IMG/VR virus record: IMGVR_UViG_2778261227_000005
Coordinates: 1 to 41,340 of that record
Direction: 5' to 3' (one strand)
Source of the DNA: a virus
Lineage: Duplodnaviria; Heunggongvirae; Uroviricota; Caudoviricetes
DNA length: 41,340 nucleotides
Both the position numbers and the translations under genes were made by a program. The notes under the pieces were generated by a model, which was not told the DNA's origin, did no database searches, and worked only from the letters and a program-made list of their open reading frames with translations. This document shows, one piece after another, positions 1-41,340 of the stretch; the first letter of the stretch is position 1; every line of letters starts with the position of its first letter.

Positions 1-48
1 GAAAAACGAGTATTTTTAGTCATCCTGTTTACCTCTTTCTCAGGAAGT

Positions 49-2802
49 TTAGTCTCCAGGATTCCCGGGGCGGTTCAGAATGACTAGTTGTTGCCAATAA
101 ATTCGTAGGTCAGGAGCCCCGTTAGCTAAGCCTTTACCAAATTCGACGCGATACGGCATTCCATCCCGCAAAAAAAGATTAGGGCACAACTCATCAAGTC
201 CATGGGAAGATACTGCAAATTCGTGCCCCAACTTGAAAGCTTTGGCACAAAGTATTTTCCTGATTTCACTGAATTTATTAGTTCCTTGGTGCTCATAATC
301 AGCATCTAGAGCCCAAAAATCGCGCCTATTACTGAGTACATAAGCCATGATTGCCGAAACCAAGTCTTTAGGTTCTAATTCTCGTTCCAATGTCACAAGT
401 ATTTCCGGCAATGGTTCTACGTCTTCGTTATCTTTTCTTTTTGTATGGAAAAAGTAGATTGTTGAGCGGACAGCTTTCCAGCCTTCACCCCAAGGGCGAT
501 GGGCATGTAACTTACGAGCCGCATCAATTAATTTTGACCTTATTCCTCCATGACGCCAAATCCAGCGAAATTTATCAGCCAAGATCCGCCTGGCATCATC
601 TTCAAGCTCGGGCACTCCTGAGGTTCCTAATCTCACCAAAATATCGATGAAGGCGAATAGCCACGCAACAAGTTCATCGTAACTGGGTCGAAATCCATAA
701 TCTCTTGGCCTAGCACCAAACTCATTAATTCCGAATCCTGTCCACGGAGGTCCGCCGAGAGCAGTTTCAAGCATTTCGATCCCCATCCTTCTACGTTCGG
801 CCATACTTGAATCAATGCATTCATTCATGATCGCAACACGTTGTTCTAAAGAGGCATGGGTACCGGATAGATAAGGTTGGAAAAACCTCTTTATCTTATT
901 TCGAGCCGAATCATAATTATTGCTCGCGCTTTCCTGGTCTGCGATACGGATTAAGAGCTTAATGCATCGTTCAAAGTATTTCGATTCATATGCAAGTAAC
1001 TGCAACAATTTGATAATTGCTGTTCGTTGTGGGTTGTAGCGTGATTTAAAATGCTCAAAATTAGACGTAACAAGCGTTTCTTCAATCCTCTCAAGCAAAG
1101 TTCCTGGGGCAACTGGAGCGATATAATTTAGAATGCGTGTCGATACATCATCTAGGTCTATTATTTTTCCAAGCAGCCCTTCGGGCTGTAACCAAGCTTC
1201 AACAATCTCTTTAGCCACAGCATGGCTATGCAATAGTCCCAACCTGTGCGCGAACGACATCAATAATCGTTGCCGATCCGGAGCTTCAAAGGTCGTTCTA
1301 AGTTGATCAATCGGAATACTATTAAGTGCAGATGCTGCCAACTTGTTAGCAATGGCATGGGGAAGGATGGCTCTCCAGTGGGATCTTTTCTGAACAATGT
1401 GACGTTCCATCAACTTCGTAACAGCTTTGAATAACTGGATTTTGGGATACCCAGAGAGCACACCCAATATTTCCAGTTCATCGGTAGCTGCATCTGGACT
1501 AGATATCGAGAACGAATACACCAGTGACAATATTTCAGCTTGCTCCCGTAAATGGCCGTCGGGATGATTACGTTGTTCAAACAAGCGATTAAACAACTGC
1601 GCATCTGAAAGTAGGGCTAAACTCTCACCTTCTTCCACTCTTTCCGCTATAGCCAAAGCCACTCTTGCATTCCCATCTGCGAACTCTGCAATCCGACGGG
1701 CATTATTCTGACCAATAGAAGGGAAGCGACGGATAAGAAGTTGCTCTGCCACGTCTGGACCATCTGTCTCAATGTGGATGACCTCAGTTGTCTGTGGTTT
1801 GTCATCCCTAATGTCGTACTCGATCGTGATGAGACTTACTTCTTTCCCTGCGGCTGATACTTTGCTGGCAAGCGAAGCATGGAGTTCTGATGGGCAATTA
1901 TCAAGGATCATAATTGCTCGCCGGCCTTCAGCGAGCAGGTTATCAAGCATTGCTGTAGCCGACGGTACTGGCTCATAGCCAGTATCAACATAAATAGCTA
2001 CTGTTCGGTCAAGCGCATCTGTTCCAACAGTTTCATCAAAGAGCGCCTGAACGATTCGAGTCTTCCCAACACCAGACAATCCTGTAATACGAACAGCCTT
2101 GTTTGTCGAACGGATCAGTGCTCGCATTGGGTTAATTGCTTCATCAATTTTGAGTTTTTGCCCCTTTCCCGATGGTAAAGTAATGGTTACGCCTGGGGCT
2201 GAGATTAAAGTGTCTATAACACCTTGTGGTGGATTGCTCCAGGCTCCGTAGGGTTGCCAACCGGAATACCCTTGCCCAAGCTTTGCTTTTACCCACAGCA
2301 TGACTGATGGATGTTGGCGCAACCATTGGATGAGTTTGGAGCGGTCGTAGAAATCAAGATGAAGATAACTTTCGTTAGGATCATCTTTTACTGCATCCCT
2401 CATCGCTTTGAGACGATCCTTCTTTCCTGACGGCGAGCAATCATCACCCAGGCTGACAATGATGTAACTGCCTTGCTTTCTGGCTTGTTCAGAAATGATG
2501 GGAGAAAGTGCTTTGCCGGTGCCAATTTCCCTCTCAATTGCAGACTTAGGCATCTTATGTTTCTTTGCCTGAAAGACCGTATCAGGTCTTACAAGAAAGC
2601 CTGCTTTCAGTTGATCAATTGGAACCTGAACATGGATGTCAATTCCTCCGTCAGGGGCTGTAATTGAACCAGACCAATTTACACATGCTGGGCTATGGCC
2701 GTGCATTGCCACTTCAGCTTCTGCTAGCCGAGCGATCAGCTCTTCCAGCTGGATATCGGAGAGCCGAAGTAATTCGTCCTTTTCAATGTCAAAGATTGCC
2801 AC
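49..2802 (-). CDS. Mrr-like PD-(D/E)xK nuclease domain fused to P-loop NTPase with helical C-terminal region (917 aa); candidate STAND/Avs-like antiviral protein
   Basis: Uninterrupted 917-codon ORF. N-terminus has Mrr-type motifs (APDGGIDIHV ... VFQAKKHK), central Walker A GLSGVGKT and Walker B-like AIMILDNC, long C-terminal region with no motif I recognise. AT-richer than the prophage core. Family call from motif recall only. Confidence 0.7.
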   Translation of the reverse strand: MAIFDIEKDELLRLSDIQLEELIARLAEAEVAMHGHSPACVNWSGSITAPDGGIDIHVQVPIDQLKAGFLVRPDTVFQAKKHKMPKSAIEREIGTGKALSPIISEQARKQGSYIIVSLGDDCSPSGKKDRLKAMRDAVKDDPNESYLHLDFYDRSKLIQWLRQHPSVMLWVKAKLGQGYSGWQPYGAWSNPPQGVIDTLISAPGVTITLPSGKGQKLKIDEAINPMRALIRSTNKAVRITGLSGVGKTRIVQALFDETVGTDALDRTVAIYVDTGYEPVPSATAMLDNLLAEGRRAIMILDNCPSELHASLASKVSAAGKEVSLITIEYDIRDDKPQTTEVIHIETDGPDVAEQLLIRRFPSIGQNNARRIAEFADGNARVALAIAERVEEGESLALLSDAQLFNRLFEQRNHPDGHLREQAEILSLVYSFSISSPDAATDELEILGVLSGYPKIQLFKAVTKLMERHIVQKRSHWRAILPHAIANKLAASALNSIPIDQLRTTFEAPDRQRLLMSFAHRLGLLHSHAVAKEIVEAWLQPEGLLGKIIDLDDVSTRILNYIAPVAPGTLLERIEETLVTSNFEHFKSRYNPQRTAIIKLLQLLAYESKYFERCIKLLIRIADQESASNNYDSARNKIKRFFQPYLSGTHASLEQRVAIMNECIDSSMAERRRMGIEMLETALGGPPWTGFGINEFGARPRDYGFRPSYDELVAWLFAFIDILVRLGTSGVPELEDDARRILADKFRWIWRHGGIRSKLIDAARKLHAHRPWGEGWKAVRSTIYFFHTKRKDNEDVEPLPEILVTLERELEPKDLVSAIMAYVLSNRRDFWALDADYEHQGTNKFSEIRKILCAKAFKLGHEFAVSSHGLDELCPNLFLRDGMPYRVEFGKGLANGAPDLRIYWQQLVILNRPGNPGD

Positions 2803-3269
2803 TTTTAAACCCTATAAAAGATATTGCGACCATAGAAAAAGTTGCTCTTAGTCTAACCAATGAGGGAAGAGATGTCCGCTGAACATTTACAATTAAAACC
2901 ATCCACTTCAATTGGTTAAGATGTTCTGACTCAGAACTGTGATGTCGATCATACCTACTTTTACGTAGAGCTATCAGTATGTATGAAACTAAGGTCTAGT
3001 ATGAACAAAGGACAGGCTCATGCTTTATATGACTGTGAGGTTAACGAGCATTCTAGGTGCAAAAAGTTCCACTAACTTGATGATTTTTTATTCTTGAGGT
3101 GGTTTAGTGCGAGTTTAAAAATTTGGCTAATGTTTAAGATCAATAAATAAGTCCTGATTTTTTACTCTTTAGCAATTTTGTTAGCATTTTGTGTACATTA
3201 AAAATGAATTTTTAATATTAGTTTTTTTTAGATTTGGTTGTTTAAAATTTTATTGGGTGGAGTACCAAT

Positions 3270-6200
3270 ATGAAATGGATAAAAGCACTTAACCTTCAGC
3301 AATGGGCAGATTCTATTCCTGCAAAAGTTATTTTTCCAGCACTAATCGCTGATCTTATACGTGCAACGGCTAACAGTATTACTGAAATTAGATTTCCTAA
3401 TGGTGATAAGGGACAGGTTAGAGGTTATGACGGTGTACTTAAAGCCGAGGGGGTGGCCCCCTATGTTCCTGATGGCGACTCATTCTGGGAATTTGGTGTT
3501 AATGAAAAATTGCTTGATAAAGCTAACTTTGATTACGAAAAAAGAACACGCGAAGTTGCTCCAGAGATACGTCTAAAGACTACTTTTGTTTTCGCTTCAT
3601 TAAGAACATGGGATAATCCTAAGGTAAAGCTTGAAGACTGGCTACAAGAGAAACGCAATAGTGGTAAGTGGAAAGACATCAAATTAATTGATGGTTCTAT
3701 GCTTGAAGATTGGCTCGGTGTTTGCCCTGCTGTAGCTGCTTACTACGCTCGCTACCATCTTGAGCTAATGCCACAGGTTGGTGTTAGAAGCATTAAGGAG
3801 TTTTGGGATGAATTTTCCACTAAATTTAATCCCCCTTTAACTGAAGCAGTCTTGCTGGCGGGGAGAGAAAAGCAAAAAGAGCGTTTTCTGAATGAGTTAC
3901 GAGAAAATGGTCGAAAAATATCTTTAGCTGCAGATTCTCCGGATGAGGTTATTGCTTTTGCGATTGCAGCTATCAGAACCACTGAAGCGGAACTTCGACA
4001 TTCCTTTCAAAGTCGAGCACTAATTATTGATACGGATGATGCTGCAAGACAGCTTTCTGGAAAAAGAGGAATGATCTTCTTACCACGTGATCGAGCAAGA
4101 GCTTTAGCCGGTTTATTACAGCAAGCATCTATCACAGTAGTAAGTGCCGGAGCCGATGAAACACGAACTGATCACGAACTTCTGATCCGCCCAGATAGTA
4201 TATCTTTAGGTAAGGCTCTTGAATCTATGGGGTTTGATTCAGATAAAAGTTATCAAATAGCGCGGCAGTGTGGCCGAAGTTTGTCTGTTTTGGCTCGCCA
4301 GATATCAAGTAGCACGGCTGAATCACCTGAATGGAAAGACAGCCCTGAGTTGCTCCCTGCTTTATTAGCTGGTGCATGGAGTACATGTTCAGAGAAAGAT
4401 AAGTTAATTCTCAAGCAACTAGCTGGCTATACAGACTATTCTCAAGTTGAAAATCCATTAAGGCTATTAACAAAGCGCCGCGATTCTCCAATTGACCGAG
4501 TAGATGATATTTGGTCATTGCGTTCGTCGGTAGATGCTTTTGTACATTTAGGCTATTTGCTGGGTGAAGAACACCTGGAGCGTTTTGAGAAGGCCGTAAG
4601 AGAGGTTTTTTCCTATATTCCTGAACCACCAAAGGCCGAAGATCTGTTTGTACCTGACAATGGTATTAAAACGTCTTATAGCTCGTGGTTACGTAATGGA
4701 ATGACAACAGTTTTGCTACATATGGCAATATTACATGAACAGGCCGAATTCCGGGTTACTGGTATGACACCCCAAGATTTTGTTAACAAAATAGTTCAGA
4801 GTATTCCGGGACTTGCTAACGACCATCGACTATTTGTTAGTTTGCGAGATCAACTTCCGCTGCTGGCAGAAGCTGCCCCTGGCCCTTTCCTTGATGCCCT
4901 TGAGCAATTGCTTAAGGGCAATGGGGAAATGATTGCTCCAATATTCAATGAAGATAAAGGGCTGTTAACTCCTCGAAGTCATTATCATGGATTAAAATGG
5001 GCATTGGAAGCCTTGGCTTGGGAACAAACATATCTATTACGCGCTGCAATCTGTCTTGCAAAACTCGCTGTAATAGATCCCGGAGGAACTTACTCAGATC
5101 GCCCTCTTAATAGTTTAAGAACCATTTTTCTGGCATGGTCTCCTAATACATGGGCACCAGTAAAAGTTAGAAATGCAATTATAAAAAAAATTATCACTAT
5201 TGTTCCTAGTATTGGGTGGAGTTTGTTACAAAATCTCCTTCCTCGCTCCCATGATACCTCTGATCAAAACCAAAAAATGAAGTTCAGAGAGTCGGATAAA
5301 GATGTAGAAAAACTAACGTGGGGCGTTGTTTGGGAGGGGCAAATCTTTATTATCCAAGAAGCAATTAAACTTGCAGGTATACTCCCAACAAGATGGGAAA
5401 TCCTAATCTCTCATTTAAGCTCATTCCCTGAGAATGCAATAGATGAAACACTTTCTCATCTTGAACTTTGCCTTTCTCAACAAACTGAAGAGGATCAGTT
5501 CATCGTATGGGAGGCTTTGCGTCATGAGTATTCTCGCCATAAAAAATATTCAGATGCGAACTGGGCATTTAAATTTGAGTCTATGGAAAAAATAGCGAAA
5601 ATACTTGATAATTATAAACCAATTGACATGGTTAGAGCCAGTTTATGGATTTTCAATGATTGGGATTCTGATATTGAAGAGTCAATTGAAAATGCTGGCG
5701 GAATTTTTTCTTCTGTCGAAGAAATGCGAAGTGAAAAACTTAGGGAAATATACTTTACTTTAGGTTTGTCTGGGGTGAAAGACCTTTTTCAACAAGTTAA
5801 TAATGTTTTTATTGCAGCAAGGCATATATCAGCACTCTCGTTGGATGAAGAAAAATTAAATGATTTGTTTGTAATGCTTATTAACAACAAAAAAAATATT
5901 GATGAAGTTTGTGGGTTGTTAATGCAATATGGTGTTGAATGCTTTGGTGCTGAATGGCTTAATAAAATAAAAGTGTATTTTAAACAGTTTAAAATTACCC
6001 CTGATAGGGCTGGGAAAATCTTAGCATCGTTAAGAGACTCACAAGAGATATGGAGCATTATTGAAGGGTTTGAAGATAACATCAACGAAAAATATTGGTT
6101 GCAAAAACAACCCATTGCAATGATGGGTAAAACTTCGGATTTATTTGTTCTTATGGATAAATATATAGAAAGGGGCCGGGGTCTTGCTGCTATTATATCA

Positions 6201-7016
6201 GCAAATCAACGCCTTTCTGAGATTCCATCTACAACACTTTTATATCTTCTAGATATAGTCGTTAAAGAAATAAATAGCCAGGATATCCAATTTGATACAA
6301 TGCTATCGTACTATGTAAAAAAAGTTTTTGATGAACTCAAACAACGTAACGATGTTTCTGAAACAGATTTGGCATTTAAAGAAATGACCTACTTGCCTTG
6401 TTTTCCGGATAGCGATGAGCCACTTATCCTGCATCGTCTAATGATGAAAAAGCCAGAGGTTTTTATAGAAGCAATATGTATTGTATATCGTAGTGACGAA
6501 GATGAACAAACAGAACCATCGGAGTTGGAAGTTAAAAGAGCTACTTCTATATACAGATTACTTGAAAAATTACGAATACTACCAGGGCAGATAGACAATG
6601 AAATTGATCAAGATAAACTTGAAGATTGGTGTGAGAATGTACGCCATTTAGCAAAATTGCATCATCGCCAAGAAATCACTGATCATGTAATAGGAAAAAT
6701 TCTGGCACATGCCCCTAATAGCTCAGTAGATAATTCCTGGCCACATGAAGCAATTCGGCACATCATTGAAATATTATCTTCTGATGAGTTAGAGCAAGGT
6801 ATACAAATTGGTAGGTACAATAAAAGGGGGGTATTTGCTCGTATGCGTTACGAAGGTGGAAACCAAGAAAGGATATTAGCTGAGCAGTACCGAGAATGGG
6901 CAAATTCAATGCCCCACTGCGTCCGTACTTCTGCAATGCTATTTAGAATCGCTGACGAATGGGAATACTCAGCAAAAAACGCAGATATTCGAGCCGCAAA
7001 GGCTGATTTAAAATAG
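3270..7016 (+). CDS. Large hypothetical protein (1248 aa), no recognisable catalytic motif; candidate defence-island cargo
   Basis: Single 1248-codon ORF, strongly AT-rich, GGTGGAG RBS-like sequence upstream of ATG 3270. No Walker A (GxxxxGK[ST]) or helicase motif found on reading. Divergent from the 917-aa gene across a 467-bp AT-rich spacer. Confidence 0.8.
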   Translation: MKWIKALNLQQWADSIPAKVIFPALIADLIRATANSITEIRFPNGDKGQVRGYDGVLKAEGVAPYVPDGDSFWEFGVNEKLLDKANFDYEKRTREVAPEIRLKTTFVFASLRTWDNPKVKLEDWLQEKRNSGKWKDIKLIDGSMLEDWLGVCPAVAAYYARYHLELMPQVGVRSIKEFWDEFSTKFNPPLTEAVLLAGREKQKERFLNELRENGRKISLAADSPDEVIAFAIAAIRTTEAELRHSFQSRALIIDTDDAARQLSGKRGMIFLPRDRARALAGLLQQASITVVSAGADETRTDHELLIRPDSISLGKALESMGFDSDKSYQIARQCGRSLSVLARQISSSTAESPEWKDSPELLPALLAGAWSTCSEKDKLILKQLAGYTDYSQVENPLRLLTKRRDSPIDRVDDIWSLRSSVDAFVHLGYLLGEEHLERFEKAVREVFSYIPEPPKAEDLFVPDNGIKTSYSSWLRNGMTTVLLHMAILHEQAEFRVTGMTPQDFVNKIVQSIPGLANDHRLFVSLRDQLPLLAEAAPGPFLDALEQLLKGNGEMIAPIFNEDKGLLTPRSHYHGLKWALEALAWEQTYLLRAAICLAKLAVIDPGGTYSDRPLNSLRTIFLAWSPNTWAPVKVRNAIIKKIITIVPSIGWSLLQNLLPRSHDTSDQNQKMKFRESDKDVEKLTWGVVWEGQIFIIQEAIKLAGILPTRWEILISHLSSFPENAIDETLSHLELCLSQQTEEDQFIVWEALRHEYSRHKKYSDANWAFKFESMEKIAKILDNYKPIDMVRASLWIFNDWDSDIEESIENAGGIFSSVEEMRSEKLREIYFTLGLSGVKDLFQQVNNVFIAARHISALSLDEEKLNDLFVMLINNKKNIDEVCGLLMQYGVECFGAEWLNKIKVYFKQFKITPDRAGKILASLRDSQEIWSIIEGFEDNINEKYWLQKQPIAMMGKTSDLFVLMDKYIERGRGLAAIISANQRLSEIPSTTLLYLLDIVVKEINSQDIQFDTMLSYYVKKVFDELKQRNDVSETDLAFKEMTYLPCFPDSDEPLILHRLMMKKPEVFIEAICIVYRSDEDEQTEPSELEVKRATSIYRLLEKLRILPGQIDNEIDQDKLEDWCENVRHLAKLHHRQEITDHVIGKILAHAPNSSVDNSWPHEAIRHIIEILSSDELEQGIQIGRYNKRGVFARMRYEGGNQERILAEQYREWANSMPHCVRTSAMLFRIADEWEYSAKNADIRAAKADLK

Positions 7017-7050
7017 AAAGATTCAAAACCAAAATTAGAATAAATCATAA

Positions 7051-7074
7051 AAACCCTGCTTAAGAGCAGGGTTT
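7051..7074. terminator. Perfect 10-bp stem / 4-nt loop hairpin downstream of the 1248-aa gene; probable intrinsic terminator
   Basis: aaaccctgct-taag-agcagggttt is an exact inverted repeat, 35 nt after the stop at 7016; the following T-tract is weak (aacttcttt). Confidence 0.5.
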
Positions 7075-7154
7075 AACTTCTTTCAGCGTCATTTAAAATT
7101 GCAGACCTTCAGGTTAATCTACCCAAAAACAGAACGGGTTTTAGCTACGACATG

Positions 7155-7349
7155 TCATCCAACTAACCGCATTGCCTTTATCCCTCCTTCAATCATACTA
7201 CCGTGATCTGCAGCCATCACAAAATCAGCCCACCACTGCATCATAGGCCGTCGCTGCTCAAGATAATCACTACGGTTATACGCACGACGAACCTCATTCT
7301 TATCCACATGAGCAAGTGCAGCCTCAATAACATCAGGTGGAAATCCCTG
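7155..7349 (-). pseudogene. 3' fragment of a tyrosine integrase gene (C-terminal ~64 codons including the catalytic-Tyr region), truncated at the prophage boundary
   Basis: Minus-strand translation reads ...QGFPPDVIEAALAHVDKNEVRRAYNRSDYLEQRRPMMQWWADFVMAADHGSMIEGGIKAMRLVG*, matching the conserved C-terminal end of P4/CP4-57-type integrases (from memory). The frame has no start and is closed by a stop immediately upstream at 7353-7355. Confidence 0.6.
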
Positions 7350-7481
<132 letters not shown>

Positions 7482-7510
7482 CAGAACTCGCTCCAGCCTG
7501 ATTGCAGATA

Positions 7511-7900
7511 TTACTCTTTTTTCTCCGTATCTACATCGGGTTCATCAGCAAATAGCTTGCCCTGCATCCGATCCAGTTCTTCTTTTCTTACCCGCTTAAC
7601 CACGCTGTAGACCCACTGAAGCGAAACACCAAATTTGCGGGCCAGTTCATGGTGGTTACGTCCGTTAAACTCCCTGAAGATTTCCCGGTCGCGCTGACTG
7701 ACCTTCCATACCATGCCCATCGGGAAATAAACGTTTTGCCCGCCCCAGACCTGCATCATGCGGTTCGCGACGGCCTGACCAATCTGGTCGGCAATTGCGG
7801 GCTCAATATCAATAATCTCGCGAACGGTTTCAGAGGTATGCTGTGCCAGTTCCACCAGGAGTTCCGGCCCTTTACTTCGAAACTGATTCAGGTCGCTCAT
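7511..7900 (-). CDS. mor: Mor/C-family transcriptional activator (middle/late operon regulator)
   Basis: 129 aa; pattern GGQNVYFP...RDREIFREFNGRNHHELARKFGVSLQWVYSVVKRVR matches the Mu Mor dimerisation and C-terminal HTH region as I recall it. Confidence 0.8.
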   Translation of the reverse strand: MSDLNQFRSKGPELLVELAQHTSETVREIIDIEPAIADQIGQAVANRMMQVWGGQNVYFPMGMVWKVSQRDREIFREFNGRNHHELARKFGVSLQWVYSVVKRVRKEELDRMQGKLFADEPDVDTEKKE

Positions 7901-8324
7901 GTTTTACTCCCGCAGCTCTGTGCTGCCACTTCTTCAGTTTCTCAATAACACTGCTTGCCTGTTCAGTATTGAGCCAGCGCAGGGCGCTGATGCCCGTTTC
8001 CCGCTTGATCCACCGCGCTAATGCATTTTCTGAACGGTCACGAACAATGCCGGCAGCAGCCATTTCAAGCCATAGCGCACGGATTTTCCTGGACTGCGGA
8101 TGGTTATCCAGCGGTAAACCGGAGCTGGCTTTTCTGGCAGGCTTAACGCGAAAGCCTTTCCTTTTCATGGATTCCAGCACGCAGTTTAGTTGTGTGGTAT
8201 CCATTCCTTTGGTTGAGGCTTTACCGGTCAGCCCCTGTAACATCTGGCGGTAGGTGTCTTCATCCATACCCAGTTCATTACGGGCAATATGAATGAGCTG
8301 GATAAGACGTTGTTTAGTCATCAT
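7872..8324 (-). CDS. gemA: Mu GemA/gp16-like protein (DUF1018)
   Basis: Translation MMTKQRLIQLIHIARNELGMDEDTYRQMLQ... is typical of Mu gp16/GemA; start placed at ATG 8324 with AAGGAG 5 nt upstream (the track ORF extends to 8363). Confidence 0.7.
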   Translation of the reverse strand: MMTKQRLIQLIHIARNELGMDEDTYRQMLQGLTGKASTKGMDTTQLNCVLESMKRKGFRVKPARKASSGLPLDNHPQSRKIRALWLEMAAAGIVRDRSENALARWIKRETGISALRWLNTEQASSVIEKLKKWQHRAAGVKHERPESVSK

Positions 8325-8529
8325 CGTTGCTCCTTTTACCTGCGCCACCGATATAATCGACATATAAAGGAAGCGCCACAGGCCAGCACAGGAACATCAC
8401 CGACCAGCTAATCCAGTAGCCGGCACCACTGTAACGTGAATAAAACCCTGAACGGCGGTGCAGTTCAGCAGTACACCAACCGACAAAACAATACCAGAAC
8501 AGGGCACATACAACAGATTCAGCCGTCAT
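8314..8529 (-). CDS. Small hydrophobic protein (~71 aa), putative membrane protein
   Basis: Internal Met of track ORF 8314..8685; hydrophobic segment CALFWYCFVGWC and WISWSVMFLCWPVALPLYV. Start choice uncertain. Confidence 0.4.
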   Translation of the reverse strand: MTAESVVCALFWYCFVGWCTAELHRRSGFYSRYSGAGYWISWSVMFLCWPVALPLYVDYIGGAGKRSNDDD

Positions 8530-8749
8530 TCTGAATATCCCCCCAACTGATATGAATATTACGGGCAGCAATGACAGGGTCGTTATTCCACCATGCACCT
8601 GACATGTATTTTTCAACCTGTTCGCGTCCGGCAATAACACCAATTGTGATCCCCGGCCTGACGTTCTTAAAAAAGGCGCGGGCAAAAAGGTATCTGGCAG
8701 ATATTCGGCAGGCTTTTAATTTCCGGCTGTTACCTGATAGCGTAATCAT
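8519..8749 (-). CDS. Hypothetical protein (76 aa), Mu-like early region
   Basis: ORF whose start overlaps the stop of the upstream gene by 4 nt (ATGA coupling) in the leftward early operon. Confidence 0.4.
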   Translation of the reverse strand: MITLSGNSRKLKACRISARYLFARAFFKNVRPGITIGVIAGREQVEKYMSGAWWNNDPVIAARNIHISWGDIQNDG

Positions 8750-9429
8750 CTGGCCTCCAGTTTCTGTTGTTCCTGCCCACTGACCGGGCGGTGCAGTCTG
8801 ACGTTCTGCCCTTCACGAAACCCCGCATAGCGCGAGGCGTCGCCATTGCGGCTTCTTCCCGGTTTACGCGCCCTGGTGGTTTGCGTCTGCGGGTATTTAT
8901 GTTCCAGCCACTGCTGCATCAGTTCACGTTCGTCATCGGTCAGGGCGAAGGACTGTATTTCACTGATAACGGCCAGCACCCAGCCTTCAGCAAACTGGTC
9001 ACCACGGCTGGTACGGGTGGCAGTTTTTATTCTTTTGTTCTGTGCGCTGATATACTGCTGACGCGCCTTTTTCAGCTGGCGGGCCAGCACTTCCCAGGTG
9101 TACGCAGCCAGTGCGGCCCGTTCCCGGTTGCCGTAGAACCCCACACCCGGATATGTGCCGGGGTGAATTATGGAGTTAACACCAAATGCCTCGCGGATGA
9201 TGTTCATCAGGCCCAGCATGTAGCGCGGTGGACGGAGACTGCCTGTCGGCCAGTAATGACTGATGGTTTCATCAATATCACTCATGGCAATGTCGGAATG
9301 TGTGATGCCGTGAACATCCATCAGTTTACGGGCGCGGCGCAGTGCCAGAGCAGCCTCATACGGGTTGCCGGATGCTGCCAGCGCCAGCAACTTTTTCAGT
9401 TTTTCAATGTGTTTATCCAAGTCTGTCAT
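8746..9429 (-). CDS. Hypothetical early protein (227 aa), possibly DUF2786-like
   Basis: Intact ORF in the early operon; N-terminal helical motif IEKLKKLLALAASGNPYEAALALRRARKLMDVHGI resembles a domain seen in Mu-like prophage proteins (memory only). Confidence 0.65.
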   Translation of the reverse strand: MTDLDKHIEKLKKLLALAASGNPYEAALALRRARKLMDVHGITHSDIAMSDIDETISHYWPTGSLRPPRYMLGLMNIIREAFGVNSIIHPGTYPGVGFYGNRERAALAAYTWEVLARQLKKARQQYISAQNKRIKTATRTSRGDQFAEGWVLAVISEIQSFALTDDERELMQQWLEHKYPQTQTTRARKPGRSRNGDASRYAGFREGQNVRLHRPVSGQEQQKLEAR

Positions 9430-9731
9430 TGTTCAGTATCTCCGGTGTACATGACGCCCAGCCGTGCGGCAAGGCGTTCCAGTTTTTTCTGTTTGTGGAA
9501 GTCAATCAGCCGGTCCATCCCCTGAAGGCGCAACTGCTCTGTCATGATTTCCACGTCTGCCAGCTCTGCCGCGAGGTCACTTTCACTGCCCTGTCCGTTC
9601 AGGTTGCGGGCAGCACAGGCTGCCAGTTCAGCGGCCTCTTCTGTCAGTTTCAGGGCCTGTGCGTCCGGCCCGAAACGCTGCAGGGCCAGACGGTAGAGGG
9701 CGGTGCGGGTGAGTATGGTGTACCGTGTCAT
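9426..9731 (-). CDS. Hypothetical early protein (101 aa)
   Basis: ORF overlapping the downstream gene by 4 nt, same strand as the early operon. Confidence 0.55.
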   Translation of the reverse strand: MTRYTILTRTALYRLALQRFGPDAQALKLTEEAAELAACAARNLNGQGSESDLAAELADVEIMTEQLRLQGMDRLIDFHKQKKLERLAARLGVMYTGDTEQ

Positions 9732-9740
9732 GCTGCGCCC

Positions 9741-10013
9741 TCAGTGCTTCCGGCTGACGGTGATGTGCAGACCGCCTTCTGCAGTGGTTTCCATCCGGTA
9801 CGGCACCTCATGCGCTGCCGTGTGGGTTAGTGTGTTCACCAGTACCTGCAGGGCAGCCGCCTTTCCGTTGGTCGCCACAATGGCCTGAGCGGTCATGCTG
9901 ATTAGCGCCGTCAGGACGTGCTTCACATCGGTGAGGTCGCGGCATTCACACTCGTTGACATAGTGTTCAACAAGGGTTCGGGGGCGCTGTCGTGCTTCCT
10001 GTGGGGTAATCAT
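9741..10013 (-). CDS. Hypothetical early protein (90 aa)
   Basis: ORF in the early operon, 4-nt overlap with the upstream gene. Confidence 0.5.
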   Translation of the reverse strand: MITPQEARQRPRTLVEHYVNECECRDLTDVKHVLTALISMTAQAIVATNGKAAALQVLVNTLTHTAAHEVPYRMETTAEGGLHITVSRKH

Positions 10014-10204
10014 TGCGAGTCCTCCCTGTCAGGGCGGGAGAATTCCATGACGGGCACGTCTGCCGAAAAATGCTGGCTGCAGTACGGGCAGACCAGGGTG
10101 ACGCGTACCGCAGGGATGTGGTATTTACCGGACATCACGGCGATGGCGCTGTGAAAACGCAGGGCTGTTATATCCCTCTCGCACTGAATACATTTAAATA
10201 TCAT
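10010..10204 (-). CDS. Small Cys4 zinc-ribbon protein (64 aa)
   Basis: CIQCERD ... CPYCSQHF gives two CxxC pairs; lies in the early operon. Confidence 0.5.
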   Translation of the reverse strand: MIFKCIQCERDITALRFHSAIAVMSGKYHIPAVRVTLVCPYCSQHFSADVPVMEFSRPDREDSQ

Positions 10205-10301
10205 GATTTAATTCTCCTCTGTTTCCGGCGTGCAGAAGCCCGCGGCGCTGACGCCGGAATAAAAAAGAAAATGTTTTTATTAAATAATTAACGTGGTGTG
10301 T

Positions 10302-10832
10302 TTACTGCACATCCTGTTCAAAAGGAATTATTGAAAAATCCTCAATGTCGCTTTTAATGGAAATACCGGGAATATTTTTCACGGCCTCTTTTTCATTCAG
10401 GATAGCGTCTTTATTTATTTCCTCTTTTACACGAATAAAGCGCTCAAGCCCCAGACGTCTCAGTAATTCAATAACATTATCCGCCCCACGGATACTGACT
10501 GATGGCGGACGGTTTCGCCACTGCACCTCGCCGGTGGTGAGGTTAGCGAACTTCACCTTCCCGTTGCCGGTCAGTTCATCACGGTGTGCCTCACACCATG
10601 TCTGAATACCGGACTGCAGTTCGGCCATGCGTTTTTTCAGGCTCTCGGTGAGCGGGGCATAACGTGCGGTGATATCGCCAATGGCGTCATTCATTTCTGT
10701 TTCAGCCCTGACCAGTTCACGGTGTGCGTCACCGAGCAGTCTGATGCCCTCAATGACCTCTTCACGTGTCCCCGGCACCCAGAGTGCTGCTGCGGCCTTG
10801 ATACGTTTTGCACCTTTTGTACTTTTTGCCAT
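10302..10832 (-). CDS. gam: Gam, host-nuclease inhibitor (Ku-like DNA end-binding protein)
   Basis: 176 aa; MAKSTKGAKRIKAAAA...ETEMNDAI...WCEAHRDELTGNGKVKFANLTTGEVQWRNRPPSVSIRG...IEDFSIIPFEQ is near-collinear with Mu Gam as I recall it. Confidence 0.9.
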   Translation of the reverse strand: MAKSTKGAKRIKAAAALWVPGTREEVIEGIRLLGDAHRELVRAETEMNDAIGDITARYAPLTESLKKRMAELQSGIQTWCEAHRDELTGNGKVKFANLTTGEVQWRNRPPSVSIRGADNVIELLRRLGLERFIRVKEEINKDAILNEKEAVKNIPGISIKSDIEDFSIIPFEQDVQ

Positions 10833-10859
10833 TTTTTATGATTTCTCCAGTTGTGCTGA

Positions 10860-11129
10860 TTACCACAAAGATTCCGGCCACACGACGCGACAGCCGTGCA
10901 GTTCGAAAACGCCCTGACGGAAATATCCCCTGTGGTCATGTCCGGTATACAGATAACAGGCCTTTCCCTGCTCAAGCATGCGCATGCAATGCGCACTCCT
11001 GGAAACACGGATGACAGGTTTGTTACCCCTGATGGTGATGCTTTGTACATCCGTGTTCGTCGCCTTAAGCGCCATAATGGCTGACTGCACTTTACTGATT
11101 TGCTGGTTGATACCTGTGGTGGATTTCAT
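10860..11129 (-). CDS. Hypothetical early protein (89 aa)
   Basis: ORF between B and gam on the early strand; no recognisable motif. Confidence 0.5.
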   Translation of the reverse strand: MKSTTGINQQISKVQSAIMALKATNTDVQSITIRGNKPVIRVSRSAHCMRMLEQGKACYLYTGHDHRGYFRQGVFELHGCRVVWPESLW

Positions 11130-11131
11130 TA

Positions 11132-12325
11132 TTAAACCCCTTTGACAACGTCAGCGTTGACCTGTGGAACCCCGATTTCAGCGGCCAGATTCATGGCGGC
11201 TATTACCAGGTTACTGACGGCCAGCGGATACAGCAGGCTGACCATATTTTTACTATGACTTCCCGGATTGCTCAGGCGGGTACGTATGGCATCCACTGCG
11301 CTGGCGTCCATAATGTCCGTCAGTTGTTTACCGGCCCGTTGCAGTTTGAACGTCAGAAATTCTTCAAGGTGATTGTCCAGAGGCAGAAGTTCGACCACCT
11401 CACAGCGCTGAACGACTTCGCGGACTTCCATGTTGCGTTCAGACAGTTTTGTCGCCAGTTCCGGCTGGCCAATCAGCACGATGGACAGCAGCTTTTTGAA
11501 ACCGGACTCCAGCTCAAAAAAGCGTTTGAGGTGTTTCAGTGTCGGAATGGGCAGACTGTGAGCCTCCTCAATCACCAGAACGTGGCTGAACCCCGCCTGG
11601 CTGCTGTCTTTCAGGACGCGATGCAACTGGCGAAAGCGGGCGTCCTGACTGCGTCTGATGCTTTCCAGTGGTGCGATGGTACTGATAATGGCTTCGGCAA
11701 TCGCTGCTGCCTTCAGAGTTTTCCCTTTCACATCGTTGTCTTCCATAGCGATGACGTATGGCTCGATAACAATTACCGGCGCATTCTCGCGGTTGATACG
11801 TTCAGTCAGGTCGCGGCGCAGCGTGGATTTACCCGCACCGGACTCACCGATGACGGCCATAAACCCACCATGACGGGCTGTCTGGTACAACGCCTCACGC
11901 ACGTAGCGAATGTCCGGGGTGGTGAACACATCATCAGAACCCTGCATGGCTTCGTCGGCGAACGGGTCACGGAAAAGACCAAACGCTTTTTTGGTTGCTG
12001 GAAATAACACCTGTTTTTTGAGTAACATATTCTCTTCCTCACTGAGGCTCGTTTTATCTGTGGTACCCGCTGTACGGGGCGTGGCCGCGCCCTGTACAGC
12101 ATCAAAACTCTTCGTTGTATCAATCCCCTGACTTTCCAGCCAGGACGCAAGACGCCGGCGCACTTCTCCGGGGCTGGTGCGGGGCCACGCGTTATGATTC
12201 ACAATCTGGGCCAGCGTGGCCTCAGAAACATCGACAGCTCTCGCCACCACCGCCTGTGGAATACGTGCCTCTTTCAGTTGCTGCTTCAGTACCAGCATGT
12301 TTCCCTCCTCAGTTGCCGTTAACAA
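11132..12325 (-). CDS. Transposition ATPase, MuB-like target DNA activator (397 aa)
   Basis: Walker A VIGESGAGKST, AAA+-like core, N-terminal HTH-like region; lies immediately downstream of the transposase and overlaps it by 17 nt. Confidence 0.8.
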   Translation of the reverse strand: MLTATEEGNMLVLKQQLKEARIPQAVVARAVDVSEATLAQIVNHNAWPRTSPGEVRRRLASWLESQGIDTTKSFDAVQGAATPRTAGTTDKTSLSEEENMLLKKQVLFPATKKAFGLFRDPFADEAMQGSDDVFTTPDIRYVREALYQTARHGGFMAVIGESGAGKSTLRRDLTERINRENAPVIVIEPYVIAMEDNDVKGKTLKAAAIAEAIISTIAPLESIRRSQDARFRQLHRVLKDSSQAGFSHVLVIEEAHSLPIPTLKHLKRFFELESGFKKLLSIVLIGQPELATKLSERNMEVREVVQRCEVVELLPLDNHLEEFLTFKLQRAGKQLTDIMDASAVDAIRTRLSNPGSHSKNMVSLLYPLAVSNLVIAAMNLAAEIGVPQVNADVVKGV

Positions 12326-14078
12326 TGCTGATAACGCTGCTGCGGGCCGGCGTGGTCAGCGTGGCCATGACTTCATCCAGTGCGGCTTCCGGTACGCCGT
12401 CCGGGTACTGTGCCGTTAACTGGCGGTAATGTTCCGGCGTCCAGGTAAGGCCGTTGGCGCTGAACTTCCCGCGCAGAGCTTTCGCGGCCTCCACATGAGT
12501 CATGGGACGCTGTTCAGTGCGCGTTCCGCGTACGTCAGAGGCCTGGCCTCGCTTCGGCATATAGGCCGGAAGTGTGGCGTCATCAATATGTTTATACGGG
12601 TCAAGCCGCCCGCCGAACGGCAGCGCCTTCGCCTTGCGTGCGGCAGCTGCATCTGCGGCGTTGTCTGTACTGGTGACCAGCGCTTCGGTTTCTTTTGCCG
12701 CCATCTGCGCCGGGGTTTCCGGCAGGGCTTTGTAACTTTCGCCAAATACCGCCGCGCCTTCAGCAAAGCCAAACTCGTTCTTTCTGACCTCTTCGACCAG
12801 GAAGAACGTCTCGTGGCCGTCCTCACCGGTCAGAACCACCTGTGCCACATCGCTGCGCCACGGGTTACGGGTAATCATCAGTTTTTCACCGACCAGTACG
12901 CCCGGTACCGTTGATACGTCAAATTCAGTGCCCCGGAACGAGACACGAAGTTTTGGCGTGACTTTGCGGAGTTCTGGTGCCGCCACAGCCAGTTCACGAC
13001 ATACCTCAACGGAAGGCGCTTTTTTCAGCTGCTCAGCAGTAATCTTCAGCCAGATATCCGTGCGGGTTTTACCGTGGCGGCTGTGAACAGCCGTGGCGTT
13101 AAAGTGGCTGCGCCATTTCGCGGCCAGCGCGTTGAGTTCTTCCAGACTGTGAACCGGCCGGAACTTCAGACCCGGCTCCAGCTTGCGTTCGATAATGTCA
13201 CGCGCCTTTTCCACCTGTCCGGTGGCGCGGGCGTTATGCGGCTTGTGCGCTATCAGGTCAATGCCCAGTGAGCGGCACATGTTTTTCGTCATACCCGCGG
13301 TGTTTGCCGAGCCGGGGTCGAGATAGAGTATTTTTGGCACGCCGTGCAGCACGTCTGCGCCGCCACGCTCCTGCATGGCGTTGATAAGCACAGAACACAG
13401 GTTCTCACCGGATTCCGCACCCGTCACATACTCAACGTAAATCCAGCCGCTGGCATGGTCGGTAATCTCGTAACTCCACACGCGGTCACTGGCGATACGG
13501 GCAAGGTTAGCGGGTTTGTTCTTGTAGAACTTCGCGCTGTCCATCACCTGCAGCCCTTTGTGTCCATTGCTCAGGTAGTAAAGCGTGCAGAGCGAGGCAT
13601 CAATCTGCCAGACATGATTGGGATGCAGACTGGCCACTTCGGTATGCGGCGCAGGGGCATCCAGTTGTTCCGGGTGCAGGCCATAGTTACGCAGGGCACG
13701 ACTGATGGCATCTTCGGACAACGGGAAAAACTCACCGGTGGTTTCATCTGTTCTGCCTGCGGAGATAAAGCCGTTAGCCCGCAGGGTTTCCACTGCATCC
13801 GCGATGGAATAGAGACGCTTACCGTTCTTGCGGGTGGCCTCACGTAGTGTGGCAGATATCAGCGCGGCTTCGTCGCGGGTCAGGGCGCTGCGCCCGGCAT
13901 CGGCGCGTTTTTTGCGTTTATCAGTCACAGATACCTCCTTCAGCCTGCGCAGCAGAGTGGCGCGGGACATGCCAAGTTCAGCACAGGCAGCGTCGTATAT
14001 TGCACCGCGTTTACCATGCCCCGCGTCACGTGCCGCGCGGGCGACATAAACCAGTCGTTCAGTCAGGGCAGCATTCAT
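12309..14078 (-). CDS. Mu-type DDE transposase (MuA-like, 589 aa)
   Basis: N-terminal DNA-binding region, RNase H-like core with HVWQIDAS and ILYLDPGSANTA motifs; positioned ner - x - A - B as in transposable phages. Confidence 0.85.
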   Translation of the reverse strand: MNAALTERLVYVARAARDAGHGKRGAIYDAACAELGMSRATLLRRLKEVSVTDKRKKRADAGRSALTRDEAALISATLREATRKNGKRLYSIADAVETLRANGFISAGRTDETTGEFFPLSEDAISRALRNYGLHPEQLDAPAPHTEVASLHPNHVWQIDASLCTLYYLSNGHKGLQVMDSAKFYKNKPANLARIASDRVWSYEITDHASGWIYVEYVTGAESGENLCSVLINAMQERGGADVLHGVPKILYLDPGSANTAGMTKNMCRSLGIDLIAHKPHNARATGQVEKARDIIERKLEPGLKFRPVHSLEELNALAAKWRSHFNATAVHSRHGKTRTDIWLKITAEQLKKAPSVEVCRELAVAAPELRKVTPKLRVSFRGTEFDVSTVPGVLVGEKLMITRNPWRSDVAQVVLTGEDGHETFFLVEEVRKNEFGFAEGAAVFGESYKALPETPAQMAAKETEALVTSTDNAADAAAARKAKALPFGGRLDPYKHIDDATLPAYMPKRGQASDVRGTRTEQRPMTHVEAAKALRGKFSANGLTWTPEHYRQLTAQYPDGVPEAALDEVMATLTTPARSSVISIVNGN

Positions 14079-14081
14079 TGG

Positions 14082-14993
14082 TTATGCCTCCAGCCCGTTA
14101 ATCTGTGGCGTCGGCTCAGTCAGCCATGAAGGCGCTGCATTGCCTGTTGGCTCGTCCGGCAGGTCAAATGTGGAGCGCAGGCTACGCGCTGTGCTTTCCA
14201 GTTGACAGACCAGGCCTGCCATGAAGTCTCTGGGGGTATCAATCATGTTTTCAGCACAATATGCGCACAGTGTCTCAAAAGCGCTGGACAGTCGAACGGC
14301 GATAGCAGATTCCGCCTCAACCGCTAATGCTGTCACTTCCGCCCGCAGCTTCTTAACCTCCTCATCAGGCTCAGGCGGCTGAATACGGGATTTCTTTTCC
14401 AGTCTGGTAGAGAGAGAATCAATTTTTTCATTTTTATCGGCGAGTACGCGCTGTTGTGCTGCGTTGGTTTCGCGCGCTTCGCGCAGGGCCTGGCGAAGTT
14501 CGCGTACTGACATGCGATCAACGTCGTCAAGCGTCAGGCCGGCAACAGTGCCACCATCAGCCAGTTCGGCAAGGTTTTCATCGTCTTCCGTCATTAACTC
14601 GAATAATTTGGCTTTTCCTAAAAGCGCAAACGTCTGCGCTTTTGACTCAAGTTGTGGTGATAAATATTTTATTGATGCCTGCATCATTACCTGTGCAGTA
14701 CGCTTTGACATTGATAATTCAGACTCGACAATATTTATGAAATCACCATGTGGTTCATTTTCTTTCAGTATTATCAGTCGTTTACCTGCCTCTAGCATGG
14801 CCTCAGCACTTTGTGCCATATAAAAGCGTGCTTCGTGAACAATGCGATCACGTTCATAAGGCAGACCATCGCCGAACTGCTGCATGATCTCCACGCGGTG
14901 TTGTGCCATGGTATTAAGACTGATGTTGAGATCATCAGACAGCGGCACCTCAGCATTCAGATCAGTGGACATTGGTGATTTGGTACGTCCCAT
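14082..14993 (-). CDS. Hypothetical protein (303 aa) between ner and the transposase
   Basis: Intact ORF, coiled-coil-rich middle region; no recognised motif. Confidence 0.65.
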   Translation of the reverse strand: MGRTKSPMSTDLNAEVPLSDDLNISLNTMAQHRVEIMQQFGDGLPYERDRIVHEARFYMAQSAEAMLEAGKRLIILKENEPHGDFINIVESELSMSKRTAQVMMQASIKYLSPQLESKAQTFALLGKAKLFELMTEDDENLAELADGGTVAGLTLDDVDRMSVRELRQALREARETNAAQQRVLADKNEKIDSLSTRLEKKSRIQPPEPDEEVKKLRAEVTALAVEAESAIAVRLSSAFETLCAYCAENMIDTPRDFMAGLVCQLESTARSLRSTFDLPDEPTGNAAPSWLTEPTPQINGLEA

Positions 14994-15003
14994 TGATTAC
15001 TCC

Positions 15004-15312
15004 TTATAAACGACTACCTGAAATGACACGTTGGTTGATTTCGTTAATACGATCCTGCGCTCGTGCCATCTCGTTACTGTGAGCCATGGCGATCTGCAGT
15101 AACTGGATGCCCGGTGCAAAACGTCCATTCTCCAGTTTCAGGGCCAGCCCTTCTTCAATGAGGGTGTTGAGTGCCCGATTAATGTTTGCTGGTGACTCGT
15201 GCAGTGCTGCCGCCAGTTCACCGTTGGAGATACCGTTCAGAGCGTGGCCACGTAACGCCTTAAGAACACGCAAAATACGGGTACCTGCGCTTGATGTATT
15301 TGGTTTATTCAT
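15004..15312 (-). CDS. Winged-helix DNA-binding protein (102 aa)
   Basis: RILRVLKALRGHALNGISNGELAAALHESPANINRALNTLIEEGL is HTH-like; overlaps ner by 4 nt. Confidence 0.65.
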   Translation of the reverse strand: MNKPNTSSAGTRILRVLKALRGHALNGISNGELAAALHESPANINRALNTLIEEGLALKLENGRFAPGIQLLQIAMAHSNEMARAQDRINEINQRVISGSRL

Positions 15313-15533
15313 GACACCTCCTTAAGGATACCGGGGGTAACTTCTTTACCTATTGCAACCGATAGATCTCGCAAAATCCGATAAGTCAAACGACCACGTG
15401 GTAGTTCACTTTTACCAGCCCAGCGACTGACTGCCTGTGTGACTGTTCGTGGCTCATAGCCTGCGTTAAGCGCGAACTGGCGCAAGCTACTGCCTCGTTC
15501 AACTAGTCGTGCCCGAACTTGTTGTTTATTCAT
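15309..15533 (-). CDS. ner: Ner/Nlp-family DNA-binding regulator
   Basis: 74 aa; LRQFALNAGYEPRTVTQAVSRWAGKSE...IGKEVTPGIL fits the Ner winged-HTH pattern; first gene of the leftward early operon, divergent from the repressor. Confidence 0.75.
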   Translation of the reverse strand: MNKQQVRARLVERGSSLRQFALNAGYEPRTVTQAVSRWAGKSELPRGRLTYRILRDLSVAIGKEVTPGILKEVS

Positions 15534-15561
15534 ATGCGGATAGTTCCAGTTGGGTTATCAT

Positions 15562-15581
15562 GTACTCAATATGAATAAATG
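15562..15581. promoter_or_regulatory. 20-bp perfect palindrome TGAATAAATGTACTTATTCA in the repressor/ner divergent region; candidate operator
   Basis: 7-bp arms TGAATAA/TTATTCA around ATGTAC; an ATGTACT half-site recurs just upstream (15550-15556). Confidence 0.4.
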
Positions 15582-15606
15582 TACTTATTCAAAATAAATA
15601 AATCAA

Positions 15607-16038
15607 GTGGAATTACGCAAAATGAATAACAAAGATGTTAACGCTGTGCTTTCCCGGTTAATGTCACTATTCCAAGCAGAGAATGATAGTGAGTTGGCAA
15701 GAGCGCTTAACGTCAACAGGCAGACACTTGCAAGTTGGAGGAAGCGTGATTCTGTGCCTTATGCAATTTGCATAAACATCGCAGAAGAAAAGGGGGTTTC
15801 TTTAGATTGGTTGCTAACAGGTAGAAAACAAGGTTTATCAAAAGAAGTAGACGTAACTCCGACGCAAGTGCAGTTTAGCCAAGCTGACCTTACTATGCTT
15901 GAGCTTTTAAAGCAGCTAGACCCCGAGGTTCGTAACGATCTTCTGCGAGGCGCTGCGGAAAAACAGCGAGTGATCGAGATGGAAAAACAACTGAAGGAAT
16001 TATCCGCAACGATTGAGCGGTTAAAAAATGTGGGTTAA
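15607..16038 (+). CDS. CI-like phage repressor (HTH, phage_CI_repr-type N-terminal domain)
   Basis: LARALNVNRQTLASWRKRDSVPYAICINIAEEKGVSLDWLLTG is typical of the phage CI-repressor HTH; divergent from ner. Frame opens with GTG at 15607; ATG at 15622 is an alternative start; no clear RBS, so possibly leaderless. Confidence 0.75.
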   Translation: MELRKMNNKDVNAVLSRLMSLFQAENDSELARALNVNRQTLASWRKRDSVPYAICINIAEEKGVSLDWLLTGRKQGLSKEVDVTPTQVQFSQADLTMLELLKQLDPEVRNDLLRGAAEKQRVIEMEKQLKELSATIERLKNVG

Positions 16039-16058
16039 TCTATTCCCAATGAGAACAA

Positions 16059-16089
16059 TTGACAAGGTTATCAAACCTCTTCGTTATAT
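16059..16089 (+). promoter_or_regulatory. Candidate sigma70-like promoter (TTGACA ... TTATAT, 19-nt spacer) upstream of the 297-aa gene
   Basis: TTGACA at 16059-16064 and TTATAT at 16084-16089; spacer is longer than optimal, so weak. Confidence 0.25.
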
Positions 16090-16160
16090 GCGCTGATTTA
16101 AACAGTAGGATGTGCTGTTTGCACTAACCATCTGAACTTTCCGCGTTAAGGATTAATCGT

Positions 16161-17054
16161 ATGAGTGGTGATGTGAGAAATTATCGTATTGAGTTTCATC
16201 AGCTATCGTTTAAGGCCACAGATCAGCTGGCAAATCTCGGAGATTCTTTTCAATCTGTAATTGATAAACAGAGCCCTTCCTCTTCAAACCATGAGGGTTT
16301 TACTAGAGAAATTTGGGGGTTGAAAAAACGCGCGGATGGTTCTTTTAGTGGAGAGTTGAGAAAATTTCGCAACTCGAACATTCCAGATAAAGGTGCACCA
16401 GGGAAACAGTCTACCCCTATTCCACTTGCCAAGGATGAAGGGATCATTGAGCGCAATTTCTTTGTATTCTATCCCCGAATCAATGTTATAGGTTGGCACT
16501 ATAATCATATGGCTTGTGGTATAAGCCGTTTTAGTGCATTTCTTTCAACTATCTTTGGTTCAAAGGTTAAGCCCGCACCTTTGCTGGAAAAAGATGCAAT
16601 CGCTAGGCTTATGAGAGGAGATGTCAAAATGAAAAAAATCCAGTTGACGATTCCTCGCCCCCGTAATCCTGAGTTTTACCCTGATACTGATTTCAGTCAA
16701 AAGACACTACAACTGCTTGGTGATGCAGGTGCCGATACAATGCAAATTGTAATGGGGATTAATACTCGCCGTGGCGATAGTGATGGTAGGCTTAAGCAGA
16801 ATATAAAATTTGCTATGCAAGAGTTAGTCGAGTTTGGGGCGAAAAAGGCTGTAATTGATGTGTTCGATGCTGATGGTGTTGTCCATCCTGTGGATTTGAT
16901 TGCCGAGCGTATTTCGTCCTATCAATCGGTGGTTACTGACGCTCGTTTCCCTCCAGCCGAAACCATGTACCGTCTAATCGATACTGCGTATGCTGAAAAC
17001 CGGGAGAGTATCAATGCATATATTGGAGAAGATGAACTCGGCCCTATTGCTTAG
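16161..17054 (+). CDS. Hypothetical soluble protein (297 aa); RexA-like by position and partner, not by demonstrated homology
   Basis: AT-rich ORF immediately downstream of the repressor on the same strand; overlaps the following 4-TM gene by 41 nt; no catalytic motif recognised. Confidence 0.75.
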   Translation: MSGDVRNYRIEFHQLSFKATDQLANLGDSFQSVIDKQSPSSSNHEGFTREIWGLKKRADGSFSGELRKFRNSNIPDKGAPGKQSTPIPLAKDEGIIERNFFVFYPRINVIGWHYNHMACGISRFSAFLSTIFGSKVKPAPLLEKDAIARLMRGDVKMKKIQLTIPRPRNPEFYPDTDFSQKTLQLLGDAGADTMQIVMGINTRRGDSDGRLKQNIKFAMQELVEFGAKKAVIDVFDADGVVHPVDLIAERISSYQSVVTDARFPPAETMYRLIDTAYAENRESINAYIGEDELGPIA

Positions 17055-17451
17055 TTTATTGATTGGATGTGGGATTGGTTTTCTCTACTGGTTCAAGTTG
17101 CCCCATATGCCAGTAGCCGCAATCCCAAACTTCATGACTACATTGTCCAGTGTCTTTGCAACGTTGTTAGGTTTTATTATTACAGCAATTGCACTACTTG
17201 CATCATTGCTTGATAAACCGTTACTTAAAAACATGCAAAAAACCGGACATTACAAGCGTCTGATGACCGATGCATTCTACACTTGCTTAGTTTTGCTAGT
17301 GTTGGTGTTGACATGTTTGATTGGGTTGATGCTGCAAAGTAAGCATCAAGAGATTGTAGCCGCTATCCTCATTGGGCTTGTTGTTATGTCTATGTTGTGT
17401 TTATTACAAACAGGTAGGCGATTATTCAATATAATCAAAGTGATATCATAA
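17014..17451 (+). CDS. Small 4-TM membrane protein (~146 aa); RexB-like by architecture
   Basis: Four hydrophobic segments (LLLSLLIGCGIGFLYWF; FATLLGFIITAIALLASLL; YTCLVLLVLVLTCLIGLML; IVAAILIGLVVMSMLCLL). Start chosen at ATG 17014 with GGGAGAG 5-7 nt upstream; the track ORF begins at 16990. Confidence 0.7.
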   Translation: MHILEKMNSALLLSLLIGCGIGFLYWFKLPHMPVAAIPNFMTTLSSVFATLLGFIITAIALLASLLDKPLLKNMQKTGHYKRLMTDAFYTCLVLLVLVLTCLIGLMLQSKHQEIVAAILIGLVVMSMLCLLQTGRRLFNIIKVIS

Positions 17452-17503
17452 CAATGCACCATCAGGTGCATTGTTATGCAAGACTACTTACCTCCTTCTG
17501 AGC

Positions 17504-18271
17504 CTACTCTAAATTACTTACAATAAGTTCGCGCCGTAGTGTTCCCTTTCCTGCAAGACTGTAGTTGACCTTCACACAGTGAATGTTCAGACCGTTAAAA
17601 ACCTGCCGCATTTCCGGGATATCGTTGACCGATATAATCATCTTTCCTCTGATGCAACGGGCCAGCTCTGCCAACCGCGAGTAGTTCCCTTCAGGAAAAT
17701 CCACACCATAGCCTTCCGTACCCAGGTACGGTGGGTCGCAGTAGAACAGCGTGTGCGGACGGTCATAACGCTCAATGCACTGTTGCCAGTCCATGTGTTC
17801 TATCACCGTTCTGGAAAGTCGCAGGTGTGCCGCTGAGAGCTCTTCCTCAATACGCAGCAGGTTGAAGCGTGGCGGGGATGTGGTGGAGGTGCCGAAACTA
17901 TGCTCTGCCACCTTGCCACCAAACGCCTGCTTCTGGAGGTAGTAGAACCGTGCTGCACGCTGGATATCCGTCAGGGTTTCCTCCGGGGTGATCTGCAGCC
18001 ATTTGTAGATCTGCCGGCTAACCAGCGCCCATTTGAACTGGCGGACAAATTCTTCTAGGTGATGCTTTACCACCCGATACAGATTTACCAGTTCACCGTT
18101 GATATCGTTAATGACTTCGATCTTACCTGGTGTCTTAAGAAAATAGAGCGCAGCTGCGCCGCAGAACGGCTCCACATAACATTCATGCGCTGGAAACAGC
18201 GGCAGAATGTGTTTTGCCAGGCGGCGTTTGCCCCCAATCCATGGAACGATGGGTAATGTCTGCATTTTCAT
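17504..18271 (-). CDS. dam: Dam-family N6-adenine DNA methyltransferase (D12 class), no cognate nuclease adjacent
   Basis: WIGGKRRL, motif I EPFCGAAALYF and motif IV DPPY in Dam-like order; 255 aa. Confidence 0.85.
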   Translation of the reverse strand: MKMQTLPIVPWIGGKRRLAKHILPLFPAHECYVEPFCGAAALYFLKTPGKIEVINDINGELVNLYRVVKHHLEEFVRQFKWALVSRQIYKWLQITPEETLTDIQRAARFYYLQKQAFGGKVAEHSFGTSTTSPPRFNLLRIEEELSAAHLRLSRTVIEHMDWQQCIERYDRPHTLFYCDPPYLGTEGYGVDFPEGNYSRLAELARCIRGKMIISVNDIPEMRQVFNGLNIHCVKVNYSLAGKGTLRRELIVSNLE

Positions 18272-18312
18272 AATCTGTAAGCCTTTTACAATTACTAAAA
18301 ATATGGCAGGCT

Positions 18313-18335
18313 AGTCTGGTCTCGCGAGACTGACT
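18313..18335. repeat. Imperfect palindrome AGTCTGGTCTCGCGAGACTGACT in the Dam / zinc-ribbon divergent region
   Basis: Core GTCTCGCGAGAC (18319-18330) is a perfect 12-bp palindrome; possible regulator site or hairpin. Confidence 0.3.
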
Positions 18336-18472
18336 GAACCTCGGTCGGCTCACAGCCACTTCTGTGGGACGATGGCCAGTCCGGCTTTCGGGTGCCGGGC
18401 TGGTCGTTCTTTCATGATGCGGCAGGAATGAAGTGATTTCTGTTAATGTGGTTTAGAGGATATCGGGGTGCT

Positions 18473-18967
18473 ATGGATACAAACGCTTTATTAACAGCTC
18501 TTGGCTATATCAGCAGTACTGCTCAGAAAATAATAAAAGAGCGTGATCAAATAAAACAGGCCGCTTTGACCAGTGAATTACAGAGTAAAATTATTGAAGC
18601 ACAGGGGCAGTTCTTTGAGGTAACGAGCAAGCTAGGAGAACAGCAAAAAACCATTACCAATCTGGAAGAGAAAATTCGCTCTCTGGAAGACCTTCTTAAC
18701 TTTCGCGGTAATTATAAACTGACGTTACTGAGTGAAGAAAAAGGCTTCTATGCTTATCGTTATACGGGAAACGATGAAACTGAACATTATATTTGCCAGA
18801 CTTGTTTTGATTCCAAAAACCTGAAAAGTATCCTGCGTATACGGAAAGACAGTTTTTGCATGTGTCCGGTTTGTGGTCAAAACAGTGCTGTATGGTTGAA
18901 AGGAGAGCCAAATCCAGTTCGTATCAGGTCTCGTAAGAGGGATGACTTCTATGATGGTTTTATCTAG
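18473..18967 (+). CDS. Coiled-coil protein with C-terminal zinc ribbon (~164 aa), unknown function
   Basis: AT-rich ORF; Cys cluster CQTCF ... CMCPVCG; predicted coiled coil in the N-terminal half. Start at ATG 18473 (track ORF begins at 18446). Confidence 0.6.
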   Translation: MDTNALLTALGYISSTAQKIIKERDQIKQAALTSELQSKIIEAQGQFFEVTSKLGEQQKTITNLEEKIRSLEDLLNFRGNYKLTLLSEEKGFYAYRYTGNDETEHYICQTCFDSKNLKSILRIRKDSFCMCPVCGQNSAVWLKGEPNPVRIRSRKRDDFYDGFI

Positions 18968-18993
18968 TTGTTATCCACGGTTTTATACAAGTA

Positions 18994-19029
18994 ATCCTGT
19001 GGGTGGTGTGTTTTTATCATCCACAGGAT
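18994..19029. terminator. Inverted repeat ATCCTGTGG...CCACAGGAT with T-rich loop between convergent genes; candidate bidirectional terminator
   Basis: 9-bp perfect arms at 18994-19002 and 19021-19029; loop contains tgtttttat. Confidence 0.35.
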
Positions 19030-19042
19030 ACCGATAATATTT

Positions 19043-19468
19043 TTACTTTTCTGTAGATTTAATAACCTTACATAATTCCATTAAAACCAGCTCCTGATCG
19101 TATAATACGAACAATGCAGCAATTGCGGCATGTACAGCATCGGGCAGTATCCAGGGGTTCTTGCCTTCGGGACATATAACTTCCAGCAGTGCATTCGTCA
19201 GGCAAATGCGCTCTTCACTATATGATAGAGTTACCCGCTCAGTGTATTCTTCCAGTCGGATAATTGTACCTGCCCGTGGTTTCTGCCATGTGCTCAGATC
19301 ATCCCCACTCATACGGCGCTCATTCTCCACGTCAGCAGCATCGACAATGACGCTGTTTCCGGGTTCCTGTTTCACCATCTCTTCTATCCGCGCCAGTACG
19401 TAACTTTTACCGCTGCCCACAGGACCGGACACGGTGACAGTGATGACCGGATTCAGTGTCTGCGTCAT
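19043..19468 (-). CDS. Small P-loop protein (141 aa), unknown function
   Basis: Walker A VSGPVGSGKSY near the N-terminus; no other motif recognised; convergent with the zinc-ribbon gene. Confidence 0.6.
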   Translation of the reverse strand: MTQTLNPVITVTVSGPVGSGKSYVLARIEEMVKQEPGNSVIVDAADVENERRMSGDDLSTWQKPRAGTIIRLEEYTERVTLSYSEERICLTNALLEVICPEGKNPWILPDAVHAAIAALFVLYDQELVLMELCKVIKSTEK

Positions 19469-19598
19469 ATCGTATTCTCCTCTGTGAATAATTCATCGTT
19501 TATCCTGCACATCCCGTATCCCCGGCTCTCTTAACGCGCTTTAAAATCCTTTGCGCCCTGTATTTGTGATGCTGTCTCCACCAAACGAGGAGACACAC

Positions 19599-19949
19599 AT
19601 GAAAAACCTGAAAAAATTCATTCCCCCTGTTAAAAAACCTCGCCTCAGCGGCTGGCTGCTGACCTCAGTGCTGTTGCTGGGTACCATCGCTCTGGTCTCG
19701 CCACAGCAGTTGCCTGTTGTGATCTACAAGCTGGCACTCATCACGCTGGCAGCAGTGCTGGGTTACTGGCTTGACCGTTCGCTCTTCCCCAAAGCCCGTC
19801 CCGGCCAGTACCTGAAACATGACGACAGGCTGATGGCTGAAGGGCGTTTCCCGGTACAGACCGGCCTTCACCTGGTGTTTTCTGCTGCGTTAATCCGCCG
19901 TGCACTGATTGTTGCAGCGGTCTGCCTGGCTGTGGCAACAGGACTGTGA
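19599..19949 (+). CDS. Membrane protein, putative holin or lysis-associated protein
   Basis: GAGGAG RBS 7 nt before ATG 19599; hydrophobic segments (WLLTSVLLLGTIALV, LALITLAAVLGYWL, LIVAAVCLAVATGL); stop overlaps the endolysin start (ATGA). Confidence 0.55.
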   Translation: MKNLKKFIPPVKKPRLSGWLLTSVLLLGTIALVSPQQLPVVIYKLALITLAAVLGYWLDRSLFPKARPGQYLKHDDRLMAEGRFPVQTGLHLVFSAALIRRALIVAAVCLAVATGL

Positions 19950-20680
19950 CCATGAACTGGCCTCAAATCACCCTCATTATTCTGTTCGCCTTTGGTCTGG
20001 GCGTAACCGCCATCAGACACGGAGAACCACGTAACGATAAATACAGCTTCTGGTGGCAGCTTGCTGGCAACCTGGTGATTGTCTGGCTGCTCTGGTGTGG
20101 CGGCTTTTTCAGCCAGGCATGCGCAGCGCAGCCCCCGCAGGCTGCGCTGCAGTATCGCGATGATGTGATCCGTAATGCCCGGCTTGAATGGGGACTGTCT
20201 GCGCCGGTGGCCGATTTCGCCGCGCAACTGCATCAGGAAAGCGGCTGGCGACCTGATGCGGTCTCGCCGGCTGGCGCTCAGGGACTGGCGCAGTTCATGC
20301 CTGCCACTGCCGACTGGATAAGCCAGTTGATACCGATGCTGAGCAGTCGTGAGCCGTTTAATCCGGCATGGGCTATCCGGGCGCTGGTCAGCTATGACCG
20401 CTGGCTGTGGCAGCGTGTCAGCGCCGCCAACGACTGCGAGCGTATGGCCATGACACTGTCGGGCTATAACGGTGGTCTGGGCTGGGTACAACGGGACAGG
20501 CGGCTTGCATCACAGAAAGGTCTGGACAGCACCCGCTGGTTCGGACATGTCGCCACGGTGAATGCCGGACGCAATGCGGCCAGCTGGCGAGAGAACCGCC
20601 ATTATCCGCAGCGCATCCTGCGCGAACTGGCACCGCGATATCTCACATGGGGAGGCAGCAGTTGTGTGGCATCTGGTTAA
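19946..20680 (+). CDS. Endolysin, lytic transglycosylase (SLT domain) with N-terminal hydrophobic anchor
   Basis: HQESGWRPDAVSPAGAQGLAQFMPATADW contains the SLT catalytic-Glu motif; N-terminal ITLIILFAFGLGVTAI is hydrophobic. Confidence 0.8.
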   Translation: MTMNWPQITLIILFAFGLGVTAIRHGEPRNDKYSFWWQLAGNLVIVWLLWCGGFFSQACAAQPPQAALQYRDDVIRNARLEWGLSAPVADFAAQLHQESGWRPDAVSPAGAQGLAQFMPATADWISQLIPMLSSREPFNPAWAIRALVSYDRWLWQRVSAANDCERMAMTLSGYNGGLGWVQRDRRLASQKGLDSTRWFGHVATVNAGRNAASWRENRHYPQRILRELAPRYLTWGGSSCVASG

Positions 20681-21314
20681 AAAGCTGCCGTGGCGCGGCA
20701 TTCTGCTGGCCATTCTTATCAATGCCTTTCTGGTCGGCCTGTATGCCATGGGATACAGAAGTGGTCATGACTCTGCAAAGCGTGACGGTGATACCGCGCT
20801 CAGTCAGTTGCAGTCAGCATTTGACGCGTACAAAACGGAGCAGGCAACGCTTGAGAATGCTGCGCTGCGGGCCTGGGCCAGACGGTATCAGGAGCAGGTG
20901 GCCGCCGGGCAGCGGGCTGAAGCCGGTTATCTTGAGCAGATTGCTCAACTGGAGAGCCGGAACAAACAACTACAGGGGCAAATTAACGATGTCACACAGC
21001 GCTGGATTGATGAAAAAGGTAAGAGCCATCCCATTGAGTGCGTGTTTACTCGCGGTTTCGTGCGCCAGTACAACGCCGCACTCGGATATGACAACGCATC
21101 CGTCGACACCGGTCATTCAGACTCAGTTGCCGCCGCTGGCACCCGCTCTGGCACAGCGACCGGGCAACCTGAAACCACTGACACCCGGTTACGCGATTCA
21201 GGTGTCTCCCAGCGTGACGTTCTCGCCAACATCATCGACAACGCAGGACAATGTCGTCGCTGGCGGAACCAGATAAACGCGTTACTGGATGAACGGGAAG
21301 GATTACAGAAATGA
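20664..21314 (+). CDS. Rz-like i-spanin (N-terminal TM, coiled-coil periplasmic domain)
   Basis: GTG 20664 preceded by GGGGAGG; ILLAILINAFLVGLYAM TM segment then a long helical region; contains an embedded +1-frame lipoprotein ORF. Confidence 0.6.
   Translation: MWHLVKKLPWRGILLAILINAFLVGLYAMGYRSGHDSAKRDGDTALSQLQSAFDAYKTEQATLENAALRAWARRYQEQVAAGQRAEAGYLEQIAQLESRNKQLQGQINDVTQRWIDEKGKSHPIECVFTRGFVRQYNAALGYDNASVDTGHSDSVAAAGTRSGTATGQPETTDTRLRDSGVSQRDVLANIIDNAGQCRRWRNQINALLDEREGLQK
21010..21276 (+). CDS. Rz1-like o-spanin lipoprotein embedded in the i-spanin gene
   Basis: MKKVRAIPLSACLLAVSC|ASTTP gives a signal peptide with an AVSC lipobox, followed by a Pro-rich mature region; entirely inside the Rz-like gene in another frame. 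Confidence 0.5.
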   Translation: MKKVRAIPLSACLLAVSCASTTPHSDMTTHPSTPVIQTQLPPLAPALAQRPGNLKPLTPGYAIQVSPSVTFSPTSSTTQDNVVAGGTR

Positions 21315-21637
21315 CACTGCAGGTTGAATTCTGGACGGTGGTGAGTTTTCTGCTCACCTTCATGGGGTTTGTGGGAGGGCTCGCCAAATGGTTGTTCAGT
21401 AAAACAGAAGAACGCCAGGCGGCACGATTCGCCTCCCTTGAACAGGCCCTGCAACAATCCGCCTCCAACTGGGGCGAGCTGGAAAAAGAATTTATGCGAT
21501 TTAAAGCGGATTTACCGCTGAATTATGTCCGTCGAGAGGATTATATCCGTGGCCAGACAGTCATTGAGGCCAAACTGGACGCGCTTTATAACAAACTGGA
21601 AGTGGTACAGCAGTACCGCAATACCGGAGGTCAATAA
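21311..21637 (+). CDS. Small membrane protein (108 aa), late region
   Basis: N-terminal TM FWTVVSFLLTFMGFVGGLAKWLF; start overlaps the spanin stop. Confidence 0.6.
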   Translation: MTLQVEFWTVVSFLLTFMGFVGGLAKWLFSKTEERQAARFASLEQALQQSASNWGELEKEFMRFKADLPLNYVRREDYIRGQTVIEAKLDALYNKLEVVQQYRNTGGQ

Positions 21638-21948
21638 TGGTCGATATTACCCGGGTACGCCGCGAATCCCTGCGCTGGAGTCTGCTGGTTGCCCTGAACA
21701 AGACCCGCCCTTACACCGCCAGCGAGACGCTGCTGCTGGATGTGTCCCGTGCCATCTACCCGGACACCACACCGCTGGAACTGCGCCGCGAACTGGATTA
21801 TCTGGCTGACCGTAAAATGGTTGATCTGGAGAAAAAACCTTCTGGCGACTGGTTTGCTGACCTGACCCGCCTCGGCGTAGACCTGGTGGAATACACCGTG
21901 GAATGTGGTCCGGGTATTGCCCGCCCGGAAAAGTACTGGAGTGAATAA
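21637..21948 (+). CDS. Hypothetical late protein (103 aa)
   Basis: ORF with ATGA-type coupling to its neighbours on the late strand. Confidence 0.55.
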   Translation: MVDITRVRRESLRWSLLVALNKTRPYTASETLLLDVSRAIYPDTTPLELRRELDYLADRKMVDLEKKPSGDWFADLTRLGVDLVEYTVECGPGIARPEKYWSE

Positions 21949-22493
21949 TGGCCAGACGCAGCACAATAGAAAAGCTGCCGGAAGACGTGCGCCGCTGGCT
22001 TGAACGGGCGCTGACTGAATCCGGCTTCAGCGGGTATAACGAGCTGGAGTCCCTGCTGCGTGAGCGGGGGTACGTCATCAGCAAATCCGCTATCCATCGC
22101 TATGGACAGAAGATTGAGCGCCGCTATGGTGCTATCCGTGCGGCAACAGAAGCGGCCCGCATGCTGACCGAAGGCGCAGCAGACGATCAGGATGCGCGTT
22201 CGGAGGCTGTGATAGCCCTTATTCAGACCGAGCTGTTCGAGAGTATTGTCCAGTTGCAGGAGGCGGAAGAAGGCGAAGTCGATCCTAAAGAACGCGTGGC
22301 CCTGCTGTCGAAGGTGGCGAAGAATGTGGCTACGCTGTCCCGCGCGTCCGTCAACCTCAAAAAGTTCCAGTCTGAAGTACGGGCCAGAGCGCAGCAGGCA
22401 GCCAGCAACGCCGAGAAAATTGCCCGTAAGGGGGGACTGTCAAGCGACGCAGTACAGGCGCTTCGTCGCGAGATTCTGGGGATTGCCACATGA
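21948..22493 (+). CDS. Mu gp27-like DNA-binding protein (putative small terminase subunit)
   Basis: 181 aa; basic N-terminus MARRSTIEKLPEDVRRWLERAL; immediately upstream of the large terminase, as in Mu. Confidence 0.7.
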   Translation: MARRSTIEKLPEDVRRWLERALTESGFSGYNELESLLRERGYVISKSAIHRYGQKIERRYGAIRAATEAARMLTEGAADDQDARSEAVIALIQTELFESIVQLQEAEEGEVDPKERVALLSKVAKNVATLSRASVNLKKFQSEVRARAQQAASNAEKIARKGGLSSDAVQALRREILGIAT

Positions 22494-24085
22494 CAAAATC
22501 ATCCGGAGTGATTTTAAACGCCGCTGGCGGCGGCCCCGAAGGGATGAGTCCCATGGACGGGAGGAATAACCTTGCTCCCGTTTTGCCTGATACCTCGGCG
22601 CTGGATGCCCCTCCCGTTCTGTTGCCTTACCAGCAGCGCTGGGTGGCAGACACCTCTCCGCTTAAGGTGATAGAAAAGAGCCGTCGTACCGGTATTACAT
22701 GGGCTGAGGCATCCGATAACGTACTGACCGCCGCCTCTTCTGCGCCAGCAGGCGGGATGAATGTGTATTACATCGCTTATAACCAGGACATGACCGTCGA
22801 ATACATTCAGGCGTGTGCGATGTGGGCACGGGCATTCAACTATGCGGCCAGTGAAATTGAAGAAGGATTCTGGGAAGAGGACGACGACGACAAACACATC
22901 AAGACTTACACCATCAAATTTCCTGACTCCGGCTTTCGTATTGTTGCGCTCTCCAGCCGCCCGTCTAACCTGCGTGGCCGTCAGGGTATTATTGTTATCG
23001 ACGAAGCGGCGTTCCATGAGCAACTGGACGAACTGCTGAAAGCGGCGCTGGCGATGCTTATCTGGGGGGGAAAGGTACGCGTTATCTCCACCCATAACGG
23101 TGACGACAATCCGTTCAATACGCTTATCGGGGATATCCGTGCCGGACGTCAGGGAGGCAGCATACATCGCATCACTTTCCGGGAAGCCGTATCTGAGGGG
23201 CTGTTCCGGCGCGTCTGTCTGCGCACCGGGAAGGAATGGTCGGAGGCATCCGAGCAGGCCTGGATGGCATCGGTGTACAAATTCTACGGTGCCGGCGCAT
23301 CCGAAGAGCTTGACTGTATTCCGGCCAACGGCGGCGGTGCCTGGCTGTCCCGTGCCCTGATAGAGTCCCGCATGTCCGCTGATACGCCGGTATTGCGTCT
23401 GACCTGCAAGGAAGGTTATGAACTGCTGTCTGATGAGGTTCGCTTCCGCGAGACGCAGGACTGGCTTGATGAGTATCTGAAACCATTGCTGGAGGCACTC
23501 CCCACTGATGCCCGCTCTTTCCTGGGGCGCGACTTTGGCCGTAGCGGTGATTTGTCGGTGGACTATCCCCTGCTGCAGGAGAAGAACCTGGTACGACGCG
23601 TGCCATTCGTACTGGAGCTGCGTAACGTGCCGTTCAGACAGCAGGAGCAAATCACCTGGTATCTGATGGATGGCCTGCCCGGTCTGCTGGGTGCAGCGTT
23701 TGATGCCCGTGGTAATGGTGCCTATCTGGCTGAATACGCCATGCAGCGCTACGGCTCCAGCCGGGTTCAGCAGGTGATGCCAACTGAAGGCTGGTACCGG
23801 GAGCATATGCCTCCGGTCAAAGCTGCACTGGAAGACGGTAACCTGGTGGACTTACCAAAGGATGAAGACACACTGGATGACCTGCGGGCCGTTCAGGTGG
23901 TGAACGGTGTCCCCCGCGTGCCGGAACAACGCTCAAAAGCAAAGGCTGACGGTGGTAAACGCCACGGGGATTCAGCCATCGCACTGGCGCTGGCGTATTT
24001 CGCCAGCCGTGAAATTAACAAAGGGCCGGTGAAGGCAAGCTCACGCTGTCGTCGTCAGGCGGCCCGTATGCTGGAGGGATTCTGA
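22490..24085 (+). CDS. Terminase large subunit (Mu gp28-like)
   Basis: 531 aa; position between the gp27-like and portal genes; acidic-patch ATPase/nuclease architecture typical of Mu-type TerL. Confidence 0.8.
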   Translation: MTKSSGVILNAAGGGPEGMSPMDGRNNLAPVLPDTSALDAPPVLLPYQQRWVADTSPLKVIEKSRRTGITWAEASDNVLTAASSAPAGGMNVYYIAYNQDMTVEYIQACAMWARAFNYAASEIEEGFWEEDDDDKHIKTYTIKFPDSGFRIVALSSRPSNLRGRQGIIVIDEAAFHEQLDELLKAALAMLIWGGKVRVISTHNGDDNPFNTLIGDIRAGRQGGSIHRITFREAVSEGLFRRVCLRTGKEWSEASEQAWMASVYKFYGAGASEELDCIPANGGGAWLSRALIESRMSADTPVLRLTCKEGYELLSDEVRFRETQDWLDEYLKPLLEALPTDARSFLGRDFGRSGDLSVDYPLLQEKNLVRRVPFVLELRNVPFRQQEQITWYLMDGLPGLLGAAFDARGNGAYLAEYAMQRYGSSRVQQVMPTEGWYREHMPPVKAALEDGNLVDLPKDEDTLDDLRAVQVVNGVPRVPEQRSKAKADGGKRHGDSAIALALAYFASREINKGPVKASSRCRRQAARMLEGF

Positions 24086-25578
24086 TGGCAAGGGGTATCT
24101 GGGTTTCACCCGATGAATTTGTTGCTTTTTCTGAGCCTCAGAAATCACTGACCGCGCAGATTGCCTCCCGCAGCCGCGCGATCGACTTTTACGGACTGGG
24201 CATGTATCTGCCCAATCCTGATCCCATTCTCAAGGCTCAGGGACGGGATATCCGTATCTACCGCGAACTGCGCACCGACCCGCTGGTTGGGGGCTGTATC
24301 CGCAGACGTAAAGCAGCGCTCAAATCACTGGAGCGTGGACTGGAGCGCGGTCACGCTTCTGCCCGGGTCTTCCGTTTCATCCGCGACATGCTCGACGATC
24401 TGGATCTGTCCCGCATCATCGGTGAGATGAGTGATGCCGTGCTCTACGGGTATCAGCCCTGTGAAATCATGTGGGGCCGTTCGGTCAGGGCGTGGGCAGT
24501 GACGGATATTGTCGGCAAACCGCCTGAGTGGTTTCAGTTTGATACGGACAACTGCCTGCGCTTCCGGGCACGTGATGCGGGTGTGGAGGGTGAGCTGCTG
24601 TCACCGTCAAAATTCGTGGTGCCGGCACAGGATGCCTCGTATGACAATCCTTACGGTTTCCCGGACCTGTCCATGTGCTTCTGGCCGGTCGCCTTCAAGA
24701 AAGGCGGGATGAAATTCTGGCTCCGCTTTGCCGAAAAGTTTGGCTCCCCGTGGGTGATCGGTAAGCACCCGAGGGGTGCAAATGATGCAGAGATTGAAAA
24801 ACTGCTGGACTCCATGGAGCAGATGGTGGAGGACGCGGTGGCCGCCATCCCCGATGACAGCAGCATCGAACTCAAAGCCGCGGATGGTAAGGCGGACAGC
24901 AGCGAGGTATTCCGCGAGCTGATCACACTGTCACGCAGTGAGATCTCCATTGCATTACTTGGTCAGAATCAGACCACGGAAGCGAACAGTAACAAGGCCT
25001 CTGCACAGGCCGGGCTGGAGGTAACGGCTGATATCCGCGATGCGGATGCGGACATCATTCAGGCAGCAGTGAATCAGGTTATCAGAACGGTGGTCACCCT
25101 GAACTTCGGCGATGTGCCGTGTCCGGTCTGGGCCATGTGGGAACAGGAGACCATTGATGACACCCGCGCCACCCGCGACGAAAAACTCACCCGCGCGGGA
25201 CTGCGCCTGACCCCGCAGTACTTCATGCGGGAGTACCAGCTGCAGGAGGGGGATATTGACCTCTCTGATGCACCGGTTGCGGACGGGGCAGTGCCTGCGG
25301 AATTTGCCGAGGCGATAAGCGCCGATCATGATGCACAACAGCAGCTTGACGACGCGCTGGACATTCTGATGAACGGAGGTGTGTTAAATGGCACGCTGGA
25401 ACCCGTCCTGGCACCTCTGTTTAAGCGGGTCGAAAATGGGGTTAACCCGTCTGAGCTGCTGGGCGAACTGGCGGAGCTCTACCCTCAGATGAACACGGAC
25501 GATCTGCAGGAACGGTTGGCCCGCATTCTCTTTGTGGTAAATATCTGGGGGCGTCTGCATGAGCGTGACAACGGCTGA
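24085..25578 (+). CDS. Portal protein (Mu gp29-like, DUF935)
   Basis: 497 aa, directly follows the terminase and precedes the F-like gene. Confidence 0.8.
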   Translation: MARGIWVSPDEFVAFSEPQKSLTAQIASRSRAIDFYGLGMYLPNPDPILKAQGRDIRIYRELRTDPLVGGCIRRRKAALKSLERGLERGHASARVFRFIRDMLDDLDLSRIIGEMSDAVLYGYQPCEIMWGRSVRAWAVTDIVGKPPEWFQFDTDNCLRFRARDAGVEGELLSPSKFVVPAQDASYDNPYGFPDLSMCFWPVAFKKGGMKFWLRFAEKFGSPWVIGKHPRGANDAEIEKLLDSMEQMVEDAVAAIPDDSSIELKAADGKADSSEVFRELITLSRSEISIALLGQNQTTEANSNKASAQAGLEVTADIRDADADIIQAAVNQVIRTVVTLNFGDVPCPVWAMWEQETIDDTRATRDEKLTRAGLRLTPQYFMREYQLQEGDIDLSDAPVADGAVPAEFAEAISADHDAQQQLDDALDILMNGGVLNGTLEPVLAPLFKRVENGVNPSELLGELAELYPQMNTDDLQERLARILFVVNIWGRLHERDNG

Positions 25579-26380
25579 ACTGGCGTACTGCATGACGCTT
25601 CCCCCGAAGCGGGCAATCAGCTACCTGAAGTCCAAAGGGTATCAGATTACCTGGGACTGGGAAGAAATGTGGCAGGAAGCCCATGCCCGCGCCTTTACCG
25701 TCGCTAAAGTGACCCGCCTGGATATCCTGGAAGATATTCGTGGGGCACTGCAGCAGGCTGTCGATGAAGGAAAAACCGATCGCTGGTTCCGACAGGAGCT
25801 GGAGCCGGCGCTGAAGCGCAAGGGATGGTGGGGACCGCGTGACACGGCTGACCCGGTAACGGGTGAGCCGGTCACCATTCAGCAGGGCAGTCCGTGGCGG
25901 CTCGATACCATCTTTCGCACCAATATGTCCGTACTCTACAGCGCCGGTCGTTGGGCGGAACAGATGGAAAACGTCGACGACAGGCCGTACTGGATGTATA
26001 CCGGCATCAACGACAGCCATACCCGCAGGAGCCATCTGGCGCTGCATGGTCTGGTGCTGCGCTGGGATGACCCGTTCTGGCAGGCATTTTACCCGCCGAA
26101 CGGCTGGCGCTGCCGCTGTAGTGTGATTGCCCTGAGTGCGGCGGATGTCCGTGCCCGTGGCCTGAAGGTTATCAGCTCCGGCTCTGCCATGGGCCAGGAA
26201 CTGAAACTGGTCTCAGAGAAAACCGGCGAAATGCGGAACGTGGCCACCTTTAATACCGGCACCACGAAGGTGACCACCGACGTCGGCTGGTCTTATGCAC
26301 CGGGGGCAGCATACCGTCCCGACCTGGCCTGCTATCAGGGTACGCTTCAGCCACTGGCACAACAGGAACTGAGAGGATAA
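25559..26380 (+). CDS. Head morphogenesis protein (Mu F-like)
   Basis: 273 aa; RSHLALHGLVLRWDDPFW...NGWRCRC region typical of Mu F / minor head proteins. Confidence 0.75.
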   Translation: MSVTTAELAYCMTLPPKRAISYLKSKGYQITWDWEEMWQEAHARAFTVAKVTRLDILEDIRGALQQAVDEGKTDRWFRQELEPALKRKGWWGPRDTADPVTGEPVTIQQGSPWRLDTIFRTNMSVLYSAGRWAEQMENVDDRPYWMYTGINDSHTRRSHLALHGLVLRWDDPFWQAFYPPNGWRCRCSVIALSAADVRARGLKVISSGSAMGQELKLVSEKTGEMRNVATFNTGTTKVTTDVGWSYAPGAAYRPDLACYQGTLQPLAQQELRG

Positions 26381-26382
26381 CA

Positions 26383-26841
26383 ATGGCTTCCGATAACCTG
26401 GTCAGTATCACCATTAACGATAAATCCCTGCGCCGGAGCCTCCGTGCGCTGGATCTTGCTGCCACAGACCTGGAGCCCGCGATGCGCAAAATCGCCGGAA
26501 CCCTGCTGGCGGAAACACAGTTTAATTTTCTTGATGAGGGGCGTCCGGGGTGGATGCCCTCGCTGGCAGCGGAAGAACGTGACGGGCAGACACTACAGGA
26601 TACCGGGCGTCTGATGGGGTCAGTATCAACCGACCATGACGACCGGCAGGCTGTTGTGGGGACCAACGTTGTTTACGGTGCCATTCACCAGTTCGGGGGT
26701 AAAACGGGGCGTAATGAGTCTGTTGAACTTCCGGCCCGCCCGTTCCTGCCGGTGACGGGGGATGGAGAACTACAGCCTGAAGTGGTAATCCCCATCCTCG
26801 ATACCATTGTCCGCCATCTTGAATCAGCGGCCCGTCGCTGA
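26383..26841 (+). CDS. Virion morphogenesis protein (Mu G-like)
   Basis: 152 aa; position and size match Mu G. Confidence 0.65.
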   Translation: MASDNLVSITINDKSLRRSLRALDLAATDLEPAMRKIAGTLLAETQFNFLDEGRPGWMPSLAAEERDGQTLQDTGRLMGSVSTDHDDRQAVVGTNVVYGAIHQFGGKTGRNESVELPARPFLPVTGDGELQPEVVIPILDTIVRHLESAARR

Positions 26842-26887
26842 GTTTTCTCTCTTCAGGCGGGTGATTTATCATTGCCAGCGAATGAGG

Positions 26888-26928
26888 GGCTGTATTACCT
26901 TTATAAAGGCTTTACAGCCTCTGTTTTA
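26888..26928 (+). terminator. Compound hairpin plus T-tract after the G-like gene; candidate intrinsic terminator
   Basis: Outer stem GGCTGTA/TACAGCC enclosing inner palindrome CCTTTATAAAGG, followed by tctgttttata. Confidence 0.4.
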
Positions 26929-27055
26929 TAACCGCCTCCGGTTCACCGCATTGCTTTCCCTGTCCTTCTCCCCTGATGTTTTCTAAAGCAGATTAAAATC
27001 GCCGGGCCTGCATTTCTCACAAACTGTCTCCGACAACATAACGCGGGACAGCAAA

Positions 27056-28171
27056 ATGTCAGCCATTCACATTTTTAAAGCCGGTACTCATACCGATATG
27101 CACGGCAAAAAACTGCCGTTCACGCCAGACGATCTTGCCGCCTGCGTGAAAGCCTATGACCCGTCCGTCCATGAAGCACCACTCGTGATTGGTCATCCCA
27201 GAACGGAAGACCCGGCGTGGGGCTGGGTGAAAACCCTGTCGCTCAGCGGTGTCGATCTGATGGCAGAGCCTGCCCAACTGGACCCGCAGTTTGCTGAGAT
27301 GGTCACCGACGGACGATTCAAAAAAGTGTCCGCCTCTTTCTACCTCCCGGATTCACCGTCCAATCCGAAGCCCGGCGTGCTCTACCTTCGCCATGTGGGC
27401 TTTCTCGGGGCACAGCCACCTTCAGTCAAGGGGCTGAAACAGGTGTCCTTCAGTGAGCAGGAAGAAGGTGTGGTGGAGTTCGCCGACTGGCAGGCCATCA
27501 CGAATGCCTCCCTGTGGGGAAAGTTGCGCGATTTTCTGATCGCCCGCTTCAGTCTGGACGAAGCAGAAAAAGTCCTGCCGGAATGGCAGCTCAACAATCT
27601 GCGCGAAGAGGCGTACCGCGACACAGCGTCGCAGGATGCTGCAGGTGCGCAATTCAGTGAGACAGGCCGGGTGCCGTCTTCCAAAAGTAACGAGGAATCA
27701 TCGATGACAAAAGAAGAGATTGAAGCCCTTCAGGAGGAGAACCGCCGCCTGAAGCAGCAGGCTGCTGATCGCGATGCGCGTGATGCACAGGTCAGACAGG
27801 AGCAACTGCATAAGGACAATGTGGCCTTTGCAGAAAAACTGGTCGCAGAGGGCCGTCTGGCTCCCCGCGCCTCTTCCGTGGTGGTTGCCCTGCTGGATGC
27901 CGTCGCCGGTGGCGACAAACCGGTGGAGTTTGCCGAGGGAGAAAGCCGTACACCGCTGGCCACCGCCTTCCGTTCGTTGCTCTCCGACGGGGAGCCGGTG
28001 ATGAACTTCGCCGAACAGGCCACAAAGGATCGTGTCGGCGACGCGGTGAAGGTGGATGTGGCGGAGTTTGCGGAAGCCGATCCTGAACGTCTGGCCCTGC
28101 ATCAGAAAGCAGTGGCCCTGTCGAAAAAAGAAGGCATCAGCTATGAGGCTGCTGTCGCACGCTGCCTGTAA
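27056..28171 (+). CDS. Head maturation protease / scaffold (Mu I-like)
   Basis: 371 aa; N-terminal MSAIHIFKAGTHTDMHGKKLPFTPDDL...PLVIGHP typical of Mu I; coiled-coil C-terminal half. Confidence 0.75.
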   Translation: MSAIHIFKAGTHTDMHGKKLPFTPDDLAACVKAYDPSVHEAPLVIGHPRTEDPAWGWVKTLSLSGVDLMAEPAQLDPQFAEMVTDGRFKKVSASFYLPDSPSNPKPGVLYLRHVGFLGAQPPSVKGLKQVSFSEQEEGVVEFADWQAITNASLWGKLRDFLIARFSLDEAEKVLPEWQLNNLREEAYRDTASQDAAGAQFSETGRVPSSKSNEESSMTKEEIEALQEENRRLKQQAADRDARDAQVRQEQLHKDNVAFAEKLVAEGRLAPRASSVVVALLDAVAGGDKPVEFAEGESRTPLATAFRSLLSDGEPVMNFAEQATKDRVGDAVKVDVAEFAEADPERLALHQKAVALSKKEGISYEAAVARCL

Positions 28172-28185
28172 TTTAAGGAGAGAGC

Positions 28186-29139
28186 ATGTCTGATTACTTA
28201 AAAGGTAAACGTGTCGTTGATCCTGTACTGACCAGTATCGCCCGTGGCTATAAAAATGCTGCATTCATCGGCGAACGTATTTTCCCCGTCGTGCTGACGG
28301 ACAAGGAAGGCGTGCGTGTACCGACCTTCGGAAAAACCGCCTTTGTGGAATATGACACCGAGCGTGCTGTCGGGGCGGACAGCAATATTCTGGTCCGTGA
28401 GAAAACCGGCACGCTGGACCTGGTACTGGGTGAGCACGATCTGGCTGCGCCAGTGGACTATCGCGAGCAAGCGGAGTCCATGTTTAACGAAGAGAGCAAG
28501 GCCATCCGTCGCGCCACGAATGGCGTGAACCTGCGCCGTGAACTTATCGCTGCCCGTCTGGCCCAGGATGAAAAGGTCTACCGTACCGGGCACGTCAAAA
28601 AACTGACGTCCGGCGACCGCTGGGCCGGTGGTAAGGGTGACCCCATCGGGGTGATTGAAGCCGGTATGGAAGCGGTCCGTACTGCCACGGGGCTGCGTCC
28701 TAACCTGATGACCATGGGTGCCGGCGTGATGGCGCTGCTGAAGTTCCACCCGGCAATTCAGGCTGCCATCGGAGCCAACGAGCGCAAGCGCATCACCACG
28801 GAGATCCTGCGGGACCTCTTTCAGATCGAAGAGATCGTCATCGGAGCCCCTGTCTCCCTGCCGTCCATGAAAGCGGCAATGGATAAGGACAGCGTACCGA
28901 CGGATATCTGGGGAGACAACCTGCTGCTGCACTACGTCGGCAAGCCACAGCCGGGGGCGGACAGCGCGGACGAGAACGAGCCGTCCTTCGGCTACACCCT
29001 GCGTCGTAAGGGAATGCCTGTTGCCGACAAATACAACGGAGCCGGCGGCAAGGTGAAGTACTGCCGTTATACCGATATCTACAAAGTCGCCGTGGTGGGT
29101 GGCGATGCAGGATATCTCATCACCGGTATCAGTAAATAA
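28186..29139 (+). CDS. Major capsid protein (Mu T-like)
   Basis: 317 aa; follows the protease/scaffold gene; AAGGAGAG RBS upstream. Confidence 0.75.
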   Translation: MSDYLKGKRVVDPVLTSIARGYKNAAFIGERIFPVVLTDKEGVRVPTFGKTAFVEYDTERAVGADSNILVREKTGTLDLVLGEHDLAAPVDYREQAESMFNEESKAIRRATNGVNLRRELIAARLAQDEKVYRTGHVKKLTSGDRWAGGKGDPIGVIEAGMEAVRTATGLRPNLMTMGAGVMALLKFHPAIQAAIGANERKRITTEILRDLFQIEEIVIGAPVSLPSMKAAMDKDSVPTDIWGDNLLLHYVGKPQPGADSADENEPSFGYTLRRKGMPVADKYNGAGGKVKYCRYTDIYKVAVVGGDAGYLITGISK

Positions 29140-29149
29140 GGAGGGCGTT

Positions 29150-29488
29150 ATGGGAACCACTCAGCAGGTCATTCTGACCACGACCATAACGGCAGGGGCA
29201 CCACTGACACAGCAGCGTTTTGTCGGGGCAGATAATACCCCCTGTCAGGCCGGTGCCGCAGCGCTCGGGGTTGCCGAAGTGGATGCTGTTACCGGCGACA
29301 GCACGCCGGTGAGCGTTCTGGGCATTATTGCTGTCGAGGCCGGGGCCGCTGTCAGCCGTGGTGTGTCTGTACAGTCTGATGCCAGTGCCAGAGCCGTGCC
29401 GCAGGCTGGCGACGGTAAATCCTGTGGTATTGCACTTGATGAAGCCGGGGGTGAAGGCGACGTCATACGTATCCTGCGCGGGGTGTGA
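29150..29488 (+). CDS. Small Gly/Ala-rich head protein (DUF2190-like)
   Basis: Start at ATG 29150 after GGAGGG RBS (track ORF begins at 29099 inside the capsid gene). Confidence 0.55.
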   Translation: MGTTQQVILTTTITAGAPLTQQRFVGADNTPCQAGAAALGVAEVDAVTGDSTPVSVLGIIAVEAGAAVSRGVSVQSDASARAVPQAGDGKSCGIALDEAGGEGDVIRILRGV

Positions 29489-29489
29489 C

Positions 29490-29936
29490 ATGTACTGCAC
29501 CCTGGAGGATTTGCTTGAGCAGGTGCCGGAACGAACGCTGATCGAGCTCACCAGTGAAGAGATGGACTTCGACTCGCCTGCGACAGTGAATACCCGTGTG
29601 GTGGAGAGCTGTATCCGCTATGCCGACGAGCTGATTGATGCCCATCTGCGCGGACGCTATATCCTGCCGCTGGCGGAGATACCGACCGTTCTGCGGGACA
29701 TTGCCATCACGCTGGTCCGTTACCGGCTCTACGCCCGCCGCCCGGAAGGTGATCTCCCGGATACGGTGAAGGATGACCACAAAGAAGCGCTGCGGCAACT
29801 GAAGGAGTTACGTGATAACAGGCTCACGCTGGGGCTGCCGTCCACTCAGAAAGATGTGCCTGAGCCCGGAGAGTTTCGTGTACGCAGCCGCCCGGCCACT
29901 TTCGGCGGTCGTGACGGCTTACTGGAGAAATACTGA
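29490..29936 (+). CDS. Mu gp36-like protein (DUF1320)
   Basis: MYCTLEDLLEQVPERTLIELT... N-terminus; the track ORF start at 29328 was rejected because it overlaps the previous gene. Confidence 0.55.
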   Translation: MYCTLEDLLEQVPERTLIELTSEEMDFDSPATVNTRVVESCIRYADELIDAHLRGRYILPLAEIPTVLRDIAITLVRYRLYARRPEGDLPDTVKDDHKEALRQLKELRDNRLTLGLPSTQKDVPEPGEFRVRSRPATFGGRDGLLEKY

Positions 29937-30400
29937 TGAACGTTCTGCCCGTCCTTGATGCGGTACTGGCCCGGTTACGTGAGAAGCTGCCGCAACTGCA
30001 GGTGGAGTACTTCCCGGAGAAACCGGCTGAATATCGCCTGAACCATCCGGTTGGTGCGTTGCTGCTGAGCTATGCCGGTTCGCGTTTTGACAGGCCGGAT
30101 GATACCGGTGCGGTGATTCAGCCTCAGACTATCCAGCTCTGCGTCACGGTGGTCTTCCGCCAGCTCAATGGTAAAAGAGGCGCGATTGACATTCTGGATG
30201 CAGTCCGCCGCATTCTCGGTGGCCACACACCGCCCGGGTGCCGCCGCCGTATCTGGCTGACCCGTGAGGTGTTTATCGGCGAGGTCAGAGGGCTGTGGCA
30301 GTACGCCCTCGACTTCGCGACTGAAAGCGTCTTTATCGAAGACAGCGATTTACCGTCCGGCCCGCTGTTAACTGAAGTGAACTATGAGGAAAGCGAGTGA
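29936..30400 (+). CDS. Mu gp37-like protein (DUF1834)
   Basis: 154 aa, ATGA-coupled to its neighbours. Confidence 0.55.
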   Translation: MNVLPVLDAVLARLREKLPQLQVEYFPEKPAEYRLNHPVGALLLSYAGSRFDRPDDTGAVIQPQTIQLCVTVVFRQLNGKRGAIDILDAVRRILGGHTPPGCRRRIWLTREVFIGEVRGLWQYALDFATESVFIEDSDLPSGPLLTEVNYEESE

Positions 30401-30651
30401 TGAAAGCATACCGCTATTCCGGCCCGGCCAGCGGCGTCACGCTGTCGGACGGAACCGAAATCCTGCTCTGGCCGGGGAAGACAGTTTCCCTGCCGGAGGA
30501 GCATGACTACGTGAAGGTACTGGTGGCGCTGAAGCATCTGACGCCGGTATCTGAAGAAACTAAACCCGCCGGCACACCGGCTGTGCAGTCACCAAAGCGC
30601 AGGAACGGCGGTGACAGCGAGGTGAAAACGGAGGACGCCCATGGCAGCTAA
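30397..30651 (+). CDS. Small hypothetical protein (84 aa) before the sheath gene
   Basis: Coupled ORF on the late strand. Confidence 0.5.
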   Translation: MMKAYRYSGPASGVTLSDGTEILLWPGKTVSLPEEHDYVKVLVALKHLTPVSEETKPAGTPAVQSPKRRNGGDSEVKTEDAHGS

Positions 30652-32068
30652 CTATCTGCATGGCGTCGAAACCATTGAAGTGGAAAACGGTGCCCGTCCG
30701 GTTAAAACGGTGAAATCTGCCGTTATTGGCCTGATTGGTACCGCACCAATGGGCGACGTCAATACGCTGGTACAGTGCCTGTCAGAGAAAGACGCGGCGG
30801 CATTTGGCAGCCAGTTCACCGGCTTTACCATTCCGCAGGCGCTGGATGCGATTTATGACCATGGTGCAGGCACCGTTCTGGTCATTAACGTACTCGATCC
30901 GTCTGTGCATAAAACCGCTGTGGTCAGTGAGAATGTGTCGTTCGACAAGGCGACAGGCAGAGCCCGGCTGGCTAATCCGGTGGTCGCGCAACTGGTACTG
31001 AAACCGGACAGCGACGGTCAGCCTTATGTTGAAGGTCAGGACTACTCGCTTGATGCACAGACAGGGGTGATTACTAACCTGGGTAAAAGCATTGCTGCAG
31101 ATGCAACGGTGAAGGCCAGCTATAACTATGCTGATCCAACCAGAGTCACCCCGGCTGATATCATCGGTACCGTTAACGCTGCAGGCAACCGTACCGGCAT
31201 GAAGCTGCTTAACGACAGCTTTAACCTGTTTGGCTACTTCGCCAAGATCCTGATTGCTCCGGTATTCTGCACCCAGAACAGCGTCTCGGTTGAGCTTATC
31301 GCCATGGCTGAGAAACTGGGAGCAGTAACCTATATTGATGCGCCGGTTGGTACCACTTTTGCGCAGGCTCTGGCGGGACGTGGCCCGGAAGGCACCATTA
31401 ACTTTAATACCAGCTCTGACCGTGTTCGCCTGTGCTACCCGCATGTGAAGGTATATGACCCGGTGACGAACACGGAGCGTCTGGAGCCACTGAGCCAGCG
31501 TGCGGCGGGCCTGCGTGCCAAAGTCGACCTGGACAAAGGGTACTGGTGGTCATCCTCCAATCAGGAAATTCTGGGGATCACCGGCGTGGAGCGCCAGCTG
31601 TCGGCAATGATTGACGATCCGCAGAGCGAGGTGAACCTGCTTAACGAACAGGGGATCACCACGGTATTCAGCAGTTACGGCAGCGGCCTTCGTCTGTGGG
31701 GGAACCGGATGGCAGCATGGCCAACGGTCACCCATATGCGCAACTTTGAGAACGTTCGTCGCACCGGTGATGTGATCAACGAGTCCATTCGTTACTTCAG
31801 TCAGCAGTACATCGACATGCCGATTACTCAGGCGCTGATTGATGCACTGACGGAGTCGGTCAACGCCTACGGTCGAAAGATGATTAGTGATGGTGCCCTG
31901 CTGGGCTTCAACTGCTGGTTTGATCCGGCCCGCAATCCGGAGACGGAACTGGCCGCCGGTCACCTGCTGCTGAGCTACAAATACACGCCGCCGCCACCGC
32001 TGGAGCGGCTGACGTATGAGACTGAGATCACCTCGGAATACCTGTTAACCCTGAAAGGGGGCAACTGA
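30641..32068 (+). CDS. Contractile tail sheath protein (Mu L-like)
   Basis: 475 aa; immediately followed by a 173-aa tube-like gene. Confidence 0.8.
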   Translation: MAANYLHGVETIEVENGARPVKTVKSAVIGLIGTAPMGDVNTLVQCLSEKDAAAFGSQFTGFTIPQALDAIYDHGAGTVLVINVLDPSVHKTAVVSENVSFDKATGRARLANPVVAQLVLKPDSDGQPYVEGQDYSLDAQTGVITNLGKSIAADATVKASYNYADPTRVTPADIIGTVNAAGNRTGMKLLNDSFNLFGYFAKILIAPVFCTQNSVSVELIAMAEKLGAVTYIDAPVGTTFAQALAGRGPEGTINFNTSSDRVRLCYPHVKVYDPVTNTERLEPLSQRAAGLRAKVDLDKGYWWSSSNQEILGITGVERQLSAMIDDPQSEVNLLNEQGITTVFSSYGSGLRLWGNRMAAWPTVTHMRNFENVRRTGDVINESIRYFSQQYIDMPITQALIDALTESVNAYGRKMISDGALLGFNCWFDPARNPETELAAGHLLLSYKYTPPPPLERLTYETEITSEYLLTLKGGN

Positions 32069-32589
32069 TGTCAAAGATTGAGATAAACCGAATCACGAAT
32101 GCCAACATCTATCTGGATGGTACTAACCTGCTGGGACGGGCTGAGGAAGTTAAACTCCCCGATGTCTCCATGATTATGCAGGAACACAAGGCGCTGGGGA
32201 TGGTGGGTAAGGTGGAACTCCCGGCTGGTTTTGACAAACTGGAAGGCGAAATCAAATGGAACAGCTTTTACCGCGATGCGATGCTGTCTGTCGCGAACCC
32301 GTACAGGTCGCTGGCACTGCAGTGTCGCTCCAGCGTCCAGCGCTACAGCTCGCAGGGGCTGATTGACGAAATCCCGCTGGTCACCTTCCTGACGATTATG
32401 TTCAAGAAGAACCCGCTGGGGACGTTCAAACAGCACGAGAACGCCGAGTTCTCCAGCAGCTTCACCTGTACGTATATCAGACAGGTACTGGATGGTGAAG
32501 AGCTGCTGCAACTGGACTATCTGGCCAACATCTTCCGCGTCGGTGGCGTTGATCAACTGACTGACTATCGAATCAATGTCGGGGGCTGA
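32068..32589 (+). CDS. Tail tube protein (Mu M-like)
   Basis: 173 aa, ATGA-coupled to the sheath gene. Confidence 0.75.
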   Translation: MSKIEINRITNANIYLDGTNLLGRAEEVKLPDVSMIMQEHKALGMVGKVELPAGFDKLEGEIKWNSFYRDAMLSVANPYRSLALQCRSSVQRYSSQGLIDEIPLVTFLTIMFKKNPLGTFKQHENAEFSSSFTCTYIRQVLDGEELLQLDYLANIFRVGGVDQLTDYRINVGG

Positions 32590-32638
32590 CGGTGAGTGTT
32601 GAACTGACTGACAAAGGAGGCGATGTGCGTCACTGGGC

Positions 32639-32872
32639 ATGTCAAATGGTACGTGGTTTACCCTCCTTGATATTCCGGGGGTGGAGACCCTCTTTAATAC
32701 CCGTAAAACCAATGACCCGATTGACTGCACACGTTCAAAGGCCCGCAAACTGGCCGATTTGATTGAAGCATGGGAGCCGCCCGACCACTGGTTCTCCGGC
32801 ACCGGCAAATCTGAGGGAAAGGCGCTTCTCATCGCTTTCCTGCGTAACTGCAAGGGTTTTCGCACTTGCTGA
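32639..32872 (+). CDS. Possible small ORF (77 aa) between tube and chaperone genes
   Basis: ORF only; no convincing RBS at the right spacing. Confidence 0.25.
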   Translation: MSNGTWFTLLDIPGVETLFNTRKTNDPIDCTRSKARKLADLIEAWEPPDHWFSGTGKSEGKALLIAFLRNCKGFRTC

Positions 32873-32969
32873 CATCACAGGGGCTCCGGCCCCTTCTTCT
32901 TAATCCCCTTTAATATCCGTCACGTCCACCGCCAGACATACTGCTCTGAATTTACAAAGGAGTATGATC

Positions 32970-33305
32970 ATGTCACAGACCCAGTCCGATACTTTTACGC
33001 TGTCTTATCCTTTCACCACTGCTGCAGGTACCAGAATTGAACAGATTGAACTGAAACGCCTGACAGTAAAAGACCTGAAGCAGGTGCGCAAAATCAACAA
33101 AGACCCGGCAGACTGGGACGAACCACTGATTGCCCGTAGCACCGGTATCCTCCCGGAAGACCTCGATAACATGGATCTTGCCGACTATATGGAGCTGCAG
33201 AAACGATTTCAGAAAATCACTGGGCTGGGCAAGAGCGACAAAAACACTGATGCAGGCGCAGGGCCTGCTGGCGAGATGGTTCAGGTTTCAGCCGGGGGAG
33301 ATTGA
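32970..33305 (+). CDS. Tail assembly chaperone (upstream frame)
   Basis: Start at ATG 32970 with AAGGAG 7 nt upstream; lies between tube and tape-measure genes; overlaps a +1-frame ORF. Confidence 0.6.
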   Translation: MSQTQSDTFTLSYPFTTAAGTRIEQIELKRLTVKDLKQVRKINKDPADWDEPLIARSTGILPEDLDNMDLADYMELQKRFQKITGLGKSDKNTDAGAGPAGEMVQVSAGGD

Positions 33306-33387
33306 TGCCCTCGATACTGACGATCTGGAGATGTGGCTGGAGCAGGCTGAAGAGCAAATCAAAAGCGAGTTCGGCGACAATCAGTAA
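33130..33387 (+). CDS. Overlapping +1-frame ORF: possible frameshift extension of the tail chaperone, or a separate 45-aa ORF from ATG 33250
   Basis: Open +1 frame spans 33130-33387 and overlaps the chaperone 3' end; an A-run (gacaaaaac, 33237-33245) lies in the overlap. Confidence 0.35.
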   Translation: MPVAPVSSRKTSITWILPTIWSCRNDFRKSLGWARATKTLMQAQGLLARWFRFQPGEIDALDTDDLEMWLEQAEEQIKSEFGDNQ

Positions 33388-33479
33388 CAACGTATCACTT
33401 AACAGCCGCCAGTCGCGGCTGTTCTGCATGGGGTTCAGACACTTCCCTTCCGTTTTTTTGCTTTCAGAGGATAGCCACC

Positions 33480-35945
33480 GTGGCCAGTGAATTTTCAGTC
33501 GGCGTCATTATTGGCGGCATTGTCGGGAGCAGCTTCCGCTCAGCCGTCAGTGGCACCCGACGCGCCCTTGATTCCCTTGGTGATACCTCCCGCCGTCTGC
33601 AGGAACGCCAGAATGCCTTAACCCGGGCAACAGAACGTTATGGTCAACTGGGTTCTTCCCGGATGCAGCGTCTCAACAGCGAGTTGCTGCGGGTAAGCCG
33701 CACCATGGAGCAAATTGAACGTCAGCAGCGCCGTCTGTCAGCAGTATCAGCCACCGGTGATGCGTTGAAGGCTAACCGCCTAGCGCTCTATGGTCAGGGT
33801 GCAGAAACCTATGCTATTGGCAGAACGCTGGGCGCACCGGTCATGGCCTCGGTTAAACAATATGCCTCGTTTGAATCACAGTTACGGGATATCAGTGTCA
33901 CAGGAGACCTGGATGCAAAACAGGAACGTGCAATTGGCCTGGCTATCAGACAGGCCTCGCTGAAGGTTAACCAACTGCAGGAGTCTCTGTTAGGGGGAGT
34001 CGGACAATTAGTCGCTGATGGTATGGCCCCCGAACGGGCAGCAACGTTTGCAGAGATGCTTGGAAAGACCGCTACAGCAACCAAAGCCGATATGACCGAC
34101 CTTGCCAAAATGACTTATGCCTTCAGCGATGCACTCAGAATCACTGATGCGAAAGAACTTGAACAGGCATTTGGTATTGCGGCAACAGGAGCCAAACTTG
34201 GGTCATTTGAGCTGAAGGATATGGCAAAAGCATTACCCGGTATGGCTAAAGCCTTCGCTGCTCGTGGTATTTATGGAAAAGATGCGATTACCCAGATTGT
34301 TGCCAGTCTGGAGGTCGGTAAAGGTAGTGGCTCTGCAGAGGAAGCGGTCACCAATATGTCCAACTGGCTGGCAGCAATGGGCCGCGGAGATACCATCCAG
34401 AAATATGCTAAAGCCGGGGTGGATTACCAGGGGTCAATGCAGAATTACGTCGCTCAGGGTTTTTCGCAGTACGAAGCTTCACTGATGATTGCCAACCGTT
34501 TTATCGACAGTAAAGGCAAAGCGTTTTTGCAGCAATGGAAAGCTGCAGGAGCAAGAGGCGATCAGGAAGGTCAGCAGAAACTCATGGAGTCATTTGGTCT
34601 GGCTGAGGTCTTTACCGATATTCAGACTGTCAACCATTTACTGTCAATGCGACAGGGCTGGGATAAATACCTTTCCAGTAAGCAGGAAATGAATGCTCCG
34701 GCTGCAATTTCTACCCTGGATAAGGATGCTGCAAAGCAGAATGATACGCTTGAAGGCCGCTGGCGCAGAATGCAGATCGGCTTTAATGATTCTGCTATCA
34801 GCATCGGGCAATCCTTGCGTCCGGCTTTGCTCCAGTTGGGTGAAACATTTATTCCTTTAATGGACAGTGTTGGCAAATGGATAGCGGCAAATCCGCAGCT
34901 CGTCAGCAGCACCATAAAGGTTGTGGGCGCATTACTCGCTTTCAGGATGGCCACTATCGGTCTCAAGCTTGGGCTGAATCTCCTTCTTTCCCCCTTTGTA
35001 AGCGTCTGGAAAAATGCTGTTTTACTTCGGGCCAACTGGCTTCGTCTGACGCTCGCACTGGGGGAAGGCGGTAAACTCCGCTGGCTGGTGACAGGCTTTG
35101 GTGCTGTCGCCAGAGGAGCCAGAACACTGGGTGGTGTGCTCTCAGGGGGGCTGGTTCGCGGAATTATGAGCGCCGGGCGTGCCGTTCTCTGGATTGGCCG
35201 GGCGCTGATGATGAATCCCATCGGTCTCGCTATCACCGCCGTCGCGGCAGCAGCTTACCTTATCTACCGCAACTGGGGCGCGGTCAGTAGCTGGTTTAAA
35301 CAGCGCTGGGCTGACATTCAGGAAGCCTTTAACGGCGGTATCGCGGGAACTGGTAAACTGCTGGTTAACTGGTCTCCGGCAGGTCTGCTTTATAAAGCCT
35401 TTGCGGCTGCGCTGAAATATCTCGGCGTTGATTTGCCGGCGAAATTCACCGACTTCGGTGGTCATCTTATTGACGGGCTGATAAATGGCATCAGAAACAA
35501 ATGGGCGTCACTGAAAACCAGCATAACCGGAATGGGTGACAGCATCAGTGACTGGTTCAGCGAAAAGCTGGGCATCCATTCACCGAGTCGCGTGTTTATA
35601 GGCTTTGGTGACAATATCGCGCAGGGTGCCGCCATTGGCCTGCAACGGACCACTCCGCTTGCTGCACTGGCCGGGCAGCGCCTGGCCGCTGAAATGACAC
35701 CGGATGTTCCCCGTATCCCGTCGCCGGAAATCATGGCTGCCGGATATTCAGGCCGTGGCGCAACGGCAACCGGCGGTGGAGCGTCTGGCGGTATCCAGGT
35801 CAGCTTTAATCCTCAGTTTTTCCTCAATGGTAAGGAAACCGCAGCGCCTGCCGGGCTGGCTGGTGCCCTGAATATGAGCCTGCATGAGCTGGAAAAAATG
35901 CTGGAGCGTCTGCTGGCTCAGAAACAACGTAAGGAGTACAGCTGA
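33480..35945 (+). CDS. Tail tape measure protein
   Basis: 821 aa, Gly/Ala-rich with hydrophobic C-terminal segments; GTG start; follows the chaperone pair. Confidence 0.8.
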   Translation: MASEFSVGVIIGGIVGSSFRSAVSGTRRALDSLGDTSRRLQERQNALTRATERYGQLGSSRMQRLNSELLRVSRTMEQIERQQRRLSAVSATGDALKANRLALYGQGAETYAIGRTLGAPVMASVKQYASFESQLRDISVTGDLDAKQERAIGLAIRQASLKVNQLQESLLGGVGQLVADGMAPERAATFAEMLGKTATATKADMTDLAKMTYAFSDALRITDAKELEQAFGIAATGAKLGSFELKDMAKALPGMAKAFAARGIYGKDAITQIVASLEVGKGSGSAEEAVTNMSNWLAAMGRGDTIQKYAKAGVDYQGSMQNYVAQGFSQYEASLMIANRFIDSKGKAFLQQWKAAGARGDQEGQQKLMESFGLAEVFTDIQTVNHLLSMRQGWDKYLSSKQEMNAPAAISTLDKDAAKQNDTLEGRWRRMQIGFNDSAISIGQSLRPALLQLGETFIPLMDSVGKWIAANPQLVSSTIKVVGALLAFRMATIGLKLGLNLLLSPFVSVWKNAVLLRANWLRLTLALGEGGKLRWLVTGFGAVARGARTLGGVLSGGLVRGIMSAGRAVLWIGRALMMNPIGLAITAVAAAAYLIYRNWGAVSSWFKQRWADIQEAFNGGIAGTGKLLVNWSPAGLLYKAFAAALKYLGVDLPAKFTDFGGHLIDGLINGIRNKWASLKTSITGMGDSISDWFSEKLGIHSPSRVFIGFGDNIAQGAAIGLQRTTPLAALAGQRLAAEMTPDVPRIPSPEIMAAGYSGRGATATGGGASGGIQVSFNPQFFLNGKETAAPAGLAGALNMSLHELEKMLERLLAQKQRKEYS

Positions 35946-36829
35946 TGTTTGCCGTACTGGGTGATATTGAGTTTGAACTGATTACCTACTGGGACGGCTT
36001 CGAGGCCACGTTTGGCGTCGATTATGCGGAGCATGCCCGCATCGAGGGTAAACCCGGCCTGCAGTTCGTCGGCGACAGGCTGGACGAAATCCAGATAAGC
36101 CTGGTCTTCCATCAGCATTATTGTGTGCCCGACGTGGAGCTGGCGAGAGTGCGAACAGCCATGAAGGCCCATCAGGCACTGGCGCTGGTCTTCGGCAACG
36201 GTGACTATCGCGGCTGGTTCGTGATTACCGATGTGACCGCAACCAGCGAGCAGACAGACAGCACCGGTAACGTGCTGGCTGTCAGTGCCACCGTGTCTCT
36301 CCGGGAATACACCGGTGACCCGAAAAATCCTCTGCAACCGCCGGCAATACGCAGGCAGGTTCCCGGTGCCGGGGCCATATCTGGTGCTGTTCCATCGCCT
36401 TCCGGGGTGGCGCAGTTCGTCCGTAACGGCGTCAACTATGCGAAACAGGCGCAGTCTGTACTACAGACCACTATCAGTGCCGTTCGGGTGGCGCAGAAAA
36501 TGAAGGGTAACCCTGTTGTCGCGCTGACCCGTGTACCGGGACTGATGAGCGGACTGGGTAATATATCCGGGGCTCTGGGGAAAAGTGTTCCGGCGTTTAA
36601 TGCACTTTCTGAATCCATGCCCGATGCCATCAGTCTGGCCAGAACAGCCAGTGAGGCAGCCACGTATGTACAGCAGGCGCAGTCGGCGCTGAGTGGTGTG
36701 GACAAAAGAAATATTGCAGGTGCTCTGGATACCGTTTCCGGGCAGCTTAACGCCGCCGGCACAGCATTCAACCGCATGTCTCCGGGATTAAGTGCAATGG
36801 CCGCCAGAATACTGACGAGGAGTGTGTGA
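35945..36829 (+). CDS. Tail protein (P2 gpU / Mu N-like N-terminal region)
   Basis: 294 aa; MFAVLGDIEFELI... N-terminus recalls gpU-type tail proteins; position after the tape measure. Confidence 0.6.
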   Translation: MFAVLGDIEFELITYWDGFEATFGVDYAEHARIEGKPGLQFVGDRLDEIQISLVFHQHYCVPDVELARVRTAMKAHQALALVFGNGDYRGWFVITDVTATSEQTDSTGNVLAVSATVSLREYTGDPKNPLQPPAIRRQVPGAGAISGAVPSPSGVAQFVRNGVNYAKQAQSVLQTTISAVRVAQKMKGNPVVALTRVPGLMSGLGNISGALGKSVPAFNALSESMPDAISLARTASEAATYVQQAQSALSGVDKRNIAGALDTVSGQLNAAGTAFNRMSPGLSAMAARILTRSV

Positions 36830-37041
36830 TGTTTCTTGAACATATTACCCGTGACGGAGAGCGCTGGGATTCGCTGGCATGGCAGTACTACGGTGACCCG
36901 CTGGGCTATCCCCGGATTATTGCAGCCAATCCGCACGTGGCCATTACGCCAGTGCTGCCCTCCGGGTTGTTGTTACTGATCCCGGTGATTGAGGCTGAAG
37001 ATGCCCGTACAGAAGAGGATATTGCCCCATGGCTGAGATAA
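36826..37041 (+). CDS. Tail protein X-like (LysM-like small protein)
   Basis: 71 aa; RDGERWDSLAWQYYGDP motif typical of P2 gpX-like proteins. Confidence 0.6.
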   Translation: MMFLEHITRDGERWDSLAWQYYGDPLGYPRIIAANPHVAITPVLPSGLLLLIPVIEAEDARTEEDIAPWLR

Positions 37042-38183
37042 ACAGTACTGCGCAAGCCACATCAGCGTTAACCGGCGTCAGCGATGTGCTGACGCCGGTA
37101 TTCACTCTGTGGTATCTGCAGAAAAACATCACCTCTGATATCGCGCCTTATGTCACCCGTGTGGTCTGGAGCGATAACATCAAAAATGAGTCCGATACCA
37201 TTGAGGTGGAGCTGGACGACACCGATGGCCGCTGGCTGGATAAGTGGTATCCGGGCAAGGGTGACACGCTGACGCTGAAAATGGGTTATCAGGGCGAGAA
37301 ACTGCTGTCCTGCGGTACATTCTCAATAGACGAGATCGAAGTGAGTTCGCCCGCGTCCGTTGTCGCTATCCGTGGGGTGGCCACCTCGGTTAACAGTGCT
37401 CTGCGGACTAAATCCAGCCGTGGTTTTGAGAACACCACGCTGGCAGCTGTTGCGGGGCGGATTGCCAGAAAGCACCGGCTGAAACTGGTGGGCAGCATTG
37501 AGTCCATCAGAATCGACCGGGTGACCCAGTATGCTGAAACCGACGTGGGTTTTCTGCGCCGGCTGGCCAGCGAGTATGGTTATGCAGTGAAAGTGGTCAG
37601 TGACCAGTTGATTTTTTCTCATCTGGCCACACTGCGCAGTCAGGAGCCGGTCAGGCAGTTAAAACCGCAGGATGTGGCCTGCTTTTCCCTGCGTGACACC
37701 ATCAACCGGGTCTATAAATCTGCAAAGGTAAAACACCAGAAAAGCAGCAGTAAAAAACTGATCGTCTACGAAGCTGATGGTGGTACCCGTGAAAGCGACA
37801 AAAAGCTCAAAGGCGGTAAGGTTACCAGCGCTGACTCACTTAAAGTTAACAGCCGCGTCAGCGACCCGGACAGTGCCCGGATTAAAGCGGATTCAGCACT
37901 GGCCAGACATAACGAATACCAGCAGAACGGCTCCCTGACGCTGACGGGAACGCCTCAACTGACAGCAGGCAACAAAATTGAACTGGTGGGCTTTGGACAG
38001 TTATCCGGTCCATGGCTGATAATCACTGCCCGCCATGCGTTTGAGCGTAACAGCGGCTACACCACAGAGCTGGAAGTGGCACGGGGGCCAGTCACAAGAG
38101 GGAAAAAACAAAAAACTCAGAAACTCACGGTTTATCACCCGGATGGCAGTACATCGACGGTGATTAAGGAGAAGAAAAAATGA
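37029..38183 (+). CDS. Baseplate hub / late control D-like tail protein
   Basis: 384 aa; position between the X-like and V-like genes, as in gpD / Mu P. Confidence 0.7.
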   Translation: MAEINSTAQATSALTGVSDVLTPVFTLWYLQKNITSDIAPYVTRVVWSDNIKNESDTIEVELDDTDGRWLDKWYPGKGDTLTLKMGYQGEKLLSCGTFSIDEIEVSSPASVVAIRGVATSVNSALRTKSSRGFENTTLAAVAGRIARKHRLKLVGSIESIRIDRVTQYAETDVGFLRRLASEYGYAVKVVSDQLIFSHLATLRSQEPVRQLKPQDVACFSLRDTINRVYKSAKVKHQKSSSKKLIVYEADGGTRESDKKLKGGKVTSADSLKVNSRVSDPDSARIKADSALARHNEYQQNGSLTLTGTPQLTAGNKIELVGFGQLSGPWLIITARHAFERNSGYTTELEVARGPVTRGKKQKTQKLTVYHPDGSTSTVIKEKKK

Positions 38184-38707
38184 CTGGTGTCACCCGTCAG
38201 GTCGGTACGGTCAGTGCCGTTGATGCCGACAAGGTTCAGGCCCGCGTTCGTCTGCCTGAATGCGATAATCTGCGCACAAACTGGCTTAACGTGCTGCAGC
38301 GCAATACCCAGGATAACAAGGATTACTGGCTCCCTGACGTGGGGGAGCAGGTTGAGGTGCTGCTCGATGCCAACGGCGAGGATGGTGTTATTCTGGGCGC
38401 GGTGTACTCAGACGTCGATAAACCGCCGTTCAGTGATAAAAACGTCCGGGGTACGAAATACGCTGATGGCGCGGAGTTCAGTTATAACCGCGCGACCCAT
38501 ACGCTGACGGTCAGAGGAGGTATTGAGCGTATCGTGGTGGAGGTTGCCGCTGATATCTCTCTCAAAGGGAAAAACATTGACCTCACGGGAGTTACCACAA
38601 TCAACGGTCCCGCGACACTCAATGGTGATCTGGAAATCAACGGAAGCGCCCATGCAACGGGTGACATATTTGCTGATGGTCAGAACTCTAATCACCACTC
38701 CCATTGA
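38180..38707 (+). CDS. Baseplate assembly protein V-like (central spike)
   Basis: 175 aa; GDLEINGSAHATGDIFADG C-terminal beta-helix-like repeat. Confidence 0.7.
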   Translation: MTGVTRQVGTVSAVDADKVQARVRLPECDNLRTNWLNVLQRNTQDNKDYWLPDVGEQVEVLLDANGEDGVILGAVYSDVDKPPFSDKNVRGTKYADGAEFSYNRATHTLTVRGGIERIVVEVAADISLKGKNIDLTGVTTINGPATLNGDLEINGSAHATGDIFADGQNSNHHSH

Positions 38708-38763
38708 ACCTTCTTAAACGCCTTTAATATCGGCGCTTACTTCCCGGGGGCAATACTGCCTCC

Positions 38764-39111
38764 ATGAAAACGACCTCAGTATTCTGGCAACCGGCTCTGC
38801 AGGCTCCCGGCGAAATTGTCCGGGGGCTGGATGATATCCGGCAGTCCATCCAGATCATCCTGCGGACTCCCCGGGGCAGCGACCCGCATCGCCCGGAGTT
38901 CGGCAGTAATCTGCACCTTTATATCGACTGGCCTGTCGACCGGGCCATTCCGCATGTGGTTCGCGAATCCGTCGATGCCATCAGGCGCTGGGAACCCCGC
39001 TGCCAGCTTATGTCGGTTAAACCCGCCGTCGACGGCGAACATCTTACGCTCCGGGTGAGCTGGAAAGGCTCAGACGGACAACCCCGTACTCAGGAACTGC
39101 TATGGCGCTGA
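38764..39111 (+). CDS. Baseplate wedge protein (gpW / gp25-like)
   Basis: 115 aa; RGSDPHRPEFGSNLHLYIDWP matches the GPW_gp25 signature as I recall it. Confidence 0.7.
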   Translation: MKTTSVFWQPALQAPGEIVRGLDDIRQSIQIILRTPRGSDPHRPEFGSNLHLYIDWPVDRAIPHVVRESVDAIRRWEPRCQLMSVKPAVDGEHLTLRVSWKGSDGQPRTQELLWR

Positions 39112-40205
39112 CAGAACCCGATTTTATTGAACGCGATGCCGATAAAATCACGGCAGAAATGATTGCGAAGTATGAAGAGGATACCGGAAAAACGCTGTAC
39201 CCGGCACAGGCTGAACGTCTGCTGATTGACCTGTGGGCCTATCGCGAAATGCTGGTCAGGGTGGCAGTACAGGAGGCGGCGAAGCAGAATCTGGTCGCTT
39301 TTTCCCGTGAGCCGATGATTGATTACCTCGGTGAACTGGTCGGTGTATACCGCCTTGCTGCGCAGCCTGCCACCAGCACACTTCAGTTCTCTGTGGATGA
39401 GGCACTGGCCATTGATGTGCTGATCCCGGCAGGCACCCGCGTCAGCGCTTCCGACAGTATTATTTTTGCCACCGATACAGATGTGGTGCTGAAGGCCGGA
39501 TTGCTGCTGGTCAATGTCACGGCCACCTGTACCGAGCCGGGTACCGCTGGCAACGGCTGGCAACCGGCGCAGGTCAGTCAGTTACTCGATGAGATTGATA
39601 ACATTGACCTGCTGGTGACCAATCTGACGGCCAGCTCTGGCGGTTCAGAGCAGGAAGACGATGACCGGCTCCGGGAGCGTATCAGGCTGGCCCCGGAGTC
39701 ATTCACCAATGCCGGAAGCCGTGGTGCATACCGTTTTCATGCTATGGGGGCGCATCCCGGCATTGTCGACGTTGCTGTTCTTTCTCCCGCTCCCGGCACT
39801 GTCGAGCTGTATCCGCTGCTCAGCACTGGTCTGCCGGACAGCAGTATCCTCACTCTGGTAGAGAGTTTCTGTTCTGACGAAAAAGTCAGACCACTCACTG
39901 ATACCGTGCGGGCTAAAACACCTGTTCAGGTGGATTACACCATTGAAGCCAGGATTACGATCTATCGTGATCAGGATGCAAGGTTGGTAAAGGACAACGC
40001 TAACAGCGCCATACAGAACTGGGTGGCATCCCGTACCGCCACGCTGGGGCGCGATATTGTTCCCAGCCAGATTATCAGCGTGTTGTCCGTTTCCGGGGTG
40101 TACCAGGTCGAACTGGTGACACCGGCACTGAGGGTGGTGGCAGAAAACGAATGGGCAAACTGTACGGCGATCACTCTTAACATGACCGGGGTGTCCGATG
40201 GCTGA
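39102..40205 (+). CDS. Baseplate J-like protein
   Basis: 367 aa; follows the gpW-like gene and precedes the gpI-like gene. Confidence 0.8.
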   Translation: MALTEPDFIERDADKITAEMIAKYEEDTGKTLYPAQAERLLIDLWAYREMLVRVAVQEAAKQNLVAFSREPMIDYLGELVGVYRLAAQPATSTLQFSVDEALAIDVLIPAGTRVSASDSIIFATDTDVVLKAGLLLVNVTATCTEPGTAGNGWQPAQVSQLLDEIDNIDLLVTNLTASSGGSEQEDDDRLRERIRLAPESFTNAGSRGAYRFHAMGAHPGIVDVAVLSPAPGTVELYPLLSTGLPDSSILTLVESFCSDEKVRPLTDTVRAKTPVQVDYTIEARITIYRDQDARLVKDNANSAIQNWVASRTATLGRDIVPSQIISVLSVSGVYQVELVTPALRVVAENEWANCTAITLNMTGVSDG

Positions 40206-40776
40206 GGTGCTACAACTCCCGCCACCGCTTGAGGGTGATATCAGTCTCAGAACGCTGGGAAGACTGGCCGGACGGCTGGATAACATCGACCTGAGCGTAC
40301 TGATGGTCGGTCTCGTCGATATTGTCGACAGTTCCGCGCTGCCATGGCTTGGCGAGCAGTTCTCGCTGTTCGGCGATGGCTGGGAACTGGCGGAATCGGA
40401 CGATGTACGCCGCATGCTTATCAAATCCGCTATCGAGCTACACCGCTATAAAGGAACACCGTGGTCAATCCGGGAAATTATCCGCCGTTTTGGCTTCGGC
40501 GAAGTGGATCTGATTGAAGGTACGGGGCAGATTGGCTATGACGGCAGACACACGTACAACGGGCTTTTCGTCCATGGTGATGCACAAGCCTGGGCAGTCT
40601 ATCGCGTCATCCTTCAACAACCCATCACTAACGATCAGGCGGCGCTGTTACGTCAGACGCTTGCTGCCTTTGCTCCGGCTCGCTGTCATCTGGCAAGTCT
40701 GGAATATCAGTCTGTCGCCATTCGATACAACAGTACTACCCGTTATGACGGTAGTTACAACCACGGGAGCAGTTAA
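40198..40776 (+). CDS. Tail protein I-like (DUF2313)
   Basis: 192 aa; ELHRYKGTPWSIREIIRRFGFG motif typical of P2 gpI / Mu gp48. Confidence 0.7.
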   Translation: MAEVLQLPPPLEGDISLRTLGRLAGRLDNIDLSVLMVGLVDIVDSSALPWLGEQFSLFGDGWELAESDDVRRMLIKSAIELHRYKGTPWSIREIIRRFGFGEVDLIEGTGQIGYDGRHTYNGLFVHGDAQAWAVYRVILQQPITNDQAALLRQTLAAFAPARCHLASLEYQSVAIRYNSTTRYDGSYNHGSS

Positions 40777-40778
40777 TT

Positions 40779-41340
40779 ATGGCAAATCTACCCGAAACCC
40801 CGCAGTGGGAAGACGGCATCTACCAGATTGAGGTCTCTGACCCCGTTCTGGGCGGACCTGACGGAATTTCTAACCGCCAGGCTAAACAACTGGCCAGCCG
40901 AACGTCATACCTCAAACAGAAGGTCGAAAAAAGCGGAACAGACCTGGCTGCACATATCGCGGCAGTTGACCCGCATACCCAGTACGCGACGAAAGCCAGT
41001 CCGACATTCACCGGCACACCAACAGCACCTACACCTGCAAATGGTGATAACAGCAAAAAGCTGGCGACGACGGAGTTTGTGGCCAAAGCACTTGCGGCAC
41101 TTGCAGGCTGCGCCCCTGAGACACTGGATACGCTTAAAGAGCTGGCTGACGCTCTCGGTAATGATCCAAACTTTGCGACTACGGTACTGAACAAGCTGGC
41201 GGAAAAGCTGGCTAAAGACCAGAACGGCGCAGATATTCCTGAGCCTGCGCTGTTTGTCAAAAACCTTGGTTTGGGGGAAGGCTCTGCACTACCTGTTGGT
41301 GTGCCTGTTCCATGGCCGTCAGCCACACCGCCAACAGGGT
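40779..41340 (+). CDS. Tail fibre protein, N-terminal part (truncated by window end)
   Basis: Open frame from ATG 40779 to the window end (absent from the ORF track because there is no stop); contains the conserved fibre motif TGTPTAPT...TTEFVAKALAALAG...LDTLKELADALGNDPNFATT, also present in lambda Stf as I recall it. Confidence 0.75.
   Translation, partial: MANLPETPQWEDGIYQIEVSDPVLGGPDGISNRQAKQLASRTSYLKQKVEKSGTDLAAHIAAVDPHTQYATKASPTFTGTPTAPTPANGDNSKKLATTEFVAKALAALAGCAPETLDTLKELADALGNDPNFATTVLNKLAEKLAKDQNGADIPEPALFVKNLGLGEGSALPVGVPVPWPSATPPTG

What the first reader, a model, noticed from the sequence alone, without database searches (positions are those of the whole stretch)
49..2802. Mrr-nuclease / P-loop NTPase / helical C-terminus fusion protein (Avs-like candidate)
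The 917-aa protein combines an N-terminal Mrr-type PD-(D/E)xK motif set (PDGGID ... QAK), a Walker A/B NTPase core (GLSGVGKT, MILDN) and a ~550-aa C-terminal region with no motif I recognise. This is the effector-NTPase-sensor logic of STAND/Avs antiviral proteins, but it is shorter than the Avs proteins I know. It sits in an AT-rich island next to an integrase remnant.
Basis: partly seen in the sequence, partly recalled or inferred. Interest (0 to 1): 0.65.

Follow-up and report, generated by a model that had tools for sequence, protein, structure and literature searches.

The report
IS629-truncated copy of Avs8A defence gene
The 917-aa ORF is a copy of the already characterised E. coli antiphage protein Avs8A (PD-λ-4A, normally 1283 aa) cut short by an IS629 insertion, so it is a known defence gene that is most likely dead here, not a new short Avs-like protein.

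Summary
It is not a new protein. It matches PADLOC's PD-Lambda-4_A model at 1877 bits, but only over positions 1-908 of 1283. It is 907/908 identical to WP_000963924.1, the ECOR07 Avs8A protein. Published work on that protein shows that it binds HK97-fold major capsid proteins (lambda gpE), then degrades dsDNA in a Mg/ATP-dependent way through its N-terminal Mrr-type nuclease.

Identity to intact genes stops exactly at window base 78. Bases 77->1 are the outermost 77 nt of IS629, including its 25-nt terminal inverted repeat and the start of orfA. The last 9 codons and the stop codon come from the IS. The missing 375 residues are about 22 confidently modelled helices of the alpha-solenoid sensor, and they are conserved in about 76 of 80 relatives across phyla.

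The window is a whole draft contig that breaks inside the IS, so what lies beyond it is unknown.

The "short Avs" is an insertion-truncated, probably non-functional allele of a known system. Interest is low.

Side observations: the divergent 1248-aa neighbour has no detectable domain, and a Mu-like prophage inserted in the island's integrase encodes a gpE-family capsid protein.

The parts
1..77 (-). Left end of IS629 (IS3 family). The terminal inverted repeat TGAACCGCCCCGGGAATCCTGGAGA is at 77->53, and the orfA start codon ATG is at 23..21. The contig ends inside orfA.
   Evidence: 100% match to IS629 ends in thousands of E. coli/Shigella records with different flanks. A complete copy in pCP301, annotated IS629 ORF1/ORF2, has the same 25-nt sequence as its terminal inverted repeat and spans 1306 bp.
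49..2802 (-). The 917-codon ORF of the finding: truncated avs8A (PD-lambda-4A) plus 9 IS-encoded codons (LNRPGNPGD) and an IS-encoded TAA stop at 51..49.
78..2802 (-). Native avs8A sequence, codons 1-908 plus the first base of codon 909. It differs from E. coli 55989 by one SNP (window 1101, giving A568T).
   Evidence: PADLOC PD-Lambda-4_A 1877 bits, protein 1-908 = profile 1-908 of 1283. 907/908 identity to WP_000963924.1. Single difference mapped.
2158..2802 (-). N-terminal effector domain (aa 1-215), a Mrr-type PD-(D/E)xK nuclease. Motif PDGGID is at 2638..2655 and QAK at 2563..2571.
   Evidence: D51, D55, Q78 and K80 are invariant family-wide. The same DGGID...QAK(R/K) motifs occur in E. 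coli Mrr itself and are aligned in register by hhalign, though not significantly. Nuclease activity and the active-site mutant phenotype are published for the identical protein.
1243..2157 (-). P-loop NTPase module (aa 216-520). Walker A GLSGVGKT is at 2059..2082 and Walker B IMILDN at 1897..1914.
   Evidence: Invariant G241/S243/G244/G246/K247/D301/N302. Sub-threshold hits to AAA_16, nSTAND3 and NPHP3_N. Best PDB profile hit is the Roq1 NB-ARC P-loop, not significant. Classed as STAND/AVAST in the literature.
79..1242 (-). Remnant of the helical (alpha-solenoid, TPR-like) sensor, aa 521-908. The break falls inside a predicted helix.
   Evidence: AF2 models. The truncation point, full-length residue 908, corresponds to P0068 residue 789, which lies within helix 780-793. 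Foldseek hits are HEAT/ARM-type solenoids, with Avs4 8dgf_B at rank 16.
2803..3269 (.). AT-rich 467-bp intergenic region between avs8A and the divergent 1248-aa gene. It presumably holds the native avs8A promoter.
   Evidence: The promoter role is inferred. PD-lambda-4 is reported to be H-NS repressed in ECOR34.
3270..7016 (+). Context, not part of Avs8: a 1248-aa protein of unknown function, divergent neighbour in the ssrA island.
7155..7349 (-). Context: 3' remnant (last ~64 codons) of the ssrA-island integrase, cut by insertion of a Mu-like transposable prophage whose end lies at ~7349/7350.

Best explanation
This is an insertion-inactivated allele of avs8A (PD-lambda-4A), a single-protein STAND-type antiphage sensor-nuclease. 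In the intact 1283-aa protein, the C-terminal alpha-solenoid wraps a monomer of an HK97-fold major capsid protein (for example lambda gpE). With ATP and Mg2+ the protein is activated (a tetramer is predicted). The N-terminal Mrr-type nuclease then degrades dsDNA, which stops virion production (abortive infection). All of this is shown in the literature for a protein 907/908 identical over the retained part. In this genome IS629 transposed into codon 909. The ORF reads 9 codons into the IS and stops, which removes the last 375 residues, about 22 helices of the sensor. Inferred: the truncated product cannot close around the capsid protein or fold its solenoid properly, so it is a non-functional pseudogene. 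A constitutively active nuclease would be lethal and would not be observed. The gene sits in an AT-rich island at ssrA. That island has also lost its integrase to a Mu-like prophage insertion, so the whole island is decaying.
For: PADLOC PD-Lambda-4_A 1877 bits covering only 1-908 of 1283. 907/908 identity to WP_000963924.1, which is the accession of the characterised ECOR07 Avs8A. Identity to the intact locus is perfect down to base 78 and then stops. The break coincides with the outermost base of the IS629 terminal inverted repeat. 94 of the 120 closest homologs are exactly 1283 aa. In 80 loci from many phyla the family ORF has a median length of 1282 aa, and homology reaches residue ~1283 in about 76 of 80. 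The C-terminal part is a confident solenoid (pLDDT 80-92), and the break is inside a helix. The exact 917-aa product occurs on this one contig only, within a 1345-member cluster. avs8A is independently interrupted by IS3-family, IS2 and IS21/IS100 elements, or reduced to remnants, in other complete E. coli genomes. Mechanism from the literature: gpE binding KD 127 nM, MCP-, Mg- and ATP-dependent dsDNase, loss of defence in nuclease active-site mutants, Avs8B dispensable. The sensor binds the MCP A-domain in AF3 models.
Against: No experiment or published truncation shows that residues 909-1283 are required. The published transposon insertions that abolish the gpE response are all upstream (nt 629, 1068, 1300). 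The contig ends 77 nt into IS629, so I cannot show whether the 3' part of avs8A and avs8B follow the IS. I also cannot rule out that the insertion is present in only part of the sequenced population. My own structure model of the N-terminal half was poor (pLDDT 23-50). Pfam, PDB and hhalign tests did not independently establish the Mrr or STAND folds.
Confidence: 0.87

Rival explanations
1. The truncated protein keeps some activity. It might be a partial sensor with narrower or altered specificity, a dominant-negative partner of another Avs, or a leaky nuclease held in check by H-NS silencing.
For: The nuclease domain, the NTPase and about half of the sensor (aa 521-908) are intact, with a single conservative difference from the reference. 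The native promoter region is retained. PD-lambda-4 is reported to be H-NS repressed, which could allow a mildly toxic allele to be tolerated.
Against: The break is inside a helix of a continuous solenoid. The lost region is conserved across phyla. No other genome carries this allele, so there is no sign of selection for it. STAND sensors envelop their targets over extensive interfaces.
Confidence: 0.07
2. The junction is an assembly artefact or a minority variant. The genome actually carries intact avs8A, and the contig was wrongly joined to, or ended at, an IS629 k-mer.
For: The window is a whole draft contig (41,340 nt) that ends exactly 77 nt into a high-copy repeat. That length looks like an assembler k-mer overlap (inference).
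Against: The junction falls precisely at the first base of the IS629 terminal inverted repeat. A real transposition produces this; a random mis-join does not. If avs8A were intact, the unique sequence would have let the contig continue through it. Other complete genomes show similar IS insertions in this gene.
Confidence: 0.04
3. It is a naturally shorter, functional Avs-like protein.
For: It is a complete ORF with start and stop codons and intact catalytic motifs.
Against: The last 9 codons and the stop are IS629 sequence. All close and distant relatives are about 1283 aa.
Confidence: 0.02

Closest known systems
Avs8A / PD-lambda-4A of E. coli ECOR07 (WP_000963924.1). Vassallo et al. 2022 (PMC9519451) defined the two-gene system. 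It was characterised in bioRxiv 10.1101/2025.07.02.662641 and 10.64898/2026.01.04.697583.
   Same: Same gene: 907/908 identical over residues 1-908. Same ssrA-island locus and same divergent neighbour as in E. coli 55989, O104:H4 and FORC strains. Same Mrr-type nuclease, Walker A/B and sensor N-terminal half.
   Different: It lacks residues 909-1283 because of the IS629 insertion. The Avs8B gene is not in the window. There is one substitution, A568T. Function is presumably lost.
Avs4 (Mrr-like nuclease-STAND-TPR sensor; PDB 8DGF) and other AVAST proteins
   Same: Same tripartite logic: N-terminal nuclease effector, STAND NTPase, C-terminal helical-repeat sensor that binds a conserved phage structural protein and triggers oligomerisation. 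8dgf_B appears among the Foldseek hits.
   Different: No detectable sequence similarity. The fold-search hit is weak (TM ~0.12, and the model is poor in the N-terminal half). The target differs (major capsid protein rather than portal). Avs8A is reported to need ATP hydrolysis, unlike Avs4.
E. coli Mrr (Type IV restriction enzyme, Pfam Mrr_cat PF04471)
   Same: Shares the catalytic signature: Mrr has GDGGIDG...VYVQAKRW and Avs8A has APDGGIDI...VFQAKKH, each followed by a hydrophobic strand (GVFITTS / SYIIVS).
   Different: No Pfam Mrr_cat hit for this protein or for 36 relatives. hhalign E = 0.14. The hairpin between the two motifs is 7 residues longer. The domain is fused to an NTPase-sensor rather than a winged-helix DNA-binding domain.

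Membership tests
Avs8A / PD-lambda-4A | Significant match to the PD-Lambda-4_A profile | tested here: met
   1877 bits, E = 0, protein 1-908 to profile 1-908 of 1283. Each sub-domain matches separately.
Avs8A / PD-lambda-4A | Orthology with the experimentally characterised protein (ECOR07 WP_000963924.1) | tested here: met
   907/908 identical. Accession link. Same chromosomal island.
Avs8A / PD-lambda-4A | Complete ~1283-aa architecture including the whole C-terminal sensor | tested here: not met
   The protein ends at native residue 908, and an IS629 junction lies at base 78/77. Relatives are ~1283 aa.
Avs8 / PD-lambda-4 system | Downstream partner gene Avs8B (PD-Lambda-4_B) | tested here: inconclusive
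   Present in intact loci (544 bits), but the window/contig ends in the IS before its expected position. It is dispensable for defence and found in only 7 of 80 related loci.
Avs8 / PD-lambda-4 system | Capsid-protein-triggered DNase activity and phage protection | not testable with these tools
   Published for the intact protein. Not known for this allele.
STAND NTPase (AVAST) | Conserved Walker A and Walker B | tested here: met
   GLSGVGKT and hhhhDN are invariant across 37 diverse members.
STAND NTPase (AVAST) | Significant profile match to a STAND NTPase family (NACHT, NB-ARC, AAA_16, nSTAND) | tested here: inconclusive
   Only sub-threshold hits: AAA_16 20.9 bits against a cut-off of 32.6, nSTAND3 13 bits, NPHP3_N 17 bits. 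AAA_16 is sub-threshold in 20 of 37 members. Roq1 NB-ARC P-loop E = 0.08. The classification rests on published phylogeny.
STAND NTPase (AVAST) | Effector - NTPase - large repeat sensor arrangement | tested here: met
   Domain order comes from the motifs and the models. The C-terminus is a confident alpha-solenoid that matches HEAT/ARM solenoids.
Mrr-like PD-(D/E)xK nuclease | Catalytic D...(D/E/Q)xK signature, conserved | tested here: met
   D51/D55 ... Q78-A-K80 are invariant. The DGGID and QAK strings are identical to those in E. coli Mrr.
Mrr-like PD-(D/E)xK nuclease | Significant match to Pfam Mrr_cat, or to a profile of genuine Mrr homologs | tested here: inconclusive
   No Pfam hit even at E <= 10 for the isolated domain, and none in 37 members. 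hhalign aligns the motifs in register but with E = 0.14 and a shallow Mrr profile.
Mrr-like PD-(D/E)xK nuclease | Restriction-endonuclease-like alpha-beta-beta-beta-alpha-beta fold | tested here: inconclusive
   The AF2 models have pLDDT 23-50 in this domain. The predicted strands at 54-59, 76-81 and 113-118 carry the motifs, but the model is too poor for a fold search.
IS629 (IS3 family) | Terminal inverted repeat and orfA start at the element's end | tested here: met
   Window 77->1 is identical to the left end of annotated IS629 copies. The 25-nt IR pairs with the right end 1306 bp away in pCP301.

The most novel reading that the evidence does not exclude
The truncation is not neutral decay. 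One version: loss of Avs8A was selected because the strain carries a Mu-like prophage, 4.5 kb away, whose major head protein belongs to the lambda gpE family that triggers Avs8. Another version: the 1-908 fragment has acquired a new role, for example as a dominant-negative regulator of STAND immunity. Independent IS hits in avs8A in other E. coli would then reflect a recurrent defence/prophage conflict.
Probability: 0.05. Interest if true: 0.45.

Novelty: already known. Interest (0 to 1): 0.12.

Why it matters
It matters little in itself, because Avs8/PD-lambda-4 is a described and biochemically characterised capsid-sensing STAND nuclease. The practical lesson is for annotation. A clean ORF with intact catalytic motifs can be an IS-truncated pseudogene whose stop codon lies in the IS, and defence-system finders that score only the A-gene profile could count it as functional. 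It also adds one example to the recurrent IS-mediated loss of avs8A in E. coli, which bears on how costly such sensors are to keep.

Tried and rejected
1. Pfam and NCBIfam on the whole protein and on separate domains gave no significant family, only sub-threshold P-loop hits.
2. PDB sequence and profile searches with two alignments found no relatives.
3. AF2 of the 917-aa product with a 26-sequence alignment (>=71% identity) gave pLDDT 59, and the N-terminal half was unusable. I therefore ran no fold search on the nuclease or NTPase domains. With hindsight, the deeper family found later would have made a better alignment, but those proteins cannot be submitted to the predictor.
4. Foldseek of the second model found only generic solenoids, plus Avs4 at low TM.
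5. hhalign against genuine Mrr homologs aligned the motifs but was not significant.
6. The published transposon map was checked for evidence that the C-terminus is essential. All insertions lie upstream of the break, so it is uninformative.
7. A search for the same avs8A-IS629 junction or the same integrase-prophage junction in 5426 complete E. coli genomes found none.
9. I considered whether the 1248-aa gene or Avs8B is a conserved partner of Avs8A and rejected it. They were found in 2 of 80 and 7 of 80 loci, and no neighbour family occurs in more than 9 of 80.
Full report
OBSERVATION. It runs 49..2802 on the minus strand, has a GTG start and is 917 codons long. The named motifs are present at residues 50-55 (PDGGID), 78-80 (QAK), 241-248 (GLSGVGKT) and 298-302 (MILDN). 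In an alignment of 37 family members only 32-60% identical to it, D51, D55, Q78, K80, G241, S243, G244, G246, K247, D301 and N302 are invariant, so the motifs are functional signatures and not chance strings. The island is AT-rich: 45.4% GC in the gene and 41.2% over 78-7355, against 54.3% in the adjacent prophage. A 3' remnant of an integrase gene lies at 7155-~7349.

WHAT IT IS. PADLOC gives a decisive match to PD-Lambda-4_A (1877 bits). The protein covers only positions 1-908 of the 1283-position model. BLAST against complete E. coli genomes shows the same 7.3-kb stretch (window 78-7355, 99.96% identical) in E. coli 55989, the O104:H4 outbreak strains, the FORC strains and others. There the gene encodes the 1283-aa protein WP_000963924.1 and is followed by a 248-aa gene. 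That second gene is PD-Lambda-4_B. The window's product is 907/908 identical to WP_000963924.1 over residues 1-908. The only nucleotide difference in the island is at window 1101, giving A568T. WP_000963924.1 is the accession given for ECOR07 Avs8A in the paper that characterised the system.

THE TRUNCATION. Aligned with the intact gene, the window is identical down to base 78 and unrelated from base 77 on. Bases 77->1, read on the minus strand, are TGAACCGCCCCGGGAATCCTGGAGACTAAACTTCCTGAGAAAGAGGTAAACAGGATGACTAAAAATACTCGTTTTTC. This string occurs at 100% identity in thousands of E. coli and Shigella chromosomes and plasmids with different flanks. In pCP301 it lies at the start of the element annotated IS629 ORF1/ORF2, and its first 25 nt form the terminal inverted repeat with a partner 1306 bp away. 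The break therefore coincides with the outermost base of IS629, which is the signature of a true transposition. Codon 909 is split (C|TG), nine IS-encoded codons follow (LNRPGNPGD), and the TAA stop at 51..49 is IS sequence. The IS629 orfA start codon is at 23..21, in the same orientation as avs8A.

The window is a complete draft contig (NLUL01000039.1 of GCA_002232775.1, 41,340 nt). It ends inside the repeat, so what follows the IS is unknown. The exact 917-aa product is on record only for this contig, inside a 1345-member 90%-identity cluster whose members are mostly 1283 aa. No complete E. coli genome has the same junction.

IS THE MISSING PART IMPORTANT? Of the 120 closest homologs, 94 are exactly 1283 aa. 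A HMMER scan of 1.8 billion representatives with the N-terminal domain finds 1189 clusters, and those listed are mostly 1250-1300 aa. In 80 loci from Gamma-, Alpha- and Betaproteobacteria, Paenibacillus, cyanobacteria and others, the family ORF has a median of 1282 aa, and tblastn homology to E. coli Avs8A reaches residue ~1283 in about 76 of 80. An AF2 model of P0068, an E. coli variant that contains the whole C-terminus, shows a continuous all-alpha solenoid. pLDDT is 80-92 over the region that corresponds to full-length residues ~720-1280. The truncation point (908, which is P0068 residue 789) lies inside helix 780-793, and about 22 helices are lost. Foldseek finds HEAT/ARM-type solenoids (SF3B1, CAND1, importins), with Avs4 (8dgf_B) at rank 16 and a low TM-score. 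The published transposon insertions that abolish the gpE response lie at nt 629, 1068 and 1300, all upstream of the break, so they do not test the C-terminus. Loss of function is therefore inferred, not shown.

MECHANISM (from the literature on the intact protein). Avs8 expressed from its native promoter protects against lambda and several BASEL phages and prevents transformation with plasmids expressing lambda gpE or related HK97-fold capsid proteins. Avs8A alone is sufficient and Avs8B is dispensable. Purified Avs8A binds gpE (KD 127 nM) and Bas21 MCP (14 nM). With MCP, Mg2+ and ATP (not AMP-PNP) it degrades linear dsDNA. Assembled virions do not activate it. Nuclease active-site mutants lose defence. 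AlphaFold3 favours a tetramer. [quoted passage not shown] PD-lambda-4 is also reported to be H-NS repressed in ECOR34.

INDEPENDENT DOMAIN TESTS. These were weaker than the literature claims.
- Pfam gives no Mrr_cat hit for the protein, for the isolated domain at E <= 10, or for any of 37 relatives.
- The NTPase gives only sub-threshold hits: AAA_16 (in 20 of 37 members), nSTAND3 and NPHP3_N.
- PDB profile searches give nothing significant. The best hit is the NB-ARC P-loop of the plant NLR Roq1 at E = 0.08.
- E. coli Mrr itself carries GDGGIDG...VYVQAKRW. hhalign against 39 Mrr homologs aligns DGGID, QAK and the following hydrophobic strand in register, but at E = 0.14 with a shallow Mrr profile.
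- The AF2 models are too poor in the N-terminal half (pLDDT 23-50) for a fold test.
So the Mrr and STAND assignments rest on invariant motifs here, plus published analyses and biochemistry.

CONTEXT. Avs8A is the only gene family common to the 80 related loci. No neighbour family is present in more than 9, and the commonest are integrases and transposases. Avs8B-like genes occur in 7 of 80 loci, all Enterobacterales. This is a stand-alone, horizontally mobile defence gene, not a housekeeping one. In complete E. coli genomes avs8A is present in 152 of 5426. It is independently interrupted by IS3-family, IS2 and IS21/IS100 elements, or reduced to fragments, in a number of them.

In this contig the island has taken a second hit. 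A Mu-like transposable prophage is inserted in the integrase gene at ~7349/7350. It encodes a MuA-like transposase (12309..14078), a MuB-like protein (11132..12325), and Gam, GemA and Mor homologs. The same phage end is found in aceK, prpR, irp2 and other sites in other strains.

VERDICT. But it is the known Avs8A, and its unusual shortness is caused by an IS629 insertion. The most likely state is a pseudogene (confidence about 0.87). Novelty: already known. Interest is low (0.12).

Noticed in passing
window 3270-7016 (+): A 1248-aa protein divergent from avs8A (WP_000871158/9) belongs to a well-conserved family of ~1250 aa (431 hits; 45-60% identity in Burkholderia, Cupriavidus, Ralstonia, Polynucleobacter, Stenotrophomonas, Methylococcaceae). 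It has no Pfam, NCBIfam, PADLOC or PDB match in any of 35 members, and only PHROG phrog_18693 'unknown function'. It has many invariant W/R/D/E residues. It is not a conserved partner of Avs8A (2 of 80 loci). It is a candidate uncharacterised island/defence gene and probably the most novel thing in the locus.
   Followed up: partly
L084 6353-8884 (Paenibacillus ferrarius), next to the Avs8A homolog at 10001: A distant relative (26% identity over residues 366-1211) of the 1248-aa protein lies divergently and immediately upstream of an Avs8A homolog in a Firmicute. This is the same arrangement as in E. coli. It could be coincidence within defence islands or a hint of linkage.
   Followed up: no
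window ~7349-41340: A Mu-like transposable prophage is inserted into the 3' part of the ssrA-island integrase gene. It carries Mor 7511-7900(-), GemA 7872-8363(-), Gam, a MuB-like gene 11132-12325(-), a MuA-like transposase 12309-14078(-), a CI-type repressor 15607-16038(+), and late genes on the + strand from ~19.9 kb (terminase, portal, protease, major head, sheath, tape measure). Early and late genes are divergent, unlike Mu itself. The closest phages are Escherichia phage PhiKM (95%) and Klebsiella KP12 (86%). The same end is inserted at many different loci in other E. coli.
   Followed up: partly
window 28186-29139 (+): The prophage major head protein matches Pfam Phage_cap_E (the lambda gpE family) above the gathering score (24.2 against 22.9 bits) and PHROG 1005. 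Lambda gpE is the published trigger of Avs8, so a potential trigger is encoded 25 kb from the inactivated sensor. Whether this is more than coincidence was not tested.
   Followed up: partly
window 16161-19468: A low-GC stretch (42-46%) lies between the prophage repressor and the late genes. It contains a D12-class Dam methyltransferase (17504-18271, -) and four ORFs with no Pfam match (16161-17054, 16990-17451, 18446-18967, 19043-19468). These could be prophage cargo or moron genes.
   Followed up: partly
complete E. coli genomes, e.g. H63, H64, H82, H89, H97, H98: avs8A is present in 152 of 5426 complete genomes. In several it is independently interrupted by different IS elements (IS3-family, IS2, IS21/IS100kyp), and in others it is reduced to 95-1900-nt remnants. 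This suggests recurrent loss of the gene.
   Followed up: partly
protein P0068 (E. coli, 1164 aa): This is an Avs8A variant with an in-frame internal deletion of residues ~343-452, the region after the NTPase core. It is otherwise ~98-100% identical. It looks like another natural loss-of-function form.
   Followed up: no
window 1-77: The window is an entire draft contig, and exactly 77 nt of IS629 are present at its end. This is probably the assembler's k-mer overlap into a collapsed repeat (inference). Contig-end ORFs like this one deserve a routine check for IS-derived stop codons.
   Followed up: yes

What the first reader, a model, noticed from the sequence alone, without database searches (positions are those of the whole stretch)
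2803..3269. Strongly AT-rich divergent control region between the two large genes
467 bp with long A/T runs (for example tttttactctttagcaattttgttagcattttgtgtacattaaaaatgaatttttaatattagtttttttt) separates the divergently transcribed 917-aa and 1248-aa genes. Such curved, AT-rich DNA in horizontally acquired loci is commonly bound by H-NS, so expression may be silenced until relieved.
Basis: inference. Interest (0 to 1): 0.35.

Follow-up and report, generated by a model that had tools for sequence, protein, structure and literature searches.

The report
AT-rich spacer between two defence genes
This is an ordinary, very AT-rich promoter region between the known E. coli anti-phage gene Avs8A (PD-lambda-4, broken here by an insertion sequence) and a large uncharacterised neighbour; dampening by H-NS is plausible and already reported for PD-lambda-4, but full silencing and DNA curvature are not supported.

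Summary
Window 2803-3269 is a 467-bp spacer at 31.9% GC and contains the lowest-GC 100 bp of the whole 41-kb window (17%, 3155-3254). The AT-richness is concentrated in the right 189 bp. The spacer is a mosaic: about 2803-2987 travels with the left gene and 2988-3269 with the right gene. The left "917-aa gene" is Avs8A/PD-lambda-4A (normally 1283 aa) cut at codon 908 by an IS3-family element. The right gene belongs to an unannotated family of about 1250 aa. The locus is cargo of the integrase island at ssrA in E. coli.

Published primers show that spacer 2803-3180 drives functional Avs8 defence from a promoterless plasmid in hns+ MG1655. A 2026 preprint reports PD-lambda-4 up-regulated in delta-hns ECOR34. 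H-NS therefore probably dampens expression rather than silencing it. No ChIP data exist for this locus.

Tests for A-tract phasing (curvature), enrichment of the H-NS nucleation motif, promoter-like density above composition, Rfam families, RNA structure and conserved small ORFs were all negative. Two weak, conserved promoter candidates are proposed. Verdict: a real but ordinary feature whose interpretation is partly supported. The more interesting by-product is that the 1248-aa protein looks like a P-loop-less distant relative of Avs8A.

The parts
1..77 (-). End of an IS3-family insertion sequence inserted into Avs8A. It resembles IS629/IS1203, but that name is from memory only.
   Evidence: Bases 1-77 match thousands of IS3-family copies in E. 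coli. Homology to intact Avs8A begins at base 78.
49..2802 (-). Truncated Avs8A (PD-lambda-4A): native codons 1-908 of 1283 (bases 78-2802) plus 9 IS-encoded codons. It carries the Mrr-type nuclease and the P-loop STAND NTPase but lacks the last 375 residues. Avs8B is not in the window.
   Evidence: The PADLOC model PD-Lambda-4_A matches profile positions 1-908 of 1283 at 1877 bits. The DNA is 100% identical to loci encoding WP_000963924.1, which is the ECOR07 Avs8A accession.
2803..2987 (.). Avs8-linked part of the spacer: probable promoter, a leader of about 138 nt, and the ribosome-binding site (AGGG on the minus strand at 2813-2810).
   Evidence: It is conserved at about 80-93% alongside diverged Avs8A genes even where the neighbour differs (RMDEC465 L003). 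Similarity stops near 2987.
2948..2977 (-). Best candidate Avs8 promoter: -35 CTGATA (2977-2972), 18-bp spacer, -10 TATGAT (2953-2948), predicted start near 2941.
   Evidence: Weight-matrix score is 8.3 bits, and it is also found by the simple scan. The -10 keeps T1, A2 and T6 in L003, L004 and L009. It lies inside the experimentally sufficient 2803-3180 fragment. This is an inference, not a mapped start.
2988..3269 (.). Part of the spacer linked to the 1248-aa gene. Its middle (about 3028-3131) is dispensable.
   Evidence: It is conserved only in loci that also carry the 1248-aa gene (L004, L009, L008) and is absent from RMDEC465. L009 lacks about 104 bp here.
3081..3269 (.). Extreme AT-rich tract (24% GC) and the most likely H-NS nucleation site.
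   Evidence: H-NS binding is inferred from composition only.
3156..3180 (-). Binding site of the published cloning primer PD-lambda-4-R. It marks the end of the functional native-promoter clone pCV15.
   Evidence: Exact match to the gene-specific part of the primer in Table S8 of PMC9519451. The partner primer maps downstream of Avs8B in L001.
3161..3187 (+). Best candidate promoter of the 1248-aa gene: -35 TTTACT (3161-3166), 15-bp spacer, extended -10 TGtTAGCAT (3179-3187), predicted start near 3194.
   Evidence: Weight-matrix score is 7.4 bits with a TG extension. TGnTAGnAT is kept in L009 (TGcTAGCAT) and L004 (TGtTAGAAT). This is an inference.
3233..3262 (+). Conserved block TTTGGTTGTTTAAAATTTTATTGGG, containing the palindrome TAAAATTTTA (3243-3252), followed by the ribosome-binding site GGAG (3259-3262).
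   Evidence: It is the best-conserved stretch of the right half in the three-way alignment. Whether it is an operator is unknown.
3270..7016 (+). 1248-aa protein of an unannotated family (WP_000871158.1). It has a nuclease-like N-terminal domain, an AAA+-like core without a Walker A motif, and a long helical C-terminal region.
   Evidence: No Pfam, NCBIfam, PADLOC or PDB sequence hit. Family of about 1250 aa at 45-83% identity. Structure model and fold hits. Weak domain-matched similarity to Avs8A.

Best explanation
The spacer is a composite, back-to-back promoter region formed where two independently mobile defence-type gene cassettes abut in the E. coli ssrA integrase island.

The left ~185 bp (2803-2987) belong to Avs8/PD-lambda-4. 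They carry its promoter (best guess: -10 TATGAT at 2953-2948), a leader of about 138 nt, and the ribosome-binding site.

The right ~280 bp belong to the 1248-aa gene. They carry its promoter (best guess: extended -10 TGtTAGCAT at 3179-3187) and a leader of about 75 nt that is very AT-rich and unstructured.

The 189-bp tract at 24% GC, together with the low-GC body of the 1248-aa gene, most likely nucleates H-NS (and StpA) filaments that spread over both promoters and lower transcription. For Avs8 this is dampening, not an off-switch.

What is shown: the anatomy, the composition, the mosaic structure, that 2803-3180 is sufficient for Avs8 function (published clone), and de-repression of PD-lambda-4 in delta-hns ECOR34 (published). 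What is inferred: the promoter positions, H-NS binding at this site, and any effect on the 1248-aa gene.
For: - Geometry and composition.
- Mosaic boundary near 2987, from a strain whose diverged Avs8A has a different neighbour.
- The pairing of the two genes is local: 2 of 75 Avs8A loci.
- The published PD-lambda-4 clone ends at window 3180, sits in a promoterless vector and protects hns+ MG1655.
- The Avs8 protein accessions are identical to the characterised ECOR07 system.
- PD-lambda-4 is up-regulated in delta-hns ECOR34.
- The same preprint gives a precedent for an oppositely oriented defence pair (lit/Kunado) silenced in one H-NS hairpin.
- Conserved -10 elements on both sides.
- 137 of 139 E. 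coli genomes carrying the spacer have it at 99% identity or more, so the ECOR34 and ECOR07 loci very probably share it.
Against: - No H-NS ChIP exists for any strain carrying this locus, so the delta-hns effect may be indirect.
- There is no helical phasing of A-tracts, and the nucleation motif gives only one 2-mismatch hit.
- Sigma-70-like matches are not enriched over composition: 10 observed against 16.6 +/- 4.3 in shuffles. The best correctly oriented candidates score only 7-8 bits with poor -35 elements.
- Avs8 is clearly functional in hns+ cells, both natively and on a plasmid.
- That plasmid lacked 3181-3269, so it does not test the full tract.
- That ECOR34 carries this exact spacer is inferred, not verified.
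Confidence: 0.6

Rival explanations
1. It is a plain intergenic promoter region with no H-NS involvement. The AT-richness is the usual drop seen upstream of genes, amplified in a low-GC island. Both genes are expressed at a low constitutive level, and the delta-hns effect on PD-lambda-4 in ECOR34 is indirect.
For: - Upstream regions of Avs8A in 68 other loci are on average 6.5 GC points below their locus, so some drop is generic.
- Avs8 works in hns+ cells.
- There is no curvature signal and no nucleation-motif enrichment.
- There is no ChIP at this locus.
Against: - The right tract is 17 points below the already low-GC island and is the AT extreme of 41 kb. That is well beyond the generic 6.5-point drop.
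- PD-lambda-4 was specifically listed among the de-repressed defence systems.
Confidence: 0.25
2. A dedicated regulator, rather than or in addition to H-NS, controls the right-hand gene through the conserved block 3233-3257, which contains the palindrome TAAAATTTTA. The regulator could be island-encoded or a host factor such as LeuO or Fis.
For: - The block is the best-conserved stretch of the right half of the spacer in three diverged loci.
- An HTH regulator gene lies about 6 kb away in the intact island.
Against: - The block directly abuts the ribosome-binding site, so its conservation may reflect translation initiation.
- A 10-bp A/T palindrome is unremarkable in DNA at 24% GC.
- No regulator gene is linked to the 1248-aa family in other lineages.
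Confidence: 0.1
3. The long spacer hides an unannotated element, such as a small RNA, a structured leader or riboswitch, or a small protein gene.
For: - 467 bp is long for an E. coli intergenic region.
- A 30-codon ORF exists at 2983-3075.
Against: - There is no Rfam match even at E <= 1 and no terminator-like site.
- Folding z-scores are 0.0 to +0.8 for both leaders and for the centre on both strands.
- The small ORF's frame is not kept in L004, and about 104 bp of the centre are missing in L009.
Confidence: 0.03

Closest known systems
H-NS-silenced AT-rich defence loci in E. coli: type I-E CRISPR-Cas, retron Eco1 in the BL21 P2-like prophage, and the divergent lit/Kunado pair in e14 (bioRxiv 10.64898/2026.09.05.749240)
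   Same: It is horizontally acquired, low-GC defence cargo next to an integrase, with oppositely oriented genes sharing an AT-rich upstream region. PD-lambda-4 itself is listed as de-repressed in delta-hns ECOR34.
   Different: There are no ChIP or Micro-C data for this locus. Avs8 is demonstrably active in hns+ cells, so it is not silent in the way K-12 CRISPR-Cas is. Curvature and the nucleation motif were not detected.
Avs8 / PD-lambda-4 two-gene defence system (Vassallo 2022, PMC9519451; bioRxiv 10.1101/2025.07.02.662641 and 10.64898/2026.01.04.697583)
   Same: The left gene is the same allele as the characterised ECOR07 Avs8A. The spacer up to 3180 is the 'native promoter' fragment used in the published clone.
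   Different: In this window Avs8A is cut at codon 908 by an IS3-family element, and Avs8B is not present in the window. In seven other Enterobacterales a retron-type reverse transcriptase ends 39-40 bp upstream of Avs8A, in place of this spacer.
Generic bacterial divergent (back-to-back) sigma-70 promoter regions
   Same: Two start codons face away from each other across a non-coding, AT-rich spacer. Each side has a plausible -10 element and a ribosome-binding site.
   Different: The spacer is unusually long and is a mosaic of two unrelated modules rather than a co-evolved bidirectional unit. The promoter matches are weak.

Membership tests
H-NS-bound xenogeneic silencing region | AT content far above the host average over a few hundred bp | tested here: met
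   31.9% GC over 467 bp and 24% over 189 bp. It is one of only two segments in 41 kb with at least 70% AT over 200 bp.
H-NS-bound xenogeneic silencing region | Located in horizontally acquired DNA | tested here: met
   It is cargo of the integrase island at ssrA, present in 139 of 5426 E. coli genomes, with island GC of 41%.
H-NS-bound xenogeneic silencing region | High-affinity nucleation motif (TCGATAAATT-like; motif recalled from Lang et al. 2007) | tested here: inconclusive
   There is one hit with 2 mismatches in the spacer (3140-3149). The window total is 41 against 30 +/- 5 expected.
H-NS-bound xenogeneic silencing region | Intrinsic curvature (A-tracts phased at about 10-11 bp) | tested here: not met
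   Power at periods 10-11.5 is not above dinucleotide shuffles in the whole spacer or in either half. Curvature is not obligatory for H-NS binding.
H-NS-bound xenogeneic silencing region | H-NS occupancy by ChIP | not testable with these tools
   Published ChIP-seq was done in MG1655 and BL21-AI, which are not expected to carry this locus (my knowledge of the K-12 and BL21 ssrA islands; not checked here).
H-NS-bound xenogeneic silencing region | De-repression in an hns mutant | not tested
   Literature only. PD-lambda-4 is up in delta-hns ECOR34 by RNA-seq. The fold change is not available and the 1248-aa gene is not reported.
Divergent sigma-70 promoter region | Correctly oriented -35/-10 elements on each strand | tested here: inconclusive
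   Candidates score 7-8 bits with conserved -10 elements, but match density is below composition-matched shuffles and equal to chance in the simple scan.
Divergent sigma-70 promoter region | Promoter activity of the fragment | not testable with these tools
   Indirect published support exists for the Avs8 direction only. The clone ending at 3180, in a promoterless vector, confers defence.
Avs8 / PD-lambda-4 (left gene) | Match to the PD-Lambda-4_A model and to the characterised protein | tested here: met
   1877 bits. The DNA is identical to loci encoding WP_000963924.1.
Avs8 / PD-lambda-4 (left gene) | Full-length A protein with its C-terminal sensor, plus the B gene | tested here: not met
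   Only profile positions 1-908 of 1283 are present. The IS junction is at 77/78 and Avs8B is outside the window.
STAND/Avs NTPase (right gene) | P-loop (Walker A) NTPase core | tested here: not met
   No conserved G/AxxxxGK[ST] motif in 25 of 25 family members. The NTPase regions do not align (probability 0.2%). Fold hits to AAA+/SAMD9 are weak, with best E = 1.4e-3.
STAND/Avs NTPase (right gene) | Homology to Avs8A in the effector and sensor regions | tested here: inconclusive
   hhalign gives N-domain against Mrr at E = 4.9e-4 (probability 32%) and C against C at E = 1.7e-4 (probability 50%, 536 collinear columns). All mismatched domain pairs score below 1%.

The most novel reading that the evidence does not exclude
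The 1248-aa protein may be a previously unrecognised, P-loop-less distant paralog of Avs8A, with a nuclease-like head, a degenerate AAA+-like core and an Avs8-like helical sensor, that acts as an anti-phage gene in its own right. In E. coli it would be co-regulated with Avs8 because the shared AT-rich spacer and its own low-GC body nucleate a single H-NS filament or hairpin spanning both promoters.
Probability: 0.2. Interest if true: 0.5.

Novelty: new member of a known kind. Interest (0 to 1): 0.2.

Why it matters
Practical consequences:
- Published Avs8 constructs stop at window 3180. They omit the most AT-rich 89 bp, so plasmid assays may understate native repression.
- Anyone measuring Avs8 regulation should include the whole spacer and the neighbouring low-GC gene.
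- In this strain the Avs8 promoter drives a truncated gene, so the system is probably non-functional whatever its regulation.

More broadly, the locus is a further candidate example of host H-NS setting the expression level of mobile defence genes, a principle that is already published. The uncharacterised 1248-aa family next door is the part most likely to repay experiments.

Tried and rejected
- Rfam scan of 2500-3600 at E <= 1: nothing.
- Terminator scan: none.
- RNA folding of both putative leaders and of the spacer centre on both strands: z = 0.0 to +0.8.
- Small ORFs: the 30-codon ORF at 2983-3075 is not conserved in frame in L004 and is partly deleted in L009.
- Repeats: only short two-copy matches. 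The best is an 18-nt direct repeat at 3081 and 3155, which is not conserved in L004.
- A-tract phasing: negative.
- H-NS motif enrichment: marginal for the window and a single weak hit in the spacer.
- Promoter density against shuffles: not enriched.
- The candidate promoter TTGAGG-17-AAAAAT (3094-3122) was rejected because the segment is absent in Intestinirhabdus.
- Literature search for the O104:H4 locus tags and for the 1248-aa protein accessions: no expression or functional data.
- Supplements of the H-NS preprint are not held, so fold changes could not be read. One part of the Vassallo supplement held nothing relevant.
- Sequence and profile searches of the 1248-aa family against PDB, Pfam, NCBIfam and PADLOC: no hits.
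- No complete E. coli genome shares this window's IS or prophage junctions, so the source strain could not be identified.

Full report
WHAT IS THERE. The coordinates are right. A minus-strand ORF starts at GTG 2802 and a plus-strand ORF at ATG 3270, leaving a 467-bp spacer that contains the quoted A/T-rich string. Spacer GC is 31.9%. The flanking ORFs are 45.6% and 39.2%, the first 7355 bases are 41.2%, and the rest of the window is 54.3%. The lowest-GC 100 bp of the whole window is 3155-3254, at 17%. Only this spacer and 5700-6050, inside the right gene, reach at least 70% AT over 200 bp. The AT-richness is uneven: 3081-3269 is 24% GC with 42 uninterrupted A/T runs of 8 bp or more per kb, whereas 2803-3080 is 35-40% GC with 3.6 such runs per kb.

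CONTEXT. The window is E. coli. Bases 78-7355 are 100% identical to a locus found in about 100-140 of 5426 complete genomes, including O104:H4. There it is cargo of the integrase island at ssrA. In intact loci the left gene is 1283 aa (WP_000963924.1) and is followed by a 248-aa gene (WP_000443183.1). These are the accessions of ECOR07 Avs8A and Avs8B, also known as PD-lambda-4. Avs8A is an Mrr-nuclease STAND NTPase that senses HK97-fold major capsid proteins.

In this window an IS3-family element (bases 1-77) cuts Avs8A after codon 908, producing the 917-aa ORF. On the other side, the island integrase is broken at about 7350 by a Mu-family transposable prophage carrying a Mor activator, a transposase and a repressor. 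No complete genome in the collection shares either junction.

THE SPACER IS A MOSAIC. Strain RMDEC465 has a 94%-identical Avs8A at the same site, but its divergent neighbour is a small ORF plus a DEAD-box helicase and a DUF2290 protein. Its spacer aligns with the window only up to about 2987. Loci that also carry the 1248-aa gene (L004, at 83% protein identity; Intestinirhabdus L009; Shigella L008) share the right part as well. So about 2803-2987 travels with Avs8 and 2988-3269 travels with the 1248-aa gene.

Across 75 species-level Avs8A loci, only two have the 1248-aa gene next door, and both copies are broken. Seven Enterobacterales instead have a retron-type reverse transcriptase ending 39-40 bp before Avs8A. 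The two "large genes" are therefore independent cassettes, not a conserved divergent unit.

PROMOTERS. Sigma-70-like matches are not enriched. The simple scan finds 4 against 2.9 +/- 1.8 expected. A weight-matrix scan finds 10 sites of at least 6 bits, against 16.6 +/- 4.3 in composition-matched shuffles.

Two correctly oriented candidates survive footprinting. On the minus strand, CTGATA-18-TATGAT (2977-2948) keeps its -10 in all four relatives. On the plus strand, TTTACT-15-TGtTAGCAT (3161-3187) keeps its extended -10 (TGnTAGnAT) in L004 and L009. A rival plus-strand candidate at 3094-3122 lies in a segment of about 104 bp that is missing from L009.

There is one experimental anchor. The published primer PD-lambda-4-R matches window 3156-3180 exactly, and its partner maps downstream of Avs8B. 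The published clone therefore carried spacer 2803-3180 in a promoterless pSC101 vector, and it protected wild-type MG1655. A working Avs8 promoter thus lies in 2803-3180, and the clone lacked the most AT-rich 89 bp.

H-NS. Points in favour:
- The composition (AT content, long A/T runs, TpA steps) and the foreign origin of the DNA.
- A 2026 preprint lists PD-lambda-4 among the systems up-regulated in delta-hns ECOR34 by RNA-seq. It also describes an oppositely oriented defence pair (lit/Kunado) co-compacted in one H-NS hairpin.
- 137 of the 139 E. coli genomes that carry the spacer have it at 99% identity or more, so ECOR34 very probably shares it. This is an inference.

Points against, or missing:
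- ChIP-seq was done only in MG1655 and BL21-AI.
- A-tracts are not phased at 10-11 bp.
- The nucleation motif gives one 2-mismatch hit in the spacer.
- Avs8 is functional in hns+ cells, both natively in ECOR07 and from the plasmid clone.

The best reading is that H-NS dampens expression rather than silencing it.

OTHER CONTENT EXCLUDED. There is no Rfam family, no terminator, no RNA structure above shuffles, no conserved small ORF and no meaningful repeat.

THE RIGHT-HAND GENE. The 1248-aa protein has no hit in Pfam, NCBIfam, PADLOC or PDB sequence searches. It belongs to a family of uniform length (about 1250 aa, 45-83% identity) across Beta- and Gammaproteobacteria. An AlphaFold model of residues 1-400 (pLDDT 81.7) shows an alpha/beta N-terminal domain followed by an alpha/beta core with a helical lid. 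Fold hits are weak: AAA+ ATPases and SAMD9, and MUS81 nuclease for the first ~155 residues.

No member has a conserved Walker A motif. Profile-profile comparison with an Avs8A family profile scores only for matched domains: N-domain against Mrr at E = 4.9e-4 (probability 32%), and C against C at E = 1.7e-4 (probability 50%, 536 collinear columns). All mismatched pairs score below 1% probability. This suggests remote homology but does not prove it.

Neighbourhoods include a Lamassu LmuB_C gene, Mrr, CTD7 and MC3 domains, AbiEi, SMC/AAA_15 genes and integrases. These are consistent with a defence role. In those lineages the upstream spacers are short (60-305 bp; coordinates), and in Stenotrophomonas, the only high-GC host measured, the spacer is not AT-rich (58% GC against a 61% locus). 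The long AT-rich spacer is therefore a feature of the enterobacterial locus, not of the family.

VERDICT. The feature is real but ordinary: a composite divergent promoter region in a low-GC defence island. The H-NS idea is plausible and, for PD-lambda-4, already in the literature at the level of RNA-seq. "Curved" and "silenced" are not supported. The added value of this analysis is fourfold: the identification of the genes, the IS truncation, the mosaic boundary, and the experimentally bounded promoter fragment. It also yields a lead that the neighbouring gene may be a P-loop-less relative of Avs8A.

Noticed in passing
window 1-77 and 49-2802: An IS3-family element is inserted in Avs8A after codon 908 of 1283, so the PD-lambda-4 system of this strain is probably inactive. 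No complete E. coli genome among 5426 has this junction.
   Followed up: yes
window ~7350-41340: A Mu-family transposable prophage is inserted in the ssrA-island integrase gene. It has a TG end, Mor and gp16 at 7511-8363, a transposase at 12309-14078, a repressor at 15607-16038, and late genes on the plus strand. Other strains carry it next to prpR, aceK and other genes.
   Followed up: partly
window 3270-7016: The 1248-aa protein family has no annotation anywhere and no Walker A motif. It shows weak, domain-matched, collinear similarity to Avs8A in the N-terminal nuclease-like domain and the C-terminal helical region. It sits in defence-type neighbourhoods in Burkholderia and Polynucleobacter.
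   Followed up: partly
L010 4866-5960 (also L011, L015-L018, L073): In seven Enterobacterales a retron-type reverse transcriptase (PADLOC RT_VI, E = 6e-72, YVDD motif) ends 39-40 bp upstream of Avs8A. This suggests an RT-Avs8 operon, or tight linkage, that has not been described for the E. coli system.
   Followed up: partly
L003 7503-10392 (E. coli RMDEC465): The same ssrA-island slot next to a 94%-identical Avs8A holds a different cargo: a 64-aa ORF, a DEAD/DEAH helicase (PADLOC 'Helicase', E = 2e-108) and a DUF2290 protein. The position next to the integrase therefore behaves as a swap site for defence cassettes.
   Followed up: partly
window 5700-6050: This is the second and only other segment of the window with at least 70% AT, and it lies inside the 1248-aa gene. 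It is a possible second H-NS contact that could bridge to the spacer.
   Followed up: no
L008 (Shigella flexneri) and L009 (Intestinirhabdus alba): The 1248-aa gene is split into three separated pieces in Shigella and two pieces in Intestinirhabdus, while Avs8A is intact in both. The neighbour gene appears to be decaying in these lineages.
   Followed up: no
window 7051-7074: The perfect hairpin AAACCCTGC-TTAAGA-GCAGGGTTT lies between the stop of the 1248-aa gene and the convergent integrase remnant. It is a likely bidirectional terminator (read by eye).
   Followed up: no
L012 (Scandinavium manionii) 4673-5893: The Avs8-side spacer is interrupted by about 1.2 kb of inserted DNA roughly 105-110 bp upstream of the Avs8A start. 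This separates the gene from the candidate promoter segment.
   Followed up: no

What the first reader, a model, noticed from the sequence alone, without database searches (positions are those of the whole stretch)
3270..7016. 1248-aa AT-rich orphan protein with no recognisable catalytic motif, divergent from the Mrr-NTPase gene
A very large single ORF, clearly AT-richer than the rest of the window, with no Walker A, helicase or obvious nuclease signature on reading. Only the N-terminal ~170 aa (FPNGDKGQVRGYDGVLKAEG...PDGDSFWEFGVNEK) look like a compact globular, possibly nuclease-like domain. It shares a 467-bp AT-rich spacer with the 917-aa gene, so the two may be co-regulated or functionally linked. 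This is a plausible location for an undescribed single-protein or two-gene defence system.
Basis: inference. Interest (0 to 1): 0.7.

Follow-up and report, generated by a model that had tools for sequence, protein, structure and literature searches.

The report
P-loop-less paralogue of phage sensor Avs8
The 1248-aa gene is not an orphan: it belongs to a very large unannotated family that is a full-length relative of the known anti-phage capsid sensor Avs8A (its neighbour here) but has lost the ATP-binding motifs, so it is probably a phage sensor that works without ATP.

Summary
The ORF is real: 3270-7016, 1248 aa, 39% GC, with a good ribosome-binding site and terminator. "Orphan" is wrong. It has at least 6,303 cluster representatives across many phyla, all about 1250 aa, and none is covered by Pfam, NCBIfam, PADLOC or PDB sequences.

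The 917-aa neighbour is Avs8A (PD-lambda-4A), a characterised STAND nuclease that senses HK97-fold capsid proteins. In this window an IS element truncates it.

A profile of 58 family members matches a diverse Avs8A profile over almost the full length (99.5%, E=7e-23). Taken alone, the N-terminal Mrr-like nuclease domain gives E=3e-12 and the helical sensor gives E=1e-16.

Where every Avs8A sequence has Walker A GxSGxGKT, Walker B D and nuclease QxK, this family has ADSxDExx, R/K/L and ExG. D54 and E74 stay invariant.

The gene is usually solitary, often beside integrases or defence genes, and relatives swap the N-terminal module. It lies next to an Avs8A-type gene only in enterobacteria (head-to-head) and on Rhizobium plasmids (tandem).

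Best reading: a stand-alone, nucleotide-independent Avs8-type defence sensor. Lee et al. (Nature 2026) report a "KpAvs8" lacking nucleotide-binding residues. It may belong to this family, but I could not check.

The parts
3256..3262 (+). Shine-Dalgarno-like GGTGGAG, 7 nt before the ATG
   Evidence: read directly from the sequence
3270..7016 (+). complete ORF of 1248 aa (WP_000871158.1 in RefSeq, 'hypothetical protein'): a P-loop-less Avs8A paralogue
   Evidence: Family profile against a diverse Avs8A profile: 99.5%, E=6.8e-23, q7-1137 aligned to Avs8A 6-1158.
3270..3803 (+). aa 1-178: Mrr-like PD-(D/E)xK-type domain. D54 and E74 are invariant. The canonical Lys of QxK is replaced (position 76: G 46, S 10, K 2 of 58). 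K84 is present in 55 of 58.
   Evidence: hhalign against the Avs8A nuclease domain: 97.7%, E=2.5e-12. Column counts; alignment.
3822..4304 (+). aa 185-345: alpha/beta region at the position of the Avs8A STAND nucleotide-binding domain. ADSPDEVI (aa 221-228, nt 3930-3953) aligns with Walker A GLSGVGKT. FLPRD (aa 270-274) aligns with Walker B ILDN. An HTH-like ARxCGRSxxVLxR motif lies at aa 331-343.
   Evidence: Aligned only within the full-length profile alignment. This region alone is not significant (E=0.15). No Walker A in 108 members. Column counts.
4305..4850 (+). aa 346-527: helical region at the position of the Avs8A helical and winged-helix domains. The core shared by all architectures of the family starts at about aa 350.
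   Evidence: Module-B proteins join the family profile at q351-400 (hhalign 94.6%, E=6.4e-8). Similarity to Avs8A for this region alone is not significant (E=0.06).
4851..6644 (+). aa 528-1125: helical-repeat sensor homologous to the Avs8A sensor. aa 501-650 are the most conserved; aa 700-1000 are the most variable.
   Evidence: hhalign 98.8%, E=1.2e-16. 92.9%, E=3.7e-7 even against a narrow Avs8A profile. Controls. Avs8A HMM hits in dozens of members. Conservation profile.
6645..7013 (+). aa 1126-1248: conserved C-terminal helical domain (W1157, G1197 and E1200 invariant). Function unknown.
   Evidence: No significant match to the Avs8A C-terminus (E=0.24).
7051..7074 (.). bidirectional terminator-like hairpin between the ORF and the integrase remnant
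2803..3269 (.). 467-bp divergent intergenic region, 31.9% GC, shared with Avs8A. Only weak sigma-70-like matches, no more than chance.
49..2802 (-). Avs8A (PD-Lambda-4_A) truncated after codon ~908 of 1283. Context, not part of the protein under study.
   Evidence: PADLOC PDLC03991, E=0, profile positions 1-908 of 1283. Intact 1283-aa gene in E. coli O104:H4.

Best explanation
The ORF encodes a full-length paralogue of the antiviral STAND protein Avs8A (PD-lambda-4A).

Shown:
- It keeps the Avs8A layout: an N-terminal Mrr-like nuclease-type domain, a central module of the same length as the NTPase module, and a long helical-repeat sensor.
- The whole family lacks the Walker A lysine/P-loop and the Walker B aspartate.
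- The family lacks the Lys of the nuclease QxK motif, but keeps two invariant acidic residues (D54, E74).
- It is a huge, sporadically distributed family, mostly single-gene and carried on mobile elements. Relatives exchange the N-terminal module.

Inferred:
- It acts as a stand-alone, nucleotide-independent anti-phage pattern-recognition receptor.
- The C-terminal sensor binds a phage protein. By analogy with Avs8A this would be a monomeric structural protein such as an HK97-fold capsid protein, though not necessarily the same one.
- Binding releases or assembles the N-terminal domains. These then damage DNA or otherwise arrest the cell, aborting the infection.
For: Homology:
- Family profile (58 sequences, 28-60% identical to the query) against a 17-sequence diverse Avs8A profile: probability 99.5%, E=6.8e-23, 1035 aligned columns, q7-1137 to Avs8A 6-1158. 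The reversed control gives E=0.57.
- Nuclease domain alone: E=2.5e-12. Sensor alone: E=1.2e-16.

Motif loss:
- All 17 Avs8A-family sequences keep G241/G244/G246/K247/[TS]248, D301 and D51/D55/Q78/K80.
- The 58 family members have A/G-D-S-x-D/E-E-A/V with no Lys, and R/K/L at the Walker B position.
- Nuclease positions: D54 58/58, E74 58/58, position 76 G46/S10/K2.

Selection:
- Length is uniform at about 1250 aa and residues stay invariant down to 28% identity. There are 6,303 representatives.

Context:
- In E. coli the gene lies in the ssrA island between the integrase and Avs8.
- There is no conserved neighbour in 35 genome loci.
- Among 130 neighbouring genes within 3 kb in 30 loci, 8 match integrase families. 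CBASS, JetD, retron-type RT, OLD/Gabija-like, AbiE-like and HNH genes are scattered among them.
- On plasmids it sits next to Abi/SieB, AbiE and RT-SLATT genes.
- It is present on IMG/VR viral contigs and as a PHROG.

Module swapping, typical of Avs/NLR-like sensors:
- Module B, with a canonical D..QxK motif, is fused to the same core.
- A separate HetE-N gene (PF20701, E=1.5e-40) precedes a core-only protein in two independent loci.

Published precedent:
- Avs8A binds HK97-fold capsid proteins and is a DNase (bioRxiv 10.1101/2025.07.02.662641).
- A KpAvs8 with naturally degenerate Walker motifs was modelled on its target, and the Avs7 sensor is reused by the NTPase-less Dsr1 (Lee et al., Nature 2026, PMC13581612).
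Against: - There is no experimental datum for this protein.
- The central region alone shows no significant similarity to the Avs8A NTPase (E=0.15). "Degenerate NTPase fold" therefore rests on position and on the full-length alignment.
- No usable structure model was obtained. Single-sequence AF2 gave pLDDT 37 and 45.
- The canonical catalytic Lys of the nuclease is missing in 56 of 58 members. The N-terminal domain may not cleave DNA.
- The sensor is only about 15% identical to that of Avs8A, so the trigger may differ.
- In ECOR07, transposon hits in Avs8A alone rescued cells from lambda gpE toxicity (same bioRxiv paper). If ECOR07 carries an intact, expressed copy of this gene, it does not kill in response to lambda gpE. 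I did not check whether it does.
- In E. coli genomes the gene is often IS-disrupted or truncated.
Confidence: 0.6

Rival explanations
1. It is one half of a paired receptor. The P-loop-less paralogue works with the canonical Avs8A next to it, as an extra sensor, a decoy or a brake on Avs8A. This would resemble head-to-head plant NLR pairs, in which the sensor partner does not need its P-loop.
For: - It lies head-to-head with Avs8A across a shared 467-bp AT-rich region in E. coli, Shigella and Intestinirhabdus. In Klebsiella aerogenes the two genes carry consecutive locus tags.
- A second, independent adjacency exists on Rhizobium plasmids: an HTH-fused family member directly followed on the same strand by a 1281-aa Avs8A-family protein with an intact Walker A. 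The pair is kept between two plasmids although the proteins are only 66% and 54% identical.
- 3 of 25 family-bearing plasmids carry an Avs8A-type gene, always adjacent. Across the whole collection 45 of 72,556 plasmids carry one.
- The two proteins share homologous N-terminal and sensor domains, so mixed oligomers are conceivable.
Against: - Most family members are solitary. No Avs8A-type gene lies within 10 kb in 31 of 33 non-enterobacterial genome loci, on 22 of 25 plasmids, or on 10 of 10 viral contigs.
- Avs8A alone confers lambda defence, binds capsid protein and cleaves DNA in vitro (bioRxiv 10.1101/2025.07.02.662641).
- All E. coli copies are >=99% identical, so they represent one island lineage and not repeated co-selection. 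The three Rhizobium plasmids are related to each other.
- In this window Avs8A is IS-truncated while the 1248-aa ORF is intact.
Confidence: 0.15
2. It is not an immune receptor but a regulator or maintenance (addiction-type) protein of mobile elements, acting through DNA binding.
For: - Many relatives carry an N-terminal XRE/HigA-type HTH (PF01381). RefSeq names them "helix-turn-helix transcriptional regulator", "HigA family addiction module antitoxin", "XRE family transcriptional regulator" or "addiction module".
- An HTH-like motif lies at aa 331-343.
- It is often found beside integrases.
Against: - The names derive from a ~60-aa fused HTH that the E. coli protein lacks.
- A 1250-aa protein with an Avs8A-type nuclease domain and a 600-aa Avs8A-type sensor is not explained by a regulator role.
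- HTH fusions are common on defence proteins.
Confidence: 0.1
3. The E. coli copy is a decaying, functionless relic of an Avs8 duplication.
For: - ATP-binding motifs and the nuclease Lys are lost.
- In E. coli only 125 of 204 carrier genomes cover >=80% of the gene. Many of those are split by IS3-family elements, and a 5'-truncated remnant recurs.
Against: - The motif losses are ancient and family-wide, not recent decay.
- The replacement residues are themselves conserved: D222, S223, E226 in 54/58; D54 and E74 in 58/58.
- Length is uniform in thousands of clusters across phyla.
- The window copy is a full, uninterrupted ORF, identical in sequence to the copy found in more than 1,000 contigs.
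Confidence: 0.05

Closest known systems
Avs8A / PD-lambda-4A (EcAvs8, WP_000963924.1; Vassallo et al. 2022; bioRxiv 10.1101/2025.07.02.662641; Lee et al., Nature 2026, PMC13581612)
   Same: - Full-length collinear homology (E=6.8e-23).
- Homologous Mrr-like N-terminal domain and helical sensor.
- Almost the same length (1248 vs 1283 aa).
- Same island, as the direct neighbour.
- Single large gene carried on mobile elements.
   Different: - No Walker A or Walker B, where Avs8A needs ATP for nuclease activity in vitro.
- QxK of the nuclease is replaced by ExG.
- Not detected by the PADLOC PD-Lambda-4_A models.
- Pairwise BLASTP is barely above noise (E=0.017).
- The C-terminal 120 aa are unrelated.
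- The trigger is unknown.
[quoted passage not shown]
   Same: - It is described exactly as this family looks: an Avs8-type protein with degenerate Walker A and B.
- Klebsiella carries an 83%-identical orthologue of the window protein next to its Avs8A.
   Different: Identity could not be tested. The accession is in Supplementary Table 6, which is truncated in the held copy. If KpAvs8 is a member, this family has already been cloned and assigned a capsid-protein trigger, and the finding becomes a new member of a known kind.
Dsr1 and other NTPase-less proteins that reuse the Avs7 sensor (Lee et al. 2026)
   Same: An Avs-type sensor is used without a working STAND NTPase. The module-B and HetE-N/core-only relatives of this family lack the NTPase region altogether.
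   Different: The sensor family differs (Avs8-type, not Avs7-type). The effector is nuclease-like, not SIR2. The E. coli protein retains a module at the NTPase position.
Plant paired NLRs (for example RGA4/RGA5, RRS1/RPS4; from general knowledge)
   Same: Head-to-head paralogous receptor genes, one of which does not depend on a P-loop.
   Different: There is no evidence of cooperation here. Most family members are solitary, and Avs8A works alone.

Membership tests
Avs8 / PD-lambda-4 (antiviral STAND) | Sequence family membership as defined by the PADLOC PD-Lambda-4_A models | tested here: not met
   The 1248-aa protein hits no PADLOC family, while the neighbour hits PDLC03991 with E=0.
Avs8 / PD-lambda-4 (antiviral STAND) | Homologous C-terminal helical-repeat sensor | tested here: met
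   hhalign of q528-1125 against Avs8A 557-1165: 98.8%, E=1.2e-16. Controls.
Avs8 / PD-lambda-4 (antiviral STAND) | N-terminal Mrr-like nuclease domain | tested here: met
   Domain homology 97.7%, E=2.5e-12.
Avs8 / PD-lambda-4 (antiviral STAND) | Catalytic D...QxK motif of the nuclease (invariant in 17 of 17 Avs8A-family sequences) | tested here: not met
   D54 and E74 are invariant, but the Lys position is G 46, S 10, K 2 of 58; G in the window protein.
Avs8 / PD-lambda-4 (antiviral STAND) | STAND NTPase with Walker A GxxGxGK[ST] and a Walker B Asp | tested here: not met
   ADSPDEVI and FLPRD occupy the aligned positions. No Walker A in 108 family members, against 17 of 17 Avs8A-family sequences.
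Avs8 / PD-lambda-4 (antiviral STAND) | Activated by HK97-fold major capsid protein; protects against phage | not testable with these tools
   Needs co-expression and plaque assays, or AF3 complex models.
STAND NTPase superfamily (fold level) | P-loop NTPase fold followed by helical and winged-helix domains between the effector and the sensor | tested here: inconclusive
   The segment has the same length (349 vs 366 aa) and is flanked by homologous domains. It aligns collinearly within the full-length alignment. The region alone gives E=0.15 and 0.06. Structure models were unusable.
PD-(D/E)xK nucleases | Acidic pair plus Lys in the beta2/beta3 motif | tested here: inconclusive
   The acidic pair is invariant and the canonical Lys is absent. 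K84 (55 of 58) could substitute, but that is inference only.
Two-gene system with Avs8A (paired receptor) | Conserved co-occurrence of the two families across lineages | tested here: not met
   Adjacent only in enterobacteria and on 3 related Rhizobium plasmids. Absent in 31 of 33 other genome loci, 22 of 25 plasmids and 10 of 10 viral contigs.

The most novel reading that the evidence does not exclude
The head-to-head pair is a bacterial counterpart of plant paired NLRs. A P-loop-less Avs8 paralogue and the ATP-dependent Avs8A form mixed assemblies. In these, the degenerate partner either adds a second phage trigger or keeps Avs8A in check. The thousands of solitary family members would then be derived, nucleotide-independent versions. 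The recurrence of a tandem pair on Rhizobium plasmids is the only support beyond the enterobacterial island.
Probability: 0.12. Interest if true: 0.85.

Novelty: new variant of a known kind. Interest (0 to 1): 0.55.

Why it matters
- STAND/NLR receptors are thought to need nucleotide binding to switch on. Here a family of more than 6,000 sequence clusters has kept the Avs8 effector and sensor but replaced the P-loop with a conserved acidic motif. Either activation does not need nucleotide, or these proteins act through a partner.
- The family is missing from Pfam, NCBIfam and PADLOC, so current defence-system annotation overlooks it, including in E. coli O104:H4.
- Its three architectures share one core: an Mrr-like domain with a degenerate NTPase, a canonical nuclease-like module B, and a separate HetE-N gene. 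This offers a natural experiment on how one sensor is coupled to different effectors.
- If KpAvs8 of Lee et al. 2026 belongs to this family, the experimental entry point already exists. The value of this work is then the definition and size of the family.

Tried and rejected
I did not try to get around the check.
- Single-sequence AF2 of aa 1-430 and aa 1001-1248 gave pLDDT 37 and 45. No fold search was run on them.

Searches that found nothing:
- Pfam, NCBIfam and PADLOC on the protein, on 31 relatives and on N-terminal pieces gave nothing beyond noise.
- PDB sequence searches with three profiles found nothing: the two family profiles (A1, A5) and the module-B profile (A7).
- Looking for family members that still have a Walker A found none in 108.
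- The KpAvs8 accession could not be retrieved. The supplement is truncated, and motif strings are absent from the 656 seed NTPase domains.

Results later superseded:
- The first profile comparison used a narrow (68-99% identical) Avs8A alignment. It was inconclusive (9.8%, then 55% and 92.9% for the sensor only) and showed nothing in the N-terminal half. This was resolved only after collecting distant Avs8A homologues from plasmids.
- I first read E. coli locus L011 as "CBASS instead of Avs8". That was wrong: a 478-aa Avs8A remnant is still adjacent.

Ideas rejected:
- HEPN (RxxxxH) in the C-terminal domain: the Arg is not conserved.
- Toprim for the alpha/beta region: the motifs do not fit.
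- Avs8B as the identity of this gene: Avs8B is the 248-aa gene downstream of Avs8A.


Full report
**Observation**

The window carries one uninterrupted ORF at 3270-7016 (+) of 1248 codons.
- A GGTGGAG ribosome-binding site lies 7 nt upstream of the ATG.
- A terminator-like hairpin follows at 7051-7074.
- At this composition the chance of 1248 stop-free codons is about 1e-39.
- The ORF has 39.2% GC. The 467-bp spacer to the divergent gene has 31.9%. That gene has 45.6% and the rest of the window 54.3%.
- The protein has no Walker A motif.
- It matches nothing in Pfam, NCBIfam or PADLOC or in PDB sequences.

**Where the window comes from and what surrounds the gene**

The stretch 78-7355 is 100% identical to E. 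coli O104:H4 and many other E. coli genomes.
- In those genomes the gene (WP_000871158.1, "hypothetical protein") lies in the island integrated at ssrA (tmRNA). It sits between the island integrase and a 1283-aa gene.
- That neighbour matches PADLOC PD-Lambda-4_A with E=0. It is WP_000963924.1, the Avs8A studied experimentally.
- Avs8A is a STAND NTPase with an Mrr-type nuclease. It binds HK97-fold major capsid proteins, then cleaves DNA, and it suffices for lambda defence. The 248-aa Avs8B gene downstream of it is dispensable (bioRxiv 10.1101/2025.07.02.662641; Lee et al., Nature 2026, PMC13581612).
- In this window Avs8A is cut after codon ~908 by an IS629-like IS3-family element, whose end fills positions 1-77.
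- The island integrase is cut at 7355 by a Mu-like prophage 97% identical to phage PhiKM.
- The 1248-aa ORF between these two insertions is intact.

**The family**

- A word-indexed search found hundreds of full-length relatives of 45-83% identity. All are 1247-1259 aa and all are unnamed. They come from Burkholderia, Cupriavidus, Polynucleobacter, Stenotrophomonas, Methylococcaceae and others.
- An exhaustive phmmer search against 1.84 billion cluster representatives gave 6,303 proteins at E<=1e-3 and 2,697 at E<=1e-30.
- Genome loci add Cyanobium, Terriglobia, Planctomycetota, Verrucomicrobia and Myxococcales.
- Plasmids add Rhizobium, Shewanella, Arthrobacter and Adhaeribacter.
- A full-length PHROG of unknown function exists, and ten IMG/VR contigs carry a member.
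- In a 58-sequence alignment reaching down to 28% identity, 17 columns are invariant, among them D54 and E74.
- Residues 501-650 and 1151-1200 are the most conserved, and 700-1000 the most variable.

**Relation to Avs8A**

The first hints were weak.
- Pairwise BLASTP gave only weak hits, but they were collinear (best E=0.017).
- A tblastn hit of Avs8A fell inside a distant family member.
- A narrow Avs8A profile (68-99% identity) gave inconclusive results: 9.8%, 55% and then 92.9% (E=3.7e-7), for the sensor only.
- Reversed and block-shuffled controls were much lower.

I then collected distant Avs8A homologues from plasmids (20-55% identity: Phaeobacter, Vibrio, Bacillus, Burkholderia, Leptospira, Thalassobaculum, Nostoc, Haloarcula, Rhizobium).
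- With this 17-sequence profile the comparison became decisive: probability 99.5%, E=6.8e-23, 1035 aligned columns, query 7-1137 on Avs8A 6-1158. The reversed control gave E=0.57.
- Taken separately, the N-terminal nuclease domain (aa 1-178) scores E=2.5e-12 and the sensor (aa 528-1125) E=1.2e-16.
- The central 350 aa and the last 120 aa are not significant on their own.
- The central segment has the same length as the Avs8A NTPase, helical and winged-helix module (349 vs 366 aa) and lies between two homologous domains.
- In the full alignment, Walker A GLSGVGKT falls on ADSPDEVI (aa 221-228). Walker B ILDN falls on FLPR(D). The nuclease QxK falls on E74-F-G76.

| Position | Avs8A family (17 sequences) | This family (58 sequences) |
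|---|---|---|
| Walker A | G, G, G, K and T/S invariant | A/G-D-S-x-D/E-E-A/V, never a Lys |
| Walker B | Asp invariant | R, K or L |
| Nuclease acidic residues | D51, D55 invariant | D54 58/58, E74 58/58 |
| Nuclease QxK Lys | Q78, K80 invariant | G 46, S 10, K 2 |

None of 108 family members has a Walker A at this position. The protein is therefore a full-length, ancient, P-loop-less paralogue of its own neighbour.

**Context and architecture**

- Clustering all neighbours of 35 genome loci found no conserved partner. The only recurrent neighbour is an integrase.
- Among 130 neighbouring genes within 3 kb in 30 diverse loci, 8 match integrase families. Scattered among them are CBASS, JetD, a retron-type RT, OLD/Gabija-like ATPases, AbiE-like and HNH genes, next to plain housekeeping genes.
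- Plasmid copies sit beside Abi and SieB genes, AbiEi/AbiEii, or RT-SLATT and Shedu fragments.

Relatives come in further architectures that share the core from about aa 350 onward.
- Some have an XRE-type HTH added in front.
- Some have a different ~300-aa N-terminal module B with a canonical D..QxK motif. It is fused to the core in a Shewanella plasmid and six viral contigs, and present in two MAGs.
- Some are core-only proteins of 922-931 aa preceded by a 106-115-aa gene matching Pfam HetE-N (E=1.5e-40), in two independent loci.

Such effector swapping on a constant sensor is the pattern known from Avs and other NLR-like defence proteins.

**Link to Avs8A**

- In enterobacteria the two genes are always adjacent and head-to-head. 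This holds for E. coli, Shigella and Intestinirhabdus. In K. aerogenes the two genes carry consecutive locus tags.
- All E. coli copies are >=99% identical, so they represent one island lineage.
- Outside enterobacteria, no Avs8A-type gene lies within 10 kb in 31 of 33 genome loci or in 10 viral contigs.
- Three related Rhizobium plasmids carry an HTH-fused family member directly followed, on the same strand, by a 1281-aa Avs8A-family protein with an intact Walker A. Between two of these plasmids the proteins are only 66% and 54% identical.
- That is 3 of 25 family-bearing plasmids. In the whole collection 45 of 72,556 plasmids carry an Avs8A-type gene.

A functional partnership in some lineages is therefore possible. 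It cannot be the general mode of action, and Avs8A demonstrably works alone.

**Mechanism**

Shown:
- homology of the effector and sensor domains to Avs8A
- loss of the nucleotide-binding motifs
- strong purifying selection
- sporadic distribution linked to mobile elements

Inferred:
- The helical sensor binds a phage protein.
- This activates the N-terminal domain without nucleotide.
- The outcome is abortive infection.

The trigger may or may not be a capsid protein, because the sensors are only ~15% identical. Avs8A transposon mutants of ECOR07 survive lambda gpE. This argues against lambda gpE as a lethal trigger, if that strain expresses an intact copy, which I did not check. Whether the N-terminal domain still cleaves DNA without the canonical Lys is open. 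K84 (55 of 58) is a candidate substitute.

**Comparison with what is known**

The closest known entity is Avs8A itself. Membership in the narrow sense fails on three tested features: the PADLOC model, Walker A/B and the QxK Lys. It passes on two: the nuclease-domain homology and the sensor homology.

Lee et al. [quoted passage not shown] It was modelled bound to its target. Klebsiella has an 83%-identical orthologue of the window protein next to its Avs8A. I estimate roughly a two-in-three chance that KpAvs8 belongs to this family. Its accession is in a truncated table and could not be checked.

The same paper shows that the Avs7 sensor is reused by the NTPase-less Dsr1. That is a precedent for the module-B and core-only relatives found here.

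**Verdict**

This is a real gene and not an orphan. It is a P-loop-less paralogue of the adjacent Avs8A and a member of a very large family that current annotation resources miss. It is most likely a stand-alone anti-phage receptor. I rate it a new variant of a known kind, possibly already sampled once in the literature.

**Limits**

There is no usable structure model, no experimental data, and the central domain is assigned by position only.

Noticed in passing
window 1-77 (and the Avs8A fragment 49-2802): The left end of an IS629/IS1203-like IS3-family element (orfA start MTKNTRF on the minus strand; identification from memory) interrupts Avs8A after codon ~908 of 1283. The known defence gene of this island is therefore probably dead in this strain.
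   Followed up: partly
window 7356-41340: A Mu-like transposable prophage, 97% identical to Escherichia phage PhiKM over its early region (Mor 7511-7900, GemA 7872-8363, both minus strand). It is inserted into the ssrA-island integrase gene, of which only the 3' end 7155-7355 remains. Mor lies only ~150 nt from the junction, which is not the usual Mu end layout.
   Followed up: partly
E. coli complete genomes: 204 of 5,426 genomes carry at least part of the 1248-aa gene, but only 125 cover >=80% of it. Many of those are split by IS3-family insertions. A remnant covering only nt 1459-3747 of the gene recurs. Avs8A is present in 152 genomes.
   Followed up: partly
L061 4904-12931 and L062 4841-12801 (Rhizobium plasmids): Tandem same-strand pairs of an HTH-fused family member (1372 and 1354 aa) and a canonical Avs8A-family protein (1281 and 1279 aa, Walker A GASGLGKS). 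The gap between the two genes is ~60 nt. In L061 they are flanked on the same strand by a RHE_PE00001-family gene and a 415-aa hypothetical gene.
   Followed up: partly
L049 4570-7664 and L059 7534-10688: A 106-115-aa gene matching Pfam HetE-N (PF20701) lies directly upstream (5-nt gap in L049) of a core-only family member. I could not find what this domain does in the library searched.
   Followed up: partly
L050 4107-7670; L054-L058 and L060; L045 and L046: An alternative ~300-aa N-terminal module (SNPFSTGGGG..FE ... TDD ... Q-x-K) has no Pfam, PADLOC or PDB match. It is fused to the same core as an 1182-1187-aa protein. In the two MAG loci it appears as a separate ORF, possibly because of frameshifts.
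   Followed up: partly
RefSeq and GenBank names of relatives: Fragments and relatives of this family are named "XRE family transcriptional regulator", "HigA family addiction module antitoxin" or "addiction module". These names appear to come from the fused HTH of some relatives and mislead for the HTH-less E. coli protein.
   Followed up: yes
window 2803-3269: The divergent intergenic region is very AT-rich (31.9% GC). A 2026 preprint reports that PD-lambda-4 is de-repressed in an hns mutant of ECOR34 (10.64898/2026.09.05.749240). The 1248-aa gene may be silenced the same way.
   Followed up: no

What the first reader, a model, noticed from the sequence alone, without database searches (positions are those of the whole stretch)
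15534..15625. Palindromic operator candidate and possibly leaderless repressor start
The 73-bp repressor/ner divergent region carries a perfect 20-bp palindrome (TGAATAAATGTACTTATTCA) and a repeated ATGTACT half-site, the expected form of a lysis-lysogeny switch operator. The repressor frame opens with GTG 15607 without an obvious Shine-Dalgarno sequence, so it may be translated from a leaderless mRNA, as lambda cI is from PRM.
Basis: partly seen in the sequence, partly recalled or inferred. Interest (0 to 1): 0.35.

Follow-up and report, generated by a model that had tools for sequence, protein, structure and literature searches.

The report
Prophage immunity switch: operators and promoters
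The flagged stretch is the on/off control region of a Mu-like transposable prophage of E. coli, where a phage repressor most likely binds several 17-bp sites around the early promoter; the "perfect palindrome" is two neighbouring half-sites, and the repressor most likely starts at an ordinary ATG, so this is an ordinary, though neatly built, lysis-lysogeny switch.

Summary
The sequence is there, but it is not a perfect palindrome. TGAATAA-ATGTAC-TTATTCA (15572-15591) has 7-bp arms and a non-symmetric 6-bp spacer. On its own it is near chance (6.5% of shuffles). The ATGTACT repeat is not significant (28% of shuffles).

Comparison with about 20 related switches, down to 38-45% repressor identity, shows a fixed layout:
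- a conserved early promoter on the minus strand (-35 15606-15601, -10 15583-15578);
- three 17-bp operator positions: a 15562-78, b 15585-601, c 15613-29, spaced 23 and 28 bp;
- a fourth site inside the repressor gene (d, 15759-75).

Half-site sequences change with the repressor's DNA-binding domain, but their positions do not.

GTG 15607 is absent or out of frame in the relatives. ATG 15622 is the conserved start and has a weak, positionally conserved GGA upstream. No conserved -10 lies where a leaderless transcript would need one. A conserved TAnnnT at 15556-61 suggests a repressor promoter giving a leader of about 54 nt.

Verdict: a P2/186-style switch on a BcepMu-like prophage, a new member of a known kind. 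No binding or transcript data exist.

The parts
15309..15533 (-). Ner-like first gene of the early operon (74 aa, BcepMu gp16-like small HTH protein)
   Evidence: ORF. Pfam HTH_35 E=0.007, below cutoff. PHROG 8503 E=1e-34. TIGR04111 BcepMu_gp16 29.1 bits against a cutoff of 34. 98.6% identical in phage KP12 and 65% in Pseudomonas phage BR319a. Not annotated by PGAP in the E. coli record.
15543..15547 (-). GGAAC, Shine-Dalgarno-like element of the ner-like gene, 10 nt before its ATG
   Evidence: Read from the sequence. GTTCC is conserved in nearly all relatives. Duplex energy with the 16S 3' end is -3.3 kcal/mol. Function is inferred.
15556..15561 (+). TATCAT, candidate -10 hexamer of the repressor promoter (Pc); predicted start near 15568
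   Evidence: A TAnnnT hexamer sits at this exact position, immediately before GT(A/T)CTC, in every lineage: TATCAT, TATGAT, TATTGT, TAAGAT, TAAGCT, TAAAAT, TAATAT, TAATCT. The weight-matrix score is weak (2.4-4.5) because the -35 is poor. Inferred, not mapped.
15562..15578 (.). Operator position a: GTACTCA-ATA-TGAATAA. The right half is strong. The left half is shared by all immunity types and so may belong to Pc rather than to the operator.
   Evidence: The right half changes with the repressor lineage, while the left half GT(A/T)CTC(A/G) stays nearly constant.
15572..15591 (.).
15578..15583 (-). -10 hexamer TACATT of the early promoter Pe; predicted start near 15571
   Evidence: Top-scoring minus-strand promoter at the same aligned position in all 21 distinct related sequences (score 5.0-13.4). 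In the KP12 group it is TTGACA-16-TACAAT. TAnnnT is kept in distant lineages. Not mapped experimentally.
15585..15601 (.). Operator b: TTATTCA-AAA-TAAATAA, filling the Pe spacer
   Evidence: 6 of 7 arm pairs here. Perfect TTATTCAAAATGAATAA in relatives L004, L013 and L015. A palindrome of the lineage's own half-site occupies this position in the lineages examined.
15601..15606 (-). -35 hexamer TTGATT of Pe
   Evidence: The TCAA core on the plus strand is conserved in all lineages.
15609..15611 (+). GGA, weak Shine-Dalgarno-like element 10 nt before ATG 15622; GTG 15607 lies just upstream of it
   Evidence: A purine-rich GGA/GAG/AGG lies 8-10 nt before the start in every lineage. GGAATT sits at the same distance in BR319a. 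The energy is only -3.3 kcal/mol, and 35% of shuffles do as well.
15613..15629 (.). Operator c: TTACGCA-AAA-TGAATAA, covering the repressor start codon
   Evidence: Perfect TTATTCAAAATGAATAA in L005. BR319a has TTTCCTATTTTGGGAAA over its TTG start.
15622..16038 (+). Repressor gene (138 aa): N-terminal Phage_CI_repr HTH, a linker and a long C-terminal helix
   Evidence: Pfam PF07022 E=1.2e-17. Weak match to the 186 CI N-terminal domain, 2fjr, E=0.03. PGAP start at 15622. N-termini align at this ATG or at a TTG in all relatives. Secondary structure comes from a low-confidence model.
15759..15775 (.). Candidate distal operator d: perfect palindrome TTATGCA-ATT-TGCATAA inside the repressor gene (codons P46-N52), 146 bp from c
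   Evidence: 0-2 mismatches to the operator patterns. All six third-codon positions are invariant in 15 coding sequences, against 15% overall. Kept as a palindrome in 34 family members: 86% of cells paired against 21-53% in slid controls. The non-homologous KP12-type repressor gene carries a site of its own type at +151.

Best explanation
The region 15534-15630, plus a site at 15759-75, is the immunity switch of a BcepMu-like transposable prophage. Its repressor is a 186-CI-type helix-turn-helix protein.

Early promoter. The early operon (ner-like gene, IclR-type HTH, DUF3102, transposase) is read leftward from promoter Pe. Its -35 is TTGATT at 15606-01 and its -10 is TACATT at 15583-78, giving a start near 15571.

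Operators. Repressor dimers most likely bind 17-bp operators of the form TTATTCA-N3-TGAATAA. Operator b fills the Pe spacer. The right half of a lies just downstream of the Pe -10. Together they bracket the -10 hexamer and keep RNA polymerase off Pe, silencing transposition.

Operator c covers the repressor's own ribosome-binding region and start codon. It probably gives negative autoregulation or cooperative anchoring. Site d, inside the gene, probably strengthens occupancy by a short DNA loop.

Repressor expression. The repressor is translated from ATG 15622 behind a weak GGA. Its mRNA probably comes from a weak promoter with a -10 at 15556-61, facing Pe, which gives a leader of about 54 nt.

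Shown by comparison: the layout, its conservation, co-variation of the half-sites with the DNA-binding domain, and the start codon. Inferred: binding itself, the transcription starts, looping and autoregulation.
For: Gene content and family:
-.

Early promoter Pe:
- It is the best minus-strand promoter at the same aligned place in all 21 distinct sequences. In the KP12 group it is a near-consensus TTGACA-16-TACAAT.

Three operator positions:
- Three repeats spaced 23 and 28 bp occur in the window.
- The same spacing occurs independently in Pseudomonas P2-like phage BR319a, whose repressor is only 40% identical and whose repeat sequence differs.
- Twenty lineages keep the positions (a to b 22-23 bp, b to c 28-30 bp) while the half-sites differ: TGAATAA, TGAGTAA, CGCATAA, CGTGTAA/TGGGAAA, TGCGTA.

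Natural domain swap:
- The KP12-type repressor shares the C-terminal 80 residues (62% identity) but has an unrelated N-terminal HTH.
- Its ner-like protein is 98.6% identical.
- Its half-sites are replaced at the same positions.

Statistics:
- The 17-mer has four hits in 41 kb, all within 214 bp, against 0.14 expected.
- None of 5000 local shuffles gave two or more hits.

Site d:
- Synonymous positions are frozen.
- Palindromy is kept with covarying changes.
- A type-specific counterpart exists in the unrelated KP12-type gene.

Start codon:
-.

Precedents:
- 186 CI has three operators two helical turns apart at pR, plus distal sites (PMC3675496).
- P2 C has repeats 22 bp apart, and P2 Pe and Pc transcripts overlap (PMC1904263).
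Against: - No binding, footprint or transcript data exist for this phage group.
- The 7-6-7 repeat alone is near chance.
- Operator a's left half is constant across immunity types, so a may be only a half-site.
- In lineages L045-47 the outward a-right/b-left pair is perfect (7 of 7) while b's own symmetry is only 4-5 of 7. This keeps the 20-mer reading alive.
- The Pc candidate has a poor -35 and a low score.
- The Shine-Dalgarno match is no better than 35% of shuffles.
- Site d could act as an mRNA hairpin instead (-11.3 kcal/mol, z -3.5). Pair 4-14 shows seven T-G cells, which an RNA helix would tolerate but a DNA palindrome would not.
- The operator patterns were partly derived from the same sequences they were scored on.
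Confidence: 0.7

Rival explanations
1. The 20-bp near-palindrome TGAATAA-N6-TTATTCA is itself the main dimer-binding operator, centred on the Pe -10. The other TGAATAA-like copies would be secondary or fortuitous.
For: - The arms match 7 of 7 in the window, L004, L012 and also the distant L045-47. In L045-47 the inward symmetry of b is weaker.
- In most close relatives the 20-mer reaches 9 of 10 pairs.
- The arms swap together in the KP12 type, to TTGGGT-N11-ACCCAA.
- It sits exactly over the -10.
Against: - Arm complementarity drops to 2-3 of 7 in L044, L048 and L049, and to 4 of 7 in L043. All of these still have good 7-3-7 palindromes at b and c.
- Inward 17-bp palindromes occur alone at c (perfect in L005) and at d (perfect here).
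- A homologue's upstream region has two perfect AATGCA-ATT-TGCATT units.
- In the 20-mer the variable base pairs of the two half-sites lie about 14 bp apart, against about 9 bp in the 17-mer. One helical turn is the usual geometry for HTH dimers (general knowledge).
- The arm spacing differs between immunity types (6 against 11 bp).
Confidence: 0.17
2. The repressor recognises direct repeats, as P2 C does. The right halves TGAATAA, TAAATAA and TGAATAA at 15572, 15595 and 15623 would be the recognition elements, and the left halves would matter little.
For: - The right halves are the best-kept elements in most lineages and form three direct repeats spaced 23 and 28 bp.
- P2 C uses two direct repeats 22 bp apart at the early promoter (PMC1904263).
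- BR319a, which carries the same module, is a P2-like phage.
Against: - The left half of b is an inverted copy of the lineage's half-site in every lineage examined.
- Sites d and c (in L005) and b (in L043) are clear palindromes.
- No P2 C chain appears among the solved-structure matches even at E=10, whereas the 186 CI N-terminal domain does.
Confidence: 0.08
3. The symmetry and repeats are by-products of an AT-rich promoter region and of three genes that all begin ATGAATAA. No protein reads them.
For: - 6.5% and 28% of shuffles reproduce the two observed features.
- Three of the five local TGAATAA copies overlap gene starts reading MNK or MNN.
Against: - Positions are kept while sequences change across 20 lineages.
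- Half-sites co-vary with the DNA-binding domain.
- BR319a has unit c over a TTG GGA AAC start, so ATGAATAA codon preference cannot explain it.
- Synonymous sites are frozen at d.
Confidence: 0.03
4. The repressor mRNA is leaderless or nearly so, starting at GTG 15607 or ATG 15622, as lambda cI is from PRM.
For: - The Shine-Dalgarno match is weak.
- No strong plus-strand promoter is predicted.
- TAAATA at 15595-600 would place a transcription start near 15607 (read from the sequence).
Against: - GTG is not conserved, and in most relatives it is out of frame.
- GTG has no upstream pairing to 16S rRNA (+1.6 kcal/mol).
- Leaderless translation in E. coli needs a 5' AUG (general knowledge).
- No TAnnnT is conserved 6-8 nt before either codon, while one is conserved at 15556-61.
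- A purine-rich element is kept 9-11 nt before the start in all lineages.
Confidence: 0.07

Closest known systems
Coliphage 186 CI / pR-pL switch
   Same: - Same Pfam HTH family (PF07022) and a weak match to the 186 CI N-terminal domain (2fjr).
- Several operators about two helical turns apart over the lytic promoter, plus a distal site that could loop (PMC3675496).
   Different: - The C-terminal part is a helix of about 50 residues, not the 186 CI domain that builds a 14-mer wheel. The solved-structure match covers only residues 9-72.
- The distal site is 146 bp away and lies inside the repressor gene, not about 300 bp away.
- The phage is a transposable Mu-like prophage.
Coliphage P2 C / Pe-Pc switch
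   Same: - Repeated repressor sites about two turns apart at the early promoter.
- A weak repressor promoter facing Pe, with transcripts that overlap at their 5' ends (35 nt in P2, PMC1904263; about 4 nt predicted here).
- The same repressor/ner-like module occurs in a P2-like Pseudomonas phage.
   Different: - No detectable sequence similarity to P2 C.
- The sites here are palindromic 17-mers rather than bare direct repeats.
- There are three proximal sites plus an intragenic one, rather than two.
Phage Mu c - ner - A - B control region (O1-O3, Pe, PcM)
   Same: - Gene order: a repressor divergent from a small Ner-like regulator, followed by transposition genes.
- PcM and Pe decide lysis or lysogeny (PMC3820752).
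- The repressor silences the transposase operon.
   Different: - The repressor is a CI-type HTH, not the Mu repressor fold related to the MuA N-terminal domain (general knowledge of the Mu family).
- The ner-like protein matches Pfam HTH_35 only below threshold.
- The operators do not resemble Mu's.
- The transposase matches only a generic rve core.
Lambda cI translated from the leaderless PRM transcript
   Same: Both are a maintenance repressor gene divergent from the lytic operon, with a weak ribosome-binding signal.
   Different: No promoter element is placed to start transcription at the start codon. The proposed GTG is not conserved, and a purine-rich element is kept upstream.

Membership tests
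186-CI-type repressor (Pfam Phage_CI_repr, PF07022) | N-terminal HTH domain matching PF07022 above the gathering score | tested here: met
   64.4 bits against a cutoff of 22, E=1.2e-17, residues 13-74.
186-CI-type repressor (Pfam Phage_CI_repr, PF07022) | C-terminal oligomerisation domain of 186 CI (14-mer wheel) | tested here: not met
   The match to 2fjr covers only residues 9-72. The protein is 138 aa with a predicted long C-terminal helix (low-confidence model).
186-CI-type repressor (Pfam Phage_CI_repr, PF07022) | Several operators about two helical turns apart over the lytic promoter, plus distal sites | tested here: inconclusive
   Sequence-level sites lie at 23 and 28 bp spacing, with a distal site at +146 bp. 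Binding was not tested.
P2-type C repressor switch | Repressor homologous to P2 C | tested here: not met
   No P2 C chain appears among the solved-structure matches up to E=10.
P2-type C repressor switch | Repeated sites about 22 bp apart at Pe; Pe and Pc face each other with overlapping transcripts | tested here: inconclusive
   Right halves 23 bp apart bracket the predicted -10. Pc is inferred only from a conserved TAnnnT.
Mu-type c/ner control region | Repressor divergent from ner, followed by transposase genes | tested here: met
   ORF order and domains.
Mu-type c/ner control region | Mu-type repressor DNA-binding domain and a Ner (HTH_35) protein | tested here: not met
   The repressor matches PF07022 instead. 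The ner-like protein scores 16.7 bits against the HTH_35 cutoff of 25 and 29.1 against 34 for TIGR04111.
Leaderless mRNA (lambda cI / PRM type) | Transcript 5' end at the start codon, which is AUG in E. coli | not testable with these tools
   Needs 5' end mapping. Indirect tests argue against it: GTG is not conserved or is out of frame, and no conserved -10 lies 6-8 nt upstream.
Sigma-70 promoter (Pe) | -35 and -10 hexamers with a 16-18 bp spacer, conserved in position | tested here: met
   TTGATT-17-TACATT here (8 of 12 matches). It is top-ranked at the same aligned position in all 21 distinct sequences, and TTGACA-16-TACAAT in the KP12 group. The stricter consensus scan (9 of 12) missed it. 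Activity was not tested.

The most novel reading that the evidence does not exclude
The repressor gene carries a working operator inside the codons of its own DNA-binding domain (15759-75). This feature is kept across the whole family and was acquired independently by a non-homologous DNA-binding domain (KP12 type, +151). Bound repressor would then loop about 150 bp of DNA, including its own promoter-proximal coding sequence, to lock the early promoter and tune its own synthesis. The protein-coding sequence and the site it recognises would have to evolve together.
Probability: 0.4. Interest if true: 0.5.

Novelty: new member of a known kind. Interest (0 to 1): 0.3.

Why it matters
These prophages are common. 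The exact immunity type is in 23 complete E. coli genomes, and about 580 more carry parts of the queried region. This switch decides whether a transposable phage stays silent or starts replicative transposition.

The comparison gives a ready map of promoter, operators and start codon for experiments. It shows that one repressor/ner-like module moves between Mu-like and P2-like phages. It also offers a natural specificity-swap series: the same layout with at least six different half-site sequences, which is useful for studying how immunity specificities diverge. For the finding as written, the message is mainly corrective.

Tried and rejected
- The built-in consensus promoter scan found nothing in the gap because it needs 9 of 12 matches.
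- IHF consensus WATCAANNNNTTR, checked by eye around 15601-15615: no match.
- RNA reading of the 20-mer: a weak hairpin with z -1.7. No Rfam family matched.
- Structure prediction from the single sequence gave mean pLDDT 56. I took only the secondary structure from it and ran no fold search.
- Burkholderia P2-like phages FLC5 and KS14 (34-38% N-domain identity) have a different first early gene (Arc-like) and other repeats. They were not comparable in layout.
- TGTTCC-N5-GGAACA as a window-wide motif is not enriched.
- I considered the conserved block GTTCC...TTGGGTTAT as a Ner operator. It is explained at least as well by the ner ribosome-binding site plus the Pc -10, so this is left open.
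- A literature search found no operator study of BcepMu-like phages.

Full report
**What is in the sequence**

The window carries a Mu-like prophage of the BcepMu type.
- On the minus strand lie a 589-aa transposase with an rve core (12309-14078), a DUF3102 protein, an IclR-type HTH protein (15004-15312) and a 74-aa ner-like protein (15309-15533).
- On the plus strand lies a repressor with a Phage_CI_repr domain (PF07022, E=1.2e-17).
- The same 1.1 kb is 99.8-99.9% identical in 23 complete E. coli genomes. About 580 more genomes carry parts of it.
- RefSeq starts the repressor at ATG 15622 and does not annotate the ner-like ORF.

**The observation**

TGAATAAATGTACTTATTCA lies at 15572-15591, but it is not a perfect palindrome. 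It has 7-bp arms around the spacer ATGTAC, and only 8 of 10 symmetric pairs match. ATGTACT occurs at 15560 and 15579.

Neither feature is significant alone.
- 6.5% of dinucleotide shuffles of the 88-bp gap give an inverted repeat at least as good.
- The window holds dozens of inverted repeats with arms of at least 7 bp.
- 28% of shuffles contain some exact 7-mer direct repeat.

**Relatives**

I fetched 22 loci whose repressors are 61-100% identical. I also fetched two phage records, a Pseudomonas P2-like phage, BR319a, with a 40% identical repressor and a 65% identical ner-like protein, and about 30 more distant loci. All share one layout.

**The early promoter**

A weight-matrix scan ranks the same minus-strand promoter first in all 21 distinct sequences.
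- In the window it is TTGATT (15606-01), a 17-bp spacer and TACATT (15583-78).
- In the KP12 group it is TTGACA-16-TACAAT.
- In distant lineages the -35 is TTGAC(T) and the -10 keeps TAnnnT.

**Operators**

The window has three direct repeats spaced 23 and 28 bp. BR319a has three repeats with the same spacing but a different sequence. Each repeat is an imperfect 7-3-7 palindrome.
- The ideal form, TTATTCA-AAA-TGAATAA, is perfect at position b in L004 and at position c in L005.
- That 17-mer matches the window with at most 2 mismatches at only 15562, 15585, 15613 and 15759, against 0.14 expected.
- None of 5000 local shuffles gives two matches.

Across 20 lineages the positions hold, with a to b at 22-23 bp and b to c at 28-30 bp. 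The half-sites differ between lineages.

A natural domain swap supports repressor binding. The KP12-type repressor keeps the C-terminal 80 residues (62% identity) but has an unrelated N-terminal HTH. Its ner-like protein is 98.6% identical. Its half-sites are replaced at the same positions.

**The 20-mer or the 17-mers?**

That outward complementarity is 7 of 7 in several lineages, but only 2-4 of 7 in L043, L044, L048 and L049. Those lineages still have palindromes at b and c.

Stand-alone 17-bp palindromes exist at c and d. A homologue's upstream region also has two perfect AATGCA-ATT-TGCATT units.

I therefore favour 17-bp operators. The 20-mer reading keeps about 0.17. One caveat applies: the left half of a is constant across immunity types and may belong to the repressor promoter rather than to the operator.

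**Site d**

TTATGCAATTTGCATAA (15759-75) lies in the codons for P-Y-A-I-C-I-N.
- All six third-codon positions are invariant among 15 coding sequences, where only 15% of third positions are invariant overall.
- Among 34 family members, 86% of cells stay paired, against 21-53% for slid controls. One pair covaries: CG 15, TA 11, TG 7.
- The unrelated KP12-type gene has a site of its own type at +151, GTACCCATTTGGGTGT in L022.
- An mRNA-hairpin role is not excluded.

**Start codon and leader**

- GTG 15607 is GCG in L005 and GCA in L012.
- In most relatives it lies 13 nt before the ATG and so is out of frame.
- No relative has any in-frame upstream start.
- BR319a starts with TTG, aligned to ATG 15622.
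- Every lineage has a purine-rich element 8-10 nt upstream, but in the window it is weak (-3.3 kcal/mol; 35% of shuffles do as well).
- A TAnnnT hexamer is conserved at 15556-61 in every lineage. It is a plausible -10 for the repressor promoter, facing Pe as in P2 (PMC1904263). Its -35 is poor.
- Nothing resembling a -10 is conserved just before either start codon.

**Comparison with known systems**

The layout works like 186 CI at pR, which has three operators two turns apart plus distal sites (PMC3675496). It also resembles P2 C, which has repeats 22 bp apart and overlapping Pe and Pc transcripts (PMC1904263). The gene order is that of Mu c-ner-A (PMC3820752).

The repressor belongs to PF07022. 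It lacks the 186 CI C-terminal domain and shows no similarity to P2 C. No Rfam family matches the region.

**Verdict**

This is an ordinary phage immunity switch, a new member of a known kind. Everything about binding and transcription starts is inference from comparison.

Noticed in passing
window 15759-15775: Perfect 17-bp palindrome TTATGCAATTTGCATAA inside the repressor's HTH-coding sequence. It is operator-like, its synonymous sites are frozen, and it is conserved as a palindrome across the family. A counterpart of its own type lies at +151 in the non-homologous KP12-type repressor gene.
   Followed up: yes
window 16037-16065: Three nt after the repressor stop lies TATTCCCAATGAGAACA. Many relatives have the palindrome TGTTCC-N5-GGAACA at the same place. 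It sits in the spacer of a minus-strand promoter-like site, TTGTCA-17-TAGATT, that would read antisense into the repressor gene.
   Followed up: partly
window 15309-15533 (-): The conserved ner-like ORF (BcepMu gp16-like, PHROG 8503) is not annotated in the RefSeq E. coli record, though it is annotated in phages KP12 and BR319a.
   Followed up: partly
L026 (Pseudomonas phage vB_Pae_BR319a), 1182-1917: The same repressor/ner-like module, with an 88-bp gap and the same 23/28-bp repeat spacing, sits in a P2-like phage (Peduoviridae) in the place of C/cox. This points to module exchange between Mu-like and P2-like phages.
   Followed up: partly
L044, L047-L049 upstream regions: In some lineages a-right and site d use one half-site class (CGTGTAA/TGTGTAA) while b and c use another (TGGGAAA). 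This recalls 186 CI, which I remember as binding two distinct sequence classes; I did not check that here.
   Followed up: no
window 17447-17478: Inverted repeat with 14-bp arms, CATAACAATGCACC-ATCA-GGTGCATTGTTATG, between convergent ORFs (16990-17451 on the plus strand, 17504-18271 on the minus strand). It could be a two-way terminator.
   Followed up: no
window 14620-14643: Inverted repeat AAAAGCGCA-AACGTC-TGCGCTTTT inside the DUF3102 gene. It looks like a terminator on both strands.
   Followed up: no
window 15305-15629: Three consecutive regulatory genes (IclR-like, ner-like, repressor) all begin ATGAATAA. Five of the window's eleven TGAATAA copies lie in these 325 bp.
   Followed up: partly

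What the first reader, a model, noticed from the sequence alone, without database searches (positions are those of the whole stretch)
16059..17451. Repressor-linked two-gene module with lambda cI-rexA-rexB-like architecture inside a transposable prophage
Directly downstream of the CI-like repressor, on the same strand, sit a 297-aa soluble protein and a 146-aa protein with four predicted TM helices whose genes overlap by 41 nt. This mirrors lambda, where rexA (soluble, ~279 aa) and rexB (~144 aa, 4 TM) are co-transcribed with cI in lysogens and cause abortive infection by membrane depolarisation. The module is AT-rich against a GC-richer phage core. I could not establish sequence homology to RexA or RexB from memory, so this may be a distant or analogous exclusion system in a Mu-like phage.
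Basis: partly seen in the sequence, partly recalled or inferred. Interest (0 to 1): 0.8.

Follow-up and report, generated by a model that had tools for sequence, protein, structure and literature searches.

The report
RexAB-like exclusion module in Mu-like prophage
Just downstream of the repressor of a Mu-like E. coli prophage sit two overlapping accessory genes, a soluble protein whose predicted fold best matches phage lambda RexA and a four-helix membrane protein built like RexB, so this is most likely another member of the known RexAB-type phage-exclusion systems.

Summary
A CI-type repressor (15622-16038) is followed on the same strand by a 297-aa gene (16161-17054) and a 145-aa four-helix membrane gene (17014-17451). 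The two genes overlap by 41 nt, and the module is 42% GC against 54-56% in the phage core.

- **Protein B:** it matches RexB in length, pI, helix positions and basic central loop, and shows weak profile similarity that exceeds controls.
- **Family models:** neither protein hits the Pfam or PADLOC RexA/RexB models. A is a divergent member of DUF6731.
- **Pairing:** the A-B pair is strictly conserved. 24 of 25 loci found through B motifs carry A just upstream.
- **Distribution:** the family is widespread (1,048 clusters), and the pair often lies behind prophage repressors.
- **Accessory status:** only 23 of 5,426 E. coli genomes carry the region, and related prophages have nothing or other cargo in the slot.

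Function (abortive infection by membrane damage) is inferred, not shown. The family is probably the published RexAB-like "Sucellos" system, but I could not obtain its sequence. Verdict: a new member of a known kind, of moderate interest.

The parts
15525..15631 (.). Candidate operator repeats in the divergent control region between the ner-like gene (15309-15533, -) and the repressor
   Evidence: Three copies of TAYTCAAWATGAATAAAT at 15563, 15586 and 15614, plus a perfect 11-nt inverted repeat at 15525-15535 / 15569-15579. Their function is inferred.
15622..16038 (+). CI-type repressor (138 aa from ATG 15622; the ORF opens at GTG 15607)
   Evidence: PF07022 Phage_CI_repr at 1.2e-17. It also hits PHROG transcriptional repressor families. 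PGAP uses the start equivalent to 15622.
16039..16160 (+). 122-nt spacer between the repressor and gene A, with TTGACA at 16059-16064 and SD-like AAGGA at 16148-16152
   Evidence: The scan finds no terminator-like and no promoter-like site on the + strand. The fold is no more stable than shuffles, z -0.67. Sequence read. Read-through from the repressor promoter is therefore possible but unproven.
16161..17054 (+). Gene A: 297-aa soluble protein with a RexA-like fold, a divergent DUF6731 member and the presumed cytoplasmic sensor
17014..17451 (+). Gene B: 145-aa four-TM inner-membrane protein, RexB-like and the presumed effector, overlapping A by 41 nt
   Evidence: TM segments lie at 9-27, 47-65, 89-107 and 113-131, and the central loop 66-88 holds 5 K/R. 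The AF2 model shows four long helices. hhalign against RexB gives P 0.0014. A RexB HMM scores up to 19.9 bits on the B family, well above controls. The conserved signature is TLLGFIITA...LDKPLLxNMxKTGHY.
17447..17478 (.). Perfect 14-bp stem-loop that starts inside the stop codon of B, between the convergent B and dam genes
   Evidence: RNA fold of -22.6 kcal/mol, z -5.0, and 0 of 200 shuffles fold as well. It has no U-run, so a terminator or RNA-stabiliser role is inferred.

Best explanation
The module is a two-gene, prophage-borne phage-exclusion system of the RexAB type, carried as accessory cargo in the immunity region of a BcepMu-like transposable prophage.

- **Protein A** is a cytoplasmic protein with the RexA/RdgC fold. 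By analogy with RexA it is probably a dimeric, non-specific DNA-binding protein.
- **Protein B** is a small four-helix inner-membrane protein. Both termini and a basic, highly conserved central loop are predicted to face the cytoplasm.
- **Expression:** the pair is made in the lysogen, probably by read-through from the repressor promoter. The 41-nt gene overlap implies coupled translation and hence a fixed A:B ratio.
- **Proposed action:** when another phage infects, A senses an infection cue and activates B. B then permeabilises or depolarises the membrane, stopping growth of the infected cell and aborting the infection.

Shown here: the fold of A, the topology of B, the strict A-B pairing, the accessory status and the recurrent position behind repressors. 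Inferred from lambda RexAB, Sbash gp30/31, RexABpp and Sucellos: DNA binding, sensing, activation of B, membrane damage and exclusion.
For: **Fold of A**
- CENP-N/CHL4, RdgC, IML3 and 3oh8 follow. Adams et al. report the same neighbours for RexA (PMC11077077).

**B against RexB**
- They are 145 vs 144 aa, pI 9.55 vs 9.33, with TM positions 9/47/89/113 vs 8/49/84/116. Each central loop carries 5 K/R.
- hhalign aligns TM2 plus the loop (39-79 vs 41-80) at P 0.0014, against 0.019 for the reversed control.
- A RexB HMM scores 21 of 74 family members at >=10 bits. Reversed sequences give 0 of 74 and local shuffles 8 of 740.
- The most conserved part of B is the TM2-TM3 loop. In Sbash gp31 this is the region where R70A and D73A abolish defence (PMC6426596).

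**Pairing**
- 24 of 25 loci found only through B motifs have an A-family ORF immediately upstream on the same strand. Most show a 38- or 41-nt overlap.
- The same pairing is seen.

**Accessory status**
- The region is present in 23 of 5,426 E. coli genomes.
- The ST131-type relative has no cargo in the slot, and the AVS0747 relative has a different gene there.
- The same cassette also sits in the Q-lysis moron site of lambdoid prophages and in a CP4-like island.

**Repressor linkage**
- An HTH+S24 or XRE regulator lies upstream on the same strand in L014-16, L018, L022, L029-31, L033, L034, L036 and L037.

**Published precedent**
- RexABpp and Sucellos are RexA-fold plus membrane-protein pairs in which both genes are needed for defence.
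Against: - No sequence-level membership was found. Pfam RexA/RexB and PADLOC RexA/RexB do not hit A or B, although they hit lambda's proteins strongly.
- hhalign of the A family against RexA gives probability 2.4% and P 0.019. HMM scores there are <=6 bits.
- Foldseek against BFVD did not list lambda RexA or RexB among the top hits.
- The structural argument rests on a medium-confidence model (pLDDT 75.6), with 159 residues aligned at 5.5 A rmsd.
- Small four-helix membrane proteins resemble each other easily.
- There is no expression or phenotype data.
- In mycobacteriophage Butters the roles of the two proteins are reversed, so the direction of control cannot be assumed.
Confidence: 0.7

Rival explanations
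1. The pair mainly tunes the prophage's own lysogeny-lysis switch, as lambda RexA does when it binds DNA, CI and Cro and biases the switch to lytic growth. Exclusion of other phages would be minor or absent.
For: The pair sits directly behind the repressor next to operator-like repeats. The same placement recurs in many prophages. Lambda RexA has this second role independently of RexB (PMC11077077).
Against: The same cassette also occurs far from any repressor: in the Q-lysis region of lambdoid prophages on the opposite strand, in a CP4-like island, and next to an integrase in a Vibrio element. Most related BcepMu-like prophages do without it. A switch role does not explain the obligate membrane partner.
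Confidence: 0.1
2. The pair is a Butters-like or toxin-antitoxin-like system with reversed roles. A would be the toxic or antiviral effector, and B would sequester it at the membrane until infection releases it.
For: For Butters gp30/gp31, the cytosolic RexA-like protein is the effector and the membrane protein restrains it (discussion of PMC12894663). Overlapping genes with coupled translation are typical of pairs that need fixed stoichiometry.
Against: In four of the five characterised Rex-like systems, and in Sucellos, the membrane protein is the effector and both genes are needed. The strongest conservation lies in B's cytoplasmic loop, as expected for a regulated effector.
Confidence: 0.1
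3. It is not a defence system. A would be an RdgC-like modulator of recombination or replication used by the transposable phage, and B a membrane anchor or a lysis-timing protein.
Against: RexA scores clearly above RdgC (11.4 vs 7.4). The phage has its own holin-endolysin cassette at about 19.5-21.3 kb. The module is absent from most related prophages, so it cannot be needed for transposition or lysis. It also moves between unrelated element types.
Confidence: 0.07

Closest known systems
Phage lambda RexA/RexB (PF15969 / PF15968; PDB 8TWQ)
   Same: The gene order repressor -> soluble ~280-300-aa protein -> ~145-aa four-TM protein is on one strand. A's predicted fold is closest to RexA. B equals RexB in length, pI, helix layout and basic central loop. 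Both are accessory prophage cargo.
   Different: There is no detectable membership in the RexA or RexB sequence families. The genes overlap by 41 nt here, whereas lambda has a 15-nt gap. The repressor lacks an S24 domain. The host element is a BcepMu-like transposable phage, not a lambdoid one.
Sucellos SclA/SclB (V. cholerae superintegron cassette 68; bioRxiv 10.1101/2024.07.02.601686)
   Same: [quoted passage not shown] Both genes are required, it acts abortively, and homologues lie mostly in prophages, often in Salmonella. The window's family fits each point, and its 90% clusters are abundant in Salmonella.
   Different: Sequence identity could not be tested because the SclA/SclB sequences were not obtainable. 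No Vibrio cholerae locus appeared in my scans. Sucellos has its own promoter and lies in an integron cassette.
RexABpp (PP_5643/PP_5644) of Pseudomonas putida prophage P1 (PMC12894663)
   Different: RexBpp has at least 181 residues, against 145 here. RexApp-His is 37.5 kDa, against 33.3 kDa here. The termini deduced from the published primers (MHRTATFV......VYNKQSRLMV) match none of my family members.
Actinobacteriophage Rex-like systems (Sbash gp30/gp31, CarolAnn gp44/gp43)
   Same: Each is a soluble protein plus a four-TM protein in which the central cytoplasmic loop is the conserved, functionally essential part. A 165-aa Sbash protein is the fourth-best BFVD structural match of B (probability 0.95, TM 0.53).
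   Different: Their A proteins are 337-372 aa and share DUF4747 with RexA. The A family here shows no such hit. I did not verify that the Sbash BFVD hit is gp31.
RdgC recombination-associated protein (PDB 2OWL)
   Different: RdgC is a housekeeping chromosomal protein with no membrane partner, and it scores lower than RexA.

Membership tests
Lambda RexA family (Pfam PF15969, PADLOC RexA) | Significant match to the family's sequence profile | tested here: not met
   There was no hit for A at E<=0.1, and none of 132 family members hit RexA. hhalign gives probability 2.4% and P 0.019, and a RexA HMM scores <=6 bits. As a positive control, lambda RexA hits at 1e-97 and 9e-110.
Lambda RexA family (Pfam PF15969, PADLOC RexA) | Two-domain RexA/RdgC-like fold | tested here: met
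Lambda RexA family (Pfam PF15969, PADLOC RexA) | Dimer that binds DNA non-specifically | not testable with these tools
   This needs a multimer or DNA-complex model, or EMSA and SEC-MALS.
Lambda RexB family (Pfam PF15968, PADLOC RexB) | Significant match to the family's sequence profile | tested here: inconclusive
   There is no library hit. Targeted tests give hhalign P 0.0014 on TM2 plus the loop. A RexB HMM scores up to 19.9 bits, with 28% of family members at >=10 bits against 0% for reversed and 1.1% for locally shuffled controls.
Lambda RexB family (Pfam PF15968, PADLOC RexB) | About 144 aa, four TM helices, termini and a basic central loop on the cytoplasmic side | tested here: met
   Hydropathy and charge analysis of both proteins and the AF2 four-helix model.
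Lambda RexB family (Pfam PF15968, PADLOC RexB) | Forms a channel and depolarises the membrane when activated | not testable with these tools
   This needs membrane-potential or permeability assays.
RexAB-type exclusion system (functional class) | Soluble RexA-fold gene immediately followed by the membrane partner, conserved as a pair | tested here: met
   24 of 25 loci found via B motifs have A directly upstream. The same holds.
RexAB-type exclusion system (functional class) | Accessory prophage cargo, not core to the phage | tested here: met
   It is present in 23 of 5,426 E. coli genomes. Related prophages have an empty slot or different cargo.
RexAB-type exclusion system (functional class) | Expressed in the lysogen together with the repressor | tested here: inconclusive
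   The genes share a strand, with a 122-nt gap, no terminator-like site and no convincing own promoter. There are no transcript data.
RexAB-type exclusion system (functional class) | Both genes required to exclude superinfecting phages | not testable with these tools
   This needs plaque assays with deletion mutants.
Pfam DUF6731 (PF20505) | Direct match of the window protein to the Pfam HMM | tested here: not met
   0 families at E<=0.1 for A and for its 99% relative P0001.
Pfam DUF6731 (PF20505) | Homology to proteins that match the Pfam HMM | tested here: met
   Full-length homologues at 40-76% identity carry PF20505. A profile of A and its relatives retrieves 1,048 clusters. Of 132 sampled, 121 hit PF20505.
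Sucellos (SclA/SclB) | Sequence similarity to V. cholerae N16961 SclA and SclB | not testable with these tools
   The sequences are not in any accessible collection or held supplement. NCBIfam has no model, and PADLOC v2.0.0 predates the system.
Sucellos (SclA/SclB) | Published description: RexAB-like predicted structure without the RexA/RexB Pfam match, two genes, mainly in prophages, often in Salmonella | tested here: met
   compared with the text. This is consistency only, not proof of membership.
RexABpp (P. putida PP_5643/PP_5644) | Close similarity in size and sequence | tested here: inconclusive
   RexBpp has >=181 aa and RexApp is about 37 kDa, against 145 aa and 33.3 kDa here. The primer-derived termini are absent from my family set. 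The full sequences could not be fetched.
Kiwa (KwaA four-TM + KwaB DUF4868) | Match to KwaA/KwaB or DUF4868 profiles, with the membrane gene first | tested here: not met
   There are no PADLOC or Pfam hits. The gene order here is soluble gene first.

The most novel reading that the evidence does not exclude
The DUF6731 protein and its 145-aa partner would form a deeply diverged and by far the most widespread branch of the Rex superfamily. It has about 1,000 clusters at 50% identity, from Enterobacterales to Lachnospiraceae, Actinobacteria and archaeal MAGs. It would be distinct from both lambda-type RexAB and Sucellos, invisible to Pfam RexA/RexB, PADLOC and NCBIfam, and repeatedly captured behind prophage repressors. 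That would imply an ancient functional tie between the immunity switch and Rex-type exclusion.
Probability: 0.3. Interest if true: 0.55.

Novelty: new member of a known kind. Interest (0 to 1): 0.4.

Why it matters
- **Annotation:** it gives a fold-based functional lead for a large family of unknown function (DUF6731) and for its unnamed membrane partner. RefSeq calls both hypothetical, and it truncates the partner in this prophage.
- **Biology:** it shows that the lambda cI-rexA-rexB arrangement is not a lambda peculiarity. It recurs in Mu-like, lambdoid, Acinetobacter and betaproteobacterial prophages.
- **Open question:** what RexA senses has been unresolved since Benzer's T4 rII work. Many natural A-B variants in tractable hosts could help identify triggers and the A-B interface, with the conserved TM2-TM3 loop of B as the obvious candidate.
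- **Practical:** PADLOC v2 and NCBIfam miss the module, so prophage-encoded defence in E. coli and Salmonella is under-counted by those libraries.

Tried and rejected
**Library and sequence searches**
- Pfam, PADLOC and NCBIfam scans of A and B gave no informative hit. PHROGs gave only families of unknown function.
- A profile search of A against PDB sequences found nothing.
- hhalign of a 150-sequence A family against four RexA sequences gave a collinear but insignificant match, probability 2.4%.

**Structure searches**
- Foldseek against BFVD found viral relatives of both proteins, but not lambda RexA or RexB.
- The afdb50 library was unavailable.

**Attempts to fetch P. putida rexApp**
- Primer-derived DNA gave 0 hits in viral contigs and genome contigs. 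The termini were absent from my protein set.

**Attempts to obtain Sucellos sequences**
- The held supplement is truncated to Table S1.
- The cluster look-up of Vibrio-like relatives returned unnamed metagenomic singletons.
- No Vibrio cholerae locus appeared in the genome scan.

**Other dead ends**
- The guessed Sbash accession KP027195 turned out to be phage Cosmo.
- No promoter conserved across contexts was found upstream of A.

**Rejected readings**
- Kiwa: no KwaA/KwaB hits and reversed gene order.
- Holin or lysis function: the phage has its own lysis cassette and the module is dispensable.
- Core Mu-like function: the module is absent from most relatives.
Full report
**What is in the sequence**

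The window carries a BcepMu-like (Bcepmuvirus-type) transposable prophage of E. coli. The region 15500-18300 is 99.8% identical to a prophage inserted in ygjJ of E. coli JB2. That prophage has a DDE transposase, Gam, GemA, Mor and Mu-type head and tail genes, and phage PhiKM is a sequenced relative.

Early genes run leftward from 15533: a ner-like gene, an IclR-type HTH gene, a DUF3102 gene and the transposase. A CI-type repressor runs rightward at 15607/15622-16038 and hits PF07022 at 1.2e-17. Between the two lie operator-like repeats.

After a 122-nt spacer come gene A (16161-17054, 297 aa) and gene B (17014-17451, 145 aa). They overlap by 41 nt, and an SD-like GGGAGAG lies before B's ATG.

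The 17014 start is supported by homologues called at 144/145 aa and by an invariant M1 and L4 down to 35% identity. RefSeq starts B at 17107, giving 114 aa and removing the first helix.

A perfect 14-bp hairpin (17447-17478, z -5.0) begins inside B's stop codon and faces the convergent dam methylase gene. The module has 41.7% GC, against 54-56% in the phage core.

**What protein A is**

A has no direct hit in Pfam, PADLOC or NCBIfam. Its full-length homologues at 40-76% identity carry PF20505 (DUF6731). A profile of A and these homologues retrieves 1,048 clusters at 50% identity, nearly all single-domain proteins of about 290 aa. Of 132 sampled, 121 match DUF6731 and none match RexA. No paper in the searchable library mentions DUF6731.

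- CENP-N/CHL4 (7.9), RdgC (7.4), IML3 (6.5) and the C. glutamicum epimerase 3oh8 (5.2) follow.
- These are the same structural neighbours that Adams et al. report for RexA itself (PMC11077077).

At sequence level the relationship is not demonstrable. hhalign gives a collinear 146-column alignment (88-256 vs 81-237), but with probability 2.4% and P 0.019. Lambda RexA as a positive control hits the Pfam and PADLOC RexA models at 1e-97 and 9e-110. So A works like, and very probably descends from, the RexA/RdgC fold family, but it is not a member of the RexA sequence family.

**What protein B is**

| Feature | B | Lambda RexB |
|---|---|---|
| Length (aa) | 145 | 144 |
| Mass (kDa) | 16.1 | 16.0 |
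| pI | 9.55 | 9.33 |
| Hydrophobic helices | 9-27, 47-65, 89-107, 113-131 | 8-26, 49-67, 84-102, 116-134 |
| Central loop K/R | 5 | 5 |

These values come, and the AF2 model shows four long helices.

The positive-inside rule puts both termini and the central loop in the cytoplasm. This is the topology proposed for RexB and Sbash gp31.

The most conserved part of the B family is the end of TM2 and that loop, TLLGFIITA...LDKPLLxNMxKTGHY. In Sbash gp31 the same loop is the conserved region, and R70A or D73A there abolish defence.

Library scans do not link B to RexB. Targeted tests give a weak but above-control signal.
- hhalign aligns 39-79 with RexB 41-80 at P 0.0014, against 0.019 for reversed RexB.
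- A four-sequence RexB HMM scores 21 of 74 family members at >=10 bits (top 19.9). Reversed sequences give 0 of 74, and locally shuffled sequences that keep the helix layout give 8 of 740.
- Foldseek against BFVD returns as best hit a protein of the same uncultured siphovirus whose A-like protein was A's best hit. Fourth is a 165-aa protein of mycobacteriophage Sbash. I did not verify that this hit is gp31.

**The pair is a conserved, mobile, accessory unit**

Searching one genome per species with only two B motifs gave 25 loci. They span Enterobacterales, Pseudomonas, Acinetobacter, several Betaproteobacteria, Lachnospiraceae, an actinomycete and archaeal MAGs. In 24 of them an A-family ORF lies immediately upstream on the same strand, usually with a 38- or 41-nt overlap.

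The cassette occurs in very different elements:
- this Mu-like prophage;
- lambdoid prophages, between Q and the lysis genes on the opposite strand;
- a CP4-like island with CbtA/CbeA;
- Pseudomonas phage AUS531phi;
- a Vibrio Vinavirales-type element, next to the integrase.

Within E. coli only 23 of 5,426 complete genomes carry the region, while several hundred carry related prophages. The ST131-type relative has the repressor directly followed by dam. Strain AVS0747 has an unrelated 175-aa gene in the slot. The slot behind the repressor is thus a cargo site, and the pair is not a core phage function.

**Repressor linkage recurs**

An HTH+S24 (CI/LexA-type) or XRE regulator lies upstream on the same strand in several independent lineages:
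- P. putida prophages (L014-16, L029);
- phage AUS531phi (L018);
- three Acinetobacter loci (L030, L031, L037);
- three betaproteobacterial loci (L033, L034, L036);
- the Limnobaculum copy of this prophage (L022).

In the window, no terminator-like site separates the repressor from A. The only promoter-like element is a perfect TTGACA at 16059 without a usable -10. Co-transcription is therefore plausible but unproven.

**Most likely mechanism (confidence 0.7)**

By analogy with lambda RexAB, Sbash gp30/31, CarolAnn gp44/43, RexABpp and Sucellos:
- A is a cytoplasmic, probably dimeric DNA-binding sensor.
- B is a latent membrane effector.
- An infection cue makes A activate B through B's cytoplasmic loop.
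- The membrane is then depolarised or permeabilised, and the infected cell stops growing, which aborts the infection.
- The overlap of the genes suggests translational coupling that fixes the A:B ratio. Stoichiometry matters in lambda and in P. putida.

Shown here are the fold, topology, pairing, accessory status and genomic placement. All biochemical steps are inferred.

Rivals are a role in the prophage's own switch (0.1), a Butters-like reversal of roles (0.1), and a non-defence recombination or lysis role (0.07).

**Comparison with the literature**

A 2024 preprint describes Sucellos (SclA/SclB) from the V. cholerae superintegron. It is structurally RexAB-like, not matched by the RexA/RexB Pfam models, needs both genes, is abortive, and has homologues mostly in prophages, often in Salmonella. 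The present family fits that description and is abundant in Salmonella. I could not obtain SclA/SclB sequences to test identity. I estimate about two chances in three that this module would be called Sucellos by current DefenseFinder models.

**Verdict**

- It is a new member of a known kind rather than a new kind of system.
- New elements are the fold-based link between DUF6731 and RexA, the breadth and strict pairing of the family, its recurrent placement behind repressors in unrelated prophages, and a corrected start for gene B.
- Interest is moderate (0.4).

Noticed in passing
window 49-2802 (-) and 3270-7016 (+): Just left of the prophage's Mor end lies a 917-aa ORF matching PADLOC PD-Lambda-4_A (1877 bits, profile positions 1-908 of 1283). 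Beside it is a 1248-aa ORF in a very AT-rich stretch (32-43% GC) with no Pfam, PADLOC or NCBIfam hit. This may be a defence island flanking the prophage.
   Followed up: partly
window 18446-18967 (+) and 19043-19468 (-): A second AT-rich variable patch lies between dam and the lysis genes. It holds a 173-aa coiled-coil/CxxC protein (phrog_1244) and a 141-aa P-loop protein (phrog_3787, which RefSeq calls 'ABC transporter ATPase').
   Followed up: no
L021:2661-3188 (E. coli AVS0747, NZ_CP124467): A related BcepMu-like prophage carries a different 175-aa gene with no Pfam or PADLOC hit in the same slot downstream of its repressor. This is a candidate alternative cargo gene.
   Followed up: partly
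window 17014-17451 vs RefSeq WP_128915888 (start equivalent to 17107): PGAP annotates gene B as 114 aa, cutting off the first transmembrane helix. Homologue N-termini support the 145-aa form.
   Followed up: yes
window 15525-15631: Operator-like repeats lie between the ner-like gene and the repressor. There are three copies of an 18-nt motif and a perfect 11-nt inverted repeat.
   Followed up: partly
window 17447-17478: A perfect 14-bp hairpin starts within the stop codon of gene B, between the convergent genes. It has no U-run (z -5.0).
   Followed up: partly
L040, L042, L045, L046, L019: The A-B pair also occurs in a Methanobacteriaceae MAG, in Lachnospiraceae, in Nonomuraea (where A is split in two ORFs), and in a Vibrio Vinavirales-type element next to its integrase.
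   Followed up: partly
L003, L005 (lambdoid prophages of Scandinavium and E. marmotae): In NCBI assemblies the B gene next to DUF6731 is left uncalled. Logan assemblies of near-identical loci call a 144-aa gene there. Neighbours include HicAB, a GmrSD-like protein and Hok.
   Followed up: no

What the first reader, a model, noticed from the sequence alone, without database searches (positions are those of the whole stretch)
17504..18472. Dam-type adenine methyltransferase with no cognate nuclease, plus palindrome in its divergent promoter region
A Dam-like methyltransferase (motifs EPFCGAAA, DPPY) sits alone in the accessory module with no adjacent restriction nuclease, which suggests anti-restriction self-protection or epigenetic regulation. 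The 200-bp region it shares with the zinc-ribbon gene carries the palindrome GTCTCGCGAGAC.
Basis: partly seen in the sequence, partly recalled or inferred. Interest (0 to 1): 0.35.

Follow-up and report, generated by a model that had tools for sequence, protein, structure and literature searches.

The report
Orphan phage methylase with RNA leader

Summary
A 255-aa D12/Dam-family adenine methylase lies at 17504-18271 (-), with EPFCGAAA and DPPY, and GTCTCGCGAGAC lies at 18319-18330. The window is a BcepMu-like transposable prophage of E. coli.

The enzyme is an orphan. No neighbour has a nuclease family, and no neighbouring protein family recurs in more than 19 of 80 related loci. It is not a Dam orthologue, because the GATC-contact residues are not conserved and it fails the Dam equivalog model.

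The palindrome is not an operator shared with the zinc-ribbon gene. The ~150 bp upstream of the methylase travel with the methylase across several phage types in Gamma- and Betaproteobacteria, and are better conserved than the coding sequence.

This block folds into covarying helices:
- a three-way junction (P0, P1, P2);
- a hairpin, P3, that stays a perfect palindrome while its sequence changes;
- a small hairpin, P4;
- a 9-nt segment (CUGUGAGCC) that pairs with the ribosome-binding region (GGCUUACAG) and covaries with it.

On the opposite strand there is a conserved TAnnnT hexamer. P1 folds better on that strand and is followed by a U-rich tract. Together these suggest a convergent ~100-nt antisense RNA.

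The element has no Rfam family. The direction of antisense control and the enzyme's specificity are unresolved.

The parts
17504..18271 (-). Orphan D12/Dam-family N6-adenine DNA methyltransferase, 255 aa
   Evidence: ORF and motifs EPFCGAAA and DPPY. PF02086 E=8e-30. TIGR00571 'dam' subfamily 116.5 bits against a cut-off of 114.85, but Dam equivalog NF008152 71.5 against 441. PADLOC MTase_II E=1e-112. Closest solved structures are DpnM and E. coli Dam, E~1e-17.
18269..18285 (-). Translation initiation region: start codon 18269-18271, segment c (GGCUUACAG) 18275-18283, Shine-Dalgarno AAGG 18282-18285
   Evidence: Read from the sequence. Segment c pairs with a' in the minimum-energy fold and covaries with it.
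18284..18301 (-). P4, a small hairpin just upstream of the Shine-Dalgarno sequence (UUUUUAGUAAUUGUAAAA)
   Evidence: A hairpin is present at this place in relatives with changed sequence: UUUUCG..CGAAAA, UUUUUCCAUGGAAAAA, GUUUUAAAAC. Seen by eye, not tested statistically.
18285..18317 (+). Candidate promoter of the antisense RNA: -35 TTTACA 18285-18290 and -10 CAGGCT 18307-18312 (or TAGTCT 18312-18317)
   Evidence: A TAnnnT hexamer lies at a fixed offset from the palindrome centre on this strand in 59 of 74 distinct relatives, against 16% in shuffles. The window's own clade has C at the first position. The scan tool instead calls TTTTCA 18265-70 / TACAAT 18287-92.
18313..18335 (.). P3 hairpin/palindrome: core GTCTCGCGAGAC 18319-18330 with imperfect outer arms AGTC..GACT
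   Evidence: Unique in the window. The position is conserved and the palindrome stays perfect while its sequence varies across relatives.
18347..18355 (-). a' (CUGUGAGCC): anti-TIR segment formed by the 3' arm of P2 plus 4 nt
   Evidence: Complementary to c. 89% of cells paired, 0 of 500 shuffles as high, 5 of 9 pairs compensatory, slid controls 24-40%. Permutation test over 20 sequence classes gave 0 of 20000.
18332..18417 (-). 5' domain: three-way junction of P0 (18336-18339 with 18406-18409), P1 (18374-18385 with 18394-18405) and P2 (18351-18355 with 18362-18366)
   Evidence: Covariance model R1 gives 73.8 bits, E=2e-16, and this is the only hit in the window. On the seed alignment 84% of cells pair against 68.5% shuffled, and 18 of 22 pairs show compensatory changes.
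18319..18418 (+). Putative ~100-nt cis-antisense RNA: P3', single-stranded GAACCUCGGUCGG, P2', P1', then a U-rich tail UUUCAUGAU at 18410-18418
   Evidence: Inferred. In P0-P2, A.C mismatches on the sense strand (which are G.U on this strand) number 119 against 42 G.U. P1 is on average 3.9 kcal/mol more stable on this strand, in 50 of 64 sequences. The 10 nt after P0' are 54% T against a 25% background. The fold has z=-4.0. The equivalent strand of a Burkholderia phage scores 44.4 bits on Rfam ctRNA_pGA1, whose gathering score is 45.
18440..18455 (-). TAAACCACATTAACAG motif upstream of the leader: probable promoter or activator site for the sense transcript
   Evidence: The motif TAAASnnnnTTAAYAG occurs 3 times in the window against 0.48 expected, each time upstream of a transcription unit. 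It is present upstream of the leader in other BcepMu-like relatives. Its function is inferred.
17450..17475 (.). Inverted repeat AACAATGCACC-ATCA-GGTGCATTGTT between the convergent methylase gene and ORF 16990-17451
   Evidence: Read from the sequence. Not called as a terminator by the scan. It probably marks the 3' end of both transcription units.

Best explanation
The gene encodes an orphan phage Dam-family N6-adenine DNA methyltransferase. It is carried as a mobile cassette by a BcepMu-like prophage. Its likely job is to methylate phage DNA during lytic growth so that progeny escape restriction; this role is inferred. Its specificity is unknown and is probably not GATC.

The cassette brings its own post-transcriptional control. 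The mRNA has a ~150-nt leader. In that leader an upstream 9-nt segment a' (CUGUGAGCC) pairs with the ribosome-binding region c (GGCUUACAG) and hides it. The complementarity and its covariation are shown; the effect on translation is inferred. A nearby copy of the c sequence, a (CACAG), can pair with a' instead to form hairpin P2. This gives a three-part switch.

A convergent promoter inside the leader probably drives a ~100-nt antisense RNA made of P3', P2' and P1' plus a U-rich tail. This RNA is complementary to the first ~100 nt of the leader, including a and a'. It is inferred from the sequence and has not been observed.

My best guess is that leader and antisense RNA together keep the enzyme silent in the lysogen and confine its synthesis to late lytic growth, when a phage-specific promoter upstream fires. 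That is the way type I toxin mRNAs and Mu mom are controlled. I cannot decide whether the antisense RNA represses (by RNase III cleavage or by refolding the leader) or activates (by freeing the ribosome-binding site from a').
For: Enzyme: PF02086, the TIGR00571 subfamily model, and similarity to DpnM and Dam structures.

Orphan status: no nuclease family in any neighbour and no conserved neighbour across 80 loci.

Cassette: similarity to other phages covers the gene plus the leader only. The same pair occurs in BcepMu-like, lambda-like Burkholderia and P2-like telomere phages. Model R1 finds the 5' domain upstream of the methylase, or of com plus the methylase, in 79 of 86 sequences searched. 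In the reverse query, 198 of 210 element matches in IMG/VR have the methylase directly downstream, and 4 more have com first.

Structure: 84% of cells paired against 68.5% shuffled, 18 of 22 pairs compensatory.

RBS sequestration: a':c shows 89% paired, 0 of 500 shuffles as high, and G.U pairs valid only on the sense strand. The permutation test gave 0 of 20000. The pairing follows the first gene even when that gene is com. The window leader's minimum-energy fold has the ribosome-binding region paired, -49.9 against -37.4 kcal/mol when it is forced free.

Antisense RNA: wobble asymmetry 119:42; P1 3.9 kcal/mol better on the antisense strand; TAnnnT at a fixed offset in 59 of 74; T-rich tail; ctRNA_pGA1 near-hit on the antisense strand.

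Silence in lysogens: the D12 prophage methylase M.EcoMIV of ST131 had no assignable motif and no transcript by RT-PCR (PMC4659465). The analogous com-linked methylases of Mu-like prophages were also silent (PMC3299994).
Against: No transcript data were available, so neither the sense start site nor the antisense RNA has been observed.

The simple scan tool does not call the proposed antisense terminator in the window or in three relatives. The U tract is short, typically 3-4 U, and is separated from P1' by the P0' strand.

In the window's own clade the -10-like hexamer is CAGGCT rather than TAnnnT. The scan tool prefers a different antisense promoter.

Strand asymmetry is clear only for P1; for P2, P3 and P4 it is small.

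The perfect palindromy of P3, including its central 4 nt, exceeds what an RNA hairpin needs and is not explained by this model.

RNA-seq of a phi1026b lysogen reported reads over the homologous gene (PMC2920897), so silence in lysogens may not be general.

The identity of the window enzyme with M.EcoMIV was not verified.
Confidence: 0.6

Rival explanations
1. One reading: the palindrome is a DNA operator for a dimeric regulator, in a divergent promoter region shared by the methylase and the zinc-ribbon gene.
For: P3 is a perfect even-length DNA palindrome in most relatives. Its central 4 nt are self-complementary, which an RNA loop does not need. It lies at about +1 of the proposed antisense promoter, a typical operator position.
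Against: The palindrome's sequence differs between close relatives while the only co-travelling proteins are the methylase and sometimes Com. The zinc-ribbon gene is not a conserved neighbour. The region is conserved with the methylase only. Flanking helices covary as RNA.
Confidence: 0.1
2. Purely cis-acting leader with no functional antisense RNA. All helices act in the sense mRNA as a translational switch, flipped by co-transcriptional folding, by a protein (Com-like or a phage late protein), or by processing.
For: The a':RBS pairing is sense-specific and strongly supported. The a / a' / c layout is that of a classical switch. Relatives with com show that protein activators are used in this system. 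The scan tool calls no antisense terminator.
Against: The 119:42 excess of A.C over G.U in P0-P2 and the 3.9 kcal/mol antisense advantage of P1 are hard to explain if only the sense strand folds. TAnnnT is conserved with free internal positions on the antisense strand. The window has no Com-like ORF.
Confidence: 0.2
3. The leader is a metabolite-sensing riboswitch (for example SAM or SAH) that tunes methylase synthesis.
For: It has a three-way junction with nearly invariant unpaired nucleotides (AAC between P1 and P2; CCAAGGC after P2) and an expression platform that sequesters the ribosome-binding site. It controls a SAM-dependent enzyme.
Against: No Rfam riboswitch match at E up to 5. The strand asymmetry points to the opposite strand for the junction helices. 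The invariant positions are few, and some are explained by the antisense -10 element or by alternative pairings.
Confidence: 0.05
4. The methylase is the modification half of a defence or R-M-like system formed with its variable neighbours (the zinc-ribbon coiled-coil protein at 18446-18967, the P-loop protein at 19043-19468, or ORFs 16161-17451).
For: The neighbours have no known function. They give weak P-loop hits and a weak LmuB-like hit, E~3e-4. Phage accessory regions often hold defence genes.
Against: None has a nuclease domain. None co-occurs with the methylase across relatives. In ST131-type prophages the same methylase and leader sit next to quite different genes.
Confidence: 0.05

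Closest known systems
Phage Mu com-mom operon, and the com-linked methylases of Mu-like prophages (Hin1523, Nma1821, Hia5; Drozdz et al. 2012, PMC3299994)
   Same: It is a DNA-modification gene of a transposable phage, with no nuclease partner, harmful or silent in the lysogen. It is controlled at translation by an RNA structure that hides the start region. Thirteen of the related loci have a Mu Com-like zinc-finger ORF between the leader and the methylase.
   Different: The window has no com gene. The structure here is a long-range helix between an upstream segment and the ribosome-binding site, plus a three-way junction and a probable antisense RNA, not a local stem-loop opened by Com. In com-bearing relatives the leader sequesters the start of com itself. 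The enzyme is much closer to Dam than Hia5 is reported to be. Direct comparison with Hia5 was not possible.
Type I toxin-antitoxin style control (hok/sok, tisB/istR-1, symE/SymR)
   Same: The 5' UTR folds so that an upstream segment sequesters the ribosome-binding site. A small cis-encoded antisense RNA is complementary to the 5' UTR and not to the coding region. It controls a product that may harm the host.
   Different: The controlled gene is an enzyme of 255 aa, not a small toxic peptide. No processing step is known. The weak symR hits (E=0.12-0.58) reflect architecture only.
Plasmid countertranscript RNAs (ctRNA_pGA1 RF00236; pT181 or pIP501-type attenuation)
   Same: A ~80-100-nt antisense RNA with a first hairpin, then a long GC-rich hairpin followed after a few nt by a U tract, complementary to the leader of the regulated gene. 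The leader has mutually exclusive pairings: a:a' against a':c.
   Different: The score is just below Rfam's gathering threshold and only in a Burkholderia relative (44.4 against 45). The window gives no hit. The context is a phage methylase rather than plasmid replication. The output is sequestration of the ribosome-binding site rather than a transcription terminator.
E. coli Dam, T4 Dam and DpnM (GATC-specific D12 methylases)
   Same: Same fold family and alpha-class motif order (motif I, target recognition region, DPPY). It passes the TIGR00571 subfamily model.
   Different: About 25-28% identity. In the HMMER alignment to 2G1P, Dam K9, N120, L122 and R124 align with P, G, K and A. It fails the Dam equivalog model. 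GATC is depleted in the prophage, observed/expected 0.56.
M.EcoMIV of E. coli ST131 EC958 (Forde et al. 2015, PMC4659465)
   Same: A prophage-borne orphan type II D12 methylase with no recognition site known for any close homologue. No methylation motif could be assigned and no transcript was seen by RT-PCR in the lysogen. The 90%-identity cluster of the window protein includes ST131 sequences.
   Different: Identity with the window protein was not verified. That paper does not describe any leader or antisense RNA.

Membership tests
D12 class (Dam family) N6-adenine DNA methyltransferases | Full-length match to PF02086 / TIGR00571 above the curated cut-off | tested here: met
   PF02086 104.8 bits against a cut-off of 22. 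TIGR00571 116.5 against 114.85, a bare pass.
D12 class (Dam family) N6-adenine DNA methyltransferases | SAM-binding motif I (FxGxG-like) N-terminal to catalytic motif IV (DPPY), with the target recognition region between them (alpha order) | tested here: met
   PFCGAAA at residues ~35-41 and DPPY at ~179-182, aligned to the same motifs of DpnM and Dam.
Dam orthologues (GATC-specific) | Score above the Dam equivalog model cut-off | tested here: not met
   NF008152 71.5 bits against a cut-off of 441.
Dam orthologues (GATC-specific) | Conservation of the residues that contact GATC in E. coli Dam (K9, N120, L122, R124, P134, Y138; from the 2G1P literature, recalled) | tested here: not met
   In the HMMER alignment to 2G1P these align with P, G, K, A, S/P and F. 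The alignment in this loop is of modest confidence.
Orphan (solitary) phage methyltransferases | No restriction nuclease adjacent, and none conserved next to the gene in relatives | tested here: met
   No nuclease family in the four neighbours. The largest neighbour cluster is in 19 of 80 loci and is a backbone gene.
Mu com-mom type translational control | Com zinc-finger ORF immediately upstream of the modification gene | tested here: not met
   A profile built from 9 Com ORFs of relatives gives no hit in six-frame ORFs of the window, best E=1.9. Com is present in 13 related loci.
Mu com-mom type translational control | RNA structure that occludes the start region of the modification gene | tested here: met
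   The a':c helix covers the Shine-Dalgarno sequence and the 9 nt before the AUG. It has covariation support and is in the minimum-energy fold. The effect on translation was not testable.
Non-specific adenine methylases of Mu-like prophages (Hia5 / Hin1523 / Nma1821) | Sequence membership in that subfamily | not tested
The paper reports only remote similarity of Hia5 to Dam-type enzymes, whereas the window protein hits Dam at E~1e-16. That suggests a different subfamily.
cis-encoded antisense RNA (countertranscript / type I antitoxin-like) | Promoter on the strand opposite to the regulated leader | tested here: inconclusive
   TAnnnT at a fixed offset in 59 of 74 relatives against 16% shuffled, but CAGGCT in the window clade. 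The scan tool calls a different antisense promoter.
cis-encoded antisense RNA (countertranscript / type I antitoxin-like) | Intrinsic terminator on that strand | tested here: inconclusive
   P1 is more stable on that strand and is followed by a T-rich tract. It is not called by the scan tool.
cis-encoded antisense RNA (countertranscript / type I antitoxin-like) | A detectable small transcript | not testable with these tools
   No transcriptome data are accessible. Literature searches found no description.
Rfam ctRNA_pGA1 (RF00236) | Score at or above the gathering threshold | tested here: not met
   No hit in the window. 44.4 against 45 bits in a Burkholderia phage relative.

The most novel reading that the evidence does not exclude
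The leader and antisense pair may be a previously undescribed class of self-contained genetic switch, in which RNA and DNA levels are coupled. The convergent sense and antisense promoters, the RBS-sequestering helix and the always-perfect P3 palindrome would form an all-or-none circuit. The antisense RNA would act as an anti-antisense activator: it carries a near-copy of the ribosome-binding region and is perfectly complementary to a'. Alternatively, the palindrome and the -10 adenine of the antisense promoter would be methylated by the enzyme itself, giving epigenetic feedback. Either way a possibly promiscuous adenine methylase would be expressed only once the cell is committed to lysis.
Probability: 0.15. 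Interest if true: 0.75.

Novelty: new variant of a known kind. Interest (0 to 1): 0.55.

Why it matters
Orphan phage methylases are common, but little is known about how they are kept silent in lysogens. This enzyme's family has no known recognition site. It sits in about 10% of complete E. coli genomes, 558 of 5426, and in prophages of many Gamma- and Betaproteobacteria.

A conserved, uncatalogued RNA control module would explain why such enzymes leave no trace in methylomes of lysogens (PMC4659465). It would give a direct handle for turning the enzyme on, by mutating a' or removing the leader, so that its specificity can be read. It would also add a widespread phage regulatory RNA to the catalogues.

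If the enzyme turns out to have relaxed specificity like Hia5, it would be of practical interest as well.

Tried and rejected
- Rfam, whole window at gathering thresholds and the region at E up to 5: nothing relevant.
- Looking for the palindrome elsewhere in the window as a regulator site: unique.
- Com-like ORF in the window: none. The zinc-ribbon protein is not Com-like by Pfam or by my profile.
- A 21-codon ORF in the leader (AUG at 18414-18416): not conserved in relatives, so rejected as a leader peptide.
- Conserved partner gene or nuclease: none.
- GATC-based regulation: no GATC between 18120 and 18544.
- Locating M.EcoMIV in EC958 by guessing coordinates: two regions fetched, neither was the prophage. 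Abandoned.
- Phage B3 right end fetched to compare its com-methylase pair: the pair is not in that stretch.
- Literature searches for an antisense or small RNA linked to this methylase, including the B. cenocepacia dRNA-seq paper: nothing.
- A first test of a':RBS pairing using automatic start-codon calls was noisy because several starts were miscalled. It was replaced by a window-based permutation test and by an alignment count.
- Strand comparison of P2, P3 and P4 by folding energy: differences too small to interpret.
Full report
**What is in the sequence**

The minus-strand ORF 17504-18271 encodes a 255-aa protein with VEPFCGAAALYF and FYCDPPYLG. It matches Pfam PF02086 (D12 class N6-adenine DNA methyltransferase) end to end, E=8e-30. 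It matches PADLOC's type II MTase model at E=1e-112. Its nearest solved structures are DpnM and E. coli Dam, E~1e-17.

GTCTCGCGAGAC is at 18319-18330 and is unique in the window. Taken alone it is not remarkable: the window has 8 perfect 12-bp palindromes against ~10 expected.

The window is a BcepMu-like transposable prophage:
- a CI-type repressor at 15607-16038;
- a transposase and MuB-like early operon on the minus strand;
- a holin and SLT lysis cassette from 19551;
- head and tail genes to the right.

It is 99.9% identical over the region to E. coli strain JB2.

**The enzyme**

It belongs to the Dam family but is not a Dam orthologue. It just passes the TIGR00571 subfamily model (116.5 against 114.85 bits) and fails the Dam equivalog model (71.5 against 441). 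In the HMMER alignment to 2G1P, the residues that read GATC in E. coli Dam (K9, N120, L122, R124; recalled from the structure paper) align with P, G, K and A. GATC is the most depleted 4-bp palindrome in the window, 106 observed against 188 expected, and none lies in the upstream region. I therefore regard GATC specificity as unlikely. This is an inference.

The literature supports two points.
- The prophage-borne D12 orphan M.EcoMIV of E. coli ST131 has no known site. No homologue above 65% identity has a known site either. It gave no methylation motif and no RT-PCR signal in the lysogen (PMC4659465). The 90%-identity cluster of the window protein contains ST131 sequences, but I could not verify identity.
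- Mu-like prophages are known to carry Dam-related methylases in place of mom. These are preceded by com, are silent in lysogens, and have almost no sequence specificity (PMC3299994).

**Orphan status**

None of the four neighbours has a nuclease or other informative family in Pfam, PADLOC, PHROGs or NCBIfam. These neighbours are 16161-17054, 16990-17451, 18446-18967 and 19043-19468. Among 80 related genomic loci, no neighbouring protein cluster is present in more than 19, and those that recur are phage backbone genes. In ST131-type prophages the same gene sits directly beside the holin, with quite different cargo on its other side.

**The upstream region belongs to the methylase**

Megablast to phage records aligns window 17547-18468 (PhiKM, 91%) or 17583-18415 (KP12 and Phi06_2974B, 82%). 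That is the gene plus its upstream region, but not the zinc-ribbon gene. In the alignment the upstream block is better conserved than the coding sequence.

I fetched 80 loci from species-representative genomes (578 relatives were found) and read the upstream regions. They show a shared architecture from Enterobacterales to Burkholderiales, Neisseriales and Nitrosomonadales.

The same gene-plus-gap arrangement occurs in a lambda-like Burkholderia phage, after the lysis genes. It also occurs in the P2-like telomere phage phiHAP-1, after tail gene D. It therefore behaves as a mobile cassette.

**Structure of the 5' domain**

On the methylase-coding strand the element reads as follows.
- An A-rich tract.
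- P0, closing a three-way junction with a long GC-rich hairpin P1 and a short hairpin P2 (CACAG/CUGUG).
- A nearly invariant CCAAGGC.
- P3, the palindrome.
- AAGCCUA.
- A small hairpin P4.
- The Shine-Dalgarno sequence.
- The AUG.

On a 17-sequence seed, 84% of cells pair against 68.5% in shuffles (0 of 500). Of 22 pairs, 18 show compensatory changes. Slid controls give 25-36%.

A covariance model of P0-P2 finds a single hit in the window, 18332-18417 on the minus strand, 73.8 bits. It finds one hit upstream of the methylase in 79 of 86 sequences searched. In 13 loci a Mu Com-like zinc-finger ORF lies between the element and the methylase. The element therefore leads the operon whatever its first gene.

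The association is specific in the other direction too. Two sequence patterns of the element gave 210 matches in IMG/VR. Of these:
- 198 have the methylase directly downstream;
- 4 have com first;
- 3 have a decayed methylase;
- 4 are cut by the end of the locus.

**Sequestration of the ribosome-binding site**

The 3' arm of P2 plus four bases (a', CUGUGAGCC, 18347-18355) is complementary to GGCUUACAG (c, 18275-18283). Segment c overlaps the Shine-Dalgarno sequence and ends 3 nt before the AUG.

The complementarity is kept through radical changes: CUGCAAGUC/GGCUUGCAG, CACGGUUUC/GAGAUCGUG-AUG, CACGGCAUC/GAUGCCGAU-AUG, CCGUUGGCC/AGCCAAUGG. It applies to the com start where com comes first.

I ran a permutation test over 20 distinct a' classes using RNAduplex energies against each sequence's own or another's initiation region. 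None of 20000 permutations was as good as the real pairing. On a 26-sequence alignment the helix is 89% paired, with 0 of 500 shuffles as high. Five of nine pairs show compensatory changes, and slid controls give 24-40%. It contains many G.U pairs that would be C.A on the other strand. This helix therefore forms in the sense mRNA.

For the window leader the minimum-energy structure contains it, at -49.9 kcal/mol. Forcing the initiation region free with P2 formed gives -37.4. Because the 5' arm of P2 (a, CACAG) resembles c, a' can pair with either. This is the layout of a switch.

**Evidence for an antisense RNA**

- In P0-P2, non-Watson-Crick cells are mostly A.C or C.A on the sense strand (119). 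These would be G.U on the opposite strand. G.U cells number 42 and other mismatches 50.
- P1 folds on average 3.9 kcal/mol better on the opposite strand, in 50 of 64 sequences.
- On that strand a TAnnnT hexamer sits 12-15 nt from the palindrome centre in 59 of 74 distinct elements, against 16% in shuffles. Examples are TAGGCT, TAGAAT, TAAACT, TAGCCT, TACGCT and TATGAT. A T-rich -35-like hexamer lies 16-17 nt upstream.
- The 10 nt after P0' on that strand are 54% T against a 25% background.
- The opposite strand of the element in a Burkholderia phage scores 44.4 bits on Rfam's countertranscript family ctRNA_pGA1, whose gathering score is 45. The match is hairpin, long hairpin, short spacer, U tract.

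Together these point to a convergent ~100-nt antisense RNA. In the window it would run from about 18319 to about 18418 on the plus strand. That stretch folds with z=-4.0.

There are weaknesses.
- The window's clade has CAGGCT (18307-18312) or TAGTCT (18312-18317) rather than a clean TAnnnT.
- The scan tool prefers TTTTCA 18265 / TACAAT 18292 in the window, and an analogous promoter over the start codon in the Burkholderia phage.
- The scan tool calls no terminator here.
- I had no transcript data.

**The sense promoter**

A motif TAAASnnnnTTAAYAG lies upstream of the leader, at 18440-18455 on the minus strand. It recurs upstream of the P-loop gene (19528-19543, minus) and of the ORF at 38764 (38715-38730, plus). 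That is 3 matches against 0.48 expected. Other BcepMu-like relatives have it in the same place.

I read it as the phage's own promoter or activator site, into which the cassette is plugged. In other phage types the cassette simply follows late genes on the same strand.

**The palindrome**

P3 is a perfect even-length palindrome in most lineages, always at the same place, with very different sequences. Examples are GTTCTCGAGAAC, CCTACCGGTAGG, CCGTAGCTACGG, CTTTCGTGCACGAAAG and CCTGGTACCAGG.

An RNA hairpin explains the arms but not the self-complementary centre. A protein operator explains the symmetry but not the sequence drift without a co-varying binding protein. This remains unexplained. 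Possibilities are loop-loop dimerisation, a DNA-level role at the start of the antisense transcript, or template-switch repair of a hairpin.

**Mechanism and confidence**

| Status | Claim |
|---|---|
| Shown | Family of the enzyme |
| Shown | Absence of a conserved partner |
| Shown | Cassette behaviour |
| Shown | Covarying helices |
| Shown | Complementarity between a' and the ribosome-binding region |
| Inferred | This helix represses translation (about 0.8) |
| Inferred | An antisense RNA exists (about 0.55) |
| Inferred | The module keeps the enzyme off in lysogens and allows a late burst (about 0.5) |

The direction of antisense action is not decided. Repression would fit most cis-antisense systems and the need for silence. 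Activation would fit the fact that the antisense RNA is perfectly complementary to a' and carries a near-copy of the ribosome-binding region, as in DsrA-rpoS type anti-antisense control.

**Novelty**

The methylase itself is ordinary. The control module has no Rfam family and is absent from RefSeq annotation. I found no description in the searchable literature. It works like known systems (Mu com-mom, type I toxin leaders, plasmid countertranscripts) but is a member of none of them.

Noticed in passing
window 18440-18455 (-), 19528-19543 (-), 38715-38730 (+): The motif TAAASnnnnTTAAYAG occurs three times (0.48 expected), each about 40-60 nt upstream of a transcription unit: the methylase leader, the P-loop gene at 19043-19468, and the ORF at 38764. 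The copy at 19528 lies between divergent genes and is nearly dyad-symmetric (TTAA-N6-TTAA). It is probably the phage's middle or late promoter, or its activator site.
   Followed up: partly
whole window: GATC is strongly depleted, 106 observed against 188 expected from trinucleotide frequencies (ratio 0.56). This is the lowest ratio of the sixteen 4-bp palindromes. The prophage seems to avoid Dam/MutH or GATC-directed restriction sites.
   Followed up: no
window 16161-17054 (+) and 16990-17451 (+): Two ORFs whose longest readings overlap: 297 aa (phrog_7651) and a 153-aa multi-pass membrane protein (phrog_8552). They lie just downstream of the repressor and have no Pfam, NCBIfam or PADLOC family. 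They look like lysogen-expressed cargo, possibly superinfection exclusion or defence.
   Followed up: partly
window 18446-18967 (+) and 19043-19468 (-): A coiled-coil protein with a C-terminal CxxC...CxCxxC zinc ribbon (phrog_1244; RefSeq starts it at 18473), and a 141-aa P-loop protein (phrog_3787; named 'ABC transporter ATPase' by PGAP). They are variable cargo between the methylase and the holin. In ST131-type relatives they are absent, and the variable cargo there is a 401-aa protein and an NA37 nucleoid-associated protein on the other side of the methylase (L300).
   Followed up: partly
L208, L246, L256 (IMG/VR Burkholderia-type loci), about 54 nt after the element: In these loci the leader is followed by a Com-like protein with a ~20-aa N-terminal extension (MANSQRASTPHLAADALDIRCGQCHRKLASGRYIELSIKCPRCGAINHL...), and the methylase lies further downstream. 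L283 carries the same DNA but has an in-frame stop in the extension. The same leader therefore drives either the methylase directly or a com-methylase operon.
   Followed up: partly
L001 (phage PhiKM, PQ738613) 5962-6816 and 6917-7132: The deposited annotation gives the methylase 284 aa and places a 71-aa 'hypothetical protein' over the leader region. In view of the covarying RNA structure and the conserved start at MK(E/M)Q, both look like over-calls.
   Followed up: no
window 17450-17475: A perfect 11-bp inverted repeat with a 4-nt loop lies between the convergent 153-aa ORF and the methylase gene. It has no T run on either side, so it may be a bidirectional 3'-end structure rather than a canonical terminator.
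   Followed up: no
L149, L175, L178 (IMG/VR): These loci have an intact leader followed by a decayed methylase gene, with frameshifts soon after MKMQTFPIAPW. The leader can outlive the gene, or these are recent inactivations.
   Followed up: no
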